From Bdellovibrionota bacterium (lineage in GTDB: Bacteria > Bdellovibrionota_C > UBA2361 > JBIKUX01): 60,139 nt of DNA. The position numbers were made by a program, and so were the translations under genes. The notes beneath the pieces are model-generated. The model was not told where the DNA came from. It made no database searches and was given only the letters and a program-made list of their open reading frames with translations. Shown one piece after another: positions 1-60,139 of the stretch. Location of the stretch: contig JBIKUX010000017.1 in NCBI GenBank assembly GCA_044347345.1, positions 1 through 60,139 on the forward strand, given 5' to 3'. Positions within the stretch are counted from its first letter, which is position 1; each line of letters starts with the position of its first letter.

Positions 1-66
1 TTTGCCGCCAGCAGCCGCTTCCTGGAGAATCCTCACTATCTGATCCTCCGTAAATCGCTTTCTCAT
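1..66 (-). CDS. IS3-family transposase OrfA, N-terminus (partial)
   Basis: Manual translation gives MRKRFTEDQIVRILQEAAAGGK, matching the typical OrfA start MKKRFTEEQIIxILKEAEAG. AGGAGG at 72-77. Not in the ORF track. Confidence 0.88.
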   Translation of the reverse strand, partial: MRKRFTEDQIVRILQEAAAGGK

Positions 67-127
67 CTCGTCCTCCTGTTAAAGAGGACTATACATCATC
101 ACGTAGCTATTACAGGGGGGCAGGGCA
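1..127 (-). mobile_element. Left end of an IS3-family (IS407-group-like) insertion sequence, truncated by the window edge
   Basis: The minus strand from 127 reads TGCCCTGCCCCCCTGTAATAG, a 5'-TG terminus resembling IS407-group TGACCTGCCCC ends. It is followed by an AGGAGG RBS and an OrfA-like start. Confidence 0.85.
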
Positions 128-229
128 CTCCCACTAAGACAATAAAACGTGCCTCCTGAATACTCCTTTACTTAAGATATTTTTGAAATAGGCATTAATC
201 TGATTAAAATCGCTATAGCAATTAGTAAA

Positions 230-2164
230 CTACATTTTTTTAAGAACTTCCTTCACCAAAAGGTAAGGTGTGTAATGTGGATAAAGTTGTATAAGAGTTT
301 TGTTATGTTCTCCCAGATCTCTCGCTATGATTATATTCGCGCTTGATGGATCAGCTAAGGCCGATAACAGCATATAGTTATTAGTAGCGTAATCATCCTT
401 CCTTAATTCAGACATACATTCCTGAGATAATGGCTTATCTGCATCAAACTTTATGGCTCCATCTTTGTAAGGATAATCAGGCAATGAGCGGGCAGAAATT
501 AGTGTATACTTTCGATTTTCGAGCTTTGTTAAAGATTTTATAATCTCACTGTGATTATTTACTCCATTTATTATCCAGTTTTTAGATACAATCTCCCATA
601 GATCGCACGAAGGAATCTTTGCGTAAAAATATTCGGCTTGAGAGGCGGAGACTCCGTGACCTCTTAACCGTGCAATTATTCGCGAACTTAATAGATCTGC
701 CACAAAAATGAGCTTGGGAGAATTCTTTTCAGTTTTAATTGAAGCAATATCAGCTTTGAGCGTCTGAGATCTTAAATGATGCCTATTCATTATTTCGGGA
801 ATTCCGATGAAAAAAATAAGCACCATTATTGCAAAAAAAGCGCTATGTAAGCTGCGTCTAAAATTGGCTCTGTGTTCATTTTTTATCAGTATTTTTAGAA
901 AAACTACCTTGAATGTTAATACTCCGCGCGCTGCTAAAATAAGCATAAATGGGGAGGCTTCATACCAGAGTCTTGGCCCATATATGAAATCAGTGTGCCA
1001 ATACATCACATGAACAAATGCAATCATTACTAATGGTAGTAATAGGATAATAGAACAGATGCGACCAGATTGTGATTGCTTAAAACAAAAAAGAAGTGGA
1101 AAAGCTAGAATCATGAGGCCTGGCACTGCTGAAGAAAATAGCTCCTCGTTTAGAGATAAACCCATTTGAAGGGCGTTAAATAGTCCTCGCGTAAGGGTAT
1201 GATGATTACCCCAAGGGTCAAGATGAAAACCTGGAAGATGGCTTGGCCCCCATAAAAGTTCATAACTGGTAAGCAGCGGGTCGCCTGTAAGGAGATAATT
1301 TGCAATAGGGTAGGTACTACTTATTAGTGCTGCGCCAGATATTCCGATAAAAAGCTTCAATGGTGAATAGTCGATTTTTCTTTTATAAAAAATTAGACAT
1401 AAAAGTGATAATATAACTGCTATGAACATACTTAAGGCAGTTAGTGGTCTTAAGGATGCAATAATTCCTAGTCCCAACGGTACACATACAACTCCGTAGC
1501 TTTTACGATTTAATATAGCCCCTAAGCCTAATAAAATTAGAGAGCTTCCAAAGCAAGTAGTTACATGATTCAAAAAGGATGTGCCGATTGGCAGAATAAA
1601 ACCCATTATCGGAAGGAGCAAAGTAGTAATTTTTTTTATTTTGTGACCGCCGAAGTAGAAGGCGGCTTTAATGGTTGTTATAAAAGTAGTGATTGTTACA
1701 ATTATGGGCACAATCCATACTGCCCCAACTTTAACACCGAGAGCCAGTAGGGCAGGGTGAAACGGCGGATACTGAGAAAACATCCTATTGGCGTTATAAA
1801 CTACGTTTTGAAGAAAGAAGAATTCAAGTGGCCCCCTGACCGGAGCAGTAATAGCTCCTGCTGCATAGATTTTTGCCTGCCAGAGTTGAATAATCCCATC
1901 TAAATCAGCTGGAACCATCTTGAAGATAATAATCGCAAAAATCAGTAGCTCTATCATCCAAAATACTAGGAGTAAGTTAGTTGTAGTTTGACACTTAGAT
2001 ACTTTGGAAAAATAAAGATTTTTTTTAAGTCTCGGGAGATATACTGTTGTAGTAAGGCCTACTATTATCCCAAAAAGTATTGTACGCCACCAAAGAGTTA
2101 TGCTGACAAACGACAACGCAAAAAGTACAAAACCTATGATAAAAAGAAGAAGACTTAAAACCAT
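230..2164 (-). CDS. Polytopic membrane glycosyltransferase, GT-C fold (ArnT/PMT-like)
   Basis: Many TM segments, motifs WQAKIYAAG, FSQYPPFHPALLALG and YGPRLWYE, and a soluble C-terminal domain. Confidence 0.65.
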   Translation of the reverse strand: MVLSLLLFIIGFVLFALSFVSITLWWRTILFGIIVGLTTTVYLPRLKKNLYFSKVSKCQTTTNLLLVFWMIELLIFAIIIFKMVPADLDGIIQLWQAKIYAAGAITAPVRGPLEFFFLQNVVYNANRMFSQYPPFHPALLALGVKVGAVWIVPIIVTITTFITTIKAAFYFGGHKIKKITTLLLPIMGFILPIGTSFLNHVTTCFGSSLILLGLGAILNRKSYGVVCVPLGLGIIASLRPLTALSMFIAVILSLLCLIFYKRKIDYSPLKLFIGISGAALISSTYPIANYLLTGDPLLTSYELLWGPSHLPGFHLDPWGNHHTLTRGLFNALQMGLSLNEELFSSAVPGLMILAFPLLFCFKQSQSGRICSIILLLPLVMIAFVHVMYWHTDFIYGPRLWYEASPFMLILAARGVLTFKVVFLKILIKNEHRANFRRSLHSAFFAIMVLIFFIGIPEIMNRHHLRSQTLKADIASIKTEKNSPKLIFVADLLSSRIIARLRGHGVSASQAEYFYAKIPSCDLWEIVSKNWIINGVNNHSEIIKSLTKLENRKYTLISARSLPDYPYKDGAIKFDADKPLSQECMSELRKDDYATNNYMLLSALADPSSANIIIARDLGEHNKTLIQLYPHYTPYLLVKEVLKKM

Positions 2165-2328
2165 TATTTTTGATGCCGGAAATTAAAGAGTGACTTTCTT
2201 GAGTCTAAATTTTGTGGCATAGGTTGATCATGGTCGATAGTTATCAAAAAATCTATATAGATTTTTCTGCCAAGTAGAGTTTAATAAATCTGACAACTAC
2301 TAACCTTAAACGTAAGTAAATTTAGAGA

Positions 2329-4053
2329 TTGCTTAACGATTCTCAGATTGAGGGAAAATTTTTGTTAGCTTCCATTTATAAACAGTGTGATAAGTTTTCG
2401 GGCATTAATATTAGTAAGTACGTTTTATTTTTGTTGGGTATTTTACCCACTGTGTCTGTAATTTGGTGGCAGGAGTTTTTTTTAACCCAAGATGGACCAT
2501 CTCATCTTTATAACGCATTTCTACTGTCGTTGCCTGATGAATACTTCAATCAGCTCAAATTAAGCGAATATTTTACCAGAAATACTTTTTGGAGTGGTAA
2601 TTCCGCAGGATATCTTTTTTTTGTAAGTATCGTGAATTTATTTGGACTGAATAACGCTGAACAAATATTGATTACCATTTATGCGCTTTTCTCGACCTTA
2701 GCTCTGGTAGTTGTACTGCCATGTCGCCTATCAGGTAGGACTATTTTATTTCTCGCAGGCCTTATACCACTGATAGTTCTTAATCCAGCCTTGCATTTTG
2801 GATTTTTTAATTTTTGTTTAGGTATTCCTTTTGGTATTTTGGCGACTGTTTTTTATGTAAGAACCTTATGGTTTGGTCATTTTTCTGTCATTTTCATCTG
2901 TTTTCTAGTAGCAGTGGGAAGCATTGCGGCATTACTTCATCCGGTAGTTGGTGCCTTTGTGGTCGGGTTTAGTAGCTGTTATTTGCTATTTGCGACATTT
3001 TTTTTGCCGAAAAGAGATTACTCAAAGCTAAAAAAGGCGTTTATTTGTCTTCTTCCGCCAAAATTCATAGTTTTTTCATACTATGTAAACTCGCCAGCAT
3101 CCTCTAAGAGCGACTTGATATGGGAGCCTTTCGCAGCTCGGGTAGCTGATTTGCTTCACGGAAGTCTTATTGGAGGTTCCCATACACCTTCTGCGAGGAT
3201 AGTTGCGATAATATTAATCGCAGTGGCAACTTTAAATATTATTGCCCAGCTTTCCGGTAAAAATACAAGTTCAGAGAGTTTTCCCAATTCTTTTCAGGGA
3301 AGAGCTTGGCAAGTTGTAGCAGTGCAGAAAAATTTGTTTTTAAATGTTGTACCAACATTCTTGGTGTTAAGTTGGTATCTATGCGCACCAGACCACTATG
3401 CAGGTGGCGGATTTATCGGATTAAGATTAGGAATAGCTCTGATTATTACCTTATTTATAGTGGTCGGCACTGGTAAGCCCCCTCCCATAGTGTTGTCACT
3501 TATAGTCATCATAGCATGTGCGGTAAACTTAACTTCTATTATAATTTATCAAGCCAGGCTAAACATTGAAAGAAGAGAGTACTCTAGACTAATTGAAAAA
3601 ATACCACCTAATTCAACTTTGTTGCCTCTTCATTTTAATTTTTCCCCGACCGGTTTAGGATTGCGGTCAACTTATGAACCTACTCGGCATATTGCTGCGT
3701 ATCAAGCAATTAAGAGTAATTTAGTTTTGTTAAACAACTATGAAGCAGACTTCTTTTACTTCCCAGTTCAATTTTTACCTACGCGCTCCCCATACGGTAA
3801 GGTAATTCCTAGTTCCACATATATTATTCCTCCGTCAAATATAGATTTAGATAGTAAGGATTTTTTTAATAGTGGCGGACGGATTGAATATATAGTTTCT
3901 TGGGATTACTACTCTTTTTTAGAACTTGCAGGGGGCAATAAAGATTACCTATATCTACATTCTAAAATATATGAAGGTCGTCGCGTTATAGCCGAAGGAC
4001 GTGGGGCTTGGAAGCATACAATAGGGCATTTATTCCGTTATCACGCGCCTTAA
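2329..4053 (+). CDS. Polytopic membrane protein, probable GT-C-type glycosyltransferase
   Basis: TQDGPSHLYNA acidic motif after the first TM, GFFNFCLGIP, HPV, many TMs and a C-terminal soluble domain. TTG start uncertain. Confidence 0.55.
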   Translation: MLNDSQIEGKFLLASIYKQCDKFSGINISKYVLFLLGILPTVSVIWWQEFFLTQDGPSHLYNAFLLSLPDEYFNQLKLSEYFTRNTFWSGNSAGYLFFVSIVNLFGLNNAEQILITIYALFSTLALVVVLPCRLSGRTILFLAGLIPLIVLNPALHFGFFNFCLGIPFGILATVFYVRTLWFGHFSVIFICFLVAVGSIAALLHPVVGAFVVGFSSCYLLFATFFLPKRDYSKLKKAFICLLPPKFIVFSYYVNSPASSKSDLIWEPFAARVADLLHGSLIGGSHTPSARIVAIILIAVATLNIIAQLSGKNTSSESFPNSFQGRAWQVVAVQKNLFLNVVPTFLVLSWYLCAPDHYAGGGFIGLRLGIALIITLFIVVGTGKPPPIVLSLIVIIACAVNLTSIIIYQARLNIERREYSRLIEKIPPNSTLLPLHFNFSPTGLGLRSTYEPTRHIAAYQAIKSNLVLLNNYEADFFYFPVQFLPTRSPYGKVIPSSTYIIPPSNIDLDSKDFFNSGGRIEYIVSWDYYSFLELAGGNKDYLYLHSKIYEGRRVIAEGRGAWKHTIGHLFRYHAP

Positions 4054-4203
4054 ATGATAATTTATCGAGTCGATTTGAGATGTCACACAAAATTTTTTCG
4101 TGATCAATTCAGTGAGGATTTTTGAAAGGAGTAGCTAAAAATAGGATTAAGTTATCTCAAGGTGTTATGAGTTTTTTGTGTGAGCAAAGATAGATAGGTA
4201 AAA

Positions 4204-5031
4204 GTGAGCAAAAAAATTATTATAACTGGCACTACAGGATATTTAGGTGGCCAATTATGTGAAAAATTGCTGTCGCAAGGTCATATCGTAGTGGGTGTAG
4301 GGCGTGGGGATTCGCCTTCTTTCACCGAGTCATATTCAAACTATCAACATATTAAGTGGGGTAATTTCAATTGTGAAATAGATGCTGATGTAATTGTTCA
4401 TACTGCTGCTATTACAGCCCCTTCGCTGTGTGAAAGTGATCCAGAAATGGCTTGGGGAGTAAATGTGGGTCTGACAGAAAGAGTAATAAAAGTAGCAGTT
4501 GCTACTAATGCCTATGTAATTTTTTGCTCCACTGATCTTGTCTTTGAGGGTTATGATTCAGCTCCAGAGGTAGGATTTCGAGTGAGTGATATTCCAATTC
4601 CAAAATCAGTTTATTCTAGGACTAAACGGTATGCTGAGGAACTAATGCTCCAAGTGATACCAGAACGGGTTGGTATCATGCGTCTATCTCTTATGTACGG
4701 TGCATCAGTCAGTTCTCGAGGAGGTCCCCTCAAACAAGTAGAGGAGTCGCTTCAAAAAAATGAGATCGTACAAGCTTTCTACGATGAATGGCGAACACCT
4801 ATCTTTATTGAAGAAGCAGTGAGAACATGTGTTTATTTAATAAAAAATAAGATAGCTGGAATACATCATTGCTGTGGTCAGGAAAGGCTATCACGATTAG
4901 AACTTTTGCAGAGGCTCTACCCCCAATACCTAACCTTAATTAAAGGTGTATCGCGACTTTCGTACACTGGTAACCCCCCACGAGCCGCAGATGTTAGTCT
5001 ACATTCGACTGGATATTATGGTTTCTACTAA
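4204..5031 (+). CDS. Extended SDR, dTDP-4-dehydrorhamnose reductase (RmlD)-like
   Basis: ITGTTGYLG Rossmann motif, VHTAA, STDLVFEG, YSRTK catalytic YxxxK, DEWRTP. Confidence 0.8.
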   Translation: MSKKIIITGTTGYLGGQLCEKLLSQGHIVVGVGRGDSPSFTESYSNYQHIKWGNFNCEIDADVIVHTAAITAPSLCESDPEMAWGVNVGLTERVIKVAVATNAYVIFCSTDLVFEGYDSAPEVGFRVSDIPIPKSVYSRTKRYAEELMLQVIPERVGIMRLSLMYGASVSSRGGPLKQVEESLQKNEIVQAFYDEWRTPIFIEEAVRTCVYLIKNKIAGIHHCCGQERLSRLELLQRLYPQYLTLIKGVSRLSYTGNPPRAADVSLHSTGYYGFY

Positions 5032-5055
5032 CTAATTAGTTATTATTTAAGGTAG

Positions 5056-6315
5056 CTAATCAGCTAAAGAGCGCGGTATATTTTTGCTTAAAAGTTCATA
5101 ACCATTTGCGGTAACTAAGACATCATCCTCTATACGAATCCCGCCAGCCGGAACGGATCCAAGTCGATTTTTAATATAAATTCCCGGTTCTATTGTTAGC
5201 ACCATCCCCTCTTCTAAATTACCTTTGCCAGAGCGAAGACTGCCAAGGTCGTGAACATCTAATCCTAGCGAATGTCCTATACTGTGGGGGAAAAATGGTT
5301 GGTATAGTTTTTTATTAATAATTGAGTCAGTGGAGCCTTTAAGAATTTTTAGATATTTTAAGCCGTCAACTAAGGTAATGACAGCGGCTTCATGAACGGT
5401 ATTAATGGAGGCTCCTTTTTGAACTTTCGAAAGAGCTGCGTCTTGCATATTGAGGACAAGATTAAAAAGTTCTACCCATATACCTGAGGCTTTTTCTTTT
5501 CCCCCCACTGGTATACAACGGGTGATATCTGCGGCATATCCATCGACCTCGGCCCCACAGTCAATGAGCACAAACTCACCATTTTTTAGTCGCCTATTTT
5601 GATGGCTGTAGTGAAGCACTGAAGCACTCGGTCCAGATGCTACTATTGATCTAAACGCTGGAACAGCACCGCGTATCAGAAATTCAGCTTCCAACGCCCT
5701 AGAAATTTCTAACTCAGATACACCTGAGATGATGTGAGGTAATATGGAATTTAAAGAATCTCCAGTGACTTTTATCGCTCGTTTAATTGTAGCAATTTCA
5801 TGCCGATCTTTCCGTATTCGTAATTGCTCCATAATTACATCAGACAAACCAAAAATTCTTGGCAATGAACTGATTTCATAAGATGACTTCGACAAGAGAG
5901 TATCCACTATAGTTTTCGCAATTCCTCCCTTATCGTTGTTAAAAAAAAGCTGAAAAACACCAGTTATTTCCTTGAGACATTCAGGGATAACTTGATTTAC
6001 TTCTCTTACTTCAATTTGAAGATTTTTACTTAAAGCTTTGGCATCAGTATGTCTTCCATCCCAAATTATCTGATGCTTGGTTGGTTTGTTAGTGATAATA
6101 AGAGGATTAGTCCTATCTGCTTTAACTAAAAGTGCTAAACCCTCGCTTGATGAACCGGTAAGATAAAGTAAGTCACTTTGCTGCCGAAAGGGGAAATATG
6201 TGTCTCGTGATCTATTCGCCCTTACGTTTGAAGATAGAATCAATGCAGCCTTGGGATGAATCTTCTTTAAAACTTGTTGTACTCGTTTTATCCTATTTCG
6301 AAATAATGAGCTCAT
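5056..6315 (-). CDS. pepP: Xaa-Pro aminopeptidase (M24B)
   Basis: FRQQSDLLYLTG N-domain, DCGAEVDGYAADITR, HSIGHSLGLDVHD, TIEPGIY, GIRIEDDVLVT. Confidence 0.92.
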   Translation of the reverse strand: MSSLFRNRIKRVQQVLKKIHPKAALILSSNVRANRSRDTYFPFRQQSDLLYLTGSSSEGLALLVKADRTNPLIITNKPTKHQIIWDGRHTDAKALSKNLQIEVREVNQVIPECLKEITGVFQLFFNNDKGGIAKTIVDTLLSKSSYEISSLPRIFGLSDVIMEQLRIRKDRHEIATIKRAIKVTGDSLNSILPHIISGVSELEISRALEAEFLIRGAVPAFRSIVASGPSASVLHYSHQNRRLKNGEFVLIDCGAEVDGYAADITRCIPVGGKEKASGIWVELFNLVLNMQDAALSKVQKGASINTVHEAAVITLVDGLKYLKILKGSTDSIINKKLYQPFFPHSIGHSLGLDVHDLGSLRSGKGNLEEGMVLTIEPGIYIKNRLGSVPAGGIRIEDDVLVTANGYELLSKNIPRSLAD

Positions 6316-6337
6316 ATTAAACTCTCTTTAAGGTCAC

Positions 6338-7060
6338 TTAAGACAGGATAAATTCCTCCCCCGGAGTAAGTATGACTGATTGTAGCCCTCTTTGAATACA
6401 TTCATTTTGAAAGGATTGCGGAGTTCCAGTTAAAAGGGGAAAAGTAGAATGATGAATAGGAATGTTGACATTAGCGCCGATAATTTCTGCAGCTATTGAG
6501 GCTTCTTTTGGACCCATTGTAAACCTATCACCGACTGGAAGTAGGCATACAGTTGGATTGTAAAGCTGTTTTATGTAGTGCATATCTCCAAAAAGATTCG
6601 TGTCACCAGCATGATAAACTGAGTTATTTGTATCTCTCACTACAACTCCACACGGCTCTCCAGCGTACTTAGTTCGGTGTTTTTCTGATGTGTAAGACGA
6701 AGAGTGAAATGCGTTCGTTAACGTGATATGCAATCCCTTGTACGTAACAGTGCCACCTTTGTTAATAGGTATTATTTTTTCATGAGGGACTCCATCTTCA
6801 TGAAATAATAGACCTAGTTCATAATTTGCTATTATAGAGCTTCCGAGGCGCTTAGTTAGACCTACAACATCTTCAGCATGGTCGCTGTGACCATGAGTGA
6901 CAATAATTAGATCAAGCTCCTTTGGTTCACGCAGCTCTATTGGGCAAAGAGGATTGTTGCTTAACCACGGGTCTATACCGATGACAAAATCGAGTTTGCC
7001 ATCAGAACAATTTAAAAATACTGAAGAGTGGCCAGCAAAGGTGAGCGACTTTATTTTCAT
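6338..7060 (-). CDS. Metal-dependent hydrolase, metallo-beta-lactamase fold (UPF0173-like)
   Basis: GHSS, IDPWL, THGHSDH, YHAGDT, LPVGDRFTMGP, IPIHHSTFP. Confidence 0.9.
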   Translation of the reverse strand: MKIKSLTFAGHSSVFLNCSDGKLDFVIGIDPWLSNNPLCPIELREPKELDLIIVTHGHSDHAEDVVGLTKRLGSSIIANYELGLLFHEDGVPHEKIIPINKGGTVTYKGLHITLTNAFHSSSYTSEKHRTKYAGEPCGVVVRDTNNSVYHAGDTNLFGDMHYIKQLYNPTVCLLPVGDRFTMGPKEASIAAEIIGANVNIPIHHSTFPLLTGTPQSFQNECIQRGLQSVILTPGEEFILS

Positions 7061-7101
7061 AAATTATTCCTACAGTGAAATTCGTAAAATTTAGACTTAG
7101 T

Positions 7102-7815
7102 TTAGCAATTCGGTAATAAAAATCCTTCATTTATTCCGTGAGCGTACGTTTCTGGAGAGATTTTTATAGAGCTTGAAGAAATAATAATATTCCCTTGAGC
7201 AAGTTGTTTTACAACCCAAGGATAGAGTCGATGCTCAATTTCAAGAACCTTGTGAGCTAAAGATTCCGGTGTATCATCCGTTGATACAAGACACCTCGCT
7301 TGGGCGATAATTGATCCGGTATCGACTCCGGCATCTACAACATGAACAGTACATCCGTGATAAATAGAAACTGTAGTATCATTCGCTTTATTCAGTAATT
7401 TGTAGTTAGCAATAACACGAGAGTGGGTATCAAGGCCGGGGTAATCGGGCAGGAGGGACGGGTGAATATTGATAATTTTGTTACAGAATCGCGATAGCAA
7501 GGGCTCTTTGAGTATTTCCATGAATCCAGCTAAAGCAATTACGCCTCGTGAATTAGCGGTGATACCAAATGTTTCTATGGCATCTCCCACAGCTTCTCGG
7601 TAGATTCTGAGGGAATTAAATTTTTCTTTTTCAATTATTGCGACGGGGATACTAAATTTTTCCGCAATACTTATACCTTTTGCTTCTCTATTGTTACTGA
7701 TTACCCCCATAACACGGTAGTGTGATGCGCACCTTGCAAGAGACTCAAAATTACTGCCGCGGCCAGAAATGAGCACTACTACGGGAAAATCTGCAGATAA
7801 CTGAGGATCTTTCAT
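7102..7815 (-). CDS. purN: Phosphoribosylglycinamide formyltransferase
   Basis: VLISGRGSNF, LAGFMEIL, INIHPSLLP, HGCTVHVVDAGVDTGSII. Start placed at ATG 7815, which overlaps the cutA stop as ATGA. Confidence 0.95.
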   Translation of the reverse strand: MKDPQLSADFPVVVLISGRGSNFESLARCASHYRVMGVISNNREAKGISIAEKFSIPVAIIEKEKFNSLRIYREAVGDAIETFGITANSRGVIALAGFMEILKEPLLSRFCNKIINIHPSLLPDYPGLDTHSRVIANYKLLNKANDTTVSIYHGCTVHVVDAGVDTGSIIAQARCLVSTDDTPESLAHKVLEIEHRLYPWVVKQLAQGNIIISSSSIKISPETYAHGINEGFLLPNC

Positions 7816-8159
7816 GAAAATATTTGTGTTGTAACCCACTTATTGTATAATTCGCTGACGTACTCCGGCCTGACTGATATAAATTCCGGTAAATCATAAG
7901 GATGAAGTTCAGCGACTCGTAATTCAAGTTCTTTAAGAAGTTTTTCTGACGTTTTAACGATGAGAAGCGTTTCAGCGGCTCTCTCTAAATTACCCTGCCA
8001 TTTATAGATTGAAGTTAAGTTTGGTAAACAATTTACACAAGCTGCGATACCTTCTGATATGAGTTGTTCGGCAAATTCTTCGGCTGAAAGGGTTTTTTTA
8101 TCTAAAGCTTGTTCAGGCAGTAAACTTGGATATGTGATTAAAACGACTACTGTGGTCAT
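7812..8159 (-). CDS. cutA: Divalent-cation tolerance protein CutA
   Basis: AACVNCLP, SIYKWQG, ETLLIVKT, HPYDLPE. Confidence 0.93.
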   Translation of the reverse strand: MTTVVVLITYPSLLPEQALDKKTLSAEEFAEQLISEGIAACVNCLPNLTSIYKWQGNLERAAETLLIVKTSEKLLKELELRVAELHPYDLPEFISVRPEYVSELYNKWVTTQIFS

Positions 8160-8257
8160 ATCTGGCTCGCAAAAATTGAGGATTTAAAGTAAACTGAGAT
8201 TTAAGATCAGTGGGTAGTATAGTGGTTGAGACTAGTTTAATCGAGATAAAATAGCTT

Positions 8258-8794
8258 ATGAGTAAGATTAGAGTATTATTGAGGCGAGTAAGTCTGGTTT
8301 TGTCACTTACATTTTATGTGGCTTGTATAACTGTAATTTATTCGCAGCAGGTATCAGCTGATGACTCTAGTAAGTATTCACAGGCTTTGGAGACACAGGC
8401 TTTGGAGATACAGGTTCTGGAGACACAGTTGCAGAAAAACCAACAAAAGTCGGGGATAATATCACAGACTAGTTCTGGTGGTTCAGGTACAAATGTAGCT
8501 ATTGAAACATTTGGTAATGTTGCTACTTCAGGTAAAAATACACAACCAATAACAGGTGTAGTTAAGTTGGATAGGCCTGGACGATGGCTAGCGACTATAC
8601 ACAATAATACTGACTCTTCAGTAGAGGGTTACTTCCGATTCATTGAGATGGGAAAAGGAGCTAAAGAATTAAAGTCAACACCATTTTTGCGACAAATTCC
8701 GCCTAAAGGGTCATATCAGCGTGACTTTCCAGTTGGCCCTACAACGATTGACGCAAAATTAGTTGTGATAGAGTGGAAAACGGTAAAAAAATAA
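8258..8794 (+). CDS. Hypothetical exported protein with a beta-rich C-terminal domain
   Basis: Basic N-terminus, hydrophobic stretch and VSA-D cleavage-like site. Contains QALET-type repeats. Confidence 0.6.
   Translation: MSKIRVLLRRVSLVLSLTFYVACITVIYSQQVSADDSSKYSQALETQALEIQVLETQLQKNQQKSGIISQTSSGGSGTNVAIETFGNVATSGKNTQPITGVVKLDRPGRWLATIHNNTDSSVEGYFRFIEMGKGAKELKSTPFLRQIPPKGSYQRDFPVGPTTIDAKLVVIEWKTVKK
8381..8425 (+). repeat. Three 15-bp in-frame tandem repeats (QALET/QALEI/QVLET)
   Basis: caggctttggagaca / caggctttggagata / caggttctggagaca. Confidence 0.85.
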
Positions 8795-8841
8795 TCGGGG
8801 ATATTAGGTACGGGGTTGGTGTTTAATAAGGGGTAAAACAA

Positions 8842-9627
8842 GTGGCTATCAAGCAGACAATAGCAGTCATGTCGGGCAAAGGTGGAGTCGGTAAATCGAC
8901 CGTTGCAGTAAATTTAGCGCTAGCTTTACGGGGTAGCGGTGCGACTGTGGCTTTAATAGATGGGGATTTTTATGGACCAAGTATTCCCACATTAATGGGA
9001 GGTGGTGAGCTTCAAACCAATGATCAGGGACAGATTATTCCGCCGGTACGACACGGAATAAAGTATATGTCGATAGGATTTTTTTTACGTCATCCTGATG
9101 AGGCAGTCATTTGGCGAGGCCCTATGCTGACTAAGGCTTTAACCCAGTTATTTACAGACGTTGTTTGGGGAGATGTTGATTACGCTGTGATTGATATGCC
9201 TCCAGGAACAGGTGATGCGCATCTTTCATTAGCGCAGATGCAGATTATACAGATAGCAGGTGCTCTTGTTGTTACCACACCGCAAGAGGTGGCTCTTGCT
9301 GATGTGCGGAAATCACTCAGCATGCTCAAAAAAGTTAATATTGATGTGCTAGGTATAGTGGAAAATATGGCTGGATTTTCTCTACCAGATGGTACGGTAA
9401 TACCTATCTTTGGTGAAGGTGGTGGATTAAAAACAGCTGAGCAGTTTGATATTCCTTTTTTTGGTTCCATTCCTCTTATCCCTTCTCTCCGAGAGGGAGG
9501 TGACAAAGGAGAGCCAGCTATAATGACCGATGAGCGCGTAGATGGTATATTTCATACATTGAGCCAGAAAGTGATTGCAAGCTTGGATGCAAAGCTTGGG
9601 GCTCCTCAACTTGAAGTAGTAAATTAG
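8842..9627 (+). CDS. mrp: Mrp/ApbC/NBP35-family P-loop ATPase (cysteine-free variant)
   Basis: SGKGGVGKST, DGDFYGPSIP, VIWRGPM, DMPPGTGD, VTTPQ, GIVENM. Confidence 0.92.
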   Translation: MAIKQTIAVMSGKGGVGKSTVAVNLALALRGSGATVALIDGDFYGPSIPTLMGGGELQTNDQGQIIPPVRHGIKYMSIGFFLRHPDEAVIWRGPMLTKALTQLFTDVVWGDVDYAVIDMPPGTGDAHLSLAQMQIIQIAGALVVTTPQEVALADVRKSLSMLKKVNIDVLGIVENMAGFSLPDGTVIPIFGEGGGLKTAEQFDIPFFGSIPLIPSLREGGDKGEPAIMTDERVDGIFHTLSQKVIASLDAKLGAPQLEVVN

Positions 9628-9649
9628 AGTAATAAGAGATTTTTCAAAA

Positions 9650-10135
9650 ATGATCTACGCGTTATTATTTATCCATTTTCTTCTATGTTTTATGCTGATC
9701 GGTTTAGTGCTTCTTCAGCAGGGCAAAGGAGCGGAAATGGGTGCTACGTTGGGAGGTGGTAGTAACACTCTTTTTGGAGCGGGTGGTGCTACTTCATTCG
9801 TAACAAGACTTACAACTGGTACAGCTATCGCCTTTATGGTGACCTCAATTTTACTGGTAAGAAATTACAGTAGTCTCACTCTTCCTAGTAAGCCTGGTAG
9901 TGGTGACGTTTTACAGGGTGCCCTCCTACAAGAGGAAACTCCTACTCCCTCTCCTAGTCCTACTCATACTCCGACGCTTCTTGCTCCCACTACTACTGCC
10001 TTACCAGCTGTGACTGGTTCACCTGTAGCTACAGTAATTGCTACAGTAAGTTCTGCTGCTCCGAGTCCGGTAGCTACAATTGGATCTACTGTAGCTGTAA
10101 CTTCGACTGTAAAGGTGACTCAGAATCCAAAATAA
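9650..10135 (+). CDS. secG: Preprotein translocase subunit SecG with a long Pro/Thr/Ser-rich tail
   Basis: LIGLVLLQQGKGAEMGATLGGGSNTLFGAGG and two TMs. Followed by tRNA-Leu, as in the secG-leuU arrangement. Confidence 0.93.
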   Translation: MIYALLFIHFLLCFMLIGLVLLQQGKGAEMGATLGGGSNTLFGAGGATSFVTRLTTGTAIAFMVTSILLVRNYSSLTLPSKPGSGDVLQGALLQEETPTPSPSPTHTPTLLAPTTTALPAVTGSPVATVIATVSSAAPSPVATIGSTVAVTSTVKVTQNPK

Positions 10136-10260
10136 TTGATAAAAGATTTGAGTTAGAAACTTATCTTTGGATAAAAGCTTGAAAAATGCTGTAGAAAGGG
10201 TATTTTCTGAGCATGGCATACCATACTGTAGATGTGGTTTGTATTTTCTTGCACTAGTGT

Positions 10261-10344
10261 GCCCAGATGGCGGAATTGGTAGACGCACCAGCTTGAGGGG
10301 CTGGCGGAGGCAACTTCGTGGAGGTTCGAGTCCTCTTCTGGGCA
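10261..10344 (+). tRNA. tRNA-Leu(GAG), CCA not encoded
   Basis: Acceptor stem GCCCAGA/TCTGGGC plus discriminator A. D-arm GGCGGAATTGGTAGACGC, anticodon arm CCAGC-TTGAGGG-GCTGG, long variable arm, T-loop GGTTCGAGTCC. Confidence 0.97.
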
Positions 10345-10347
10345 GTT

Positions 10348-11256
10348 TTAAAGCCAAAAGTCTTTAACTAGATTAAGCTCGTTTAAGCTCACTTGAAATT
10401 CTCCGGTTTTCTTTGGAACAATTACGGTGTGAGTGATAGGCATTCCGGCAGTCAACTGTTCAAAACAGTACTCACCAACTTGTGGCACGGGGCGCACTTC
10501 TAAGACCCTTGCCTTTGGTGGAAGATGCATTGAGTGAGTTAAGGCCGCTCCGTGAGGCGTAAGTATGTGGCTAGAGCGTCTAAAAAGATTTATCTGCTCT
10601 TTTAATGGCAGAGCTTCGAGATAGACACAAGTGAACCCCTGCTTATCCAAATATGGTAGTAGTTCGTCTTCATTTGATAGGTGGCGTCTTCTAGCTAATT
10701 TTCTCGATATATAAAGTTTAAGATCTGTAGATTTTGATTGGTGAGGATCTGTGGGAAAAAGTTCAGTAAAAAAAAAGGTTACTATTTTGCGCTTTTCCTG
10801 ACTCCAATCTGGAAAAATTGGCGACGGAATTCTAAGTTCCTCGACTTTGTACCATCCTGAATCAAGAATTAGCGTCTCAGTTGCTAGGGCAGAAAAAATA
10901 ACTTTTTGAGCGGGAGATGGCGAACCATTTAATAGCAGGCGAGGCTTTGTATCTTTAATTGATAGAAGTAGAGGTAAAAGGTCTGTGACTGTATGGTAAA
11001 AATTATCTCTATAAATAGATACTCCCAAGCACCAAGAACCACTGAGATATTTAACTGGAGTTTTTGGTTCAATACCTAGCTTTTGACGCTCTTTTATATG
11101 TCGTAAACATCTACCACAACATGGTTGTAGTGATGTGTCGCTAAGATGCCAACGACATCTTCCGAGATTATACCAAAGTTTTTCTTCAAGACGAATCAGA
11201 CCGTCCGGCACCGATAAAAGTGCGTCTTTTATTGAGGTACCAGAGAAATTAGACAC
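10348..11256 (-). CDS. Glycosyltransferase family 61 (DUF563) protein
   Basis: NFYHTVTDLLP, LYISRKLARRRHLSNE, EQINLFRRSSHILTPHGAALT. Confidence 0.85.
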   Translation of the reverse strand: MSNFSGTSIKDALLSVPDGLIRLEEKLWYNLGRCRWHLSDTSLQPCCGRCLRHIKERQKLGIEPKTPVKYLSGSWCLGVSIYRDNFYHTVTDLLPLLLSIKDTKPRLLLNGSPSPAQKVIFSALATETLILDSGWYKVEELRIPSPIFPDWSQEKRKIVTFFFTELFPTDPHQSKSTDLKLYISRKLARRRHLSNEDELLPYLDKQGFTCVYLEALPLKEQINLFRRSSHILTPHGAALTHSMHLPPKARVLEVRPVPQVGEYCFEQLTAGMPITHTVIVPKKTGEFQVSLNELNLVKDFWL

Positions 11257-11321
11257 CTAAGCCTTTTAGTCACTCATAATCTAAATCAGTAAGAATGATT
11301 TGCACCGAAATCTATTACCGA

Positions 11322-13022
11322 TTAGCTCCTGTCGATAAATTCAGCTCTACTAGTAGCATCAGGTTGTGAACCAACTGATCTAAGAAGAGGTCTGAGAGTA
11401 GAATCTCTGCCTGCAGCCTCGGAAGCTATCTCATGCGAAAGGAGACGATAATTAATATGCCCTCCCGGCCGGACTCTTAGCTGAGTAAAATAGCTTAACT
11501 CCTTTACAGACCCATGCATATGGAAAGGGGTGGTCTGAGCAAAAGGGATGCATTGTAAGGCTAATGTTGACGGTAACCATGTTACGTTATCTTCAATCAT
11601 TGAGAGAGTAGCTTCTGCTTGATCAAATAAACATTCTAGATCTTTGCTAAACTCGTCTCCGATTTGTTTTAGCTGTGGGTGATGAGAAATGTATAAAGGT
11701 AATACATAATCTCCAAATCTTAGGGCAGTTGTTGCTGGTCGACACGATAAAATTGGTATGAAGCGCCCCCAAGCTCTGTGACGATTCAGATCGCGAATTT
11801 CACTTATGCTGCAAGTAATCTCAAATGAGCACTGATTTGTTCGATATGATGAACCCATTTGATTGTGGTGTGTGTATACAGCAAACGCACAATTACTCAG
11901 ATCCTCCATAATTGTTGGTGAGCAATTTGATAACCAACCAAATACATCCTTAGTATTTGCCCATGGAGCTATCTCAAGACAAAGTTGTGTTAAAGTTTTA
12001 AGCCCTATTGAAGTATCCCACAGTGTAGTGTCCACATGACATGTAACCTCTTTTCGTTTGAATGAGGTTGGTATCCCAAGAAAAGGGGCTTTATATTTAA
12101 TTAACAGGGTATGTAATTGATCAAGCACTGAGCTAGTAGTTTCATCGGCATTGGTATACCGAATTAGCTCAGCAGCCTCTGCAACGTAACCTATTTTTTT
12201 GGCAAAAGTTGCTTCGGGCGCAAGAAGTGCCTCAATTTGTTCTGCAAGACAATTTAATAAGGGGTCAGAATCTCCCTTAAATAGAGCTATGAGACGAGCC
12301 CACTCCCTAGCAGAAGTGACCCACGCTAATGAGGTTCGGTGTGACAGACCGGAAAGTAAAAAGGCTCTAGCTGTATCAAAAACTCGGGCTTTGAGTGCGC
12401 TTAATTCTCGCTGATTGTTTTTATCTATAGTAAAAACTTTGCTATATTCCTCGGTTAATTTGGCAGTCCACTTGTTAAAAAGAGCAAGCGATGTGCTCTG
12501 AAGTGATAGAAGCTGATTATTTATACAAGAAAATTCCTCATTACTTCCACCTTGAATTACTTGGTTAGGTAATAATTGTTGGAGAGGAATAGGGGAGACT
12601 CCTCTAGCAAAGTTTTGGTATCTGGTGGATCTTTCTTGTCCGGCACCAACTGAAGTTTCATAGAAGAAGCGTAAGGCATGAATAGAGGAAATATTTTCTA
12701 TGTAACAAAAAAGAAGTGCCATATCAGCTACGGAAGCATGACCGTAGCCTCTAAAAATTGAAGCAAGCTTTTTTTCTGCTACATCAGAGTGATCAACAAC
12801 TTCGCTGAATATCTCTTGTACAGAGGCATCAGAGCGTGAATATCGAGCTCCTGCAAATGCTACAAGTGAGGCATAGGGTAAGCTATTACTCGGCAAAGCT
12901 GTTCTTACTACGACGCCAGTGCGTGTATCTTTCACGCTTAAAAGAGCTATGCCGTTTTTACCTAACATTTGCAAGGAAAACTGCAAGTTTGAATTGGTAG
13001 GATAGAGAATATAAGAATCCAT
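11322..13022 (-). CDS. thyX: FAD-dependent thymidylate synthase, two-domain (tandem) type
   Basis: ARYSRS, GYGHASVAD, QERSTRYQ, DTARAFL, RDLNRHR, QLRVRPGGHINYR. About twice the length of single-domain ThyX. Start uncertain. Confidence 0.82.
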   Translation of the reverse strand: MDSYILYPTNSNLQFSLQMLGKNGIALLSVKDTRTGVVVRTALPSNSLPYASLVAFAGARYSRSDASVQEIFSEVVDHSDVAEKKLASIFRGYGHASVADMALLFCYIENISSIHALRFFYETSVGAGQERSTRYQNFARGVSPIPLQQLLPNQVIQGGSNEEFSCINNQLLSLQSTSLALFNKWTAKLTEEYSKVFTIDKNNQRELSALKARVFDTARAFLLSGLSHRTSLAWVTSAREWARLIALFKGDSDPLLNCLAEQIEALLAPEATFAKKIGYVAEAAELIRYTNADETTSSVLDQLHTLLIKYKAPFLGIPTSFKRKEVTCHVDTTLWDTSIGLKTLTQLCLEIAPWANTKDVFGWLSNCSPTIMEDLSNCAFAVYTHHNQMGSSYRTNQCSFEITCSISEIRDLNRHRAWGRFIPILSCRPATTALRFGDYVLPLYISHHPQLKQIGDEFSKDLECLFDQAEATLSMIEDNVTWLPSTLALQCIPFAQTTPFHMHGSVKELSYFTQLRVRPGGHINYRLLSHEIASEAAGRDSTLRPLLRSVGSQPDATSRAEFIDRS

Positions 13023-13032
13023 GTTTAACTAC

Positions 13033-13530
13033 TTAAGCAGCACTAGATTCTATTTTGGAAGAATTTGAGTTATTTTGCTGAGTTTTTTCAGCAGAGTTAT
13101 TGCAAGGGTCATTATTTAACCTCATATCTAATTCACCAAGCTCGTAGAGCAAAGCGAACGGATATATACCAGTGTCGTGACCGTCTCCCCATCTCATACC
13201 GAGAGCATAACGCCCTATAGCCCAAATGTTTTCTAAACGAAGTTCTTCTTGAGATGTATGCTCTACAACTTTTAGTATCGCTGACTTTTTGACACTAGCC
13301 GTAAGCGGGGCATCATGGGAAGAGTCACCTCTCTTGGCTCTACTTACGGCTGAAGGGCAGTGCTCTCTTAGTGTAGCACTTGAAATTTGATGAAGAGTGC
13401 CGTCACTCCATTTTATTATGATTCCGGCACTGCCGTTTCTCTCAATTCTAAGGGGCTTTGCTGATAATGGTCGTTTTTTATCAGAGAAATTAGCGTTAAA
13501 TTCAAAATGATTAGGAGATTCTGATGACAT
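13033..13530 (-). CDS. DUF971 / GBBH-like N-terminal domain protein
   Basis: IKWSDG, LREHCPSA, IGRYALGMRWGDGHDTGIY. Confidence 0.85.
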   Translation of the reverse strand: MSSESPNHFEFNANFSDKKRPLSAKPLRIERNGSAGIIIKWSDGTLHQISSATLREHCPSAVSRAKRGDSSHDAPLTASVKKSAILKVVEHTSQEELRLENIWAIGRYALGMRWGDGHDTGIYPFALLYELGELDMRLNNDPCNNSAEKTQQNNSNSSKIESSAA

Positions 13531-13790
13531 GACCGTATTCTTTCTGCTATTAACTAACCTATTAATAGTAAATGAAAAATCATGGTATTGCTATATTTTG
13601 TGCAGTTTCCTCCAGGATTTAATTCCCAATGAGAAAGTGCTGTATCAATAGCAAATAAAGTGTCAATAATAATAACTAAAAGGTTTAGTAAGTAATGATA
13701 ATTAAGATTTATTAGTTAAGACGATAATTCCGACAAACGTGTATTAATTTGGTTAGTACGCTAAAAAAACAGGATAATAATTACCGCCGT

Positions 13791-13828
13791 AATTAATTAA
13801 TAACCCACAAATTAATTAATAATCCACA
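13791..13828. repeat. Two 19-bp tandem direct repeats upstream of the orphan RelA/SpoT-like gene
   Basis: aattaattaataacccaca (13791-13809) and aattaattaataatccaca (13810-13828), one mismatch. Confidence 0.75.
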
Positions 13829-13859
13829 GTGCTGTATTCGTGAGATAATTAATTTAACA

Positions 13860-15557
13860 ATGCTACAAACCACGAATTTTTTTGAAGCGACCCCTCAGCC
13901 GGGTTCTTTACCTCCCTTACCTAACCAATATCCTAGACTTGATTTTTATCGTAAAATTTATGACCCAGGCCAACTTCCAGAGCAATCCGAAGTAGATGCC
14001 CAGATTGATGATCTAATAAAAAGGTTATGCGATTTACCCGGCACTCAGGAGCGTAGTCAAAATAACGGAGAACCTCCCGTAGGGATTCGTAGACAAGACC
14101 TTATCCTTGAAAGTATCAACCAATTTATTAAGTCAGGTATATTAGAATCACAGGGGCAAGATGGGAAAGATGATGGGAAAGATAACTCAGGGATTAAGGA
14201 TTTAATATATGAATTTAAAAATTTATATAATGCCGAACAGAGAAAGTCGCATAACCGCGAAATCGCAATAAACTTACTAGAGAGATTTTTTTATAACTTT
14301 AGCAACTTAAACCCTGAAGAAGGGCTTATTTTAGCAGTACAACTTTTAGAAAGATGTGAACAACTTTTGTGTTGTAACGAGTACATAGAAAAACAACAAC
14401 AATTGTTAGACAATTTAAATCCGCAAGTTATTTCAAATAACGAGGGGGATATATCAGTTTATAGAAACCCACGAAGTTTAATTTTTCCTGGAATTCTTGC
14501 ACGCCTAAAAAAAATATTAAACGATAAGCAATTATTACTAAACTTGGAGAAGTTAGGACTAAAAGAAGAAACACTTTTCAATAAAATCGGGCGTTGTTTT
14601 GCCAAACATTTATTAGAAAATTTTGATGCTTATTGGAAAACTAATGTAGCATATACAACAAATGATAGTTCTAATGATAATAATTGTGCAAACAAAAGCC
14701 CAAGTTTTAAGGGTTATCTGACGATACAGAAGATAAATATAGGATCTCTGCAAAACTTGTTTTCCGTTTCAGACCGAATAAGATCAAAGCGTCACCTCGC
14801 ATCCAGTTTGCAGTCGATAAAACAGTTTGTGGGTGATTTTTCATGTATTCAACATATTTCAAGTTGGTTTGAGTATAAACCTATACTTGGGTCTCAGATT
14901 ACAAGTGTTAAAACACGCATTAAATCGTTCCTTAGTGTTGTTCAAAAGGATAAGCGCCCCAATAGAGGAGGATACGGTTTAATATTCGATCAGTTTGGGA
15001 TAACTGTTTATGTTAAAGATAAAAACTTAATACCAGAGGTTTTAAAAAAACTTTTTAGCAATTACTACAATTTTGGTGATGAGCTAGGTACTAATTTAAG
15101 ACTTAAGAGACTAGGAGCTCAGCCAACTAAGTGGGATTCGGGGGATACTACATTAGATACTGATATTCAGTACTATGCTGTGTTTGTAGATGAAAGCGGA
15201 CAAATGGTAGGACCACCTTTTGAGCTTAGAGTCTCGTGTAAAAATGATAAGCTAAGTTTTCCGAATAATTTCCTGCCTAAGAATCTTGACCCAAGGCATA
15301 TAATAATAGTGCCTTACAAAATAGAAAAATTGGAAGGGAGAATCGAAACTCCTAAGACTCATCTCCTTGCTACAGGAAAGGAGGTTCCGGTGCAAAGAGG
15401 TGATCCGGAGCAAATAGGTGAGTCGAGTGGAGTGAATAACTCATCAAACACACAAGAACTATCCCCAAAGCATCACTTATTTTATAAACAAGATATAAAC
15501 TCTAGGAGTGGTTTATCTGAATTAATAAAATGGCTAATGAACAAATTGTATTTTTAA
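13860..15557 (+). CDS. Hypothetical protein with a divergent RelA/SpoT synthetase-like (nucleotidyltransferase) domain
   Basis: RIKSFLSVVQK (aa 353-363), DQFG (D377), ELRV (E455) and HHLFYK (H538) occur in the order of RSH synthetase motifs. N-terminal ~340 aa unrecognised. Confidence 0.55.
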   Translation: MLQTTNFFEATPQPGSLPPLPNQYPRLDFYRKIYDPGQLPEQSEVDAQIDDLIKRLCDLPGTQERSQNNGEPPVGIRRQDLILESINQFIKSGILESQGQDGKDDGKDNSGIKDLIYEFKNLYNAEQRKSHNREIAINLLERFFYNFSNLNPEEGLILAVQLLERCEQLLCCNEYIEKQQQLLDNLNPQVISNNEGDISVYRNPRSLIFPGILARLKKILNDKQLLLNLEKLGLKEETLFNKIGRCFAKHLLENFDAYWKTNVAYTTNDSSNDNNCANKSPSFKGYLTIQKINIGSLQNLFSVSDRIRSKRHLASSLQSIKQFVGDFSCIQHISSWFEYKPILGSQITSVKTRIKSFLSVVQKDKRPNRGGYGLIFDQFGITVYVKDKNLIPEVLKKLFSNYYNFGDELGTNLRLKRLGAQPTKWDSGDTTLDTDIQYYAVFVDESGQMVGPPFELRVSCKNDKLSFPNNFLPKNLDPRHIIIVPYKIEKLEGRIETPKTHLLATGKEVPVQRGDPEQIGESSGVNNSSNTQELSPKHHLFYKQDINSRSGLSELIKWLMNKLYF

Positions 15558-18500
15558 ATTAAAGAGCGAAGTTTTTTTTCAATCCAGGCACCAGTAAAAG
15601 CTATCTGATGGTGGTGCTCTACTGTACGTCTGGCCCAATCTCCAAGTTCTATGGTTAGCTTTTTATCGGTAAAAAGGGAGCGCATTTTTTTGGCTAAGTC
15701 TAAATAGCTAGGCTCAGCCCACATCATATCTCTACTAAAATGGAAGTGTTCTAAAGTATGGTGCACATCGATATTTACCAAGCGCTCTACTTCAATAAGT
15801 AAAGCGTTTTTATCGGATAAAAAATCTAACGGAGCTCCCCATCTCGTGGCAATTATCGGTAGCCCACATGCCATAGCTTCAAGATAGGTAAGTCCAATAC
15901 CTTCGCCTCGAGATGGAAGAACGTAAGCGTTACAGCTCCGGTATAAACTTGGTATGTCGGTATCAGGAATATAGTTCTCTAAAAGGGTTATTTGAGGGGC
16001 TTTATCCCACGTCTGATTGTATTCCGCTAGGAAATGGTTAATGCGTTTATTTAATTCGGGAGCCTTAAAAATATCTGGTTCTGATCTTATTATTAGTTCT
16101 ACGGTTTCATTTCGTGAAAATTCCTGAATAAAGGAGCGGAGAAGAATGTCCCATCCTTTGCGATTATTCCATGTAAAGATAGATAAAAATCGGAAGTTTT
16201 TTGACTCAGGAAGTAATTTTTGTCCTTTTGGGTTGAAATGTGAGGTATCAACACCGACTGGTACAACATGAATTTTGTCCGCCTTAACACCCGAATTAAT
16301 AAAGACTGTTCGACAAAAAGTTGAGGTAGTCCACACTTCATCCATAGCGTTACATTCTTTCACCCATGTATCAGGAATTCTATCGGCTTCAAACTTGGTA
16401 AACCCGATAAAATAGTTAAGATGTGGGTGTTTAGCTTGAAATTGAGTAAAGCATTCACCATTATTTGGTTTAGTGGGGGTGTCAAAAATTATCCCTATGC
16501 CTTTTTGGGAGTGATTAATAGCATTTGTTCGGTTAACGGCACCTGTGCGTTGGCATCGCTCAGACAGCCACTTATACTTATCCGGGTCACTTCCGTTTAA
16601 ACTATCTATATAAGTTTCATTGTAGTTTGACGGAGATATATTAAAAGGAATTTGATAAATAGCTAACTGAGTAACAATATTTCTTGCTAAGCTAGCGCAT
16701 TCACCAAAATCAAAGATATTAGAGTGCCATACTACCCTACTAGATGTTTGAGACGAAAGATCCTGAGATGTAGCAAGCTTTTCAAGTGGTGAAAATATTA
16801 ATTCAATTGGTGAATTTTGAGCATCTGTTCGTGTAGGTACTAGACTAACCATTTCATTAACGTGAAGTTGCTCTGATTTGTAGCTGGGTGATATTTGAAG
16901 AGATAATTTTAAAGATATTCCCGGTTGGTCTAATTTAAGTTCATGAGAGATGTTATTTTCTAAAGTGACTCTTACAACTCTTTTTTCTGTTGATGTATCT
17001 GATATTGGCCGCCTGATTATAAAATTAAGGAGCTGATTTACATCTCTTATATTAGCCGGTACGGTAACTGTTATAGGTGTAGTTAAAGATACAACATTGT
17101 GTTCGCTAGAGTAAGAACCTCCAGTGACTTCTAGATTATAGATCGTAAGACAACTACTACCAGATTCTTTATTGTCTTTTATTACGGATCTGCCATTTTG
17201 TGAGTAAGAGTCATCACTTTGTAATGCTACGCAATTTGGCAGCGGGGCGACATGCCAAGATTTTTCTTTAGCTAATTTTATTAATCCCTCTAATGTTTCT
17301 TTAGATATGGAAGGGGAGAGGGAACTCCAGTTAATATTTTTAGCAAGATTTGAATGGATCCCAAATATTTGAGGAGCTAGTGAGAATGACGGATAGGTAT
17401 CAGAGTAATCAAGTAAAACTTTAATGTTGTTATCAACTATTGCAAACCAATCAAGAAAGCGCGATTTATCAGGATTTTTTATGCTTGGTACCCAGACGTG
17501 AGGAATTGATTGTTGGTCAGAGTATTTTGCTAACTCGCCTATGAAATTTGGTTCTATAGCTGTTATTCCTCCACTTATAAAAATAATGTGGGGCATTCGG
17601 GCAGCTTGTGAGCCTTGCTCGTAATAATCTATACACTCCTTCTTGGAGTCTAATGTGGAAGATCCGCCAAGTACTAATATTTCATAGTTGGTTGAACATG
17701 ACTCCCGAATACTTTTAAGCAAGTCATCAAGAGCCTGATTTTGGCTTAAGTTATGTGGTAGTAAAATTGCAAAAGTAACTCCAAATGGTGAATCAGCTAC
17801 CAAATCCTTATTATTTAGATCTATGCCCTCCTGATTGTGCAGTTGTGGCGATAAATTATCATTTAGATGAGCTTCGACTTGTTGTGCTAAGGTAGTAACG
17901 AGTGGCTCAACTTCTAAATTATTAAATTGTTTGTAGCTTATGCTTGACGGTTTAAATGAAATTGGACGATTTAAAGTTTTGGCTAAATTTTTAAGTCCAA
18001 CTCGGTAAGCTGATTGCTCTGGAAAAGAGCAAATTATTTGATTTGCGTGTAAAATTAAGTGTGAGAGAGCGCGGTAGTGGGTAAAAGAGCCTACTATTAT
18101 AGGTGGGCTACCCCATATTTCACTACATTTTATGTTGATAGTTTGAAGTGATGCTAAGTCTGGATTAAGCCGAAACGATAGTACGAGAGCGGGACGATTA
18201 TCACTATGTTTGGCATAGTCAGGATCATCAGGAAAATATTCGAGTAAATGTTGTGCTGATTCCGCTATGATGAGGGTGAGGTTTGAGTTAATAGTTGTGC
18301 TAAGACTAGTTAGCTCGGATGCATGTATTTCATAAGTTAAGGTTTCGCTTAGTGCAAAAGAAGGGGTAATAATCGGCACTTTTTTTGACGGCAGAGCATG
18401 GTCGTCCCACGCTATGACTAGACTAACGTCCCATTTATCGCACCATTCATCTATTTCTTTTTGATTTTCGGAAGTCGTATTTGTAACTAGTCGAGTAATA

Positions 18501-21112
18501 TCTCGGTCAATCGGGCAAAATACCGGATAATTTGACCGTGTAATAATAGGGATGCAAGCATCAAAGATGCGGTTTTGTGCGCCATGACGAGCCAAAATTC
18601 TACGAAAATTTTCAATACCATCAGTAAAAAGCTCACCCCAATCATCAGGTAATATTATTCCTATTCTTGGCAGGGTTCGATGAGATAAAAGTTTTCGAGA
18701 TTGGCGTTCTTGATTATCAGAGTCATGGAAATTTTCCAGCGAATAACTGCCGTGCTTATGCCATCGCGATATGTAAATGTGAAAGTTTGTATCTTCACTC
18801 TTTGTCCTACCAGGACTTTTTGATACGTGGTGGTAGATAGTGCTGTAGGGAGTATAAACGGTTCGTAATCCAGCTCGTTGTACTCGCAGGCATAGGTCAA
18901 TATCTTCGTAGCCGTTTATATATGAGGTATCAAATCCGCCAAGAATTAGGAAAAGTTCACGGCGTACCAAGAGGCATGCACCTGTAACTAATGGTGTTTC
19001 TCGGGGATACAGCGAGCGAAAGTCGTCTGGGTCACTATTTAGTAAGTGATGCTTAGGTACACCGTTAGGTAGGGTGAATAAGCCACAATGGTGAAGTAGC
19101 TTAGTGTCGGGAAATAGTTGCCTGTTTCCAACCATAGCAACGCTTGGATCTGCGAGCTCGGCAATTATGCCATCAAGCCATCCCGGGGTAAGGATAGTGT
19201 CGTTATTTAAAAATAGTACGAATGGGGTTGTAGCTGCGAGAGCTCCGCGGTTGCATGCACCAGCAAAATTTTCATTAGTATCATTAAGTATGACACGGGT
19301 ATCGTCTTTGAGCGTCTTAAGGTATTCCCGCGTTCCATCGGTTGATGCATTATCAACGAGAATCAACTCGTAATTATCCTGATTAGTGGTTTCCTTTAGA
19401 GACGAAAGCATCATTTTTGTGTACTCAAGTGCATTAAATAACGGCACTACTATTGATACTCGAAAAGGTGCTAGTTCTTTTTGACATCGATGTAAAGCAT
19501 CACTAAATTCTCCAGATATTTTGGCTTCTTCGTTAAGTTTTTGGGAGAAAATGTTAAGATGAGGAGATAGTTCTGGATAAAGAGAGCTCCAGTGATGAAG
19601 ATCTTTCGTCAATTTGAAAATATCCCCACCGCACAGGATTTTTGACGGATTGATAGGATTTCTGTTTGACTCACAAGTGTAGCCGTGAATGATACGGTGT
19701 AAAGCTTCTTCTAGTGCATTTTTAACTCTTTTTGGCCCATTTGGTTTGCTGATTGCCTCAGCATAAAACTCCTCCCAAACATGAAGCTCAGCCCAGCCAA
19801 AAGCCGCTAAGTCATCGTTTGTCATTGAGAGGCGTTCAGGATCAATCGAGTACTCAACTGTAGCCTCCTCCAAACAAGCAAATTGGTGCGTGCGGGAAAT
19901 CCTCCGCCATAGATCCCAATCTTCAAGTCGCTTTAGTCTCTCATTAAAGCGATTAGATGGTGATGAAGTCAGGCACTTATGATGGATAATACACGTGACC
20001 GGTATGTAGTTACGAAACAATAATTCGTCTTGGCAAAAGGGCGCTTCATATAGAACGTCACGCTTTAAGAGAATCTCATTTTGTTCCCACCTGCGTGCTC
20101 CAAATGAATACCCGACCTTTAACCCGCTCTGCTCTATGTGCTTTACAAGGTATTCTAGATGGCGAGGCCAAAATATGTCGTCATCATCGAGATAGGCAAT
20201 ATAGGTGCCTCTAGCATTTTGTATCCCTGTATTTCGAGCACCTGCTAACCCTTTATTGGTTTGATGGGTGATGAGTCTAACTCTAGGATCTTTATCAATG
20301 ATAGGAGTCGGAGGTGGCACACCTGCATCGTTTACAACTATGACCTCTACAGCGTTTAAAGTTTGATTGAGTACTGAATGAACAGCTCGTTTAAGTAGTT
20401 TCGGCCGGTTAAAAGTAGGGATAACAACTGAAACTAAGGGCGGCTCGCTCAGAATCCCTGTTTGAGGCGGTGGAATAAATGAGTGTCCTGAATTGACCGC
20501 TACTCTTTGTGCCATTGGCCAGAGGGGTCGAAGATAGCTAACGGAGGGTTGGCGGTTGAGGTAACGGGTGCCCGTGGCTTCAATCGCTCCTACGCCACTA
20601 AGGTTCCGGTCGGGTAGAAGCGACAATAGGGTGGCAGATAGGTAGATACAGGCGTCAGTCAGAAATGGCGGAAGCGAATGAGGATGAGCATTTACATAAT
20701 GTGACACAATCCATTGGGTGTCTAAAATTGAGGCTTGCTCTTCCTTGATGGGAGCAAGAGAGCTAAGAGGCCAAGTCGGTTGAAGCAAAGTGAGACCAAA
20801 AAGCGTAGCTTGCGCTCTAAGAGTAGAACAAAAGGTTTCAAGGTCTGGATCGAAATTTGGAGTGATTCCAGGATTAAGAAGAAGTACAAAAGGAGTTTTG
20901 GATAAAAATGACTTAAGTGAAACTATATGATCTTGTTTAATAGAGCTTGAAAAGGAAAGTAACTTATTGTTTTCATGAGAATAATTTGGTAGGTCATAAT
21001 CTCTTAGGACACCCACCGAATACCCTTCTTCTGCCCACTTGCCTGGTACCCTTTCTGTCCAAATAGAAGGTCGCTCAGCTAGAACTAAGAGCGATATCTG
21101 GGTCCACGGCAT
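15554..21112 (-). CDS. Giant multi-domain glycosyltransferase (GT2 + GT2 + degenerate middle region + GT4)
   Basis: First GT2: VSVVIPTFNR, YLDDDD, EDWDLW. Second GT2: VSIVVPLFN, FLNNDT, GYEDIDLCLR. C-terminal GT4: RKGWDILL, LPSRGEGIGLTYLEAMACGLP. Confidence 0.88.
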   Translation of the reverse strand: MPWTQISLLVLAERPSIWTERVPGKWAEEGYSVGVLRDYDLPNYSHENNKLLSFSSSIKQDHIVSLKSFLSKTPFVLLLNPGITPNFDPDLETFCSTLRAQATLFGLTLLQPTWPLSSLAPIKEEQASILDTQWIVSHYVNAHPHSLPPFLTDACIYLSATLLSLLPDRNLSGVGAIEATGTRYLNRQPSVSYLRPLWPMAQRVAVNSGHSFIPPPQTGILSEPPLVSVVIPTFNRPKLLKRAVHSVLNQTLNAVEVIVVNDAGVPPPTPIIDKDPRVRLITHQTNKGLAGARNTGIQNARGTYIAYLDDDDIFWPRHLEYLVKHIEQSGLKVGYSFGARRWEQNEILLKRDVLYEAPFCQDELLFRNYIPVTCIIHHKCLTSSPSNRFNERLKRLEDWDLWRRISRTHQFACLEEATVEYSIDPERLSMTNDDLAAFGWAELHVWEEFYAEAISKPNGPKRVKNALEEALHRIIHGYTCESNRNPINPSKILCGGDIFKLTKDLHHWSSLYPELSPHLNIFSQKLNEEAKISGEFSDALHRCQKELAPFRVSIVVPLFNALEYTKMMLSSLKETTNQDNYELILVDNASTDGTREYLKTLKDDTRVILNDTNENFAGACNRGALAATTPFVLFLNNDTILTPGWLDGIIAELADPSVAMVGNRQLFPDTKLLHHCGLFTLPNGVPKHHLLNSDPDDFRSLYPRETPLVTGACLLVRRELFLILGGFDTSYINGYEDIDLCLRVQRAGLRTVYTPYSTIYHHVSKSPGRTKSEDTNFHIYISRWHKHGSYSLENFHDSDNQERQSRKLLSHRTLPRIGIILPDDWGELFTDGIENFRRILARHGAQNRIFDACIPIITRSNYPVFCPIDRDITRLVTNTTSENQKEIDEWCDKWDVSLVIAWDDHALPSKKVPIITPSFALSETLTYEIHASELTSLSTTINSNLTLIIAESAQHLLEYFPDDPDYAKHSDNRPALVLSFRLNPDLASLQTINIKCSEIWGSPPIIVGSFTHYRALSHLILHANQIICSFPEQSAYRVGLKNLAKTLNRPISFKPSSISYKQFNNLEVEPLVTTLAQQVEAHLNDNLSPQLHNQEGIDLNNKDLVADSPFGVTFAILLPHNLSQNQALDDLLKSIRESCSTNYEILVLGGSSTLDSKKECIDYYEQGSQAARMPHIIFISGGITAIEPNFIGELAKYSDQQSIPHVWVPSIKNPDKSRFLDWFAIVDNNIKVLLDYSDTYPSFSLAPQIFGIHSNLAKNINWSSLSPSISKETLEGLIKLAKEKSWHVAPLPNCVALQSDDSYSQNGRSVIKDNKESGSSCLTIYNLEVTGGSYSSEHNVVSLTTPITVTVPANIRDVNQLLNFIIRRPISDTSTEKRVVRVTLENNISHELKLDQPGISLKLSLQISPSYKSEQLHVNEMVSLVPTRTDAQNSPIELIFSPLEKLATSQDLSSQTSSRVVWHSNIFDFGECASLARNIVTQLAIYQIPFNISPSNYNETYIDSLNGSDPDKYKWLSERCQRTGAVNRTNAINHSQKGIGIIFDTPTKPNNGECFTQFQAKHPHLNYFIGFTKFEADRIPDTWVKECNAMDEVWTTSTFCRTVFINSGVKADKIHVVPVGVDTSHFNPKGQKLLPESKNFRFLSIFTWNNRKGWDILLRSFIQEFSRNETVELIIRSEPDIFKAPELNKRINHFLAEYNQTWDKAPQITLLENYIPDTDIPSLYRSCNAYVLPSRGEGIGLTYLEAMACGLPIIATRWGAPLDFLSDKNALLIEVERLVNIDVHHTLEHFHFSRDMMWAEPSYLDLAKKMRSLFTDKKLTIELGDWARRTVEHHHQIAFTGAWIEKKLRSLI

Positions 21113-21247
21113 ACGAAATAGACTCCCACTTCAGTTACTTTTTCTCCCTCTTAGAGATGAAAAATAATTGAAAAGTAATTCAAAACTTTACCTCACTTCG
21201 GTGGAGTACAGGATTTAAAGACTGATTGATCTCTAAAAATTTTCACC

Positions 21248-21275
21248 TTGACCGCTATGGAGAGCATCCTATAGT
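21248..21275 (+). promoter_or_regulatory. Putative sigma70 promoter of the dcw operon
   Basis: TTGACC (21248-53), 16-bp spacer, TATAGT (21270-75), immediately upstream of the MraZ boxes. Confidence 0.55.
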
Positions 21276-21283
21276 GTAGCGAG

Positions 21284-21308
21284 GTGGGAAGGAGTGGGAT
21301 AAAGTGGG
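21284..21308 (+). promoter_or_regulatory. MraZ-binding boxes (3 x GTGGG, 10-bp period)
   Basis: GTGGG at 21284, 21294 and 21304 upstream of mraZ, matching the known MraZ operator architecture. Confidence 0.88.
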
Positions 21309-21332
21309 AAAGTTGGTGAGTCATACGATGAT

Positions 21333-21866
21333 ATGAAGGACCAGATTACAACTGAAGTTCGGCGTGCCAACACTCAAACGGTGCATGTGAAGGAGCAACC
21401 AAGCCCTCATTACGCCTTTAGAGGGAGTTTTACTCATTCGCTCGACTCGAAAGGTAGGGTAAGTTTGCCGTCTGAATTTCGGCGCGTTTTGTCTGATTCA
21501 GGGAGTAGTCGAGTTATTGTCACCAACAACATATCCCAAGGAGCTCGGTGTCTTGAGGGCTATGGTGAGTTGGCTTGGCAAGAGTTTGAAGAGCGATTGA
21601 GAGGTAAAAGTCGTTTTGATCCAACTCTTCAAAAACTTGAAAATTATTTTCTAAGCCGAGCTTCAGAGTGTCCGATTGATTCGGCTGGAAGAATAATGAT
21701 TCCGCCACATCTCAGGATGTATGCAGGTTTTGATCGTGAGGTAACTTTTACTTCTTCGATTCACGGATTCAGAATTTGGGATAAGAGAATATGGGATCAC
21801 ATTTTTGATAGTGCAGAGGCACTATTAATGGAAGACCCAGCAATTTTTGCTGTTCTAGATGTTTAA
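21333..21866 (+). CDS. mraZ: Division/cell-wall cluster transcriptional repressor MraZ
   Basis: FRGSFTHSLDSKGRVSLPSEFR and IDSAGRIMIPPHLR (two AbrB-like repeats). Confidence 0.95.
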   Translation: MKDQITTEVRRANTQTVHVKEQPSPHYAFRGSFTHSLDSKGRVSLPSEFRRVLSDSGSSRVIVTNNISQGARCLEGYGELAWQEFEERLRGKSRFDPTLQKLENYFLSRASECPIDSAGRIMIPPHLRMYAGFDREVTFTSSIHGFRIWDKRIWDHIFDSAEALLMEDPAIFAVLDV

Positions 21867-22833
21867 AGAGAATTCCCAGCATATTCCCGTTTTGTTTGAT
21901 GAAGTGATGCAGTTATTTGCTAAACGCAGTCCGGGTATTTTTCTTGATTGTACATTTGGCGGTGGAGGACATAGTCGGGGAATATTACAGTTAAATTCGC
22001 AGAATATAGTAATTGCTTCTGATAGAGATTCTCTGGCTGTAGCACGAAGCCGTTCTTATTGCGAAGAAGAGAGATTAGCTGAGAGGCTTACTGTTATGGA
22101 AAGCTGCTTCTCTGAATTACAAAATTGTATGGTAGAAAATTCTTCACTGTTCAAAAATTCTAAGGAGAGACCTTTTAATGGGATTCTCGCTGACTTGGGT
22201 GTCTCCACAGACCAGCTTCGTGGAGATAGAGGATTCTCTTTTTATGATGATGGTCCCTTGGATATGCGGATGACTCCAAGTGAAAGTACAATTTCGGCTG
22301 CCGATATAGTTAATAAGACATCTTTTAAGGCTCTTTATGCGCTTCTTAGAGAAGGAGGAGTAGGTAAAGAAGCCCGACTTGTAGCTAACGCTATAATGCA
22401 TTGTCGGCCAATGCAGTCAACAAAGGAGTTAGTAGATTGCATTGCGTCAGTAAGTGGTGGTAGCAGGTCTAGCGATGGTAAACATCCAGCAACGGTTGTT
22501 TTTCAGGCGCTTCGAATAGCAGTGAACAATGAATTTAGTGAGATTGATGCTCTGCTTGATCTTATTCCAAAAATAGCGGCACCAGGAGCTCTCGTCGCAG
22601 TTATCTCTTTTCATTCACTCGAAGATGCTCGTGTTGCGAAACGTTTTAGGCAGTGGGGGCAAGGAGATACTACGCCAGCTAACTGGCGTGGTTCAGTAAA
22701 AGATAGATCTCAGGCATGCCTAGGAATTTTGCACACAAAGACTGCAATAGTGCCGACAGAGATTGAAATAAAGCAAAATGCAGCCTCGCGAAGTGCTCGA
22801 ATGAGAGTGTTTGAATTTTATACTGAAAATTAA
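21859..22833 (+). CDS. rsmH: 16S rRNA m4C1402 methyltransferase
   Basis: HIPVL, DCTFGGGGHS, DLGVS, PLDMRM, FQALRIAVNNE, ISFHSLED, RSARMR. Confidence 0.96.
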   Translation: MFKENSQHIPVLFDEVMQLFAKRSPGIFLDCTFGGGGHSRGILQLNSQNIVIASDRDSLAVARSRSYCEEERLAERLTVMESCFSELQNCMVENSSLFKNSKERPFNGILADLGVSTDQLRGDRGFSFYDDGPLDMRMTPSESTISAADIVNKTSFKALYALLREGGVGKEARLVANAIMHCRPMQSTKELVDCIASVSGGSRSSDGKHPATVVFQALRIAVNNEFSEIDALLDLIPKIAAPGALVAVISFHSLEDARVAKRFRQWGQGDTTPANWRGSVKDRSQACLGILHTKTAIVPTEIEIKQNAASRSARMRVFEFYTEN

Positions 22834-22874
22834 GAGAGACAAAAATTTTTATTAATTTTTTAAATGAGGGTTAA

Positions 22875-23192
22875 ATGGCACTAAGTCTTGAATACGATAC
22901 GGCGATGCTTCCAACACAGTTATCAAGCTTTAAGATTTCAACTCGTGTGCAACTTGGCGCTGGTTTGCTTTTAATAGCAGCACTACTTGTAAAGGTTTGG
23001 TTGCGAATCGAAATAACAGATTATGGCTATGAGCTAGCAAGACAACGTCAACAAATGATTGAATTAGATAGAGCAGAGCGATCGCTGCATTTTGATCTTA
23101 GTTCTTTAACTAAACGTGATAACCTTGAGTCATTAGCACGTCCATTAGGACTAAGACCCACAGAGCCAAGTCAAGTATGGAAAGTTTCCTGA
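22875..23192 (+). CDS. ftsL: Cell division protein FtsL
   Basis: Single TM plus coiled coil ending LARPLGL. Lies between rsmH and ftsI. Confidence 0.8.
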   Translation: MALSLEYDTAMLPTQLSSFKISTRVQLGAGLLLIAALLVKVWLRIEITDYGYELARQRQQMIELDRAERSLHFDLSSLTKRDNLESLARPLGLRPTEPSQVWKVS

Positions 23193-23263
23193 AAAATACT
23201 TGAGCTTAAATTTATTAATTCGTAACTCCTTATATTTCTACCCGTACAAATTGAGATAATCAG

Positions 23264-25138
23264 ATGGTAGAGAGATCATCTTGGAAGTCCGCAAAAAGAG
23301 TCTCTTACGGTGTTAGCTATAGCACTCAAGCCCTTTGTGCTGGGCTTCGTAAACAGCGAGCTAAGTTAATATTCTTGTGCGGGATGGTTTGGGTTTTTGT
23401 AGTTGTTTTGCGATTGGGGACGCTACAATTTGCTAAAGTTGCTGTTTGGGAGGAGTGGGCTGCTAAGCAACATCGAACGAAGATAACAATGGCATCAGTG
23501 CGAGGATCCATTGAAGATAGAAACGGGCAACCATTGGCAATCTCAATCCCCAGTGGGTCAGTTTACGCTCATCCCCGTCAAATTACTAATCCACTTGAGG
23601 TAGCACAGAGAGTAGCTCCATTACTTTCCGTTGATTCAAGTACTATTTATCAGAAGTTAATAACAAAAAAATCCTTTGTATGGTTGCAGCGACAAGGTTC
23701 ACTTGAAGCCGCTGGAAGGGTTGCCGCACTTAACATGAAAGGACTCGGTTTCTTTCATGAATCAAAAAGAGTTTATCCCCGTGGCTCTTCTGGTAGCACA
23801 GTAGTTGGCAAAGTAGGTATCGATGGAGAGGGTCTTTCGGGGCTGGAGCTAAAATATGATACTCAGCTCAAAATAAAGGGAGATATCGTCCCGGTTTACC
23901 GAGATGCTATGGGTAATCTTATTCAGGATTCCGGGGTGTCTGGTGCACCTATAGCTGTTCCGCGGGGTAAAAGTCTTGCTCTTACAGTTGATGCTGACCT
24001 TCAAGATATTCTTCAGGATGAGTTAGTCAAGGGGCGTGAATTTGCTCAAGCAAAGGCTGCTTACGGTGTTTTGATTAATGCTCGCTCAGGTGAAATTTTA
24101 GCTATGTCTCAGGCACCTAGCGCTGATTTTAATCAGGATGGTGCAGTAAAATCTGATTCTAGTGTTTTGAAGAACTGGTCTGCTGAAACTGTTCTTGAGC
24201 CTGGTTCAATTATGAAACCACTCGTGGCGGCTGCTGCAATTGAAGAGGGATTTATCGAAGCACAAGAGATGGTTGATTGTGAAGGGGGACGGTATCGTGT
24301 AGGCCGACATACAATAAAGGATGTTCATCCGATTTCCCTGGTACCTTTTTATGAAGTTGTGGTTCGGTCCTCAAATATCGGTATGACTAAGGTTGGCGAA
24401 AGAATGGGTAAGGAGCTTTTATACCGTTATTTAAAGTTATTTGGATTTGGTGAACCCTCAGGTTTAGGTTTTCCCGGTGAAAGCGCAGGTATATTACGAC
24501 ACATGTCAAAGTGGGCAACAGTAGATGTTGCTACTCATTCATTTGGTCAGGGTATTGCTGTCACTCCGCTTCAGATGGTTCGTGCTGTAGCTACCGTAGC
24601 AAACGGAGGAATATACCAACCTCTTTCTCTCATTAAAGGTGAAGTTAAGCACGGAGTACGGCGAGTGCTTTCTAGTCAGACTGCACAAATCGCCAAAGAG
24701 ATGATGTACGGAGTGGTGGAGCATCCCCGTGGAACCGGAAAGAAAGCCGCAATAGAAGGTGTCAGAGTTGGTGGAAAGACTGGTACTGCTCAAAAAGCTC
24801 GTTTAGGGGGGCGGGGATATGCATCTGGTAAATATATCGCTTCTTTTGTGGGCTTTGTGGATGCCAGTAGTCTCGGCATAGATGAGCTACTGACCTTAGT
24901 CATTAGCGTGGATGAACCAACTTCAAGTTCAATATATGGTGGTGTATTGGCAGCTCCAGTATTTCAAAGGGTAATGGGGCGATCTTTGAGTACTCTTGTT
25001 ACTCGTCGAGAACTTTCTATGAGCAATCGTGAATCAAGTGAATCTAAGGAATCGTCCCCTGAGAATCCCCCCTTTCAACATCAAGTAAATCTTAGAACTG
25101 TAGAAAAGGCTGAATTTTCCTCGGCCAAAAATCTTTAA
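23264..25138 (+). CDS. ftsI: Penicillin-binding protein 3 (division transpeptidase)
   Basis: RGSIEDRNG, GLSGLE, EPGSIMKP (SxxK), SSNIG (SxN), GKTGTAQK (KTG). Confidence 0.94.
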   Translation: MVERSSWKSAKRVSYGVSYSTQALCAGLRKQRAKLIFLCGMVWVFVVVLRLGTLQFAKVAVWEEWAAKQHRTKITMASVRGSIEDRNGQPLAISIPSGSVYAHPRQITNPLEVAQRVAPLLSVDSSTIYQKLITKKSFVWLQRQGSLEAAGRVAALNMKGLGFFHESKRVYPRGSSGSTVVGKVGIDGEGLSGLELKYDTQLKIKGDIVPVYRDAMGNLIQDSGVSGAPIAVPRGKSLALTVDADLQDILQDELVKGREFAQAKAAYGVLINARSGEILAMSQAPSADFNQDGAVKSDSSVLKNWSAETVLEPGSIMKPLVAAAAIEEGFIEAQEMVDCEGGRYRVGRHTIKDVHPISLVPFYEVVVRSSNIGMTKVGERMGKELLYRYLKLFGFGEPSGLGFPGESAGILRHMSKWATVDVATHSFGQGIAVTPLQMVRAVATVANGGIYQPLSLIKGEVKHGVRRVLSSQTAQIAKEMMYGVVEHPRGTGKKAAIEGVRVGGKTGTAQKARLGGRGYASGKYIASFVGFVDASSLGIDELLTLVISVDEPTSSSIYGGVLAAPVFQRVMGRSLSTLVTRRELSMSNRESSESKESSPENPPFQHQVNLRTVEKAEFSSAKNL

Positions 25139-25213
25139 AAGATTTGTTTGATATCTTTTTTTAAGATAGATCTAAAAAAGAAGAAAGGAATACATTTTAC
25201 AAATTGTTTTAGA

Positions 25214-26740
25214 ATGAGCTTATCCTCAAATTTCTCAGCCTCGTTGGATGAACTTTCTTGTTTATTGCAACGTTACGGCATACAAGTGCGCTTAGATGGA
25301 GATGGCTCTAAAAAAGTAACGGATGTAGCTGCTGATAGTAGAAGAGTCACTTCTGGCGCAATATTTGTTGCTGTTCCGGGAAGTGTCGCGTCTGGCAGTG
25401 AATTTATTTGGCAAGCAAAAGAACGCGGGGCAGTAGCTGTTGTTGTTAAAGATAATGAAAATTCGCACGGGCTTGCGGCTATCCGCACTAATGAGCCCCG
25501 TAAAGCGTTAGCTTATTTATCGGTTTTTCGGTACTCAAATCAAGACCGTAACTTAAAAATAGGTGCAGTAACTGGAACTAACGGTAAATCAACCACCGCT
25601 TGGATTGCACACTCTCTTCTAACATCTCTAGGTTATCACACTTTACTTATTGGTACCTTAGGGGTGTACAACGGGATACAAAAATTAGAAGAATCCGCAT
25701 TAACAACACCCGATTCATTAACTGTTCAGAGATTAATAGCAGAACATCATGAGAGGGGTGGCACTCACATTATACTCGAAGCGTCTTCTCACGCGCTTGA
25801 TCAATTTAGGCTAGATGGGATTAATTTCTCAGCGGTAGGTTTTACCAATCTAACTCGTGATCATGCTGATTACCACCCTACCATGGAGGATTATTATCAA
25901 GCTAAGAAAAGATTATTTGAGCTTGCCGATCAGTCTAAAACCCCCTCCGTACATGGTATCATAGTTTATGATGCTCCTTACGGAAGTCGCTTGGCTTGTG
26001 AGTTTGAAGGAAGACTTTCTTTGACCACCATTTCTTGCGCAAAGAATGCCATGCATGGCGTGTCGGGGGTTAAAATGCAGTACCATATAGGTGGCAATGG
26101 TAAGGTAATAATGACCTTTGAAGGTGAAAGTTATGAACTTGAGTCTCCTTTTCTTGGCGATTTTAATGCGGCCAATTTATTAACTGCCTTGGGTATTTGT
26201 AGGGGGCTTGGTGCTGATATTTCTGAACTAGTCCGACACGTTAGTTTGTTACCTCAGGTGCCAGGTAGGCTTGAGAAATTTCAATCAGAGGAAAACATTA
26301 CGGTATTTGTGGATTACGCTCACACTCCAGACGCTCTTGAGAGAGTTTTAAGTACCCTACGTAAGTTAGCATCTGGGTCATTAGTGGTTGTGTTTGGTTG
26401 TGGAGGAGGACGTGATTTGGGTAAGCGTCCACTAATGGGAGAAATAGCCACACGACTGGCTGATAGGGTAGTGGTAACTAGTGATAATCCGCGTAATGAG
26501 CATCCAGAGCAGATTATTAATCAAATTTTATCCGGTATATCTGCCGAGGCTTTAGGTCGTGTTGAAATTGATCCAGATAGGCAGAAAGCTATTGAAACTG
26601 CTATAAGGTTATTACGGTCAGATGATATCCTCGTGGTAGCTGGTAAAGGTCATGAAGACTATCAAATTATCGGAGAAAAAAAAATTCACTTCTCAGACCA
26701 GGAGATTGTGCAGGCTGCGCTTAATTTAAAGAAACATTAG
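25214..26740 (+). CDS. murE: UDP-MurNAc-tripeptide synthetase (meso-DAP type)
   Basis: VTGTNGKST, TTPD, EASSH, TNLTRDH, DYAHTPDAL, SDNPR, AGKGHEDYQ. Alternative TTG start at 25148. Confidence 0.95.
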   Translation: MSLSSNFSASLDELSCLLQRYGIQVRLDGDGSKKVTDVAADSRRVTSGAIFVAVPGSVASGSEFIWQAKERGAVAVVVKDNENSHGLAAIRTNEPRKALAYLSVFRYSNQDRNLKIGAVTGTNGKSTTAWIAHSLLTSLGYHTLLIGTLGVYNGIQKLEESALTTPDSLTVQRLIAEHHERGGTHIILEASSHALDQFRLDGINFSAVGFTNLTRDHADYHPTMEDYYQAKKRLFELADQSKTPSVHGIIVYDAPYGSRLACEFEGRLSLTTISCAKNAMHGVSGVKMQYHIGGNGKVIMTFEGESYELESPFLGDFNAANLLTALGICRGLGADISELVRHVSLLPQVPGRLEKFQSEENITVFVDYAHTPDALERVLSTLRKLASGSLVVVFGCGGGRDLGKRPLMGEIATRLADRVVVTSDNPRNEHPEQIINQILSGISAEALGRVEIDPDRQKAIETAIRLLRSDDILVVAGKGHEDYQIIGEKKIHFSDQEIVQAALNLKKH

Positions 26741-26742
26741 TT

Positions 26743-28182
26743 ATGATTTATACCTCCGTTAATAGGCTACTTGAGGGTGTTTCAAGAGTCCGTCGATTTC
26801 GAGAAAAGCAAGATTTAGGCGCGGCTGATAATGTAACATTCGCGGGTATAGCTTTTGACTCTCGTGTAGTTAGGGGTGGAGAACTTTTCATTGCACTTAA
26901 GGGAGACACTGACGACGGCCATAGATTTGTAGCTGACGCACTTAATCGTGGTGCGGCTCTAGCTTTAGTTGAGCGAGAGGTGCCTGAAATTGATCCGAGA
27001 TCACTTTTATTTGCAGATAACTCGTTAAAGGCCTTTCAGGATATTGCAAGTTGGTGGCGTCTTTGTTGTGGTACGCCGATTGTCGCGATAACTGGTTCCG
27101 TAGGCAAAACTACAATTAAAGAGATGACTGCTAGAATTCTGCTGGAAACCAGTATTGGAGTTTATTCTCAGAAGTCCTTTAATAATCACGTCGGTGTTCC
27201 TTATACCTTATGTCACCTGCGACCAGAGCACAGATGGGCTGTAGTAGAAATGGGTATGAATCACGCCGGAGAAATTCGAACGTTAACTAATATGACTCGG
27301 CCAAATAGTGCATTAATTGCCAAGATTGCTCCAGCTCATATTGAAAATTTTGGTACTCTTGAAGGTATAGCCAGAGCTAAATTAGAGATATTAGAGGGGC
27401 TAGATTCAGTTACCGGAATAGCACTTCTTAATGGTTCAGACCGAGTTTTATTAGAGCAGTACGAAGCGGGTTTGATTAAGTTAAATTCGACTCGGTATTT
27501 TGGAGATTTAAGCTGTATTAATCCGAGTTTCGCTCGAGTAAGTAATGTGGAATCCCGCGGTTTACAGGGCATATCGTTTAATCTAACTGTTGCACCTCTT
27601 GGGGCAACAAGATGTATTCAAATGCCGGTGATTGGTGTACATAATGCTATGAATGCCGCCGCAGCAGTGACGGCTGCAATGAGTATTGCTCCCGATATAA
27701 ATTTTGATCAAATTCAAAAAGGACTAGAGGGTTACACTTCAGCAGTTATGCGTCTTGAGGTACATAACCTTGCTGACGGAAGTCAGGTAATTGATGATTC
27801 TTATAATGCTAATCCGTCATCTATGGCTGCTCTTATTCAGATAGCGCATGACCTCAAACAATCTGGGCAAAGAGTTGGCCTTGTTTTAGGTGACATGCTT
27901 GAGTTAGGTGATAGTGCGAGCCAAGCTCATCAAAGTTTAGGCAAAACAGTTTGTGACTTGAAGCCAACCTTTGTTATTGGTTGTGGTGACTACGGAGAGT
28001 TTATAGTTAAGGATAGCAAATCTAATGGAATTGATGTTTTCACGGCATCAAGTCACGAAGAAGCTGCTCGAGCTGCGCTTGAGCGTAATTGGGATGTATT
28101 ATTAATTAAGGCATCGCGCTCTGTAGGGCTTGACGAAGTAGTGAAAAAGATACTTTCTTCTAAGGGAGAACTAAACGGTTAA
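26743..28182 (+). CDS. murF: UDP-MurNAc-pentapeptide synthetase
   Basis: ITGSVGKTT, NNHVGVP, EMGMNHAGEI, DDSYNANP, GDMLELG, KASR. Confidence 0.96.
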   Translation: MIYTSVNRLLEGVSRVRRFREKQDLGAADNVTFAGIAFDSRVVRGGELFIALKGDTDDGHRFVADALNRGAALALVEREVPEIDPRSLLFADNSLKAFQDIASWWRLCCGTPIVAITGSVGKTTIKEMTARILLETSIGVYSQKSFNNHVGVPYTLCHLRPEHRWAVVEMGMNHAGEIRTLTNMTRPNSALIAKIAPAHIENFGTLEGIARAKLEILEGLDSVTGIALLNGSDRVLLEQYEAGLIKLNSTRYFGDLSCINPSFARVSNVESRGLQGISFNLTVAPLGATRCIQMPVIGVHNAMNAAAAVTAAMSIAPDINFDQIQKGLEGYTSAVMRLEVHNLADGSQVIDDSYNANPSSMAALIQIAHDLKQSGQRVGLVLGDMLELGDSASQAHQSLGKTVCDLKPTFVIGCGDYGEFIVKDSKSNGIDVFTASSHEEAARAALERNWDVLLIKASRSVGLDEVVKKILSSKGELNG

Positions 28183-28195
28183 AGGGAAATCTGCC

Positions 28196-29278
28196 GTGCT
28201 CTATCATTTATTTTATGAATATTTATCTACCTTTATCTCAGAGTTTAATGTTTTTCGGTATCAAACTTTTCGCGCGACCATGTCGTTCTTTTTTTCTTTT
28301 AGCGTGGTGCTAATTGCTCAGCCGCTATTTATAAAATGGTTGCAGCGTATAGGAGTAAAAGGACAACCGATACGGGAGGATGGGCCAAAAGATCATTTTA
28401 GTAAACAAGGCACACCTAGCATGGGTGGCTTAGTAGTAGTTGGTACCGTTGTCATATCAAGTTTGCTTTTCTGTGATCTTCGTTCTTTTCATGTTTGGCT
28501 GACTACTGGTGTAATAGTATCTTTTGCTTACCTAGGATTTATTGATGATTGGCGTAAAATTAAAAAGCAGAATAGCTACAAAGGACTCTCTGAGCGTGGT
28601 AAGCTTTTAGCTCAAGCCAGTATTTCCGCATTAGCTGCGGTTATGTTGTATTTTTCCGATTTTCCTACACAGCTCACTGTACCGTTTTTTAAGCAAATAG
28701 CGCTTCCTTTGGGAGTTTTTTTCATCCCGTTTGTAATGCTCGTAGTAGTGGCAACATCAAATGCTGTCAATCTGACTGACGGGCTTGATGGGTTAGCTAT
28801 CGGCCCGACTATTACGGTCGCTTTTACCTACGCGGTTATATGTTACGTCACAGGGCATGCAGAAATAGCCCGTTATTTACAACTCGCACACGTTCCTCAG
28901 CTAGGCGAAGTAAGTATTATACTGGCGGCTATTATTGCCTCAGGACTGGGCTTCTTATGGTATAATACATTTCCAGCCCAAATTTTTATGGGAGATACCG
29001 GAGCTCTCGCGTTAGGAGGAGTTTTGGGATTTGTATCTGTACTAGCACAACAAGAACTTCTATTAATTATTTCCGGAGGAGTATTTGTAGTTGAAGCACT
29101 CTCCGTAATAATACAGCGGTATTATTTTAAGTTTACCAAACGACGAATTTTCCGAATGGCTCCAATTCATCATCACTTTGAACTGCTTGGTTGGGCAGAG
29201 CCGAAGATAATAGTTAGATTTTGGATTATTTCACTTGTGCTTGCGCTCTTGTCACTCACAACTCTCAAGTTGAGATGA
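28196..29278 (+). CDS. mraY: Phospho-MurNAc-pentapeptide transferase
   Basis: KQGTPSMGG, NAVNLTDGLDGL, FMGDTG, MAPIHHHFE. Confidence 0.97.
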   Translation: MLYHLFYEYLSTFISEFNVFRYQTFRATMSFFFSFSVVLIAQPLFIKWLQRIGVKGQPIREDGPKDHFSKQGTPSMGGLVVVGTVVISSLLFCDLRSFHVWLTTGVIVSFAYLGFIDDWRKIKKQNSYKGLSERGKLLAQASISALAAVMLYFSDFPTQLTVPFFKQIALPLGVFFIPFVMLVVVATSNAVNLTDGLDGLAIGPTITVAFTYAVICYVTGHAEIARYLQLAHVPQLGEVSIILAAIIASGLGFLWYNTFPAQIFMGDTGALALGGVLGFVSVLAQQELLLIISGGVFVVEALSVIIQRYYFKFTKRRIFRMAPIHHHFELLGWAEPKIIVRFWIISLVLALLSLTTLKLR

Positions 29279-29288
29279 GGTAAGCTGA

Positions 29289-30824
29289 ATGGAAGTGAGC
29301 GAGATAAGAAATATTTTAACGACATCTCGGGAGTCTGCCACCCCAATTGTTTGCATAGGAGCTGGTCTGAGTGGTTGTGCTGCTGCGCAATTTTTGTGTC
29401 GACGAAATATTCCTACTGTAATTCTTGAAGAAAAGAGCGAGTTAGAAGCGAGAAAAGTTTATCATCTCGCGCAGTCAATAGATGCGGTATCTAATCTGGG
29501 CGGGCTTGTTTTTTACAAAGTGGCAGCACCGTCTGATATCCCTTTACCTCTTAATCCAAGACTAGTAATTTTAAGTCCTTCAGTACCTCCCAAGAGTCCT
29601 TTAGTCAATTATTTCAAGAGTTATGGCGCTCATATAATAGGTGAATTTGAGCTTGGTCTCCTTCTAGCCGGATTGCCAGTTGTTTTGGTGACTGGCAGTA
29701 ATGGTAAAAGTACAACTGTTTCACTTATACATCAGATTCTTTGTATGACTGGGGTTAGGTCAGTTTTATGTGGCAACATTGGTACTCCTGTCATGGAGGT
29801 TGTAGAGAATTTTGTTGGACTTGACGGGTTTCCAATAAATAGATCTGACTGTGATATAATTGTAGCTGAGGGTTCGAGTTATCAACTTGAAACAACTTTA
29901 CATTTGCGTCCGACAGTAGGGGTTTTCCTTAATCTTTCTGAAAATCATTTAGAGCGCCATGGCACTATGGAAGCTTATTTTGAAGCTAAGTCTAAGCCTT
30001 TTTTTAGAATGACTGATAGCGAGCTAATGGTGGTCGCAATAGATAATTTATGGGGAGCTAGATTAGCTCAAAAAGTAAGCTGTCAAATTATGCCAGTAGC
30101 ATCAGTTGGTGTCAGTGATAGTAAATTTGGAAATAAGTCTGGAGTATGGCTCGAGGAAAATTTTATAACGATTCAGTGGCAAGGTGAAAGTATAAGGGTT
30201 TCGCTACTTAATTTTCCGCTGATAGGGCTTCACAATAGATACAATTTAGGGTGCGCAATAGCCGTTGCAGTGTCACTCGGTGTAGACCCATCCCTAATTG
30301 AAGCTGCTACTCCAAAATTAAATGGCATGCCTTACCGAATGCAGAATGAGGGGATAGTTCGTGAAATTTTATTTATTAATGACTCAAAGGCAACTACAGT
30401 AGCAGCGGTCGAAGTGGCTATCAGGGCTATATTAGAGAGCACTCAAGGTGGTTTAGTGTTACTGCTTGGGGGAGTGGAAAAAAGTCGTTCGCCTTGGGAA
30501 GTAGTTTCTAATTTATTGGGTCAGGTGTTGAGTAGAATTCAAGGAGTTGTCACTTTTGGTCAATCCAGAAACTCAATTAGAAGTGCTTTGAAGTCATCTT
30601 TGTTACCACAAGAGATAATTCATGACGCAGCTACTCTTGAAAGTGCGTTAGAAAGTGCCGCCCGTCTTGCTCTACCTGGTGACACTATTCTTGTAAGCCC
30701 GGGCTGCGCAAGTTTTGATCAATTTCGTAATTTTGAAGAAAGAGGTGTAGCTATATCCTCCTGGGTCAAGCAATACAGGAAAAAGTATCATGAAGACTCT
30801 TCCCTAATTGATGAGGAAGTTTAG
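29289..30824 (+). CDS. murD: UDP-MurNAc-L-Ala:D-Glu ligase
   Basis: VTGSNGKST, GNIG, SSYQLE, NDSKAT, SPGCASFDQFRNFEERG. Confidence 0.96.
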   Translation: MEVSEIRNILTTSRESATPIVCIGAGLSGCAAAQFLCRRNIPTVILEEKSELEARKVYHLAQSIDAVSNLGGLVFYKVAAPSDIPLPLNPRLVILSPSVPPKSPLVNYFKSYGAHIIGEFELGLLLAGLPVVLVTGSNGKSTTVSLIHQILCMTGVRSVLCGNIGTPVMEVVENFVGLDGFPINRSDCDIIVAEGSSYQLETTLHLRPTVGVFLNLSENHLERHGTMEAYFEAKSKPFFRMTDSELMVVAIDNLWGARLAQKVSCQIMPVASVGVSDSKFGNKSGVWLEENFITIQWQGESIRVSLLNFPLIGLHNRYNLGCAIAVAVSLGVDPSLIEAATPKLNGMPYRMQNEGIVREILFINDSKATTVAAVEVAIRAILESTQGGLVLLLGGVEKSRSPWEVVSNLLGQVLSRIQGVVTFGQSRNSIRSALKSSLLPQEIIHDAATLESALESAARLALPGDTILVSPGCASFDQFRNFEERGVAISSWVKQYRKKYHEDSSLIDEEV

Positions 30825-30826
30825 TA

Positions 30827-32014
30827 ATGATTTACAAACAAGGTCTTTCATTTGAGTCTGTTGGTTGGAATCGCATTAGTATTCACAAGTTAAGGTTTGG
30901 AAGACTTTGGTTTGGTATTGACCCGTTCCTTTTTAGCATAGTTGTAATGCTCGTAGCCTTTAGTTTAGTGATGGTATATTCAACTACCGGAGTAGTAGCA
31001 ACTGAGCGATTTGATGATTCACTTTACTATGTAAAACGTCAGGCTATCGCGGCATTTATTGGTATTTGTTCAATGGTAGCCATAGCTCAGATACCGTTGA
31101 TTTTAATTAGAGCCGTGTCGCCGTATCTCTACGGAGTTGGAGCTCTTTTCTTGGCTTTAACTCTTCTCCCTATGTTTGGCGATGCCGCTGGAGGAGCTGA
31201 GCGGTGGATAAGAATTGGACCGATTCGCTTTCAACCTGGTGAGTTTGTAAAGCTCATGTTTATCGTATTTATGGCGGGATTTTTTGCCAGACATGAGCGA
31301 AAAATCTGTTTTTTTCGTCAAGGTGTATTAATACCAGCGGGACTTTTTGGATTTTTTGCGATGTTGTATTTAGCTCAGCCTGATTTTGGCAGTGTTGTTG
31401 TGTTGTTTTTAGTTACCTTTGGTATGGGATTGGGTGCTGGTGTTCGGCCGGCTCATCTTGCTATCTGTGGAACTATTGGGCTTATGTTAATATTTCCTGT
31501 AATACTACTGTCGCCCTACAGAATGCGTCGCGTTACAGCATTTTTATCACCTTTTGCCGATCCGGCTGGTAAGGGATATCAGCTCATTCAATCTCTTATT
31601 GCTGTAGGCAGCGGCGGACTAACTGGTCTTGGTATTGGTAATAGTCAACAAAAATTATTTTTTCTTCCTGCCGCGCATACTGATTTTATTTTTGCTGTTG
31701 TTGCAGAAGAGTTAGGTTTTGTTGGATGTGTGATATTGTTGACACTGTTTATGGCTTTTTTTTATCGTGGTGTTCGTTTAGCTACGTTTGTAGCGCATGA
31801 TACTTTTGCTTTTTCTCTTGCCCTAGGGCTTACTCTTATGATTGTTGTTCCGGCTTTTTTAAATACTGGTGTGGTTACAGGGCTTTTACCTACTAAAGGT
31901 ATGGTGCTCCCTCTGATCGGATACGGAGGTTCCAGTCTTGTGGCTACTTTGGTGGGGGTAGGGATTCTTCTTGGAGTAACTCGCAAAGAACAAGGTGAAA
32001 TGCATGAACGGTAA
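30827..32014 (+). CDS. ftsW: SEDS peptidoglycan polymerase FtsW
   Basis: RWI, FQPGEFVK, QPDFG, GYQLIQS, LPAAHTDFIF, LPLIGYGGSS. Confidence 0.96.
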   Translation: MIYKQGLSFESVGWNRISIHKLRFGRLWFGIDPFLFSIVVMLVAFSLVMVYSTTGVVATERFDDSLYYVKRQAIAAFIGICSMVAIAQIPLILIRAVSPYLYGVGALFLALTLLPMFGDAAGGAERWIRIGPIRFQPGEFVKLMFIVFMAGFFARHERKICFFRQGVLIPAGLFGFFAMLYLAQPDFGSVVVLFLVTFGMGLGAGVRPAHLAICGTIGLMLIFPVILLSPYRMRRVTAFLSPFADPAGKGYQLIQSLIAVGSGGLTGLGIGNSQQKLFFLPAAHTDFIFAVVAEELGFVGCVILLTLFMAFFYRGVRLATFVAHDTFAFSLALGLTLMIVVPAFLNTGVVTGLLPTKGMVLPLIGYGGSSLVATLVGVGILLGVTRKEQGEMHER

Positions 32015-33149
32015 ATGTTCTGATAGACCGTTTCGGGTTATTGTTGCGGCAAGTGGAACAGGAGGTCATCTTTTTCCGGCTATTCATATTGCATCTGAGT
32101 TGAATCGCATAGAAAACACTGCGCAGGTGCTTTTTATCGGTGCCGGGCGACCGTTAGAAGAAAAAATTATTGATTCTTCCGGGTATGCTAGAGCTGTCGT
32201 TTCTATCCAAGGATTAAGACGTAAGGGTATTTCTGGTTTTTTGGTTTGGCTTGTTCAACTTCCTCAGGCGGTAGTGCGAGCTTATAAAATAATTTGGTCT
32301 TTTAGTCCTGATGTTGTAGTTGGAGTAGGCGGGTATGTTTCTGTGTTACCCGTTATAATTGCTTATCTCAAGGGTATCCCCTCTCTAATTCACGAAGCAG
32401 AGCGCGAAGCGGGTTGGGCAAATCGACTTCTTGCTCGGATTGCTACTAAGGTATCGGTTGCATGGCCTGAGGCTAAAATTCCTGCTGAAGCCAGAAAAAA
32501 GATTGTATCTGGTCAGCCTCTTCGAGCGGAATTTTTCACTACTAATTTTAGTAAAACCTCTCCTCAATTGGCGCCGCAGGTCTTAATTCTCGGAGGTTCA
32601 CAGGGAGCTAAAGCACTTGATGAAATAGGTATGATTCTTGCGCCTTGGTTTGCTCAAAATAATATCGCAGTTTGGCATCAATGTCGTCCTGAACTTGTTC
32701 AGGAAATCTCATCAAGATATGAGGAATCTAGGGTAAACTATAAGGTAGTGCCATTCATCGATAAAATGGAAGAAGCATTAGCTTGGTCTGACGTTGTTGT
32801 TACCCGTTCCGGGGCTAGTACGGTGCGAGAACTTATGGTTTGTGGACGGCCAGCTATACTGATCCCTCTACCAAATTCTCCTGAACAGCTTGATAATGCC
32901 CAAATACTTGTTGAACGACATCAAGGAATTGCTGTTAATGAGCTTGAAGTTAATCTTAATAGTGACGCAAATATTAATCAGGAAACAGGCATTACTAACG
33001 ACATAAAAAAACACCTCAGTGAGATAATCCTTAACGGCGAATCTAGTTATTTGTCTTGGTCTAAAACACCTGAACAATCAGGAAAGAGTAATGCAGCACA
33101 GATTATAGCGGCAGAGATTGTCGGATTAAGAAGAGACTGTGAAGAATAG
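32004..33149 (+). CDS. murG: Lipid II GlcNAc transferase
   Basis: SGTGGHLFPA, GVGGYVS, IHEAE, GGSQGA, RSGAST. Alternative GTG start at 31995. Confidence 0.94.
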   Translation: MNGKCSDRPFRVIVAASGTGGHLFPAIHIASELNRIENTAQVLFIGAGRPLEEKIIDSSGYARAVVSIQGLRRKGISGFLVWLVQLPQAVVRAYKIIWSFSPDVVVGVGGYVSVLPVIIAYLKGIPSLIHEAEREAGWANRLLARIATKVSVAWPEAKIPAEARKKIVSGQPLRAEFFTTNFSKTSPQLAPQVLILGGSQGAKALDEIGMILAPWFAQNNIAVWHQCRPELVQEISSRYEESRVNYKVVPFIDKMEEALAWSDVVVTRSGASTVRELMVCGRPAILIPLPNSPEQLDNAQILVERHQGIAVNELEVNLNSDANINQETGITNDIKKHLSEIILNGESSYLSWSKTPEQSGKSNAAQIIAAEIVGLRRDCEE

Positions 33150-33324
33150 CCCTAAGGACAAGATTTGCTGCAAGGGATGATTTTTTGGCTTTTGTGGTGT
33201 AAACAATAAAAGATAGGGTGATTGGCGATTTTAGGATGGTAAGCTTTCTAATAATGTTTTAAGTATATCAATTTTTTGATAGCTTTACTGCTTAGCAGTT
33301 GAGAGCGGGAGAAACTTTCTAACT

Positions 33325-35199
33325 ATGGGAACATTACGCAGCTTGTACCGAACTCATACGAGTGGAGAGCTTCGTCGCGCTCACTCCGGCCAACGAGTAA
33401 CTTTGTCAGGATGGGTAGCCCGGAAGCGAGATCACGGAGGAGTAGTCTTTATTGATTTACGAGATCACTATGGGGTTGTTCAGGTTGTATTTTCCGACCA
33501 TTTGGGCGAACAGGCTCAAAATATTCGAGTTGAGTCGGTAGTTCGAGTTTTTGGTATCGTTGAAGAGCGAAAAGAAACTTTAAAAAATCCCAAGATAGCG
33601 ACTGGTGAAATTGAAGTACGAGCTGAAAAATTGGAGATTCTCTCTGAAGCGCAAGTTCTGCCCTTTATGATAGCGGAAGATGACAACGCTCCTGAGCATC
33701 TTAGGCTTACCTACAGGTTCTTGGAGCTTCGGCGCGATAAGCTACATGCAAACATAGTGCTCAAATCTAAAGTTATTCAGCGTATTCGAGAGGTAATGTG
33801 GGAGTTAGGTTTTCTTGAGTATCAAACTCCTATCCTGACGAGCAGTTCACCTGAAGGGGCTCGCGATTTTATTGTGCCATCAAGATTTCATCCTGGAAAA
33901 TTCTTTGCGTTACCACAGGCACCTCAGCAATTTAAGCAGCTTTTAATGGTTTCTGGTTTCGACCGTTACTTTCAGATAGCTCCTTGTTTTCGAGACGAAG
34001 ATCCTCGAGCTGACAGATCTCCTGGTGAATTTTATCAGTTAGATTTAGAGATGTCTTTTGTTGAGCAGGAGGATGTTTTTAAAGTTGGTGAGGCAGTTTT
34101 ATCAGAGGTATTTGCTCGTTTTGCCCACGATAAAGATTCTAGGTCACCAAGTGTTAAGGTTACTAAGGCACCCTTTCCAAGGCTCACTTACGATGAAGCC
34201 CTTAATAAATATGGAACTGATAAGCCAGACTTGCGAGTACCGTATGAATTGGTGAGAGTCTCCGATGTTTTTGCGCAAACTTCTTTCCGAGTTTTTCAGG
34301 AGGAATTGGCTCAGGCTGGTGAGATCATAGCTCTCCCAGTCCCAGTTAAGGAGATTCCTTCGCGCAAAGTTTTAGACGAGACTATTGAGTGGTGCAAGAA
34401 GAATTATGGGCGAGGTCTTGGATATCTAGTTTATTCTGGAGGAGAATGGAAGGGTTCAATTGCTAAATTTTTATCTGACGAAGAATTAAATGAGTTAGCG
34501 TTAATGCTCAAGCTAGTTACTGATCGGGTAGTAGCTTCCTTAGGTATTCTAGATAGTGAATTCTCATTTACAGATGCTGAAGCCACTTCAATTGTTGTTT
34601 GGATAGGAGCGGGCCCAGTTGCGGAGGTTTTAAAGGCAATGGGGGCGGTGCGCGTTAAAGTAGCACATGATCTGGGTGCGGTAGATAAGAATGCGTTTCG
34701 CTTCTGTTGGATCGTAGACTTTCCAATGTATGAAGTTGATCCTGTCACTGGAAAACTTGATTTCTGCCATAATCCGTTTTCAATGCCACAGGGCGGCATG
34801 CAGGCACTAGATGAGCTTGCTCCTCTGCAGATAAAAGCATTTCAGTATGATGTTGTCTGTAATGGTTACGAGCTTGCTAGTGGAGCTATTCGAAACCATC
34901 TTCCAGAAATTATGTATAAGGTGTTTGGTCTGGTGGGGTATGGTGCTTCTGATGTTGAGGATAAATTTGGTGGCATGTTAAGAGCTTTCTCTTATGGTGC
35001 GCCTCCTCACGGTGGAATGGCGGTAGGAGTAGACAGATTAGTTATGCTTTTAGCTCAGGAAGAAGCTATTAGAGATGTAATACCATTTCCTCTGGCTCAA
35101 TCTGTAGAAGACTTAATGATGAGTGCTCCATCGCAGCTAAGTGAAATGCAACTTAGAGAGGTTCATATTCAATTAGTACCGCCGCCAAAAAAAAAGTAG
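33325..35199 (+). CDS. aspS: Aspartate-tRNA ligase, probably non-discriminating (Asp/Asn)
   Basis: [41 protein letters not shown]. Confidence 0.96.
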
Positions 35200-35255
35200 T
35201 ATGAGGTAAATTATGAAGAGAAAGTACTACTCAATTTAATTAATGAAATACGAGC

Positions 35256-36104
35256 ATGACTAAGCGGGTATCATTTATTGGATTTGGGCGTGCGGGAGAG
35301 GCTTTAGCTCGGTTGATGGTAGTCTCTGGTTACGGTGTTGTTGGCGATGTTTTAACAACTAGCTTGGAGTCAGCTCAGCTCGCTGTCGCTAGATTAGGAG
35401 AAGGTACGGCCGCTTCTAGTTATGCAATGTTAAATCCTGCCTCTGTGTGGGTTTTAGCAGTGCCGGATTCAAGTATTAGCGAATGCGCTCAAGAATTAGC
35501 CAATTTACCTGATCATATCGTTAAAGGAGCATTGGTTTTCCATCTAAGTGGTGTCAATTCATCAGCTTTATTGACGCCACTTATTGAAAAGGGTGCTAGG
35601 ATAGCGTCTTTTCATATGCTCAGAAGTTGTAGCGATCCGGAGACGGTGGCCGCAACTTTTGATGGAACTTATTGTGGTTGTGAAGGACCGGCTAGAGATG
35701 AGGTAGCGCAATTAACGAGGGTTATTGGAGGTGAGCCTTTTTTTCTCTCTGGTGATACCAAACCCCTCTATCATGCATCTTGTGTATGTGCCAGTAATTT
35801 TATCGTAGGAATAATTGAAGTGGCGCGTAATCTGGCTTTGCGGTCTGGGCTATCGTCTGATGAATCTTATCGGTTACTTGAACCATTGGTTAGAGGAACG
35901 GTATCAGCCGTATTTTCGCTTGGTACAAAACGTGCCCTTACTGGCCCTGTGACTCGAGGTGATGAGTCTACTATTCGGACTCATCTGGAGGTAATTCAAA
36001 ATAGCATTCCAGAAATGAGTGAAGTGTATCGGGTGCTGACCCAAGTTTTGTTGCATCTCAACCCACATGAAGGAATTCGTCGTAGTCTGGATAAGGATAC
36101 ATAG
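35256..36104 (+). CDS. Rossmann-like + DUF2520 oxidoreductase (PanG-like)
   Basis: IGFGRAG, LAVPDS, FHLSG, YHASCVCASN, ALTGPVTRGD. Confidence 0.85.
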   Translation: MTKRVSFIGFGRAGEALARLMVVSGYGVVGDVLTTSLESAQLAVARLGEGTAASSYAMLNPASVWVLAVPDSSISECAQELANLPDHIVKGALVFHLSGVNSSALLTPLIEKGARIASFHMLRSCSDPETVAATFDGTYCGCEGPARDEVAQLTRVIGGEPFFLSGDTKPLYHASCVCASNFIVGIIEVARNLALRSGLSSDESYRLLEPLVRGTVSAVFSLGTKRALTGPVTRGDESTIRTHLEVIQNSIPEMSEVYRVLTQVLLHLNPHEGIRRSLDKDT

Positions 36105-36109
36105 CGACA

Positions 36110-37057
36110 GTGTATAAAGTGCTAGGTACCAGGCGTAGTCTCCTGGCAACAACTCAAACTGAATTAGTTAGGAATACTCTGTGTAACAGATGGAGAGACT
36201 TAACTTGCGATACGGTCACTATAGTTACAAGTGGGGATGAAGATCGTTTTAAATCTGGTCAGCCGTTACCTTTAGCTGGCGTGAAAGGCCTTTTTACCGC
36301 TGAATTAGAAGAGGCTCTTTTTATTGGTCGGATAGACTTAGCGATTCATTGTCTTAAAGATATGCCAGCTATTTGTAATCCGAAGTTTGTTGTACTTCCG
36401 GTTATGGGACGAGATTGGCCGTTTGATGTTTTGATTACTAGGTCTCAAGCGGTGTTAGCACTTGAAGATATGCCCACTGGAATGGTAGTAGGCACTACAA
36501 GTTTAAGGCGAGTAGCTCAGCTAAGAGCAATTAGGCCAGACTTTAGATTTATGGAGATTCGCGGTAATGTGGATAGTCGGTTACGTAAGCTCGATAGTGG
36601 TGAGGTAGACGCCATAATTTTGGCTGAAGCTGGTTTGCGTAGGCTCGGCTTGACTGAAAAACGACCATTTATTCGCTTCTCATTAGCTGAAATGGTGCCT
36701 GCACCTGGGCAGGGTGTTCTTGCAGCTCAATGCAGGGCTGACGATATTGATACTCAATCGCTAATTTCATTTTTGGTAGATAATTGTGTGGCAAGTGCGG
36801 TTGCGGCAGAGCAGTCATTTATCACCGGAATTGGGGCTACGTGTCAAACACCCGTCGGAGCCTATGCTGAAGTAAGTAATGGGATTGTTACTCTAACGAT
36901 TAGGTGTAGTGCGGCTGATGGCTCTGATAGAGCCATAAATTTGTGTCAAAGTGGATCACAGGCAGATGCAATCCGAATTGGCGCAAATTTGGCTGAAGAA
37001 GCAATATCGGCTGGAGCTCTTAAACTGCTTGGATTGTCAGATAGTAAGAGGCGTTGA
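36110..37057 (+). CDS. hemC: Hydroxymethylbilane synthase
   Basis: GTRRSLLA, KGLFTAELE, HCLKDMP, GTTSLRR, RGNVDSRL, PAPGQG, C in ATCQTP. Confidence 0.95.
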   Translation: MYKVLGTRRSLLATTQTELVRNTLCNRWRDLTCDTVTIVTSGDEDRFKSGQPLPLAGVKGLFTAELEEALFIGRIDLAIHCLKDMPAICNPKFVVLPVMGRDWPFDVLITRSQAVLALEDMPTGMVVGTTSLRRVAQLRAIRPDFRFMEIRGNVDSRLRKLDSGEVDAIILAEAGLRRLGLTEKRPFIRFSLAEMVPAPGQGVLAAQCRADDIDTQSLISFLVDNCVASAVAAEQSFITGIGATCQTPVGAYAEVSNGIVTLTIRCSAADGSDRAINLCQSGSQADAIRIGANLAEEAISAGALKLLGLSDSKRR

Positions 37058-37875
37058 TGTCTGATTTAGATGATCGGGTAGTTTCTAAAAATGAAAAACC
37101 ACTTACCTTAGTTACTCGACCTATTGAAGATTGTGATGATGTTGCTAAGGAGTTATCTGCTAGGGGATTTCCGGTTCATATTTCTCCTCTTATACAAATT
37201 GAAACGATAAGTCCTAATCTTAGAGATCCGTTACCCTTGAGTTGGGATGAGATTGACTGGATTATTCTTACAAGTAGAAATGGTGCGAGGGTATGGAGTA
37301 CAGTCGATATTTCCCCAAAGTTTTCCTCTAATAGTTCTCTTGCCAAGAATAAGTCTAATTTTTTGCGACCATCGGTAGCAACAATTGGTGAGCGAACGGC
37401 AGAGAAAGTGCGCGAATTATGCGGCTATTCTCCTGAGTTTGTAGGTTCAGGAGAGCGAAGTGAGATTTTTCTCTCACAGTTTTTGGAAGTAGTAGAAGAA
37501 GGTAATAAGGTGGTTGTAGCTGGAGCTTGTAAGCGGAGGGGGCTTATTGAGTCATCCCTTGCTGAACGTGGAGTTCAAGTATTTTCTTGGAATCTATATA
37601 AGATTATTCCATCGGCACCAGACCTTGAATCTGTCAGAATTATTAGTGATGTACCATCCATTTTATGGACCTTTTTTAGTGGTTCGGCAGTATCGGCTTA
37701 TGCAGAGTGGCGCGAGTTGTATAGTTTACCAAAGTTAATGCCTCATTGGTACTTTGCTGCTTTTGGAGAGTCTACTGCTGCGGCTATGCGGAAGTATGAA
37801 CTTCCACCGTGTGTAGTGCATTGCGGAGGTAGCCATTTGGCGTTTTGCGATCTTTTAGTCGCTCGGTTTTCATGA
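37057..37875 (+). CDS. hemD: Uroporphyrinogen-III synthase
   Basis: LVTRP, WIILTSRNG, IGERTA, FFSGSAV, AFGESTA. Start overlaps the hemC stop. Confidence 0.85.
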   Translation: MSDLDDRVVSKNEKPLTLVTRPIEDCDDVAKELSARGFPVHISPLIQIETISPNLRDPLPLSWDEIDWIILTSRNGARVWSTVDISPKFSSNSSLAKNKSNFLRPSVATIGERTAEKVRELCGYSPEFVGSGERSEIFLSQFLEVVEEGNKVVVAGACKRRGLIESSLAERGVQVFSWNLYKIIPSAPDLESVRIISDVPSILWTFFSGSAVSAYAEWRELYSLPKLMPHWYFAAFGESTAAAMRKYELPPCVVHCGGSHLAFCDLLVARFS

Positions 37876-37962
37876 TTTCTTATGGTGATATCTTTTCACA
37901 AAAAGTAGCCAGATTTACCTTTTTTCGCTTACGATATAAGCGTAGTGTATTTAAGGTGTTTT

Positions 37963-39234
37963 ATGATTGACATTAATGTGCTGCGAGCTTATCCAGAAAT
38001 TTACGCGAAGGCTTGTGATAAAAAGCGAATTAAATTTTCGGTTCCGGAGTTCCTCCTATTAGATGAACAATATAGAGCAGCCAAGACCAGTCTTGAGACT
38101 CTGCGAGCTGAACAAAACAGAATTAGTAAGGCAATACCGTTGCTTTCGTCTGCAGAGAAAGAAGCACAGTTGGGGAAGTTAAAGGAGATTAGCTCAAAAG
38201 TTAAGGAACTCACCGAGAATTTTAGAATACTCGAAGAGAGATGGAAAACAGACTTACTCCGAATACCACAACCTCCTCTAGATCAAGTGCCAGACGGAGC
38301 AACTGATGCTGATAATGTTCCCATAAGAGAGTGGGGAAGTATCCCGAGTTTTGATTTTGTAATTAAGGATCACGTTGAAATTGGGAACAGTCTTGGTCTT
38401 ATTGATATTGAGCGAGGGGTAAAGGTGTCTGGTGCGAGACACTATTTTTTAAAGAGTGATGGAGTTCTTCTGCAGCAAGCTCTTCATTCGTACGCACTCG
38501 ATTTTTTGAACGCTCGGGGCTTTACCTTAATGTCACCGCCTCATTTAGTGGGTTATCAGGCTATGATGGGAACAGGTTACTTCCCTGGAGGGGAAGAAAT
38601 GGCCTATCAACTCGACGACAGAGATAAAGGTACATTTTTAATCGGCACCTCTGAAGTTCCATTATGTGCCTATCACGGAGATGAAGTATTTTCCAAAAGC
38701 GAACTACCAAAACGTTATGCTGGCTTATCTCCGTGTTATCGTCGAGAGGCTGGAACTTATGGAAAAGACACTCAAGGCCTTTACCGTGTTCATCAATTTT
38801 TTAAGGTGGAGCAGGTTGTCATTTGCGTCGCTGATGAGAAGCAAAGCTTAATATACCATGAGGAGTTATTAACTAATGCTGAACTTTTTTTGCAGTCCCT
38901 TGAGCTTCCTTACAGGGTGGTGATTGTTTGTGCTGGTGATATGGGTCAGGGGCAAGTCTGGAAACATGATATTGAGTGTTGGATGCCGTCGCGCAAGAAC
39001 TGGGGTGAAACACATAGCTGTTCTTCTCTTCATGCATTTCAGGCACGTAGGTTGAACATGAAGTATAAAAACGATGACGGTAAAAATATCTTTTGCTTTA
39101 CTTTAAACAATACCCTTGTTGCAACTCCACGAGTTTTGATTCCGCTTATTGAGATACATCAAACTAGTGATGGCAAGGTTAGAATACCGGCTGTATTGCG
39201 CCCTTATATGGGTGGTAGGGAGTTTTTAGAGTGA
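37963..39234 (+). CDS. serS: Serine-tRNA ligase
   Basis: N-terminal coiled coil, LIGTSEVPL, CYRREAG, GLYRVHQF, ETHSCS, TLNNT. Start set at ATG 37963. Confidence 0.96.
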   Translation: MIDINVLRAYPEIYAKACDKKRIKFSVPEFLLLDEQYRAAKTSLETLRAEQNRISKAIPLLSSAEKEAQLGKLKEISSKVKELTENFRILEERWKTDLLRIPQPPLDQVPDGATDADNVPIREWGSIPSFDFVIKDHVEIGNSLGLIDIERGVKVSGARHYFLKSDGVLLQQALHSYALDFLNARGFTLMSPPHLVGYQAMMGTGYFPGGEEMAYQLDDRDKGTFLIGTSEVPLCAYHGDEVFSKSELPKRYAGLSPCYRREAGTYGKDTQGLYRVHQFFKVEQVVICVADEKQSLIYHEELLTNAELFLQSLELPYRVVIVCAGDMGQGQVWKHDIECWMPSRKNWGETHSCSSLHAFQARRLNMKYKNDDGKNIFCFTLNNTLVATPRVLIPLIEIHQTSDGKVRIPAVLRPYMGGREFLE

Positions 39235-40319
39235 CTAAGATGACGAGTATAACTGAGTTTAACAGAGCTGAGTCTGAGAAGTTGCCTCTTCTTGTTAAAG
39301 TATGTCGTGGTGAAGCAGTTGCAAGACCTCCAATCTGGATGATGCGACAAGCTGGCCGTTATTTACCTGAGTATCAGGCTATTCGGGCGAAACACTCGAT
39401 GCTCGATGCTATTCGTACGCCTGATCTTGCGGTAGAAATCACTCTTCAGCCTATTCGCAGATTTGGTATGGATGCCGCAATAATTTTTGCTGATATTCTT
39501 AATCCTCTCATAGGGCTCGGTTTTCCGCTTGTATTTGAGGAAAAACGTGGGCCAATTTTTCAGAAAAAAATAGAAAGAGCAGAAGATGCCTTCAACCTAA
39601 TTGTACCATCAGTTGAGGAGAATGTTGGATATACCTTGACAGCACTTAAAATATTGAAACAAGAGTTATCCTCGAGCGGACGAGCTTTAATTGGTTTCTC
39701 AGGGGCTCCTTTTACATTGTCTTATTATTTAATCGAAGGTGAAGGTAAACATGAGGGGATCAAGACTAAAAAATTTATGCGTGAATATCCTCAAGCTTGG
39801 CGGGCATTGCAAGATTCGTTAGTCCATCTCGTCTCAGATTATTTGATTGCTCAAGTTAATTCAGGATCAGATGTCGTTCAAATTTTTGATTCTTGGGCTT
39901 GGTGTTTATCGCCGAGTGATTATCTCCGTGATGTGTTTCCATATTTAAAACAGATTGTAAATAATGTCAGGCGGGCGGTTTCTACGCATATTATCTACTT
40001 TGCTCCTGCTGCGAGGGGATTAGATTCGGTGTTACCGCTACTTGGAGCAGATATGTTAGGGGTAGATTGGCGAATTTCTTTGCTTGAGGTAAATGATCGA
40101 TTGGGCCGAGTCTTACCTTTGCAAGGTAATCTTGACCCTTCAGCCCTTTTTGGGCCGATTGATTATGTAGAACGCGAGGTTATTAGGATTCTTGATGAAG
40201 GAGGTCGCGTCCCGGGACATTGCTTTAATCTTGGTCACGGAGTGTTACCAAATACTCCTCCTGATACTGTAGCTCGAGTGGTAGAATGGGTACAGCAGTA
40301 CAAATATATTTCGGATTAG
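39231..40319 (+). CDS. hemE: Uroporphyrinogen decarboxylase
   Basis: PIWMMRQAGRYLPEY, IIFADIL, IGFSGAPFTL, QIFDSW, QGNLDP, FNLGHG. Confidence 0.97.
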   Translation: MTKMTSITEFNRAESEKLPLLVKVCRGEAVARPPIWMMRQAGRYLPEYQAIRAKHSMLDAIRTPDLAVEITLQPIRRFGMDAAIIFADILNPLIGLGFPLVFEEKRGPIFQKKIERAEDAFNLIVPSVEENVGYTLTALKILKQELSSSGRALIGFSGAPFTLSYYLIEGEGKHEGIKTKKFMREYPQAWRALQDSLVHLVSDYLIAQVNSGSDVVQIFDSWAWCLSPSDYLRDVFPYLKQIVNNVRRAVSTHIIYFAPAARGLDSVLPLLGADMLGVDWRISLLEVNDRLGRVLPLQGNLDPSALFGPIDYVEREVIRILDEGGRVPGHCFNLGHGVLPNTPPDTVARVVEWVQQYKYISD

Positions 40320-40409
40320 CGTGGCTATAAGCAATAACTTTCTGTGAAAAAATATCAGTGTGAAGAATCTCTGTTATAACGTGATAAAACGCAGAAGGAA
40401 TATTTTTTT

Positions 40410-41330
40410 ATGATTCACACAGTAGGTATTATTGCCCTGGTTAGCTATTTCCTCGCTTGCGTATTTGGAATTTTTGCAATCATTAGGCACATTTCACCAA
40501 GAGTAGTTCCAGAGATCGGTGACCAGGTTTCTAACGAGAGCAGGTTTACTGCGAGCCGTTTCAGTTTAATTAGGAACCGTCGAGTATCCCGTTTTTTTAT
40601 TGCAGCTAATATCTCTCAGCTATGTGGTTTAGTAGCTACTACTTTGCTGTGTGCCCTTTTATGGTTTACGACTAATAATATCAATCCTACTCAGTATTTT
40701 TTATGGATAGTCGTATTATTTGAGATATTAATAAGAGCCCTTAAACTTAACTTTCCGATGATTAATCTTGGAGGAGCGGTATTTACCACCGTAATTCTTT
40801 TGGGTTCCTCAACCCTACTTCATGTTCAATTTGGTAACACTTCTCCAGAACCGTTTGTAGTAATTACGCACGTTTTACCGGCTTTGTTTGGTTTTGCTTG
40901 TGTGTTTGGAATTTTTCTGGTTAGCATACTTTTTCTCTTTCAATATCGACTTTTAAAGCGAAAAAAGCTTCCTGATCTTTCCCTTCAAACCGCCCCTGGA
41001 CTTGCTCGGCTAGAATCTGCACATAATTTAATGACGGCATTTGGTGTAGCTTCCTTTACATTAGCTATTTTGATTGGAGCTTTAGTCCTTCCGCCTTCCG
41101 GTAGGACTCTAAGTTGGTGGTTTGACACTTCAATAATGAGCACAGCTTTGGCTTGGATTATGCTTTTGGTGTTACTTCAGTTGCGATATGTTGCAGCTCC
41201 TATGAGATATCTTGCATTGGTAACAGTCATAGGAAGTGGAGTCTTAACATTGACGGTTTTTGGGATCGGTCTGTTGAGAGACGATGCTTCATCTGCCCAC
41301 ATTGTATGCTTAGGGTGCGAAAAGAGTTAA
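40410..41330 (+). CDS. CcsA/HemX-like cytochrome c assembly family membrane protein
   Basis: About 8 TMs, THV, FQYRLLKRKK, LARLE. Directly upstream of hemA, a common pairing. Confidence 0.7.
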   Translation: MIHTVGIIALVSYFLACVFGIFAIIRHISPRVVPEIGDQVSNESRFTASRFSLIRNRRVSRFFIAANISQLCGLVATTLLCALLWFTTNNINPTQYFLWIVVLFEILIRALKLNFPMINLGGAVFTTVILLGSSTLLHVQFGNTSPEPFVVITHVLPALFGFACVFGIFLVSILFLFQYRLLKRKKLPDLSLQTAPGLARLESAHNLMTAFGVASFTLAILIGALVLPPSGRTLSWWFDTSIMSTALAWIMLLVLLQLRYVAAPMRYLALVTVIGSGVLTLTVFGIGLLRDDASSAHIVCLGCEKS

Positions 41331-41331
41331 G

Positions 41332-42591
41332 ATGATAGAAACGGAAAGTGCCTCATCATCATCCTTTCCAGTGTGTCATCTAGTAGGTGTAAGTCATGCT
41401 ACCCTTCGATTAGATGACCGAGAAAAAGTGGGTAAAATTACCCGTGATACTGATACTCTTCTGAAATTTCTGCGGGATCGCATCACAGTTTCTGGATTAG
41501 TTGTCTTAAGTACTTGTAATCGAGTTGAACTGGTACTTACAAGTTTAGCTAATTCAGACGAGATTATTGCTGCCATTAATGCGTTCATTCAAATCAATAT
41601 TCCTGCTTCTGCAATGTATCACCATGTAGGAGAGGAGGCAGTAAGGCATCTTTTTCGAGTAGCATCTAGTCTTGATTCATTAGTTGTTGGTGAGGCGCAA
41701 ATTCTTGGTCAGGTCAAAGATGCTTACGCTGACGCGTGTCGTCGTAATGCTGTAGATAAAACTCTACATTTTGTCTTCCAATTTGCTTTTCGTATTGCAA
41801 AGCGAGTACGAGATAGTACCGGTATTGCCGCTCACGGAGTATCCATTAGTTATGTTGCTGTACAGCTAGCACAGCAGATAGTGGGTGACCTATCCAAGGC
41901 ATCAGTGCTCGTGCTTGGTAGTGGTAGGATGGCAGAATTATGCACTCTTCATTTTTATTCTAGGGGTTGTCGAAAAATAACTATCGCCAATCGCACCATA
42001 GAGAATGCGGCTGATTTAGCTCGTCGTGTACACGGAACTGCCGCCTCGCTTGGTGATGTTGGTCACCTCATTGGTAGTGCTGATATTGTTGTTGGGGCTC
42101 TGACTATTGATTCTCCTATTTTGTTTGAGAGAATGATTGCACAAAGAAATTCCGGGAAACTACTGTTTTTAATTGATCTAGGAGTCCCTCGTAATTTTCA
42201 GGTTAGCCTAGGAAAGTTATCGGATGTTTTTCTCTATTCTATTGATGATTTGAGCAATATTATTGATGAAAATAAGAGTTTTCGTGAAGAGTCAGCTCGT
42301 GATGCAGAGGTGGTGATTGAGTATGGAGTATATCGATTTAAGCGATGGTTGATTAAATTGGCGCAAGAACCTGGTCGCCTCAGTATGCGTGCATTGGTAG
42401 CGCGAGCTTGTTCTCAAGTTTTTGATGAAATTAAAGACATAGACCAAAGTAAAATTGATTCTTTAAGTAATCGTATTGCCCATGATTTATTAAATTATTT
42501 TAATTTCTCAGCTGATGGTTCAGTTAAACTGGAGTCTGTGCTGGCCGTACTTTTGGATGATTATCTATGGAGTAAGTTAGAGATAAGCTAA
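41332..42591 (+). CDS. hemA: Glutamyl-tRNA reductase
   Basis: VGVSH, STCNRVE, SLDSLVVGEAQILGQVK, GSGRM, ANRT, DLGVPRN. Confidence 0.95.
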   Translation: MIETESASSSSFPVCHLVGVSHATLRLDDREKVGKITRDTDTLLKFLRDRITVSGLVVLSTCNRVELVLTSLANSDEIIAAINAFIQINIPASAMYHHVGEEAVRHLFRVASSLDSLVVGEAQILGQVKDAYADACRRNAVDKTLHFVFQFAFRIAKRVRDSTGIAAHGVSISYVAVQLAQQIVGDLSKASVLVLGSGRMAELCTLHFYSRGCRKITIANRTIENAADLARRVHGTAASLGDVGHLIGSADIVVGALTIDSPILFERMIAQRNSGKLLFLIDLGVPRNFQVSLGKLSDVFLYSIDDLSNIIDENKSFREESARDAEVVIEYGVYRFKRWLIKLAQEPGRLSMRALVARACSQVFDEIKDIDQSKIDSLSNRIAHDLLNYFNFSADGSVKLESVLAVLLDDYLWSKLEIS

Positions 42592-42623
42592 CAGCTTTTT
42601 GTGTAAGTGACTATTAAATGATT

Positions 42624-43337
42624 TTAAGTGGTAAGTAGGAACGGAACTATAAGTTCCTTAATCTTTGCAGTTAATCTTTCTGTATCATCAGTAGCGTCTA
42701 CTACAGTTAGATTCATTTCGTCAATATGCTCACTTAAAAGTGTGCGCATCTGCAAATAGTTATAAATTATGTTGTTGTAAGGGGATAGTTGAGAGTTTTG
42801 TAGTAGATTATAACATTGAGATCCCGTCAGTTCTTCCTGTCGTATCAGCCCTCCGTATTGTAGTACTATTCGCTTGGTTATAATCTCTGGAGGAGCGTCA
42901 AGAATAATTGTTTGACTTGGTTTTATAGCTATTGAAAAAAGTGAGTGTAACCAATCTGGGTTGGCACCCATTAGTAAAGATTGAACATATAGTGAATAAT
43001 AATATCTGTCGCATAAGACGGTAAATCCCGCCATAAGATTGGGTAAAATACTTTTTTCGATTAGTTCTATTACATTACTCAGTGCAAGTAATGATATTGT
43101 ACGTGCTCCAACAGATTTTGTGGCTCCTTTTGTAAATAATTTATTTACGTCTTCACTAATTTCACCGCAACTAGCAAGCGAGCAAACTCGAACTGGAATA
43201 CCATGATCTAACAGAATACTCTCAAGTCTGCGCACTTGAGTTGTAACTCCTACTCCTTTTAGTCCGTCGATAACTATTAATCGTTCTGTGGTAGGAGACT
43301 TATTTGTTAATGGATCATTTGAAAAAGTTTGGTTCAT
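42624..43337 (-). CDS. Thymidylate-kinase-like protein with degenerate P-loop (candidate regulatory subunit)
   Basis: IDGLKGVGVTTQ lacks the Walker A Lys. LCDRYYYS is retained. Lies 5 bp downstream of the other Tmk-like gene. Confidence 0.75.
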   Translation of the reverse strand: MNQTFSNDPLTNKSPTTERLIVIDGLKGVGVTTQVRRLESILLDHGIPVRVCSLASCGEISEDVNKLFTKGATKSVGARTISLLALSNVIELIEKSILPNLMAGFTVLCDRYYYSLYVQSLLMGANPDWLHSLFSIAIKPSQTIILDAPPEIITKRIVLQYGGLIRQEELTGSQCYNLLQNSQLSPYNNIIYNYLQMRTLLSEHIDEMNLTVVDATDDTERLTAKIKELIVPFLLTT

Positions 43338-43342
43338 GTTAC

Positions 43343-44005
43343 TTAAACCCCCTTAAGTCTAAATATATTACTCAAAGCGGCTCGAAAAAGATTTTGTTGT
43401 TCTTTTGGCGGAAGAGTTGCGTCAATTTGGTTCAGTGAATACTCCGATATTACTCGGTCATATTCATCAGACACTTTTTTTTGAAAAAGAGAAAAGCTTT
43501 CTATACGGTCGGCCGATAAGTTTAGGTCCATTCCAGCTTCGTACCATTTAGGGCGACTGCGTCTGCCTAAAACTCTTTGTTGAGCGATATTTTGTGGGAC
43601 GCGGAAATAGATAGTTAAGTCTGGATAGCATGCAAATGAATATAGTTTTTTAACCCAGGCTGGATCGCAGCCCCGCGCCACATCCCTGACAAAAGCGGTG
43701 AAGATGTACCTATCACACAGAACGATACCTCCAGTTTGTAGGACTGGATGAATGATACGATCGTATCTTTCAGCAAAATCGGCACAATGAAGTGTGGAAA
43801 ACAAGTTAGGGCTCAGTCTCTTAGCTTTTTTTTCTCGACGAATAATCTCTCGAAGAACAGGGGAAGAATTCCATTCAGTAAGCACTACGCAAGAATACTT
43901 TTGAGTTAGCCACTGGTACAGTAAAGAGAGTTGTGTTGATTTGCCAGACCCATCAAGACCCTCTACTGCAACTAGCACTCCAGAATGGGATTGTGTGATG
44001 ACCAT
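43343..44005 (-). CDS. Thymidylate-kinase-like protein (candidate catalytic polyphosphate kinase subunit)
   Basis: VEGLDGSGKSTQ, TEWNSS, LCDRYIFTAFVRDVARG, WYEAGMD. Confidence 0.8.
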   Translation of the reverse strand: MVITQSHSGVLVAVEGLDGSGKSTQLSLLYQWLTQKYSCVVLTEWNSSPVLREIIRREKKAKRLSPNLFSTLHCADFAERYDRIIHPVLQTGGIVLCDRYIFTAFVRDVARGCDPAWVKKLYSFACYPDLTIYFRVPQNIAQQRVLGRRSRPKWYEAGMDLNLSADRIESFSLFQKKVSDEYDRVISEYSLNQIDATLPPKEQQNLFRAALSNIFRLKGV

Positions 44006-44077
44006 TTTTTATTGACTTTTACTACTTACTGTTTAGATGTTGATTCATGGGTAATTTGATGCTCTGTAACTTTTTGA

Positions 44078-45634
44078 TTAGGCTATAGTCTGAACATTTA
44101 AAGAAACTCCAAAAACCTCCTCAAATAACGATTTTTTCCTGTGGATAGCCCACTCTTCAATCCCTGTGTCTAGAGAAGAAAATAACTGAAGAGTCACGAG
44201 CTCTCCATTTTTGTCTAATTTTAAGTCTTGTATTTTTGACTCATGATCGCGATCGCAAGCATCTGCGATGCGTAATATGGATGAAAGAGTGCGAACACGT
44301 TCTTTGTTAGTTTCTGAGAGAGAGCGAAACTCGACATGTTTTTGTGAGGGCTTGGCTTTACGGTGATATCGAGCAATTAGTGAAATAAGGCTTTTTTGTT
44401 GTTCTGATAAACCAAAAAAAGGGGAGGCGGCAATTAGGTATTGGGAATGTTTATGATGCCCATCAGCATGAACACAATATCCAATGTCATGGAGAATACC
44501 GGCTAATTCAAGAATTGTTCGGTCTTCTTCATTTTTTGTGAGCATCGTGTGGTCAACAAGTAAGTCATAAAGTTTACCTGCGAGCTTTGCGACTGTAGTT
44601 CCGTGTGATTCATTAAAGTGATACCTCCGCCCGAGTTCTACAGCAAAAATGCGTAGTTGGGAAGTACTAACATGAAAAACTAAAGTCTCTCTAGTGTTGC
44701 GAGCTAGCTCAAATAGCACTCCTTCGCGTAGTCCAATTTTAGGAAGCAACACTTTATCAATCTGAAGAGATTGAACTAGATTATCCACCATTATAACAGC
44801 GGGGACGATAACGTCGGCTCGATCTTTTCGCAATTGAAGTTTATTTATACGCTCTACAAGTGGAGATTTTAATATCTTGTGTTTAAGGATGGTTAGTTCC
44901 TCAGAGGAAATTTCTGATGAAGTGTGATTACCCAGAAGTGAGACTTTTAGTTGGCCTAGTGATTCTAAACTTCCCCCTGTTCCTATGAGGCAGGTAATTG
45001 CACGGCCATGTAACTCAGAAATAATCACTCCTATGTGTCTAGTAGTAAATTGTCGAATAACCCTTTCGACAAGCCGTACAGCTCTGCTCTCTTCTTCGGG
45101 AGTTTGACCTGTTCGACCGTTTAGTAAAGACAGCAGGCGCACTCCACCCACCTTAACGGAGTGGCTCGATAAGATCTGTCCTCCGTCACAAAGAGACACT
45201 TCAACGCTTCCACCTCCTATGTCTACTAAGAGCGATAGGATCCCATTGAGTGAAATCTCATGAGCTATTGCAACTTGTACAAGTCGGGCTTCTTCAATAC
45301 CTTGAATGACCTCAACAGAGATGCCTGTAGCCGCTTCGATTTGGAGTAGTACCTCGTATTGATTTGTCGCCTCGCGCATAGCACTCGTAGCTACGATACG
45401 ACTCGCCTTTACTTTAAAGCGATTTGTTTCATCAATAAATTCTTTTAATGCATGAATAAGAGCTTTTATCTTTTCGGGTGGAATGGCTCCATCGCCTAAA
45501 AATACTTCTTCGCCTAATCGAAGAGGAGCTCTTCCTCTGGATACTATGGAAAAACCTCGAGTTAAGTTAGGTTCACCGATAGACCAGCGAAGAGCATTTG
45601 AGCCTATATCAACGACTCCAAATAGATTGCCCAT
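44078..45634 (-). CDS. ppx: Exopolyphosphatase/GppA with C-terminal HD domain
   Basis: DIGSNA, ATSAMREA, EEARL, DIGGGSVE, RADVI, GLREG, LHDIG, HHKHS, RYHRK. Confidence 0.93.
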   Translation of the reverse strand: MGNLFGVVDIGSNALRWSIGEPNLTRGFSIVSRGRAPLRLGEEVFLGDGAIPPEKIKALIHALKEFIDETNRFKVKASRIVATSAMREATNQYEVLLQIEAATGISVEVIQGIEEARLVQVAIAHEISLNGILSLLVDIGGGSVEVSLCDGGQILSSHSVKVGGVRLLSLLNGRTGQTPEEESRAVRLVERVIRQFTTRHIGVIISELHGRAITCLIGTGGSLESLGQLKVSLLGNHTSSEISSEELTILKHKILKSPLVERINKLQLRKDRADVIVPAVIMVDNLVQSLQIDKVLLPKIGLREGVLFELARNTRETLVFHVSTSQLRIFAVELGRRYHFNESHGTTVAKLAGKLYDLLVDHTMLTKNEEDRTILELAGILHDIGYCVHADGHHKHSQYLIAASPFFGLSEQQKSLISLIARYHRKAKPSQKHVEFRSLSETNKERVRTLSSILRIADACDRDHESKIQDLKLDKNGELVTLQLFSSLDTGIEEWAIHRKKSLFEEVFGVSLNVQTIA

Positions 45635-45689
45635 GGATAAATACAGCTCCTTTCCCGTTCGGCAGTTATGGTATGGTTACATATAAAGA

Positions 45690-46820
45690 TTAATCTAAAC
45701 GAAAATCTTCAGCACTAATTGAACTTACATTATGGGCAGGGTTGAATTCTTTATCTGGTTCTGACGATAGTTGGATACGGAGTTTGAGATTGTGGGCACT
45801 GTCTGCATTTCGCAGTGCTTCATCAACTGATATCTTTCCCGAACAATATATTTCAAAAATTGAGCTATCAAATGTACGCATGCCTAAATTATGCGATTTT
45901 TCCATAGTTTCTTTCAACTCATGAATTTCTCCTTTTAGGATTAAATCTCTAACACGCGGACTATCTAGTAAAAGCTCGTAAGCAGGTATTCTTGAGCCAT
46001 CTGTTGTCGCTATTAGTCTTTGGCTAAATATAGCTCGAAGGTTCATACTGAGTTGAAGATAAATCTGGGGATGGCGCTCCACGGGGAAAAAATTTAGTAT
46101 TCGCTCCATGGCTTGACTTGCATTCGTACTGTGTAGAGTTGCAAGACACAAATGTCCCGTCTCAGCAAATTGCATGGCACATTCCATGGTAAGAGTATCT
46201 CTTATTTCTCCTATAAGAATTACGTCGGGTGCTTGGCGAAGGCAGTTTTTTAGTGCCTGATGAAATCCTGAGGTGTCAATACCAACTTCTCTCTGTGTGA
46301 TGACGGAACGCTTGTGACTGTGGATAAATTCAATTGGATCTTCTACAGATATTATGTGACCAGAATTAAAAGTATTTCGGTGGTCAATCATAGCAGCTAG
46401 GGTCGTCGACTTACCCATACCTGTTGCCCCGACCAGAAGTACCAAGCCTCGCTTGATCATTACAATGTCTTTAAGGATGTTTGGAAGACCAAGCATTTCT
46501 AAGCTAGGAATTTCTGTTTTAACCCGTCGAATCACTAAGGCGTGAGAGCCACGTTGTTTTAGTACATTTACCCTAAATCTACTTAACTGCTCAAAATTTA
46601 GTGCTATATTTAATTCTTGTTCACGCTCAAACTCGATTTGTTGTTTCTCGTTTAAAATAGAAAGAGCGATAGATTCTGTATCTGATGGGTTAAATGGTGG
46701 AGCCTCAGCGTTGTGAATAACTCCGTTGACACGATAAGTAGGTGGGCAGCCAACGGTAATATAGAGATCGGAGGCATCATGCTCAATCATAGCGGCAAGG
46801 AGCGAAAAAATATCGGTCAT
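45690..46820 (-). CDS. pilU: Type IV pilus retraction ATPase, PilT/PilU family (PilU-like)
   Basis: ASDLYIT, GATGMGKSTTLAAMID, EDPIE, QREVG, LRQAPDVILIGEIRD, ETGHLCLATLH. Confidence 0.85.
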   Translation of the reverse strand: MTDIFSLLAAMIEHDASDLYITVGCPPTYRVNGVIHNAEAPPFNPSDTESIALSILNEKQQIEFEREQELNIALNFEQLSRFRVNVLKQRGSHALVIRRVKTEIPSLEMLGLPNILKDIVMIKRGLVLLVGATGMGKSTTLAAMIDHRNTFNSGHIISVEDPIEFIHSHKRSVITQREVGIDTSGFHQALKNCLRQAPDVILIGEIRDTLTMECAMQFAETGHLCLATLHSTNASQAMERILNFFPVERHPQIYLQLSMNLRAIFSQRLIATTDGSRIPAYELLLDSPRVRDLILKGEIHELKETMEKSHNLGMRTFDSSIFEIYCSGKISVDEALRNADSAHNLKLRIQLSSEPDKEFNPAHNVSSISAEDFRLD

Positions 46821-47046
46821 ATTGCTCTATATGCACCTTAGAAATTTAGTTGGTTGAATAAAAATTAGATCCTCACTCTTTTTGAGATGCACTAAAAATA
46901 ATCATGGGTGGCAAATGATGTGTAGTAATGCTGTTTGACTGTATTAAGTTTTAAAAATGTTGTGTCGATCGGTGTCGATAGAGCAGTAACAAAGTAAAAA
47001 TTTGAAATTCAGATAGCTATGTATCCTAAAATGACAGGAATTTAAG

Positions 47047-48066
47047 ATGGTTTTTTGGGACAGTATCAAAAATCAACTCCGTTCGGTTATCCAGTGGCAA
47101 AATCCATCCCCTGAACATCTTTTTTGGCGTTGGTCTGACAATGGTGATGAGATAAAAAATGCTAGCAAACTTATTATTGGGCCAGGTCAAGGAGTGATTT
47201 TTGTCTATCAGGGGCAGGTAAGGGTGGTAAGAGATAAGCCCGGCATGCTTAATTTGGAAACAGCTAACATACCTTTTTGGACCACTGTTTCAAAAATAAT
47301 GCAAGGATTTGAGAGTGAACATAAAGTTGGGATATATTTTTTTAAAACAACCACTATTCTTGACCAAAAATGGGGAACTCTCTCTGATATTAAGTATCAA
47401 GATTCTAAAAGTAATTTACCAGTTTCTCTTCGTGCCTTTGGAAATTTTAGTTTTAGAATTGTGAATGCAAATGATTTTTTTACTCACTTTGTGGGTGAGC
47501 AAGATTCTTTTTCTACGAAGTTTTTTCGGTCGGTTATGAATTCTCGGCTTGTTGAACCCCTAACTAGTCATCTTGCGAAGGGTCAATTTCCTTACATCGA
47601 AATAGATGCAAAACGCGAGGAGATATCAAATGAATTGCTAATTTTGCTTGGTAATGAATTTGCAAATTTAGGCCTAAAAATTGAGGATTTTTGTATTGAA
47701 GGCACTGTTTTTTGCGACGATAGCATGCGTCGTATAAATCGAGTAGCAAATTTAGGAGCTGATGTGCAGGCAGCAAGTACTGCTGGGATTAGTTTTGCTC
47801 AGCTGCAGCATCTTGAAGCCATGCGTGATGCAGCTAAAAATGAGAATGGTGGAGCTGGAGTAGGGGTTGGTATCGGGGCAGGGGTAGCTTTGGGGCAAGG
47901 GATGGTTCCGATAGTTCAAGGAGTAAGCTCTCATGAAGAAGTAAAATCAACAATCAAAGGTACACCAAAGGAACGGTTGCAGCAGTTAAAGGAGATGCTA
48001 GAAGAAGGTCCTATTAATGACTCTGACTTTAACTCGCGAAAAGCGGAGATATTGGCTGAAATTTGA
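47047..48066 (+). CDS. SPFH (band 7, YdjI-like) domain protein with a SHOCT-like C-terminus
   Basis: EIKNASKLIIGPGQ, KWGT, LRAFGNFSF, GAGVGVGIGAG, ERLQQLKEML...FNSRKAEILAEI. Confidence 0.8.
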   Translation: MVFWDSIKNQLRSVIQWQNPSPEHLFWRWSDNGDEIKNASKLIIGPGQGVIFVYQGQVRVVRDKPGMLNLETANIPFWTTVSKIMQGFESEHKVGIYFFKTTTILDQKWGTLSDIKYQDSKSNLPVSLRAFGNFSFRIVNANDFFTHFVGEQDSFSTKFFRSVMNSRLVEPLTSHLAKGQFPYIEIDAKREEISNELLILLGNEFANLGLKIEDFCIEGTVFCDDSMRRINRVANLGADVQAASTAGISFAQLQHLEAMRDAAKNENGGAGVGVGIGAGVALGQGMVPIVQGVSSHEEVKSTIKGTPKERLQQLKEMLEEGPINDSDFNSRKAEILAEI

Positions 48067-48131
48067 TAAGAGATTACAGTTTGGAGAAAATTTCTACGTA
48101 TGTAAGTCTATCAAACTAATTTTAAACATCT

Positions 48132-48796
48132 ATGACTAGCTGCTCTTTTTGTGGTGCCCCGCTTCCTAAGCAAAGTGTTAATTGTATTTATTGCAACAAA
48201 ACTAATGATTTTGACCTAAAAAACTTACCTGAATCTGCAGATATTATCTCACCAGAAGTCCGCAACTGTCCTCAATGTGACACATCTATGACATCAATAG
48301 ATCTGCTTTCAGATGGGCGATTTCTCATCGAACGATGCGCATCATGTTTGGGTATGTTTTTTGATACCCACGAATTGCCAGACTTTCTAAACTCATACCA
48401 ACAAAATGCTCATGAAGGTTCTCATAAAGATAAGTCTTACCTAGGTAAGGACTTAATGAATGAACAGAGACTCAGCGTTAACAGAGGTGAAATATGTGAA
48501 ATGTCCGGTTTGTATGAACGTAATGCACAGGGTCAACTTACTGAATAAAAGTGGGATTATAATAGATAGGTGCTACAGCCACGGAATATGGCTTGCTGCT
48601 GGCAAGTTACAGAGATTGCTTGAGTGGCATGAGGTTACTGGTAAAGATTTAAAGCAAAAAAACATTTTTGATTAGAGCTAATTTTAAAAATACGGGCGAA
48701 ATAAAAACGGTAACCCATGATTCATCTGGCTACACATCTGCAGATGATTTCTTTGAAGATTTAAGCTGGAAAGATATTTTTTATTTTTTCTTTTAA
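48132..48796 (+). pseudogene. Multi zinc-ribbon (zf-TFIIB-like) protein gene split by frameshifts
   Basis: Frame A carries CSFC, CIYC, CPQC and IERCASCLGMFFD. Frame B (48460-48675) continues with CPVC and IDRCYSHGIWL. A third frame after the A7 run at 48656-48662 is open to TAA at 48796. Confidence 0.7.
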
Positions 48797-48876
48797 AATT
48801 TTAATACCGTTTAATTATGGCGATTATATCTTATTAATTTTTGATTTTCTCTGTGATAAATTTAAATTATGTCGGA

Positions 48877-50172
48877 TTATTTGATGAATTTTATTAGATG
48901 GTATTGTTTTTTCCCAACTCTTAGTAGCATAGGCAACATATCTGAATTAGCGTGAGTTAGATTTATGATATTTTTGAGTAAAGCCTGAGTATCTGTAATC
49001 CGGTTGTGGTTAATAGAGAGTCCCCCACTAGAAGCTAATCTCTTTGCTTCGGCTTTAGATGAAGTAAGGCCAACTTTAGTGAAAGCATCTCCAATTGAGA
49101 AATTATCCATTTCTGAGAGTTTAAGCTCACTTTTTGGTATTCCCTCAAGTGCGTTAGAAGAGAGTAGTTCAATCAAAGTATTCGGAGATATTAGAATATT
49201 AGTATACAAAACAGAGTTATTTGATTGCGCCTCAATTTTTATAATTTGACCATGAACTAATTTAACTATTTCTTCTGCTAATTTTCGTTGTGCAATTCGA
49301 GCATCTGGATTTTGCTGACCCTCTTTAACTAATGAAGTAATCTCTTGGATAGTAAGAAACGTGAATATTTTTAGTAATCGCTCCACATCATCGTCAGGTG
49401 TATTTAAGAAAAACTGATATAACTGATAAGGAGAAGTAGCTTGCTCGTTGATGAAGATATTTCCAGACTCGCTTTTGCCAAATTTTACTCCGTTACGATT
49501 AGTCAGTAATGGCACGCTGAGTGCATGAGCATTACCACTAACTTTCTTCCGGATTAGCTCAAGACCTGCTGTGATATTTCCCCATTGGTCAGCTCCTCCA
49601 ATTTGGAGTTTGCAGTCATACTTCTGGTACAAATAGAGGTAATCGTTAGCTTGTAATAACATATAAGAAAATTCGGTGAAGGAAAGACCAGATGTCTCAA
49701 GTCGAGATTTTACCGAGTCTTTTGCTAGCATGTAATTAACAGTTAGGTACTTGCCAACTTCTCTGAGGAATTCAATTAATGTAAGCGGAGCAGTCCAGTC
49801 GCTGTTGTTAACAAACTCAGGTGCAATGTTAAGTCGACTAGATAACTCTTGAATTTTGTTTCTGTGACTAGCAACATTAAGTTCTATCTCTTCGGTAGAG
49901 AGGAGAGGGCGCTCTTGTTTTTTTCCAGATGGGTCACCAACACTGCCGGTGGCTCCGCCCAACAGAAAAATCGGTCGTAATCCAGCTTTAGCTAGATGAA
50001 AAGCCGTTATCAGAGGCACAAGATTACCTATTCCTAGAAATGGTGATGTAGGGTCGATTCCCAGATAAAAACTAGTGCCAATGGGTAAGCAAGAGAGATT
50101 AGAAAGGTCAGTTGAATCTTGAATAAGACCACGAATCCTTAAGTTATCAAGAGTTTCCGGTAAGTTCGTCAT
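48877..50172 (-). CDS. tyrS: Tyrosine-tRNA ligase
   Basis: YLGIDPT, GGATGSVGDPSG, EFSYMLLQAND, QIGGADQWGNI, KFGKS and a C-terminal S4 domain. Start set at ATG 50172. Confidence 0.96.
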   Translation of the reverse strand: MTNLPETLDNLRIRGLIQDSTDLSNLSCLPIGTSFYLGIDPTSPFLGIGNLVPLITAFHLAKAGLRPIFLLGGATGSVGDPSGKKQERPLLSTEEIELNVASHRNKIQELSSRLNIAPEFVNNSDWTAPLTLIEFLREVGKYLTVNYMLAKDSVKSRLETSGLSFTEFSYMLLQANDYLYLYQKYDCKLQIGGADQWGNITAGLELIRKKVSGNAHALSVPLLTNRNGVKFGKSESGNIFINEQATSPYQLYQFFLNTPDDDVERLLKIFTFLTIQEITSLVKEGQQNPDARIAQRKLAEEIVKLVHGQIIKIEAQSNNSVLYTNILISPNTLIELLSSNALEGIPKSELKLSEMDNFSIGDAFTKVGLTSSKAEAKRLASSGGLSINHNRITDTQALLKNIINLTHANSDMLPMLLRVGKKQYHLIKFIK

Positions 50173-50254
50173 GATGATAGGTCTTTTCTTTTCAATTTTT
50201 ACTAAATGTGTTATCGTCCCTTCATTAAAGGTCAGTTTCAATTGAGATGTCAAA

Positions 50255-50488
50255 ATGGCAAAAGCTAATAAAGATACCGTATTTTTGGTATCATCAGTGG
50301 GCAGTGGCTCTAACTACACCTATAGGCGTAATAAAAAGAAGATGAAAGGAGAGAAGAAGCTATCTCTTAAAAAATATGATCCTCGTATTCGCAAACATGT
50401 TGTGTTTGGCGAGAAAAAACTTTCGAAGCTCAAAAAGAAATTCAACGCTGAAAAGCTTTTAGTGAGTGATAACGCTGGTAACTCCTAG
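50255..50488 (+). CDS. rpmG: 50S ribosomal protein L33 (Zn-free type) with C-terminal extension
   Basis: LVSSVGSG...Y...KNKK-like, KLSLKKYDPRIRKHVVFGEKK. Confidence 0.88.
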   Translation: MAKANKDTVFLVSSVGSGSNYTYRRNKKKMKGEKKLSLKKYDPRIRKHVVFGEKKLSKLKKKFNAEKLLVSDNAGNS

Positions 50489-50609
50489 TATTTAAATTTT
50501 CTACTAGCAATGCTAACGGTACACTGTTTTTCTGAGACTAGCCTAAGTTAAGATTAAAAAGATTGGTAGCACTTCTACCACCAAGCTACCAAACAGTCTT
50601 TGATACGAG

Positions 50610-52826
50610 TTGTTTATACAAATGCGCAGGGGTTCTAATCTTAACAGTGATCCTCGTTTTTACAGTGACTCTCTTTCTAAGAGTGATGGTAAAGCTCAAA
50701 AAAGGAAAGGTTTATCAAAGCAAAGGTCTTCTGTGTCTCTTTTTTCTGTTGAAGTGCCATCAGAGGCTCACGACTCATGCGTCCCCACGTCAGGGGCACA
50801 TCAAAACACTCAGGTAGCCTCGGTAGCTTCTGAGAAGAATAATGTCGACCACGATTTTAAGGCTACTATTACTATCCCTGTATTTAGCTCACAGTTTGCA
50901 GGACTAATTTCTCTTGGTATCTTGGTGCTATGCTTTATCTTTGAAACATTGAGTCAAGTTAGGGGATCTAGTGCTAATCTAACGGAAGTCTTATTTCTTA
51001 GCCGAAGTTTTTGGGCCTACGGTTATTTAGTTTGCGCTTTGATTGCTGCGATTCCATTAACTGCTGGTCTCTTTCGAGTTATTGCAAACGAGCTGTGCAA
51101 TCGAATGATAACTGCAAATACATCTCTTGGTATTGCAGTTATTGGAGTCTTAACTGATGCAAGCTTGAGAGGAATTTTTAGGCCCGAAGAGTTTGTCTCC
51201 AGCTCCTTTTTGACCCTTCCCCTTATTGTGATAAGTGGTAGTGCGGTAGTGAGAGCAGCGCTTTTGATGGCATTAAAACAGGTGCGACTTAGATCCCAAT
51301 TATCTTCGCAAGAGTCTCGCTTAGCCAGAAAATTTGTTACTTACGGAGAAAATACTGTTAAATACTTAATGGTTGACAGTGAAGATTGTGCTGAAGGAGA
51401 TGTGGTAGAGGTAAGGAGTGGAGAAGTCGTCCCCGCAACAGGGGTTGTTCTGGATGGGGCGGTTCAGATTAGGGAGCCACGAACAGGGAGAATTATAAGA
51501 TGTGTTCGTGGAATGGTCATTGAGAGCGGTAGTACTATAGGGGGCTCTCATGATCGAGTGGTTTTGTCTGTTCTTCCTGATGACGACCTATCTCCCTTGA
51601 GCTACTTTCGGTCTGTGAGCGAAGCAGGCATGAAAGTTGGTTCTCCTGTTGATGCGTCATACTATTGGGCTAGTGTGACGGCGGTTAGTGTTATTCTTTG
51701 TTTCGCTGTTTCAGCTAGTGTGGCTTCTTGGTGGGGTGTTTTTCCTGCGAGTGTAGCTTTTTTAGTTCCTTTACTAGTGCCGTTGCCTTTTTTTCTGCAT
51801 TTAAGTATGTCGTTTCGCCGTGTTTCAATTGCATCGCTATGTAAGCGTGGGGTTGTTATCGCTGACGAAGATGCTCTCGAAAGGGTTCGAGACGCTACAG
51901 CTATTGTTTTCGATTACTCTTTACCTCCCAAACAAGTTCTTCCAGTTGTTTGCTCTGTTACCTTTCTAGACGATAGGTTTGAGGAAGGTATTGTTCTGGC
52001 TATGGTAAAATTATTGCTTCAAAGAGCCCGTGATACCACTACATCGAGTGTGCAAGGTATACTTAGTTATCTTGAGGCTTTGCCAAATATTCAACCTTTT
52101 TCAGCCGTAATAGATGATTTCATCCTCGAAAAGGGCAAGGGCATAGCCGCAACAATTGGCCAAGTTAATGTATCGGTAGGCACTGAGGAATTCCTAATTA
52201 GTAAAGACGTTTTAATGGCACCTAATGATTTAGGAATACTCTCTGATCAATCAGAATTGTTATTTGTCGCTGTAGCTGGAACTGTAGTTGTTCGGTTTGA
52301 AGTAAAGAAGAGAGTATTATTTGAAGATTGTAATTTGCAAAATAAGTTTGCCTCTGAGCGACTCAGTGCTTGGATGTTCTCTTCTGACCGCCAGAATGTT
52401 TTAGACGATTGGGGTAAAAGAGCTGGTTTCGACCTGGCTCACATTATGGGTGAGCAAGCAGTAGCTAGCTACAAAGAGAGTTTGTTACGATTAGCTCCAG
52501 CAATATTTTATGCGGATTACAAACATCAATGTCTAGATGCGGCATTAGTAACCGTAAGTTCATTTAGTCGTCGATTATGGGATGCTACTCGTACCGATAT
52601 CACTTTATTTGGTGATGAAACAGCTCTTTTAATTGAGCTTATTAAGCAGTCCAGGCTAGTCCACAGACTTAAGATACTAGCATCCGTAGTTGGTGGGCTC
52701 ATATCGGCTCTCTTGGTATTATTCCTTGCTCAGCCTACTAATATACTTTTGGTGTTACTTCCCGTCGCAGTCGCTGTTACGATCGTGGGTGGTACTTATG
52801 TTCTCCTAAGATCTATTCCTTTATAG
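50610..52826 (+). CDS. Degenerate heavy-metal (P1B)-type ATPase-like membrane protein
   Basis: GDVVEVRSGEVVPATGVVLDG, RGVVIADEDALERV, IVFD and GKGI follow the P1B layout. DKTGT, TGE, CPx and GDGxND are absent. Start may be ATG 50622. Confidence 0.7.
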   Translation: MFIQMRRGSNLNSDPRFYSDSLSKSDGKAQKRKGLSKQRSSVSLFSVEVPSEAHDSCVPTSGAHQNTQVASVASEKNNVDHDFKATITIPVFSSQFAGLISLGILVLCFIFETLSQVRGSSANLTEVLFLSRSFWAYGYLVCALIAAIPLTAGLFRVIANELCNRMITANTSLGIAVIGVLTDASLRGIFRPEEFVSSSFLTLPLIVISGSAVVRAALLMALKQVRLRSQLSSQESRLARKFVTYGENTVKYLMVDSEDCAEGDVVEVRSGEVVPATGVVLDGAVQIREPRTGRIIRCVRGMVIESGSTIGGSHDRVVLSVLPDDDLSPLSYFRSVSEAGMKVGSPVDASYYWASVTAVSVILCFAVSASVASWWGVFPASVAFLVPLLVPLPFFLHLSMSFRRVSIASLCKRGVVIADEDALERVRDATAIVFDYSLPPKQVLPVVCSVTFLDDRFEEGIVLAMVKLLLQRARDTTTSSVQGILSYLEALPNIQPFSAVIDDFILEKGKGIAATIGQVNVSVGTEEFLISKDVLMAPNDLGILSDQSELLFVAVAGTVVVRFEVKKRVLFEDCNLQNKFASERLSAWMFSSDRQNVLDDWGKRAGFDLAHIMGEQAVASYKESLLRLAPAIFYADYKHQCLDAALVTVSSFSRRLWDATRTDITLFGDETALLIELIKQSRLVHRLKILASVVGGLISALLVLFLAQPTNILLVLLPVAVAVTIVGGTYVLLRSIPL

Positions 52827-52995
52827 ATCAATCTAAAATTGATAGTTTAGGTCTAAAAAAGTTAGCCCACAACATCATCTTAGTAGCATCATAAAATTAA
52901 CGTTACGCATCGCAATAGTATCGGGCTAAAAAGTATCGAAGATTTTGTAGCGTAGCAAAAATATATAAGTACGACTGAACAGGAGGTAACAAAGT

Positions 52996-53352
52996 ATGTC
53001 TGAGGTGGGTGCAGTCGATATATTTGAAACAGATAGACTTCTAGAGATGACAACCTTTGTTGAAGAAGTCACAGAGTTCGAGCGAGGCTATGCTCGAGGA
53101 CCAGAGCGAGAGCTTCTTTCAGCGCTTCTTTTTGATGGTATTCAGTCTTATCTAAACTATGCCAACTCGCGAGGCTCTGAATCTCGATCACGTTTTCGTG
53201 AAGCTTATGCCTGGATTCATAAAAAGAATGATAACTATGTATTTTCTTTTGAAAGTGTTTGCGAGGCACTGGGTATTGATCCAGATTATTTGAGAGTAGG
53301 ATTAGCAAATGTTGAAGTTTCCGATCTGCTTAGAGGTAAAAGACGAAATTGA
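52996..53352 (+). CDS. Hypothetical protein (PExxLLxAxL...SFxxxCEALxxD family), paralog of 56450-56812
   Basis: AGGAGG RBS at 52981-86. Shares its motif pattern with the 56450-56812 product. Confidence 0.8.
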   Translation: MSEVGAVDIFETDRLLEMTTFVEEVTEFERGYARGPERELLSALLFDGIQSYLNYANSRGSESRSRFREAYAWIHKKNDNYVFSFESVCEALGIDPDYLRVGLANVEVSDLLRGKRRN

Positions 53353-53385
53353 AGCTTTAAGATGTGTACGCTTAATTTTAAGTGA

Positions 53386-53583
53386 TTAATCGAGATTATC
53401 ATCAATCTGTAAAGAGTCTGGTATATAATATTGGCCAGATAGCCAGCTCCACAGGTCTTTTGATTTACACTGTTCGCTACAAAAAGGTGAATAGGAAAGA
53501 TTATCCTGATTAAGCGAAAAAACTGTGCCACACTCAGGGCATTTTTTACTGTTTGCCGTATTGTCGGACTGATCGTTTTCCAT
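53386..53583 (-). CDS. yacG: DNA gyrase inhibitor YacG
   Basis: CPEC, PFCSEQCKSKDLWSWLSGQYYIP. Start set at ATG 53583. Confidence 0.9.
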   Translation of the reverse strand: MENDQSDNTANSKKCPECGTVFSLNQDNLSYSPFCSEQCKSKDLWSWLSGQYYIPDSLQIDDNLD

Positions 53584-53636
53584 ACTGGTTGTCGGCAAGC
53601 TAACTGATTGCTCTTATGTGTGGTAAGATTTGCTGT

Positions 53637-55400
53637 TCATTTATCACTATCTCTGTTTTGGGGAGGGGTGCCATCTCTTTTTAAAAAGTCTAAAACCTCC
53701 TCTAGGGATTGGGTAAATTGGTCTTCACTTCCGTATGAACGACGAGTTACTGAATTACCTTCAACTTCTTTGTTACCAATAACAAGTAAATGTGGAATTT
53801 TTGCTGTTACTCCTTCTCTGATACGCTTATTAAACGAGTGAGCAGTCTCATCTATTTCTACTCTTACTCCACCAGATCGCAAAAGACTGGCTACCTTGCT
53901 AGCATAGTCAAGAACTTCTTTTCGCACCGGTATAATTTTTACTTGTACTGGAGCTAGCCAAGTTGGAAATGCTCCTCCTAAATGCTCTACTAGTAATGCA
54001 AAAAATCTTTCAATTGATCCTAATAAAGCTCTATGAACCATGTACGGGCGGTGATGGGCACCATCTTCACCGATATAACTAAGATTAAAACGCTCCGGAA
54101 GATTAAAATCAAATTGAATAGTGCTTAGTTGCCACTCTCTTTTGAGGGCATCTTTGACGCAAACGTCAATTTTTGGTCCATAAAAAGCACCGTCTCCCTC
54201 TTTGATAGAATATGTAACACCACTTTTATCTAAAGCACGGGTGAGTGCTTCTTCAGCCGCATTCCATTTATCCTCTTCGCCTACGCGTTTTGCCGGACGA
54301 GTACTTAAGTAAATATGAAAGTCTGAAAATGAGAAGTCACGTAAAACACTTAAACTAAATTTTAGAGTTCTGTCTATCTCCTCAGGCATCTGGTCTGAAC
54401 GACAAAAAAGATGAGCATCATCTTGAGTAAAACCACGCACACGAGTAAGGCCGTGAAGAGTACCGCTACGCTCGAAGCGATAAACTGTACCCCATTCCGC
54501 AAATCGTAAGGGAAGTTCTTTGTAAGAATGGAGAGTATTTTTGTAAATGTGACAGTGGAACGGGCAATTCATTGGTTTGAGATAAAACTCTTGACCTTCA
54601 ATCTCGATTGGAGCAAACATGCCGTCTTTGTAAAATTCTAGATGCCCGCTTGTTTGCCATAGCGAAGACCTACCAATGTGAGGTGAATATACGAAAGAAT
54701 AGCCATTCTCTAGGTGTCTTCGTTTTAGATGTTCTTCCATTAAATGACGGATTAGGCCAGCTTTTGGATGCCAGAGTACCAGTCCCGCACCTATCTCTTC
54801 GTGCTGAATACTAAATAATTCAAGCTCACGTCCTAATTTGCGATGATCTCTCGTTTCCGCTAGACTCCGTTGAGCTAAATACTCATCCAGTTCAAGTTTG
54901 TTAGAGAAAGCTAAGCAGTATATTCTGGTAAGCTGGGGGAGTTTTTCATCTCCTCGCCAATATGCACCTGCTAATGAATCAATTCTAAAAGCGTCATCAG
55001 GTATTTCTCCTGTGTGATTGATGTGAGGCCCTGCGCACATATCTTCAAAGGGGCCATTTTGATAAAATCCTATCGAATCAACACCTTTTTCTAGGAGTTC
55101 CTCACAATACTCTACCTTAAACCCTTGGTTAATCGACTTGAGGTGACTAATCGCCTCTGTTGGAGTTAATGATCTGAATGTAAAGGGTTGGCTTTCTTTG
55201 ATAATTCTCTTCATTTCCAGTTCAATAGCTGGAAAATCACTTAATGTTAGAGGCTCCTCAAAAAGAAAATCATAATAACATCCAGTTTCGATCGGAGGAC
55301 CGAAAGCCAATTTAGCATTTGGCCGCAGTGTAAGAACCGCCTGAGCAAGTATATGAGCTAATGAGTGCCGAATAGAATATATTTGTGAATTAATCTCCAT
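53637..55400 (-). CDS. thrS: Threonine-tRNA ligase, short form lacking the N-terminal TGS domain
   Basis: RHSLAHILA, DMCAGPH, GAYWRGD, RDHRKLG, KPMNCP, RVRGFTQDDAH, HRALLGSIERF. Confidence 0.96.
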   Translation of the reverse strand: MEINSQIYSIRHSLAHILAQAVLTLRPNAKLAFGPPIETGCYYDFLFEEPLTLSDFPAIELEMKRIIKESQPFTFRSLTPTEAISHLKSINQGFKVEYCEELLEKGVDSIGFYQNGPFEDMCAGPHINHTGEIPDDAFRIDSLAGAYWRGDEKLPQLTRIYCLAFSNKLELDEYLAQRSLAETRDHRKLGRELELFSIQHEEIGAGLVLWHPKAGLIRHLMEEHLKRRHLENGYSFVYSPHIGRSSLWQTSGHLEFYKDGMFAPIEIEGQEFYLKPMNCPFHCHIYKNTLHSYKELPLRFAEWGTVYRFERSGTLHGLTRVRGFTQDDAHLFCRSDQMPEEIDRTLKFSLSVLRDFSFSDFHIYLSTRPAKRVGEEDKWNAAEEALTRALDKSGVTYSIKEGDGAFYGPKIDVCVKDALKREWQLSTIQFDFNLPERFNLSYIGEDGAHHRPYMVHRALLGSIERFFALLVEHLGGAFPTWLAPVQVKIIPVRKEVLDYASKVASLLRSGGVRVEIDETAHSFNKRIREGVTAKIPHLLVIGNKEVEGNSVTRRSYGSEDQFTQSLEEVLDFLKRDGTPPQNRDSDK

Positions 55401-55426
55401 ATCTTGTGTGTATCACAACACAAGAT
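55401..55426 (-). promoter_or_regulatory. Stem-loop abutting the thrS start codon
   Basis: mRNA AUCUUGUGU-UGUGAUAC-ACACAAGAU (9-bp stem) directly followed by AUG. Confidence 0.5.
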
Positions 55427-55459
55427 AAATGAAAATCACACTCATTGAGTCAGTATTTA

Positions 55460-55729
55460 TCACTTAGCTTGGTGAGATTGAATCTTTACTTCTACAGAAC
55501 CGAAGATTTCTTCAACAAAAAGACTTAGTTGCTGCATTACAGGCTCTTTTTGAAAATACTGTGCGTCGATGTGATCCATTGGTTCAATGAATAAAGTATC
55601 TTCTTCGAGATGATAACTATTAACACGGCGCAATTTGTCTAAAAGGCCGAGCTGAAGTTTGTCGTCAAGTATTTGTAGTAATTTATCCCACTGATCTGGA
55701 CAATTTCCCTTACTATTTGAGGTTTCCAT
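55460..55729 (-). CDS. Small hypothetical protein, DnaA N-terminal-domain-like
   Basis: WDKLLQIL...LEEDTLFIEP...EEIFGSVEVKI resembles the DnaA domain I pattern. GGGGG RBS-like sequence upstream. Confidence 0.55.
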   Translation of the reverse strand: METSNSKGNCPDQWDKLLQILDDKLQLGLLDKLRRVNSYHLEEDTLFIEPMDHIDAQYFQKEPVMQQLSLFVEEIFGSVEVKIQSHQAK

Positions 55730-56286
55730 CGTAGTGCTACCCCCTAAATTATAACTTGTTTGCTTAACACCAATTAATTGTATATATCGTCGTCACCTTC
55801 TACTACCCAGTATACATGAAAACTCTTATCACTTCGTAGCAACACTTCGTCAACTACCATTTATTTTTGGTAAAAAATCGGTACTGGAGATATCCAATTA
55901 TTTATTTAAAAATTAAAGCAGTATTTTCATATCGTTGATTATTGAAGAGGAGACAGACATCACTAAGAATTTTTCAACTGACGCATCTTACAAAATAGGG
56001 AGTCCAGTAATCTTGCAAATACTATTTTTATCCATCCAAGCCGCAAGAAGATTTTACGCTATATGTAATCTCTTGTTTAAATTGGTTGTATTTATTTCTA
56101 TAATTAAGAGGTAAAAAGACGCATAGAGCTAAAGTAAAAAAATGTACTGAGGTGTTTCTTCCTATATCTTTATAATTTCTATACCTTTATCAGCTCTGTT
56201 ACTTTTTTAACTATTCCGCTACGTTACCCCACGAAGAGCAATTATAGCTAAGTTGCCTCCTTATAATGAGCAGGATATTAATCGTA

Positions 56287-56391
56287 ATTTAGTCGATGCT
56301 GGATTTAGTCGATGCTGACAAGAGGAGCGGCATTGTGGTCATGCGCGAAAACTACATAACCACAATGCTACATAACCACAAAGCTACATAA
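56287..56391. repeat. Cluster of 16-bp-period direct repeats with an embedded inverted repeat
   Basis: atttagtcgatgctg x2 (56287, 56303). ctacataaccacaa x2 plus a partial copy (56352, 56368, 56384). gcattgtggtcatg (56330-43) pairs with cataaccacaatgc (56355-68). Confidence 0.8.
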
Positions 56392-56449
56392 AGTTACTTT
56401 ACCGTAAGGTTATTATTAAGCGCATCGTTCTAAAAATTAATGGTAAACT

Positions 56450-56812
56450 CTATACAGCAGCAGCTTGAGCCGAAAATTTTTCAGTTAAATTAAAAATGGG
56501 AATATTGTTACCATTAAATTTGGCACCGCTTTGTGCTCCTTTTTCACCTGCTACTGCCACGACGTTGGAATGAGCAATTATCGCTCTCCTTAGCCCATCC
56601 GAATCCAGATCAAGTGCTTCACATATAAAAAGAAAAGAGATAGGCGAATCGCTATCTTCATTTTCAAGAATCCATAGTCTAGCACTTTCTTTTAATTCAC
56701 CATCACCGGTTAAATAATCGGTAATAGCACGTTGCAATACTGCGGCTAAAAGACGCTTCTCCGGTACAAAAGTGGACGCTGGAGGCTCATCGGAATTAGA
56801 CCAAGAATTCAT
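56450..56812 (-). CDS. Hypothetical protein, paralog of 52996-53352
   Basis: PEKRLLAAVL...YL...ARLWI...ISFLFICEALDLD. Confidence 0.8.
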   Translation of the reverse strand: MNSWSNSDEPPASTFVPEKRLLAAVLQRAITDYLTGDGELKESARLWILENEDSDSPISFLFICEALDLDSDGLRRAIIAHSNVVAVAGEKGAQSGAKFNGNNIPIFNLTEKFSAQAAAV

Positions 56813-57060
56813 AAGAACACCTTCTTAAACTACCTTTACTACTTACCCTTACAATTATTAATACGATTTAAGTGACTTTTTTAACTCCTTAACTTAGGAG
56901 AGTCTTTTAAAAACCACTTAAAGTTGTACTACTTTATTTACTACTTACTTTTCTTCTCTAATATAGCTAAAGCTACAATTAATTATGCTGAAATGATCGT
57001 GTGCAACCTCTAATTACTCCCTTAAAAAACGGCATCTCTAAAAGCCACACGCTGCGATCA

Positions 57061-57104
57061 ATTTCTTACTACTGACCAACATATTTCTTACTTCTGACCG
57101 ACAT
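57061..57104. repeat. Two 22-bp tandem direct repeats
   Basis: atttcttactactgaccaacat / atttcttacttctgaccgacat, two mismatches. Confidence 0.8.
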
Positions 57105-57300
57105 CTTCGACGGGAGCCAGAACCTACCTGAACCCTGTCTGCTCAGTCAACAAAAAAATGCATTTTACAGATTAATTTTTTTATGGTTGAGCTTATTTTT
57201 TTCTTGATTTTTTCTTCTTTTTCTAATTGTCTACTTCAGAAAAAAATATTGCCTCAACAAAGAGGTCGAGATGGTATGAAGAACGCCAAGTAGATGCAAG

Positions 57301-57336
57301 AAAAAAATGACCGGTCTCAAAAAAATTTTTGAGACC
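57301..57336 (-). terminator. Inverted repeat, possible terminator of the 57342-58484 gene
   Basis: GGTCTCAAAAA-AA-TTTTTGAGACC (57313-57336), 5 bp after the stop. A T-run follows on the minus strand. Confidence 0.45.
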
Positions 57337-57341
57337 CATGA

Positions 57342-58484
57342 TTAGTTTGGATTTCGAGTTTGAGAAGAGATAATGGTATAGACTTTAGTGACTAGTTTAA
57401 TTAAAGGGTTAGAAAAATTGAGTCCAAAAAGGGTTCTGACAGAGTGAGTTAAATTTGCTTGAAGTTCCTCATGTAATTTAGACTGAGCTTCTTTAATGCG
57501 ATTATTTGATTCTTGAATACTTTTTTCGATAGTTAAATTTTCTTCCTCAAAGTTTTGCAATAATTTATGAGTGGGCTGGTAAGTAAGATGGAGCTGCAAG
57601 ACTTTGGCTTCAAGATCTTTTTTTCTTAAGAGCACTGAATTGATTCCAAGCTGACTAGCTAACGAAGTTAATTGATCAAAGTTGCTTATTTGATCAGGGA
57701 TCTTAGGAATAACGGGGAGTCCGGCAAGTATGCCACTCTGATAATGGGTTCCCATGAAACTATCTTCTTTCTCATTTACTTGGGGTAGTTGGTTCGAGTT
57801 TTGCGGTGAGCTAGTATGCTCAGATAAATCCAGACCTAGGTAATCACTTAAAGCTCTACGTATAAGGAATTGTTGGTCAATAGCTGCACGACGAGATTCA
57901 TTTAGGAGCTTCTTTTTGTTTTCTAGTTTTAATTGAAGCTCTTCTTCAGATAAAATTTCTGACGTTTTAAGGTGCAAAAATTTTAATAAATCGATAGAAA
58001 TCCCCGTTTGTTCTTTAGGGGTAACAGCGCTTTGTTTTTCTATTTGCCAAGTAATTTCGTCATTTAGGCCACCCCATCTTTGTCGAACCGCAAACTCATA
58101 AAGCTTAAAAGTATTATCAACACCCTCCTTGGTGATGGAGGAAGACTTAGGTGCTGTCAAATCAGGAGATAAAATATAGTTAGCGCTAATTTTTGAGAGA
58201 GCACCATTTACTTGAGCAATAATTGAGCGGATAGTTTCAGTCTGTCCAAATAGTCTTATTAATCGAGCACAATCAGGTAAATTATGTTCCTCTAATCTAT
58301 CTTGAAGTTCCACTACTGCGCTGGCTTCAGTAACAGCTAATGAAATTACTAAGCTTGCTAAGCAGTAAACAACCAGCGTACTAATGCTAATAAAGCTAAT
58401 TCCCCAGCCTAAAAAGCGACACCCTGTACGTGGAGGGGGGGGGGTGGAGAGTTGAGACTTCATAACATCGCAATAATTTATCAA
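57342..58484 (-). CDS. Hypothetical membrane-anchored coiled-coil protein
   Basis: N-terminal TM segment and heptad-rich helical segments. Start may be ATG 58463. Confidence 0.6.
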   Translation of the reverse strand: MINYCDVMKSQLSTPPPPRTGCRFLGWGISFISISTLVVYCLASLVISLAVTEASAVVELQDRLEEHNLPDCARLIRLFGQTETIRSIIAQVNGALSKISANYILSPDLTAPKSSSITKEGVDNTFKLYEFAVRQRWGGLNDEITWQIEKQSAVTPKEQTGISIDLLKFLHLKTSEILSEEELQLKLENKKKLLNESRRAAIDQQFLIRRALSDYLGLDLSEHTSSPQNSNQLPQVNEKEDSFMGTHYQSGILAGLPVIPKIPDQISNFDQLTSLASQLGINSVLLRKKDLEAKVLQLHLTYQPTHKLLQNFEEENLTIEKSIQESNNRIKEAQSKLHEELQANLTHSVRTLFGLNFSNPLIKLVTKVYTIISSQTRNPN

Positions 58485-58671
58485 TGCACTTAACTTCGAT
58501 GATTAAGGCTGTCTAGAGGAATCTGTTTATTTAGTGAAATAACTGTTTAATCATAATAGATTAGAGATTTAGAAGAGTCTCAAATTATTTTTTTACATTG
58601 TGCGTGTAAATAATTGCGCCTTTCTTTGTCTGTTTGCATCTAAAACCCTAGATTATTTAAGTCCTGCATAA

Positions 58672-59571
58672 ATGACTGAGGCCTTTGTCAACTCTCCTCC
58701 TCCTCCTGCTCCCCGGTCTTCTGGTTGGCGGCAACTTGATGCTGAAGAGTGCGCTGTGTCTGCCTCCTCAGTTAAGTCAAGTTACGAAAAAACGCCTGAT
58801 TCAAGGATAGCGAAGCCCCACGTCGTCCATACTAACCAAGGGCTTGTGCGTCTCGATACTTTTTCATTATCTCATACTAGGAGCCCCGATTTTGCGTTCT
58901 CTAGTGTAGCATTTACGGCGCTATCTCCGTGCCGAGCGTTAAGTATTTTTGCCAGTGAAGCTAAAGGTACCTCGGTAAGCGCCAAAATTGCGTGTAAGTT
59001 TGCTACTTCTCATTGTAGTGAGGCTATCAGGTGCATCAGTAATTCTGTGATTAAACCGTTACCGCGGGAGCAATGGAGTACTGTTCTTCTTGAAAGTGCC
59101 TTGAGTTCTGGAAATGATGCTCTTTACAGTTTGGGAACTCGTCTCGCCGCCACTGGCAGGGTTAGAACAAATTTTACGGGCTTTGTAGTGGCAGGGCCCT
59201 CGGTGGCTGTCGCTCGCCTTGGAGGAGGCTGTCTTTATCTTTCTCGTCGTGGCAAACTGTTTCCTTTTTTTTTCGGTGAGGATAATGGCCCAAAATTGGG
59301 GGAATCTGGGGATATTGAACTGCATGTAGTATCCTCTCGACTTGAAAAAGGCGATACGATATTCATTTTTTCCCGTTCTCTTGCTAAACATGAGGAACAC
59401 AGCCTTTTAGATATCCTCGAAGAAAAAGAGGCAAATTCAAATAACCATAAAAATTTGACCAATGTGAGTGTTTATTCCTCTTGTGTTTTCACAAGCTTTG
59501 CGGGCTGGTGCGAGACTATGATTTGTAAAAACCAACCTGTTGGATTTGCGGCACGCTTAACTTTAGGTTAG
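58672..59571 (+). CDS. Degenerate PP2C/PPM-fold protein
   Basis: IFASEAKG, ESALSSGNDAL, VARLGGGCLYLSRRGKL and LEKGDTIFIFSRSL map onto PP2C motifs without the catalytic Asp residues. Confidence 0.6.
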   Translation: MTEAFVNSPPPPAPRSSGWRQLDAEECAVSASSVKSSYEKTPDSRIAKPHVVHTNQGLVRLDTFSLSHTRSPDFAFSSVAFTALSPCRALSIFASEAKGTSVSAKIACKFATSHCSEAIRCISNSVIKPLPREQWSTVLLESALSSGNDALYSLGTRLAATGRVRTNFTGFVVAGPSVAVARLGGGCLYLSRRGKLFPFFFGEDNGPKLGESGDIELHVVSSRLEKGDTIFIFSRSLAKHEEHSLLDILEEKEANSNNHKNLTNVSVYSSCVFTSFAGWCETMICKNQPVGFAARLTLG

Positions 59572-59628
59572 GTGTAATTGGTAAGACCTACAAATGAGGT
59601 ATTACAAAATTTTAAATAGTGGAATTAC

Positions 59629-60139
59629 TTGTCTTATAAAGATTTGCAGATCTCGTTAGTAGCGGCTGTAGCTACAAACGGTGTTATAGGTAACCGAGGG
59701 CAACTCGCCTGGCATATTCCAGAAGATTTAAAGCATTTTCAAAGTCTCACTAACGGCGGTATTGTTGTTATGGGTAGGGTTACTTACCTTTCTATTCCAG
59801 ACAATCATAGACCCTTTGCTAACCGAACCTCGGTAGTTATCTCGGCAAAGTCTGCAAGAAAAAATATCTCTACAAATAATTTACAGTGGTGTTCTAATCC
59901 CATTGAAGCTCTGAATTGGTGTTGTGATAACGCTAAGGTGGATCAGGCAATCTGGGTTATAGGAGGACGAGGAGTATTTGAATCAATGATGCAGTTTATC
60001 AAACGCGCTGTGATAACTCGGATACCTTTTGCAGCTAAAGGTGATGTAATTTTTTCACCGCTGCCGGCAGAGTTTCAGATTGTTAAAAAAACAAAAATAG
60101 ATTTAGCTAACTCTATTTTATCGAGTGGTGATTCTAAGG
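59629..60139 (+). CDS. folA: Dihydrofolate reductase (3' partial)
   Basis: Manual translation: ISLVAAVATNGVIGNRGQLAWHIPEDLKHFQSLT, VVMGRVTYLSIP, RPFANR, IWVIGG, GDVIF. Open to the window end. TTG start. Not in the ORF track. Confidence 0.93.
   Translation, partial: MSYKDLQISLVAAVATNGVIGNRGQLAWHIPEDLKHFQSLTNGGIVVMGRVTYLSIPDNHRPFANRTSVVISAKSARKNISTNNLQWCSNPIEALNWCCDNAKVDQAIWVIGGRGVFESMMQFIKRAVITRIPFAAKGDVIFSPLPAEFQIVKKTKIDLANSILSSGDSK

Follow-up and report, generated by a model that had tools for sequence, protein, structure and literature searches.

The P0001 locus

The window, meaning the whole stretch of DNA analysed (60,139 nucleotides), contains an open reading frame of 565 codons whose product is referred to here as P0001 (Table 1). 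The first-pass annotation described a lone, AT-rich, plus-strand gene between minus-strand genes and this description holds. The gene has 35.3% GC compared with 40.2% for the genome, both flanking genes lie on the minus strand and the P0001 gene is the sole plus-strand gene between them. It overlaps the convergent downstream gene by 4 nt. The neighbours are of a housekeeping type, comprising a thymidylate-synthase-like gene, glycosyltransferases and the dcw cluster, and, as had also been stated, no antitoxin gene adjoins the P0001 gene. The thymidylate-synthase-like gene is the only such gene found in the genome. This ThyX-like neighbour was not found in 40 relatives at E ≤ 1e-10, thus it provides no synteny comparison and no positional orthologues. 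The host AspRS is closest (56–60%) to those of Bdellovibrionota MAGs, a phylum that includes predatory bacteria. The idea of a Chlamydia-like host was also considered; a TLC/NTT search of the genome gave no match, but the control genomes gave none either and the negative is therefore uninformative.

Table 1. Features of the P0001 gene and its surroundings.
Feature	Residues	Nucleotides	Strand	Remarks
Upstream flanking gene		13033..13530	-	
Divergent intergenic region (329 bp)		13531..13859		AT-rich; common to the P0001 gene and the DUF971/ThyX-like/GT61 genes
P0001 ORF	1-565	13860..15557	+	Coding signal; lineage-specific ORFan
N-terminal region	1-345	13860..14894	+	Predicted all-helical; no family; no HD-hydrolase signal
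Syn1-like block	348-364	14901..14951	+	R353-x-K355-x3-S359-x3-K363; exact RxKxxxSxxxK
Syn2-like block	374-387	14979..15020	+	D377 and G380; D377-Q-F-G380
Syn3-like block	419-432	15114..15155	+	W425-D-S427-G-D429-T-T compared with Y-x-S-x-H-T-T
Insertion 1	433-488	15156..15323	+	~51 aa longer than Rel; predicted beta-rich (low confidence)
Syn4-like block	489-498	15324..15353	+	E492-G-R494-I-E496-T497-P498 compared with family E-I-Q-I-R-T-P
Insertion 2	499-534	15354..15461	+	~28 aa longer than Rel; partly low-complexity, Ser/Asn/Gly-rich
Syn5-like block	535-544	15462..15491	+	H539-x-x-Y542-K543; exact HxxYK
C-terminal helix	549-563	15504..15548	+	AF2 helix, low confidence; E-L-I-K-W-L-M
Downstream flanking gene		15554..21112	-	Convergent; 1,852-aa glycosyltransferase

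The intergenic region holds only one 40-codon frame and contains TAATTAAT-type palindromes at positions 13789-13855. An Rfam scan upstream of the P0001 gene gave nothing above noise. Two RNA libraries of one study yielded contigs over 13595-13892, 14496-14666 and 15511-15673 only; these contigs show neither strand nor level, may include DNA carry-over and leave the uncovered parts of the ORF uninformative. Contigs of both libraries begin at 13595, ending at 13784 and 13892.

Could the frame be something other than a gene, either a long open frame arising by chance or the antisense of something else? Inspection of the upstream sequence showed no obvious Shine-Dalgarno sequence before the ATG, a scan for sigma-70-like promoters found 5 sites where 8.7 were expected from shuffles, none of them upstream of the start, and the protein has no homologues. 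Against this, the probability of 565 codons remaining open at the composition of the gene is ~3e-20 and the P0001 frame has a codon log-likelihood of 0.161 per codon compared with ≤0.04 in the other five frames. This frame-specific signal stands at the 11th percentile among 1,069 long ORFs. GC3 is 0.288 compared with a genome mean of 0.30, i.e. codon usage is native, and no competing ORF longer than 53 aa exists inside the gene on either strand. The P0001 ORF is a real gene, coding in the frame of Table 1, and a non-genic origin deserves hardly any weight.

Searches for homologues

Searched exhaustively with phmmer, 1.84 billion representatives yielded a sole match, P0002, which is residues 324–565 of P0001 itself, and a word-indexed search of 5.8 billion clusters found no homologue. 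P0001 stands alone among some 15 billion proteins. No paralogue was found in its own genome at E ≤ 1 and tblastn against phage and plasmid sequences gave no match at E ≤ 1. In 60 relatives the sole other match (G037) had an E-value of 0.008 and contained 5 internal stop codons; it was set aside as noise. So far the gene has been seen in one freshwater bacterium only, where the identical protein is on record from 9 contigs. Two DNA runs, dated 2017 and 2020 and belonging to two studies, carry the locus at 100% identity. As no sequence variant was seen in the runs examined, dN/dS could not be calculated. With neither homologues nor variants, P0001 gives no sign that any of its residues is held by purifying selection.

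Pfam, NCBIfam, PADLOC and PHROGs gave no family for P0001. A SLIDE family match to residues 221–262 was disregarded as weak (E 0.092), and the sole match in a PDB sequence search, the Notchless N-terminal domain (E 0.02–0.5, residues 429–507), was set aside. PF04607 did not match the whole protein at E ≤ 1, nor was there a match at E ≤ 10 either in a genome-wide search or with the two halves of the protein. The same genome-wide search recovered the canonical Rel (155.6 bits) and a SAS-like protein (25.5 bits), the gathering score being 27 bits.

Synthetase-like motifs in the C-terminal region

The first-pass annotation proposed that the C-terminal region carries RSH synthetase motifs in the family order, and the strings it listed, R353-I-K-S-F-L-S-V-V-Q-K363, D377-Q-F-G380, E455-L-R-V and H538-H-L-F-Y-K543, are present at those residues. 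Placing each of the five motifs with a scoring matrix suggests a different assignment for two of them. The Syn1-like block (17.5 bits) has its top placement in the whole protein at the site in Table 1. The motif is defined as RxKxxxSxxxK and described as a helix binding the ATP phosphates (PMC6163740). The Syn2-like block (8.2 bits) also has its top placement at the expected site, with D377 lying 24 residues past R353 compared with 23 in RelSeq numbering. The family Arg of D-x-x-G-x-R is Thr382 in P0001, the substitution that had been pointed out originally. The YxSxH motif had been thought missing. Its slot is probably filled at the expected spacing by W425DSGD, the top placement of the Syn3 block (7.4 bits), in which the aromatic residue is kept in kind as Trp, the Ser is kept and the His is changed to Asp.

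The E455LRV string (nucleotides 15222-15233) had been taken as Syn4, probably wrongly. Scored as such it gives 1.1 bits, whereas the top placement in the protein, E492GRIET, gives 9.1 bits and the runner-up 4.0 bits. At E492 the Glu, Thr and Pro of the family are kept while Gln becomes R494 and Arg becomes E496. E455LRV instead falls within insertion 1, which expands the gap between the Syn3 and Syn4 blocks to 70 residues from 19 in Rel and for which AF2 predicts strands, with low confidence, at 434–443, 454–461, 464–466 and 480–485. Insertion 2 expands the Syn4–Syn5 gap to 46 from 18. The Syn5-like block is preceded by these ~28 extra residues and scores 4.3 bits, another placement in the protein scoring higher. 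About 80 extra residues are thus found between Syn3 and Syn5; the ~80 residues first noted between the last two motifs were those from E455 to H538, 83 in number. The other spacings are close to those of Rel, 26 compared with 25 for Syn1–Syn2 and 45 compared with 41 for Syn2–Syn3. The protein ends 22 residues past Syn5, and its C-terminal E-L-I-K-W-L-M resembles the E-L-L-R-W-L-F at the C-terminus of the SAS-like family, a resemblance that is not significant alone.

Altogether 5 of the 17 residues named in the five RSH motif strings are altered in P0001. In the description of RelSeq in PMC13299517, Asp264 and Glu323 are the essential carboxylates and Arg241, Lys243, Ser247, Lys251, His312 and Gln325 contact the nucleotides. 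For FaRel2, both D90 (Mg2+) and Y128 (acceptor stacking) are reported as essential (bioRxiv 10.1101/2021.04.30.441581).

Statistical weight of the resemblance

The pattern R.K...S...K.{5,30}D..G was found in only 2 of the 2,901 six-frame open frames of at least 100 aa in the genome, namely P0001 and the canonical Rel, and both also carry H..YK downstream. In 20,000 shuffles of P0001, R.K...S...K followed by D..G arose 12 times and in no case with a downstream H..YK. A chain of PSSM blocks for Syn1 to Syn5 was collinear on P0001 and scored 46.5 bits, a value reached by none of 5,000 shuffles (mean 24.0, sd 3.9, maximum 42.6), the block boundaries having been set after inspection of the alignment, though at the Syn1–5 of the literature. 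Syn1 alone supplies 17.5 of these bits. With Syn1 and Syn2 left out, 19 of 5,000 shuffles did as well as the remaining Syn3–5 blocks of P0001, and 4 of the 5 blocks have their global best placement in P0001 in the correct order. Among 1,962 real open frames of the genome P0001 ranks second, after the genuine Rel, with the best unrelated frame at 42.4 bits, a margin of just 4 bits. The SAS-like protein, which Pfam does recognise, scores 40.6 bits, below P0001.

A long-RSH HMM built here matched P0001 solely at residues 348–389 with an E-value of 0.0029 for one comparison (2 of 1,000 shuffles), and a merged profile gave 0.0032 (1 of 1,000). These custom profiles are narrow, the members being at least 66% (long RSH) and at least 47% (SAS-like) identical to their respective queries. 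Comparison by hhalign gave a P-value of 0.0018 over 122 columns with probabilities of only 4% and 15%, and the best BLASTP alignment with Rel showed 27% identity over 92 aa (E 0.64). A link to the SAS-like family was also considered and rejected as weak, since the SAS-like HMM matched residues 359–401 with an E-value of 0.027 for one comparison (30 of 1,000 shuffles) and a chain of SAS-like-family blocks was equalled by 114 of 5,000 shuffles and lay outside the top 12 frames of the genome.

At the level of sequence, then, P0001 shows a collinear likeness to the RSH synthetase motifs that is statistically real. Part of the motif statistics is post hoc because the ORF was picked for its motifs.

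Predicted structure and the N-terminal region

As P0001 has no homologues, AF2 was run without an alignment and the resulting models are of low confidence (pLDDT 34.7 for the full length protein and 39.1 for residues 324–565). Foldseek against the PDB with both models listed only Hsp90/GHKL N-domains (E 0.03–0.3, TM ≤0.22). A GHKL fold was dismissed, the rmsd being 10–23 Å and both models coming from the same method. With VIA-align against 48,161 chains the top match was a carbohydrate-binding module (Z 4.1). No RSH chain was among the matches listed by either program for these models, which at such low confidence does not refute an RSH fold. In the same low-confidence prediction, residues 344–485 follow the order helix, two strands, helix, further strands, which we take to match the RSH core. 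The ESM Atlas has its own model of P0001 (pLDDT 0.36) and the best 5 of its 30 nearest models are all RelA/SpoT proteins of the long RSH type, at TM values of 0.31–0.35 and so below 0.5. The only named feature clusters near P0001 carry PF04607, in 15% of members (score 0.90), or in 12% (score 0.89) for the C-terminal part. These look-ups are independent of the initial choice of the ORF by its motifs and RSH is the only named family that they returned.

The N-terminal region had been described as ~340 aa of unknown type, and its ~345 aa match no family in Pfam, NCBIfam, PADLOC or PHROGs. DSSP assigns it 11 helices in the low-confidence AF2 model. Neither HD, HD_4, TGS nor ACT was detected in P0001 (Pfam at E ≤ 1 for the whole and E ≤ 10 for the two halves), in agreement with the first reading of the sequence, and the dipeptide 'HD' occurs nowhere in the protein. 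Rows of the ESM Atlas carry HD_4, and an HD domain at the N-terminus was therefore considered; an HD block chain on residues 1–345 was no better than chance (587 of 5,000 shuffles) and the suggestion was discarded.

These results bear on whether the resemblance has arisen by chance in a fast-evolving, lineage-specific protein of unrelated fold whose function has nothing to do with nucleotide pyrophosphorylation. Such an origin would account for the silence of every curated HMM, the hhalign probabilities of 15% or less, the small margin in the real-frame control, the fold searches that list no RSH, the partly post hoc statistics and the large insertions required to fit Syn4 and Syn5. It would not readily account for a strict Syn1+Syn2 pattern otherwise unique to the true Rel, for the rarity among shuffles of downstream blocks as good as those of P0001, for four global best sites falling in the correct order, or for the independent return of RSH by the ESM Atlas. 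We regard chance resemblance as rather unlikely, and the C-terminal region is probably a very diverged RSH-type domain.

Interpretation

The reading we prefer, to which we would give a probability of roughly 0.4, is that P0001 is a cytoplasmic protein of two parts, an all-helical N-terminal region of ~345 aa followed by a C-terminal domain of ~220 aa that would be an extremely diverged RSH synthetase-type domain, related to RSH enzymes by descent and fold and interrupted by insertions of ~51 and 28 aa. The residues that in RSH enzymes serve the ATP phosphates, Mg2+ and catalysis are kept (R353/K355/S359/K363, D377 and E492), and W425 supplies an aromatic side chain where the acceptor would stack. 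Those that recognise a guanine acceptor are not kept, T382 and D429 standing in place of Arg and His, and R494 and E496 in place of Gln and Arg. The most probable chemistry would be a Mg2+-dependent reaction that moves the beta,gamma-pyrophosphate from ATP onto the 3'-OH of an acceptor other than GDP or GTP, with the N-terminal region perhaps acting as a regulatory or targeting module. The first-pass annotation proposed a new RSH subfamily. The altered acceptor specificity, toxicity, role against phages and N-terminal sensor or inhibitor raised with it are conjectural. The likeness in motifs is real and collinear and the ESM Atlas leads to RSH, but a singleton makes no family and PF04607 is silent at E ≤ 10. 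P0001 is best taken as a lead of modest weight, short of a discovery, and the likeness is too weak for proof.

A more specific form of this reading would have P0001 as an active, singleton, RSH-derived pyrophosphokinase with an intact donor (ATP/Mg2+) site and an acceptor pocket rebuilt around T382, W425, D429, R494 and E496, enlarged by the 51-aa beta-rich insertion, taking an acceptor that no known RSH uses and gated by the 345-aa N-terminal region. So detailed a proposal is distinctly unlikely to be right in full. Such a pocket might take a nucleotide other than a purine one, a nucleotide sugar, a cofactor or the end of an RNA.

The same evidence for homology would also serve for a pseudoenzyme, an RSH derivative, perhaps from a duplication of the N-terminal half of Rel, that has lost catalysis and either has a nucleotide-binding, regulatory or scaffolding role or is drifting to loss. 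T382, D429, R494 and E496 alter positions that contact the acceptor, going by the contacts described in PMC13299517, the catalytic core is broken by two large insertions, P0001 has no relatives and shows no sign of conservation, and a canonical Rel together with a second, SAS-like protein is already encoded in the genome. There are precedents in the inactive HD of RelA, in SpoT[Hs] of Moraxellaceae and in the very divergent HD of rickRel[hS], as described in PMC3153485. Literature searches on RSH oddities in Bdellovibrio-like bacteria and on orphan or pseudoenzyme RSHs turned up nothing relevant among the papers listed. However, the residues that are kept are those closest to ATP/Mg2+ binding and catalysis (R353, K355, S359, K363, D377, the Syn4 Glu and H539/Y542/K543), a pattern unexpected under free decay, and all 565 codons form an unbroken frame in native codon usage. 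A loss of catalysis appears unlikely.

A special case of the preferred reading is a growth-arresting effector of the toxSAS type, either a (pp)pApp synthetase or a tRNA 3'-pyrophosphorylase, with an antitoxin or sensor fused at the N-terminus and a role in phage defence or against prey. The predatory members of the phylum of the host would suit such a role, and as there is no separate antitoxin gene any control would need to lie within the protein itself. Toxins of the RSH type that act on acceptors other than guanine nucleotides do exist (bioRxiv 10.1101/2021.04.30.441581; PMC7229694). But the conserved bicistronic toxin-antitoxin architecture described in PMC7229694 is absent here, PADLOC-DB v2 gave no family at E ≤ 1 for P0001 and four neighbours, the neighbours are of housekeeping type, no phage, plasmid or PHROG relative was found, and inspection revealed neither an evident signal peptide in P0001 nor an adjoining secretion-system gene. 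An effector of this kind is quite improbable.

If the domain works, P0001 would be a pyrophosphokinase of RSH type, missed by every annotation model and probably with a new acceptor. Acceptor switches in the RSH fold have surprised the field twice, with (pp)pApp and with the tRNA 3' end, and a rebuilt pocket would widen the range of reactions carried out by the alarmone-synthetase fold. As a pseudoenzyme or a chance look-alike, P0001 would be an ordinary lineage-specific ORFan. Its practical use is that of an inexpensive target for bench work and of a further example of a motif-level RSH signal below HMM thresholds.

Comparison with known RSH systems

With the long RSH proteins, represented by the Rel of its own genome (766 aa, contig 4) and by RelSeq of S. 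equisimilis as the structural reference, P0001 shares the collinear order Syn1–Syn5, exact Syn1 and Syn5 motifs, nearly identical Syn1–Syn2 and Syn2–Syn3 spacings and equivalents of D264 (D377) and E323 (E492) in the numbering of PMC13299517. It differs in having no HD hydrolase, TGS or ACT and no PF04607 match, in replacing the Syn2 Arg, the Syn3 His and the Syn4 Gln and Arg, in the insertions of ~51 and 28 aa, and in the unrelated region of 345 aa that precedes the domain. The long-RSH architecture (HD or pseudo-HD with TGS and ACT/RRM) was not found in P0001.

The divRel and rickRel[hS] groups of Atkinson et al. (2011) are described as catch-all groups for very divergent synthetase-only RSHs or those with a decayed HD, and membership needs a significant SYNTH HMM E-value, 8E-7 being cited for one divRel (PMC3153485). 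P0001 falls short of such significance. By the HMM measure of the RSH superfamily (PF04607; PMC3153485, PMC7229694) it is not recognised as a member, the HMMs built here giving 0.003–0.03 for a single comparison.

The second RSH-like protein of the genome, the SAS-like protein (371 aa, contig 45), has 478 database relatives. It comes up to the PF04607 cut-off, scoring 25.5 bits, or 27 with its neighbours in the frame, and has no NCBIfam match at E ≤ 10; TIGR04552, which 2 of 40 relatives carry, was not found in the genome. It resembles P0001 in being a divergent synthetase-type protein with a helical N-terminal extension. Its family has Trp as the Syn3 aromatic and D-x-F-G-[IL] at Syn2, as does P0001, and the C-terminal strings are alike (E-L-[LI]-[RK]-W-L-[FM]). 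Precomputed PF04607 matches occur in a minority of the family members listed, as they do in the ESM Atlas clusters nearest P0001. The SAS-like protein differs in having hundreds of homologues where P0001 has none.

The small alarmone synthetases and toxSAS (RelQ/RelP, FaRel, FaRel2, PhRel, CapRel and Tas1), likened here through their published descriptions, have, as is proposed for P0001, a synthetase-type domain without HD, TGS or ACT. By those descriptions P0001 differs in being silent to HMMs, lacking a partner gene, being much longer and having its RSH-like part at the C-terminus. Both kinds are recognised by RSH HMMs, and the toxSAS are described as sitting in conserved two- or three-gene toxin-antitoxin operons (PMC7229694), whereas the P0001 gene is alone on its strand with no adjacent antitoxin gene and P0001 fits no defence-system model of PADLOC-DB v2. 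Acceptor switches are established within the RSH proteins, to adenine nucleotides and to the CCA end of tRNA, with the Mg2+ Asp and the stacking aromatic kept, as reported in bioRxiv 10.1101/2021.04.30.441581, and D377 and W425 would be the corresponding residues of P0001.

The P0001 gene and its surroundings

The ORF at 13860..15557 (+) gives a stop-free translation of 565 aa, termed P0001, and is a real coding gene. The chance P of so long an open frame at its composition is ~3e-20, no competing ORF longer than 53 aa lies inside it, and the codon log-likelihood ratio per codon reaches 0.161 in frame and at most 0.04 in the other five frames. Relative to long ORFs the in-frame value is at the 11th percentile, and on the sum of these figures it is hardly credible that the ORF is not a gene. 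The first-pass annotation of a lone, AT-rich plus-strand gene between minus-strand genes holds, both flanking genes lying on the minus strand (Table) and the GC content being 35.3% versus 40.2% for the genome. The deficit lies at codon positions 1 and 2 (0.45 and 0.32 versus means of 0.52 and 0.40) with GC3 near the mean (0.288; mean of 0.301 over 1,069 long ORFs), so the low GC reflects amino-acid composition and not foreign codon usage. The 3' end overlaps the convergent glycosyltransferase gene by 4 nt.

The neighbouring genes are of housekeeping type and the neighbourhood is thus not obviously an accessory island; PADLOC gave no match for P0001 or its four neighbours. The glycosyltransferase gene lies directly upstream of the dcw cluster, which occupies the opposite strand. 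The ThyX-like protein scored 16.7 bits with NCBIfam thyX (cut-off 87.9), and its top match was the viral PHROG phrog_36506, 'thymidylate synthase' (E 2.4e-37). In the protein collection it forms a cluster of its own, and it was not found in 40 relatives at E<=1e-10; its gene is the sole thymidylate-synthase-like one detected in the genome, where ThyA was not found. A Ppx/GppA phosphatase adjoins the thymidylate-kinase-like pair, so a (p)ppGpp- or polyphosphate-related enzyme shares the window with P0001.

Table. Features of the window around the P0001 gene and elsewhere
Feature	Position	Strand	Details
ThyX-like protein, double-length, very divergent	11322-13022	-	566 aa; Pfam Thy1 E 2.7e-12, two stretches
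GBBH-like_N/DUF971 protein	13033..13530	-	165 aa; E 4.5e-18
Divergent intergenic region, AT-rich	13531-13859		329 bp
Direct repeat AGTGCTGTAT, 10 nt	13636 and 13828
Several TAATTAAT-type palindromes	13789-13855
P0001	13860..15557	+	565 aa
Giant glycosyltransferase	15554..21112	-	1,852 aa; two GT2 and a C-terminal GT4 domain
SecG and tRNA-Leu			near P0001
GT61 glycosyltransferase			near P0001
dcw cluster, mraZ to murG			near P0001
Haem biosynthesis and aminoacyl-tRNA synthetase genes			near P0001
Two tandem thymidylate-kinase-like genes and adjoining Ppx/GppA phosphatase with HD domain	42624-45634	-	237 and 220 aa (E 8e-14, 3e-23); 518 aa
Eight further ORFs (120-738 aa) without Pfam family at E<=1e-5	230-2164; 56450-56812; 57342-58484	-
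	2329-4053; 8258-8794; 40410-41330; 50610-52826; 58672-59571	+

The intergenic region upstream of the gene, with its palindromes and direct repeat, has no Rfam match and could represent an operator cluster, a small RNA or a long 5' leader. In two RNA libraries from a single study, contigs span 13595-13784/13892 (the upstream region into the first P0001 codons) as well as 14496-14666 within the ORF and 15511-15673; contigs from both libraries start at 13595. As a sign of transcription this coverage is weak at best. The absence of an adjacent antitoxin gene was borne out, no neighbouring small ORF being fit for that role.

Occurrence and lack of homologues

The window is part of an assembly of 2.53 Mb (68 contigs, 95.8% complete) whose family has no other representative among the genomes compared, the nearest relatives sharing only the order. 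The window's AspRS is most similar to those of Bdellovibrionota MAGs (56-60%, versus 47-55% for other phyla), which makes the phylum assignment tentative. The P0001 locus is present in lake and freshwater metagenome runs; nine contigs on record carry the exact 565-aa sequence, and two runs compared (2017 and 2020, from two studies) showed no difference at the locus.

At the sequence level P0001 is an ORFan and a singleton. Pfam, NCBIfam, PADLOC and PHROGs gave zero families at E<=1, its halves searched separately gave none at E<=10 beyond a negligible SLIDE match, and an indexed search of 5.8 billion clusters gave no homologue. The single phmmer match among 1,835,955,588 representatives was P0002, a 242-aa fragment from a 2,561-nt contig which is 100% identical to aa 324-565 and is the same gene. 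No credible homologue was found in 60 relatives, in the genome's own six frames or in 50,697 phage and 72,556 plasmid records, and no description of a similar protein in the open-access literature searched. Proteins that defy annotation are plentiful in this lineage, so being an ORFan is not unusual in itself.

Resemblance to RSH synthetases

P0001 had been proposed to be a divergent protein of the RelA/SpoT homologue (RSH) synthetase type. The motif strings at R353, D377, E455 and H538 on which this was based are all present and the proposal is partly supported, though not as membership of Pfam RelA_SpoT (PF04607) or of a named subfamily. PF04607 did not match P0001 even at E<=10 in a genome-wide search that recovered the genome's canonical long RSH, Rel, of 766 aa at 155.6 bits and, at 25.5 bits, a divergent SAS-like protein of 371 aa. 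BLASTP against Rel was not significant (E 0.64), its top alignment pairing aa 331-422 with Rel 255-335, with a single small gap and the Syn1 and Syn2 strings aligned. The HMM built from N-terminal halves of 120 long RSHs matched only aa 348-389 (E 0.0029 as a single comparison; 2/1,000 shuffles), the one built from 120 SAS-like-protein relatives matched aa 359-401 (E 0.027; 30/1,000 shuffles) and a merged RSH profile gave E 0.0032, reached by one of 1,000 shuffles. With hhalign, P was 0.0018 over 122 columns (Syn1-Syn3) at a probability of just 15%.

Among 2,901 six-frame open frames of at least 100 aa in the source genome (856,750 residues), the pattern R.K...S...K.{5,30}D..G occurred in two, P0001 and Rel, both with H..YK downstream. 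In 20,000 shuffles of P0001, Syn1 arose in 225, Syn1 with Syn2 in 12 and Syn1, Syn2 and Syn5 together in none. The full pattern was present in 120/120 long RSHs, and strict Syn1 in 0/120 SAS-like proteins.

The best collinear chain of ungapped PSSM blocks, taken from the long-RSH HMM for the five literature motifs (Syn1 RxKxxxSxxxK, Syn2 DxxxxR, Syn3 YxxxH, Syn4 ExQIRT and Syn5 H, as worded in the Fig. 1 legend of PMC6163740), scored 46.5 on P0001, with the reservation that block boundaries were fixed after the P0001 alignment had been seen and that the long-RSH profile is narrow. None of 5,000 shuffles reached this score (mean 24.0, sd 3.9, max 42.6) and the reversed sequence gave 29.5. On aa 386-565 only, and therefore independently of the Syn1/2 anchor, the three downstream blocks by themselves gave 20.8, reached by 19/5,000 shuffles. 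Four of the five blocks had their global best placement in the correct order (start residues 348, 374, 419 and 489), the collinear Syn5 site not being the global best for its block.

That the resemblance is due to chance is considered rather unlikely. The block-chain score has further caveats: 17.5 of its 46.5 bits come from Syn1, and the ranking of 1,962 open frames of at least 150 aa ran Rel 162.2, P0001 46.5, then 42.4, 41.3 and the SAS-like protein 40.6, a margin for P0001 of 4 bits above the best unrelated frame. Blocks from the SAS-like family gave a weak chain (114/5,000 shuffles) with P0001 outside the top 12 frames. In the ESM Atlas, whose matches are leads rather than proof by the tool's own calibration, the best five of 30 structure matches to the poor P0001 model (pLDDT 0.36) were RelA/SpoT proteins at TM 0.31-0.35. 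The sole named cluster among feature neighbours of P0001 has PF04607 in 15% of members (score 0.90), and the rank 2 neighbour of aa 324-565 has it in 12% (score 0.89). The nearest unnamed clusters occur most often in Uhriibacteriota and Woesearchaeota, the RelA_SpoT-bearing one near the C-terminal part in Peregrinibacteriota. Taken together, true descent of the C-terminal region from an RSH synthetase domain is favoured, with a probability of roughly 0.6.

Residues of the C-terminal region

Residue correspondences follow from the block placements and from RelSeq as described in PMC13299517. R353, K355, S359 and K363 correspond to RelSeq Arg241, Lys243, Ser247 and Lys251, and D377 to Asp264, which that paper gives as essential (D264G inactive). 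Of the elements first called substituted or missing, the Syn2 Arg is Thr382, and the YxSxH slot is probably retained in substituted form (W425-D-S427-G-D429, His312 becoming Asp). E455LRV is probably not Syn4, scoring 1.1 bits versus 9.1 for E492GRIET. E492-G-R494-I-E496-T497-P corresponds to E323-x-Q325-x-R-T-P, in which PMC13299517 gives Glu323 as essential and Gln325 as a nucleotide contact. H539, Y542 and K543 match Syn5. Across the five motif strings first proposed, 12 of 17 named residues are identical. Block spacings of 26, 45, 70 and 46 in P0001 versus 25, 41, 19 and 18 in Rel indicate two insertions, one of ~51 aa at 433-488 that is predicted to be rich in beta structure and one of ~28 aa at 499-534 that is partly of low complexity.

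Donor-side and catalytic residues are kept and acceptor-side residues changed. An acceptor switch would give this pattern, which also fits partial decay. The C-terminal region may still be catalytic with a non-guanine acceptor, a tentative reading at somewhat under even odds which includes a toxin-like role, itself a long shot. An RSH-derived pseudoenzyme would account for the changed acceptor side and sits less easily with the retained catalytic residues; it is considered improbable.

Predicted structure and the N-terminal region

Single-sequence AF2 models were of low confidence (pLDDT 34.7 for full-length P0001, 39.1 for aa 324-565) and fold searches with them gave noise only. They predict helix, strand, strand, helix and four strands over aa 344-485 and a C-terminal helix at 549-563, an order presumably compatible with the RSH core. 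The sole PDB sequence matches, at aa 429-507 (window ~15144-15380), were to Notchless/NLE1 in its N-terminal ubiquitin-like domain (four distinct sequences, E 0.021-0.53). These fall on the Syn3-Syn4 insertion, possibly a small module of beta-grasp type.

The N-terminal region, aa 1-345, matched nothing; it is predicted to be helical, again at low confidence. Atlas rows label the aligned part of P0001 'HD_4', explicitly under the naming bar. This region is therefore not called a pseudo-HD domain, HD-motif blocks scoring at chance level (587/5,000 shuffles) and P0001 containing no HD dipeptide.

Comparison with known RSH proteins

The SAS-like protein of the source genome (G000 contig 45, L004:1291-2406, -) has Lys for the Syn2 Arg, Trp at Syn3 and E-I-Q-V-Q-P at Syn4, and no NCBIfam model matched it at E<=10. 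It has 478 database relatives, of which a minority among the matches listed carry a precomputed PF04607 match and some are source-named 'ppGpp synthetase/RelA/SpoT-type nucleotidyltransferase'. Its gene adjoins a membrane-protein gene and a PP2C-like frame. Divergent RSH-like proteins of family TIGR04552, not found in the source genome, occur in two of 40 relatives (L086 on G003 contig 41; L087/L088 on G001 contig 62, where the match is in two pieces within a single 274-aa frame).

RSH proteins are classified by HMM significance into 30 SAS, 11 SAH and 13 long-RSH subfamilies, according to PMC7229694 and PMC3153485. P0001 is without HMM significance, lacks HD, TGS and ACT domains, as first noted, and unlike the toxSASs has no TA operon; it is therefore not placed in a named subfamily. 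There are precedents for RSH domains that have diverged strongly or decayed, PMC3153485 listing divRel, rickRel[hS] and the inactive HD of RelA. FaRel2 requires both its Mg2+-binding Asp, D90, and its stacking aromatic residue, Y128, and SAS enzymes conserve the two highly (bioRxiv 10.1101/2021.04.30.441581). P0001 keeps the Asp and has Trp for the aromatic residue, a substitution also seen in the SAS-like family of the genome. In its make-up P0001 is similar to a synthetase-only RSH to which a foreign N-terminal extension has been added.
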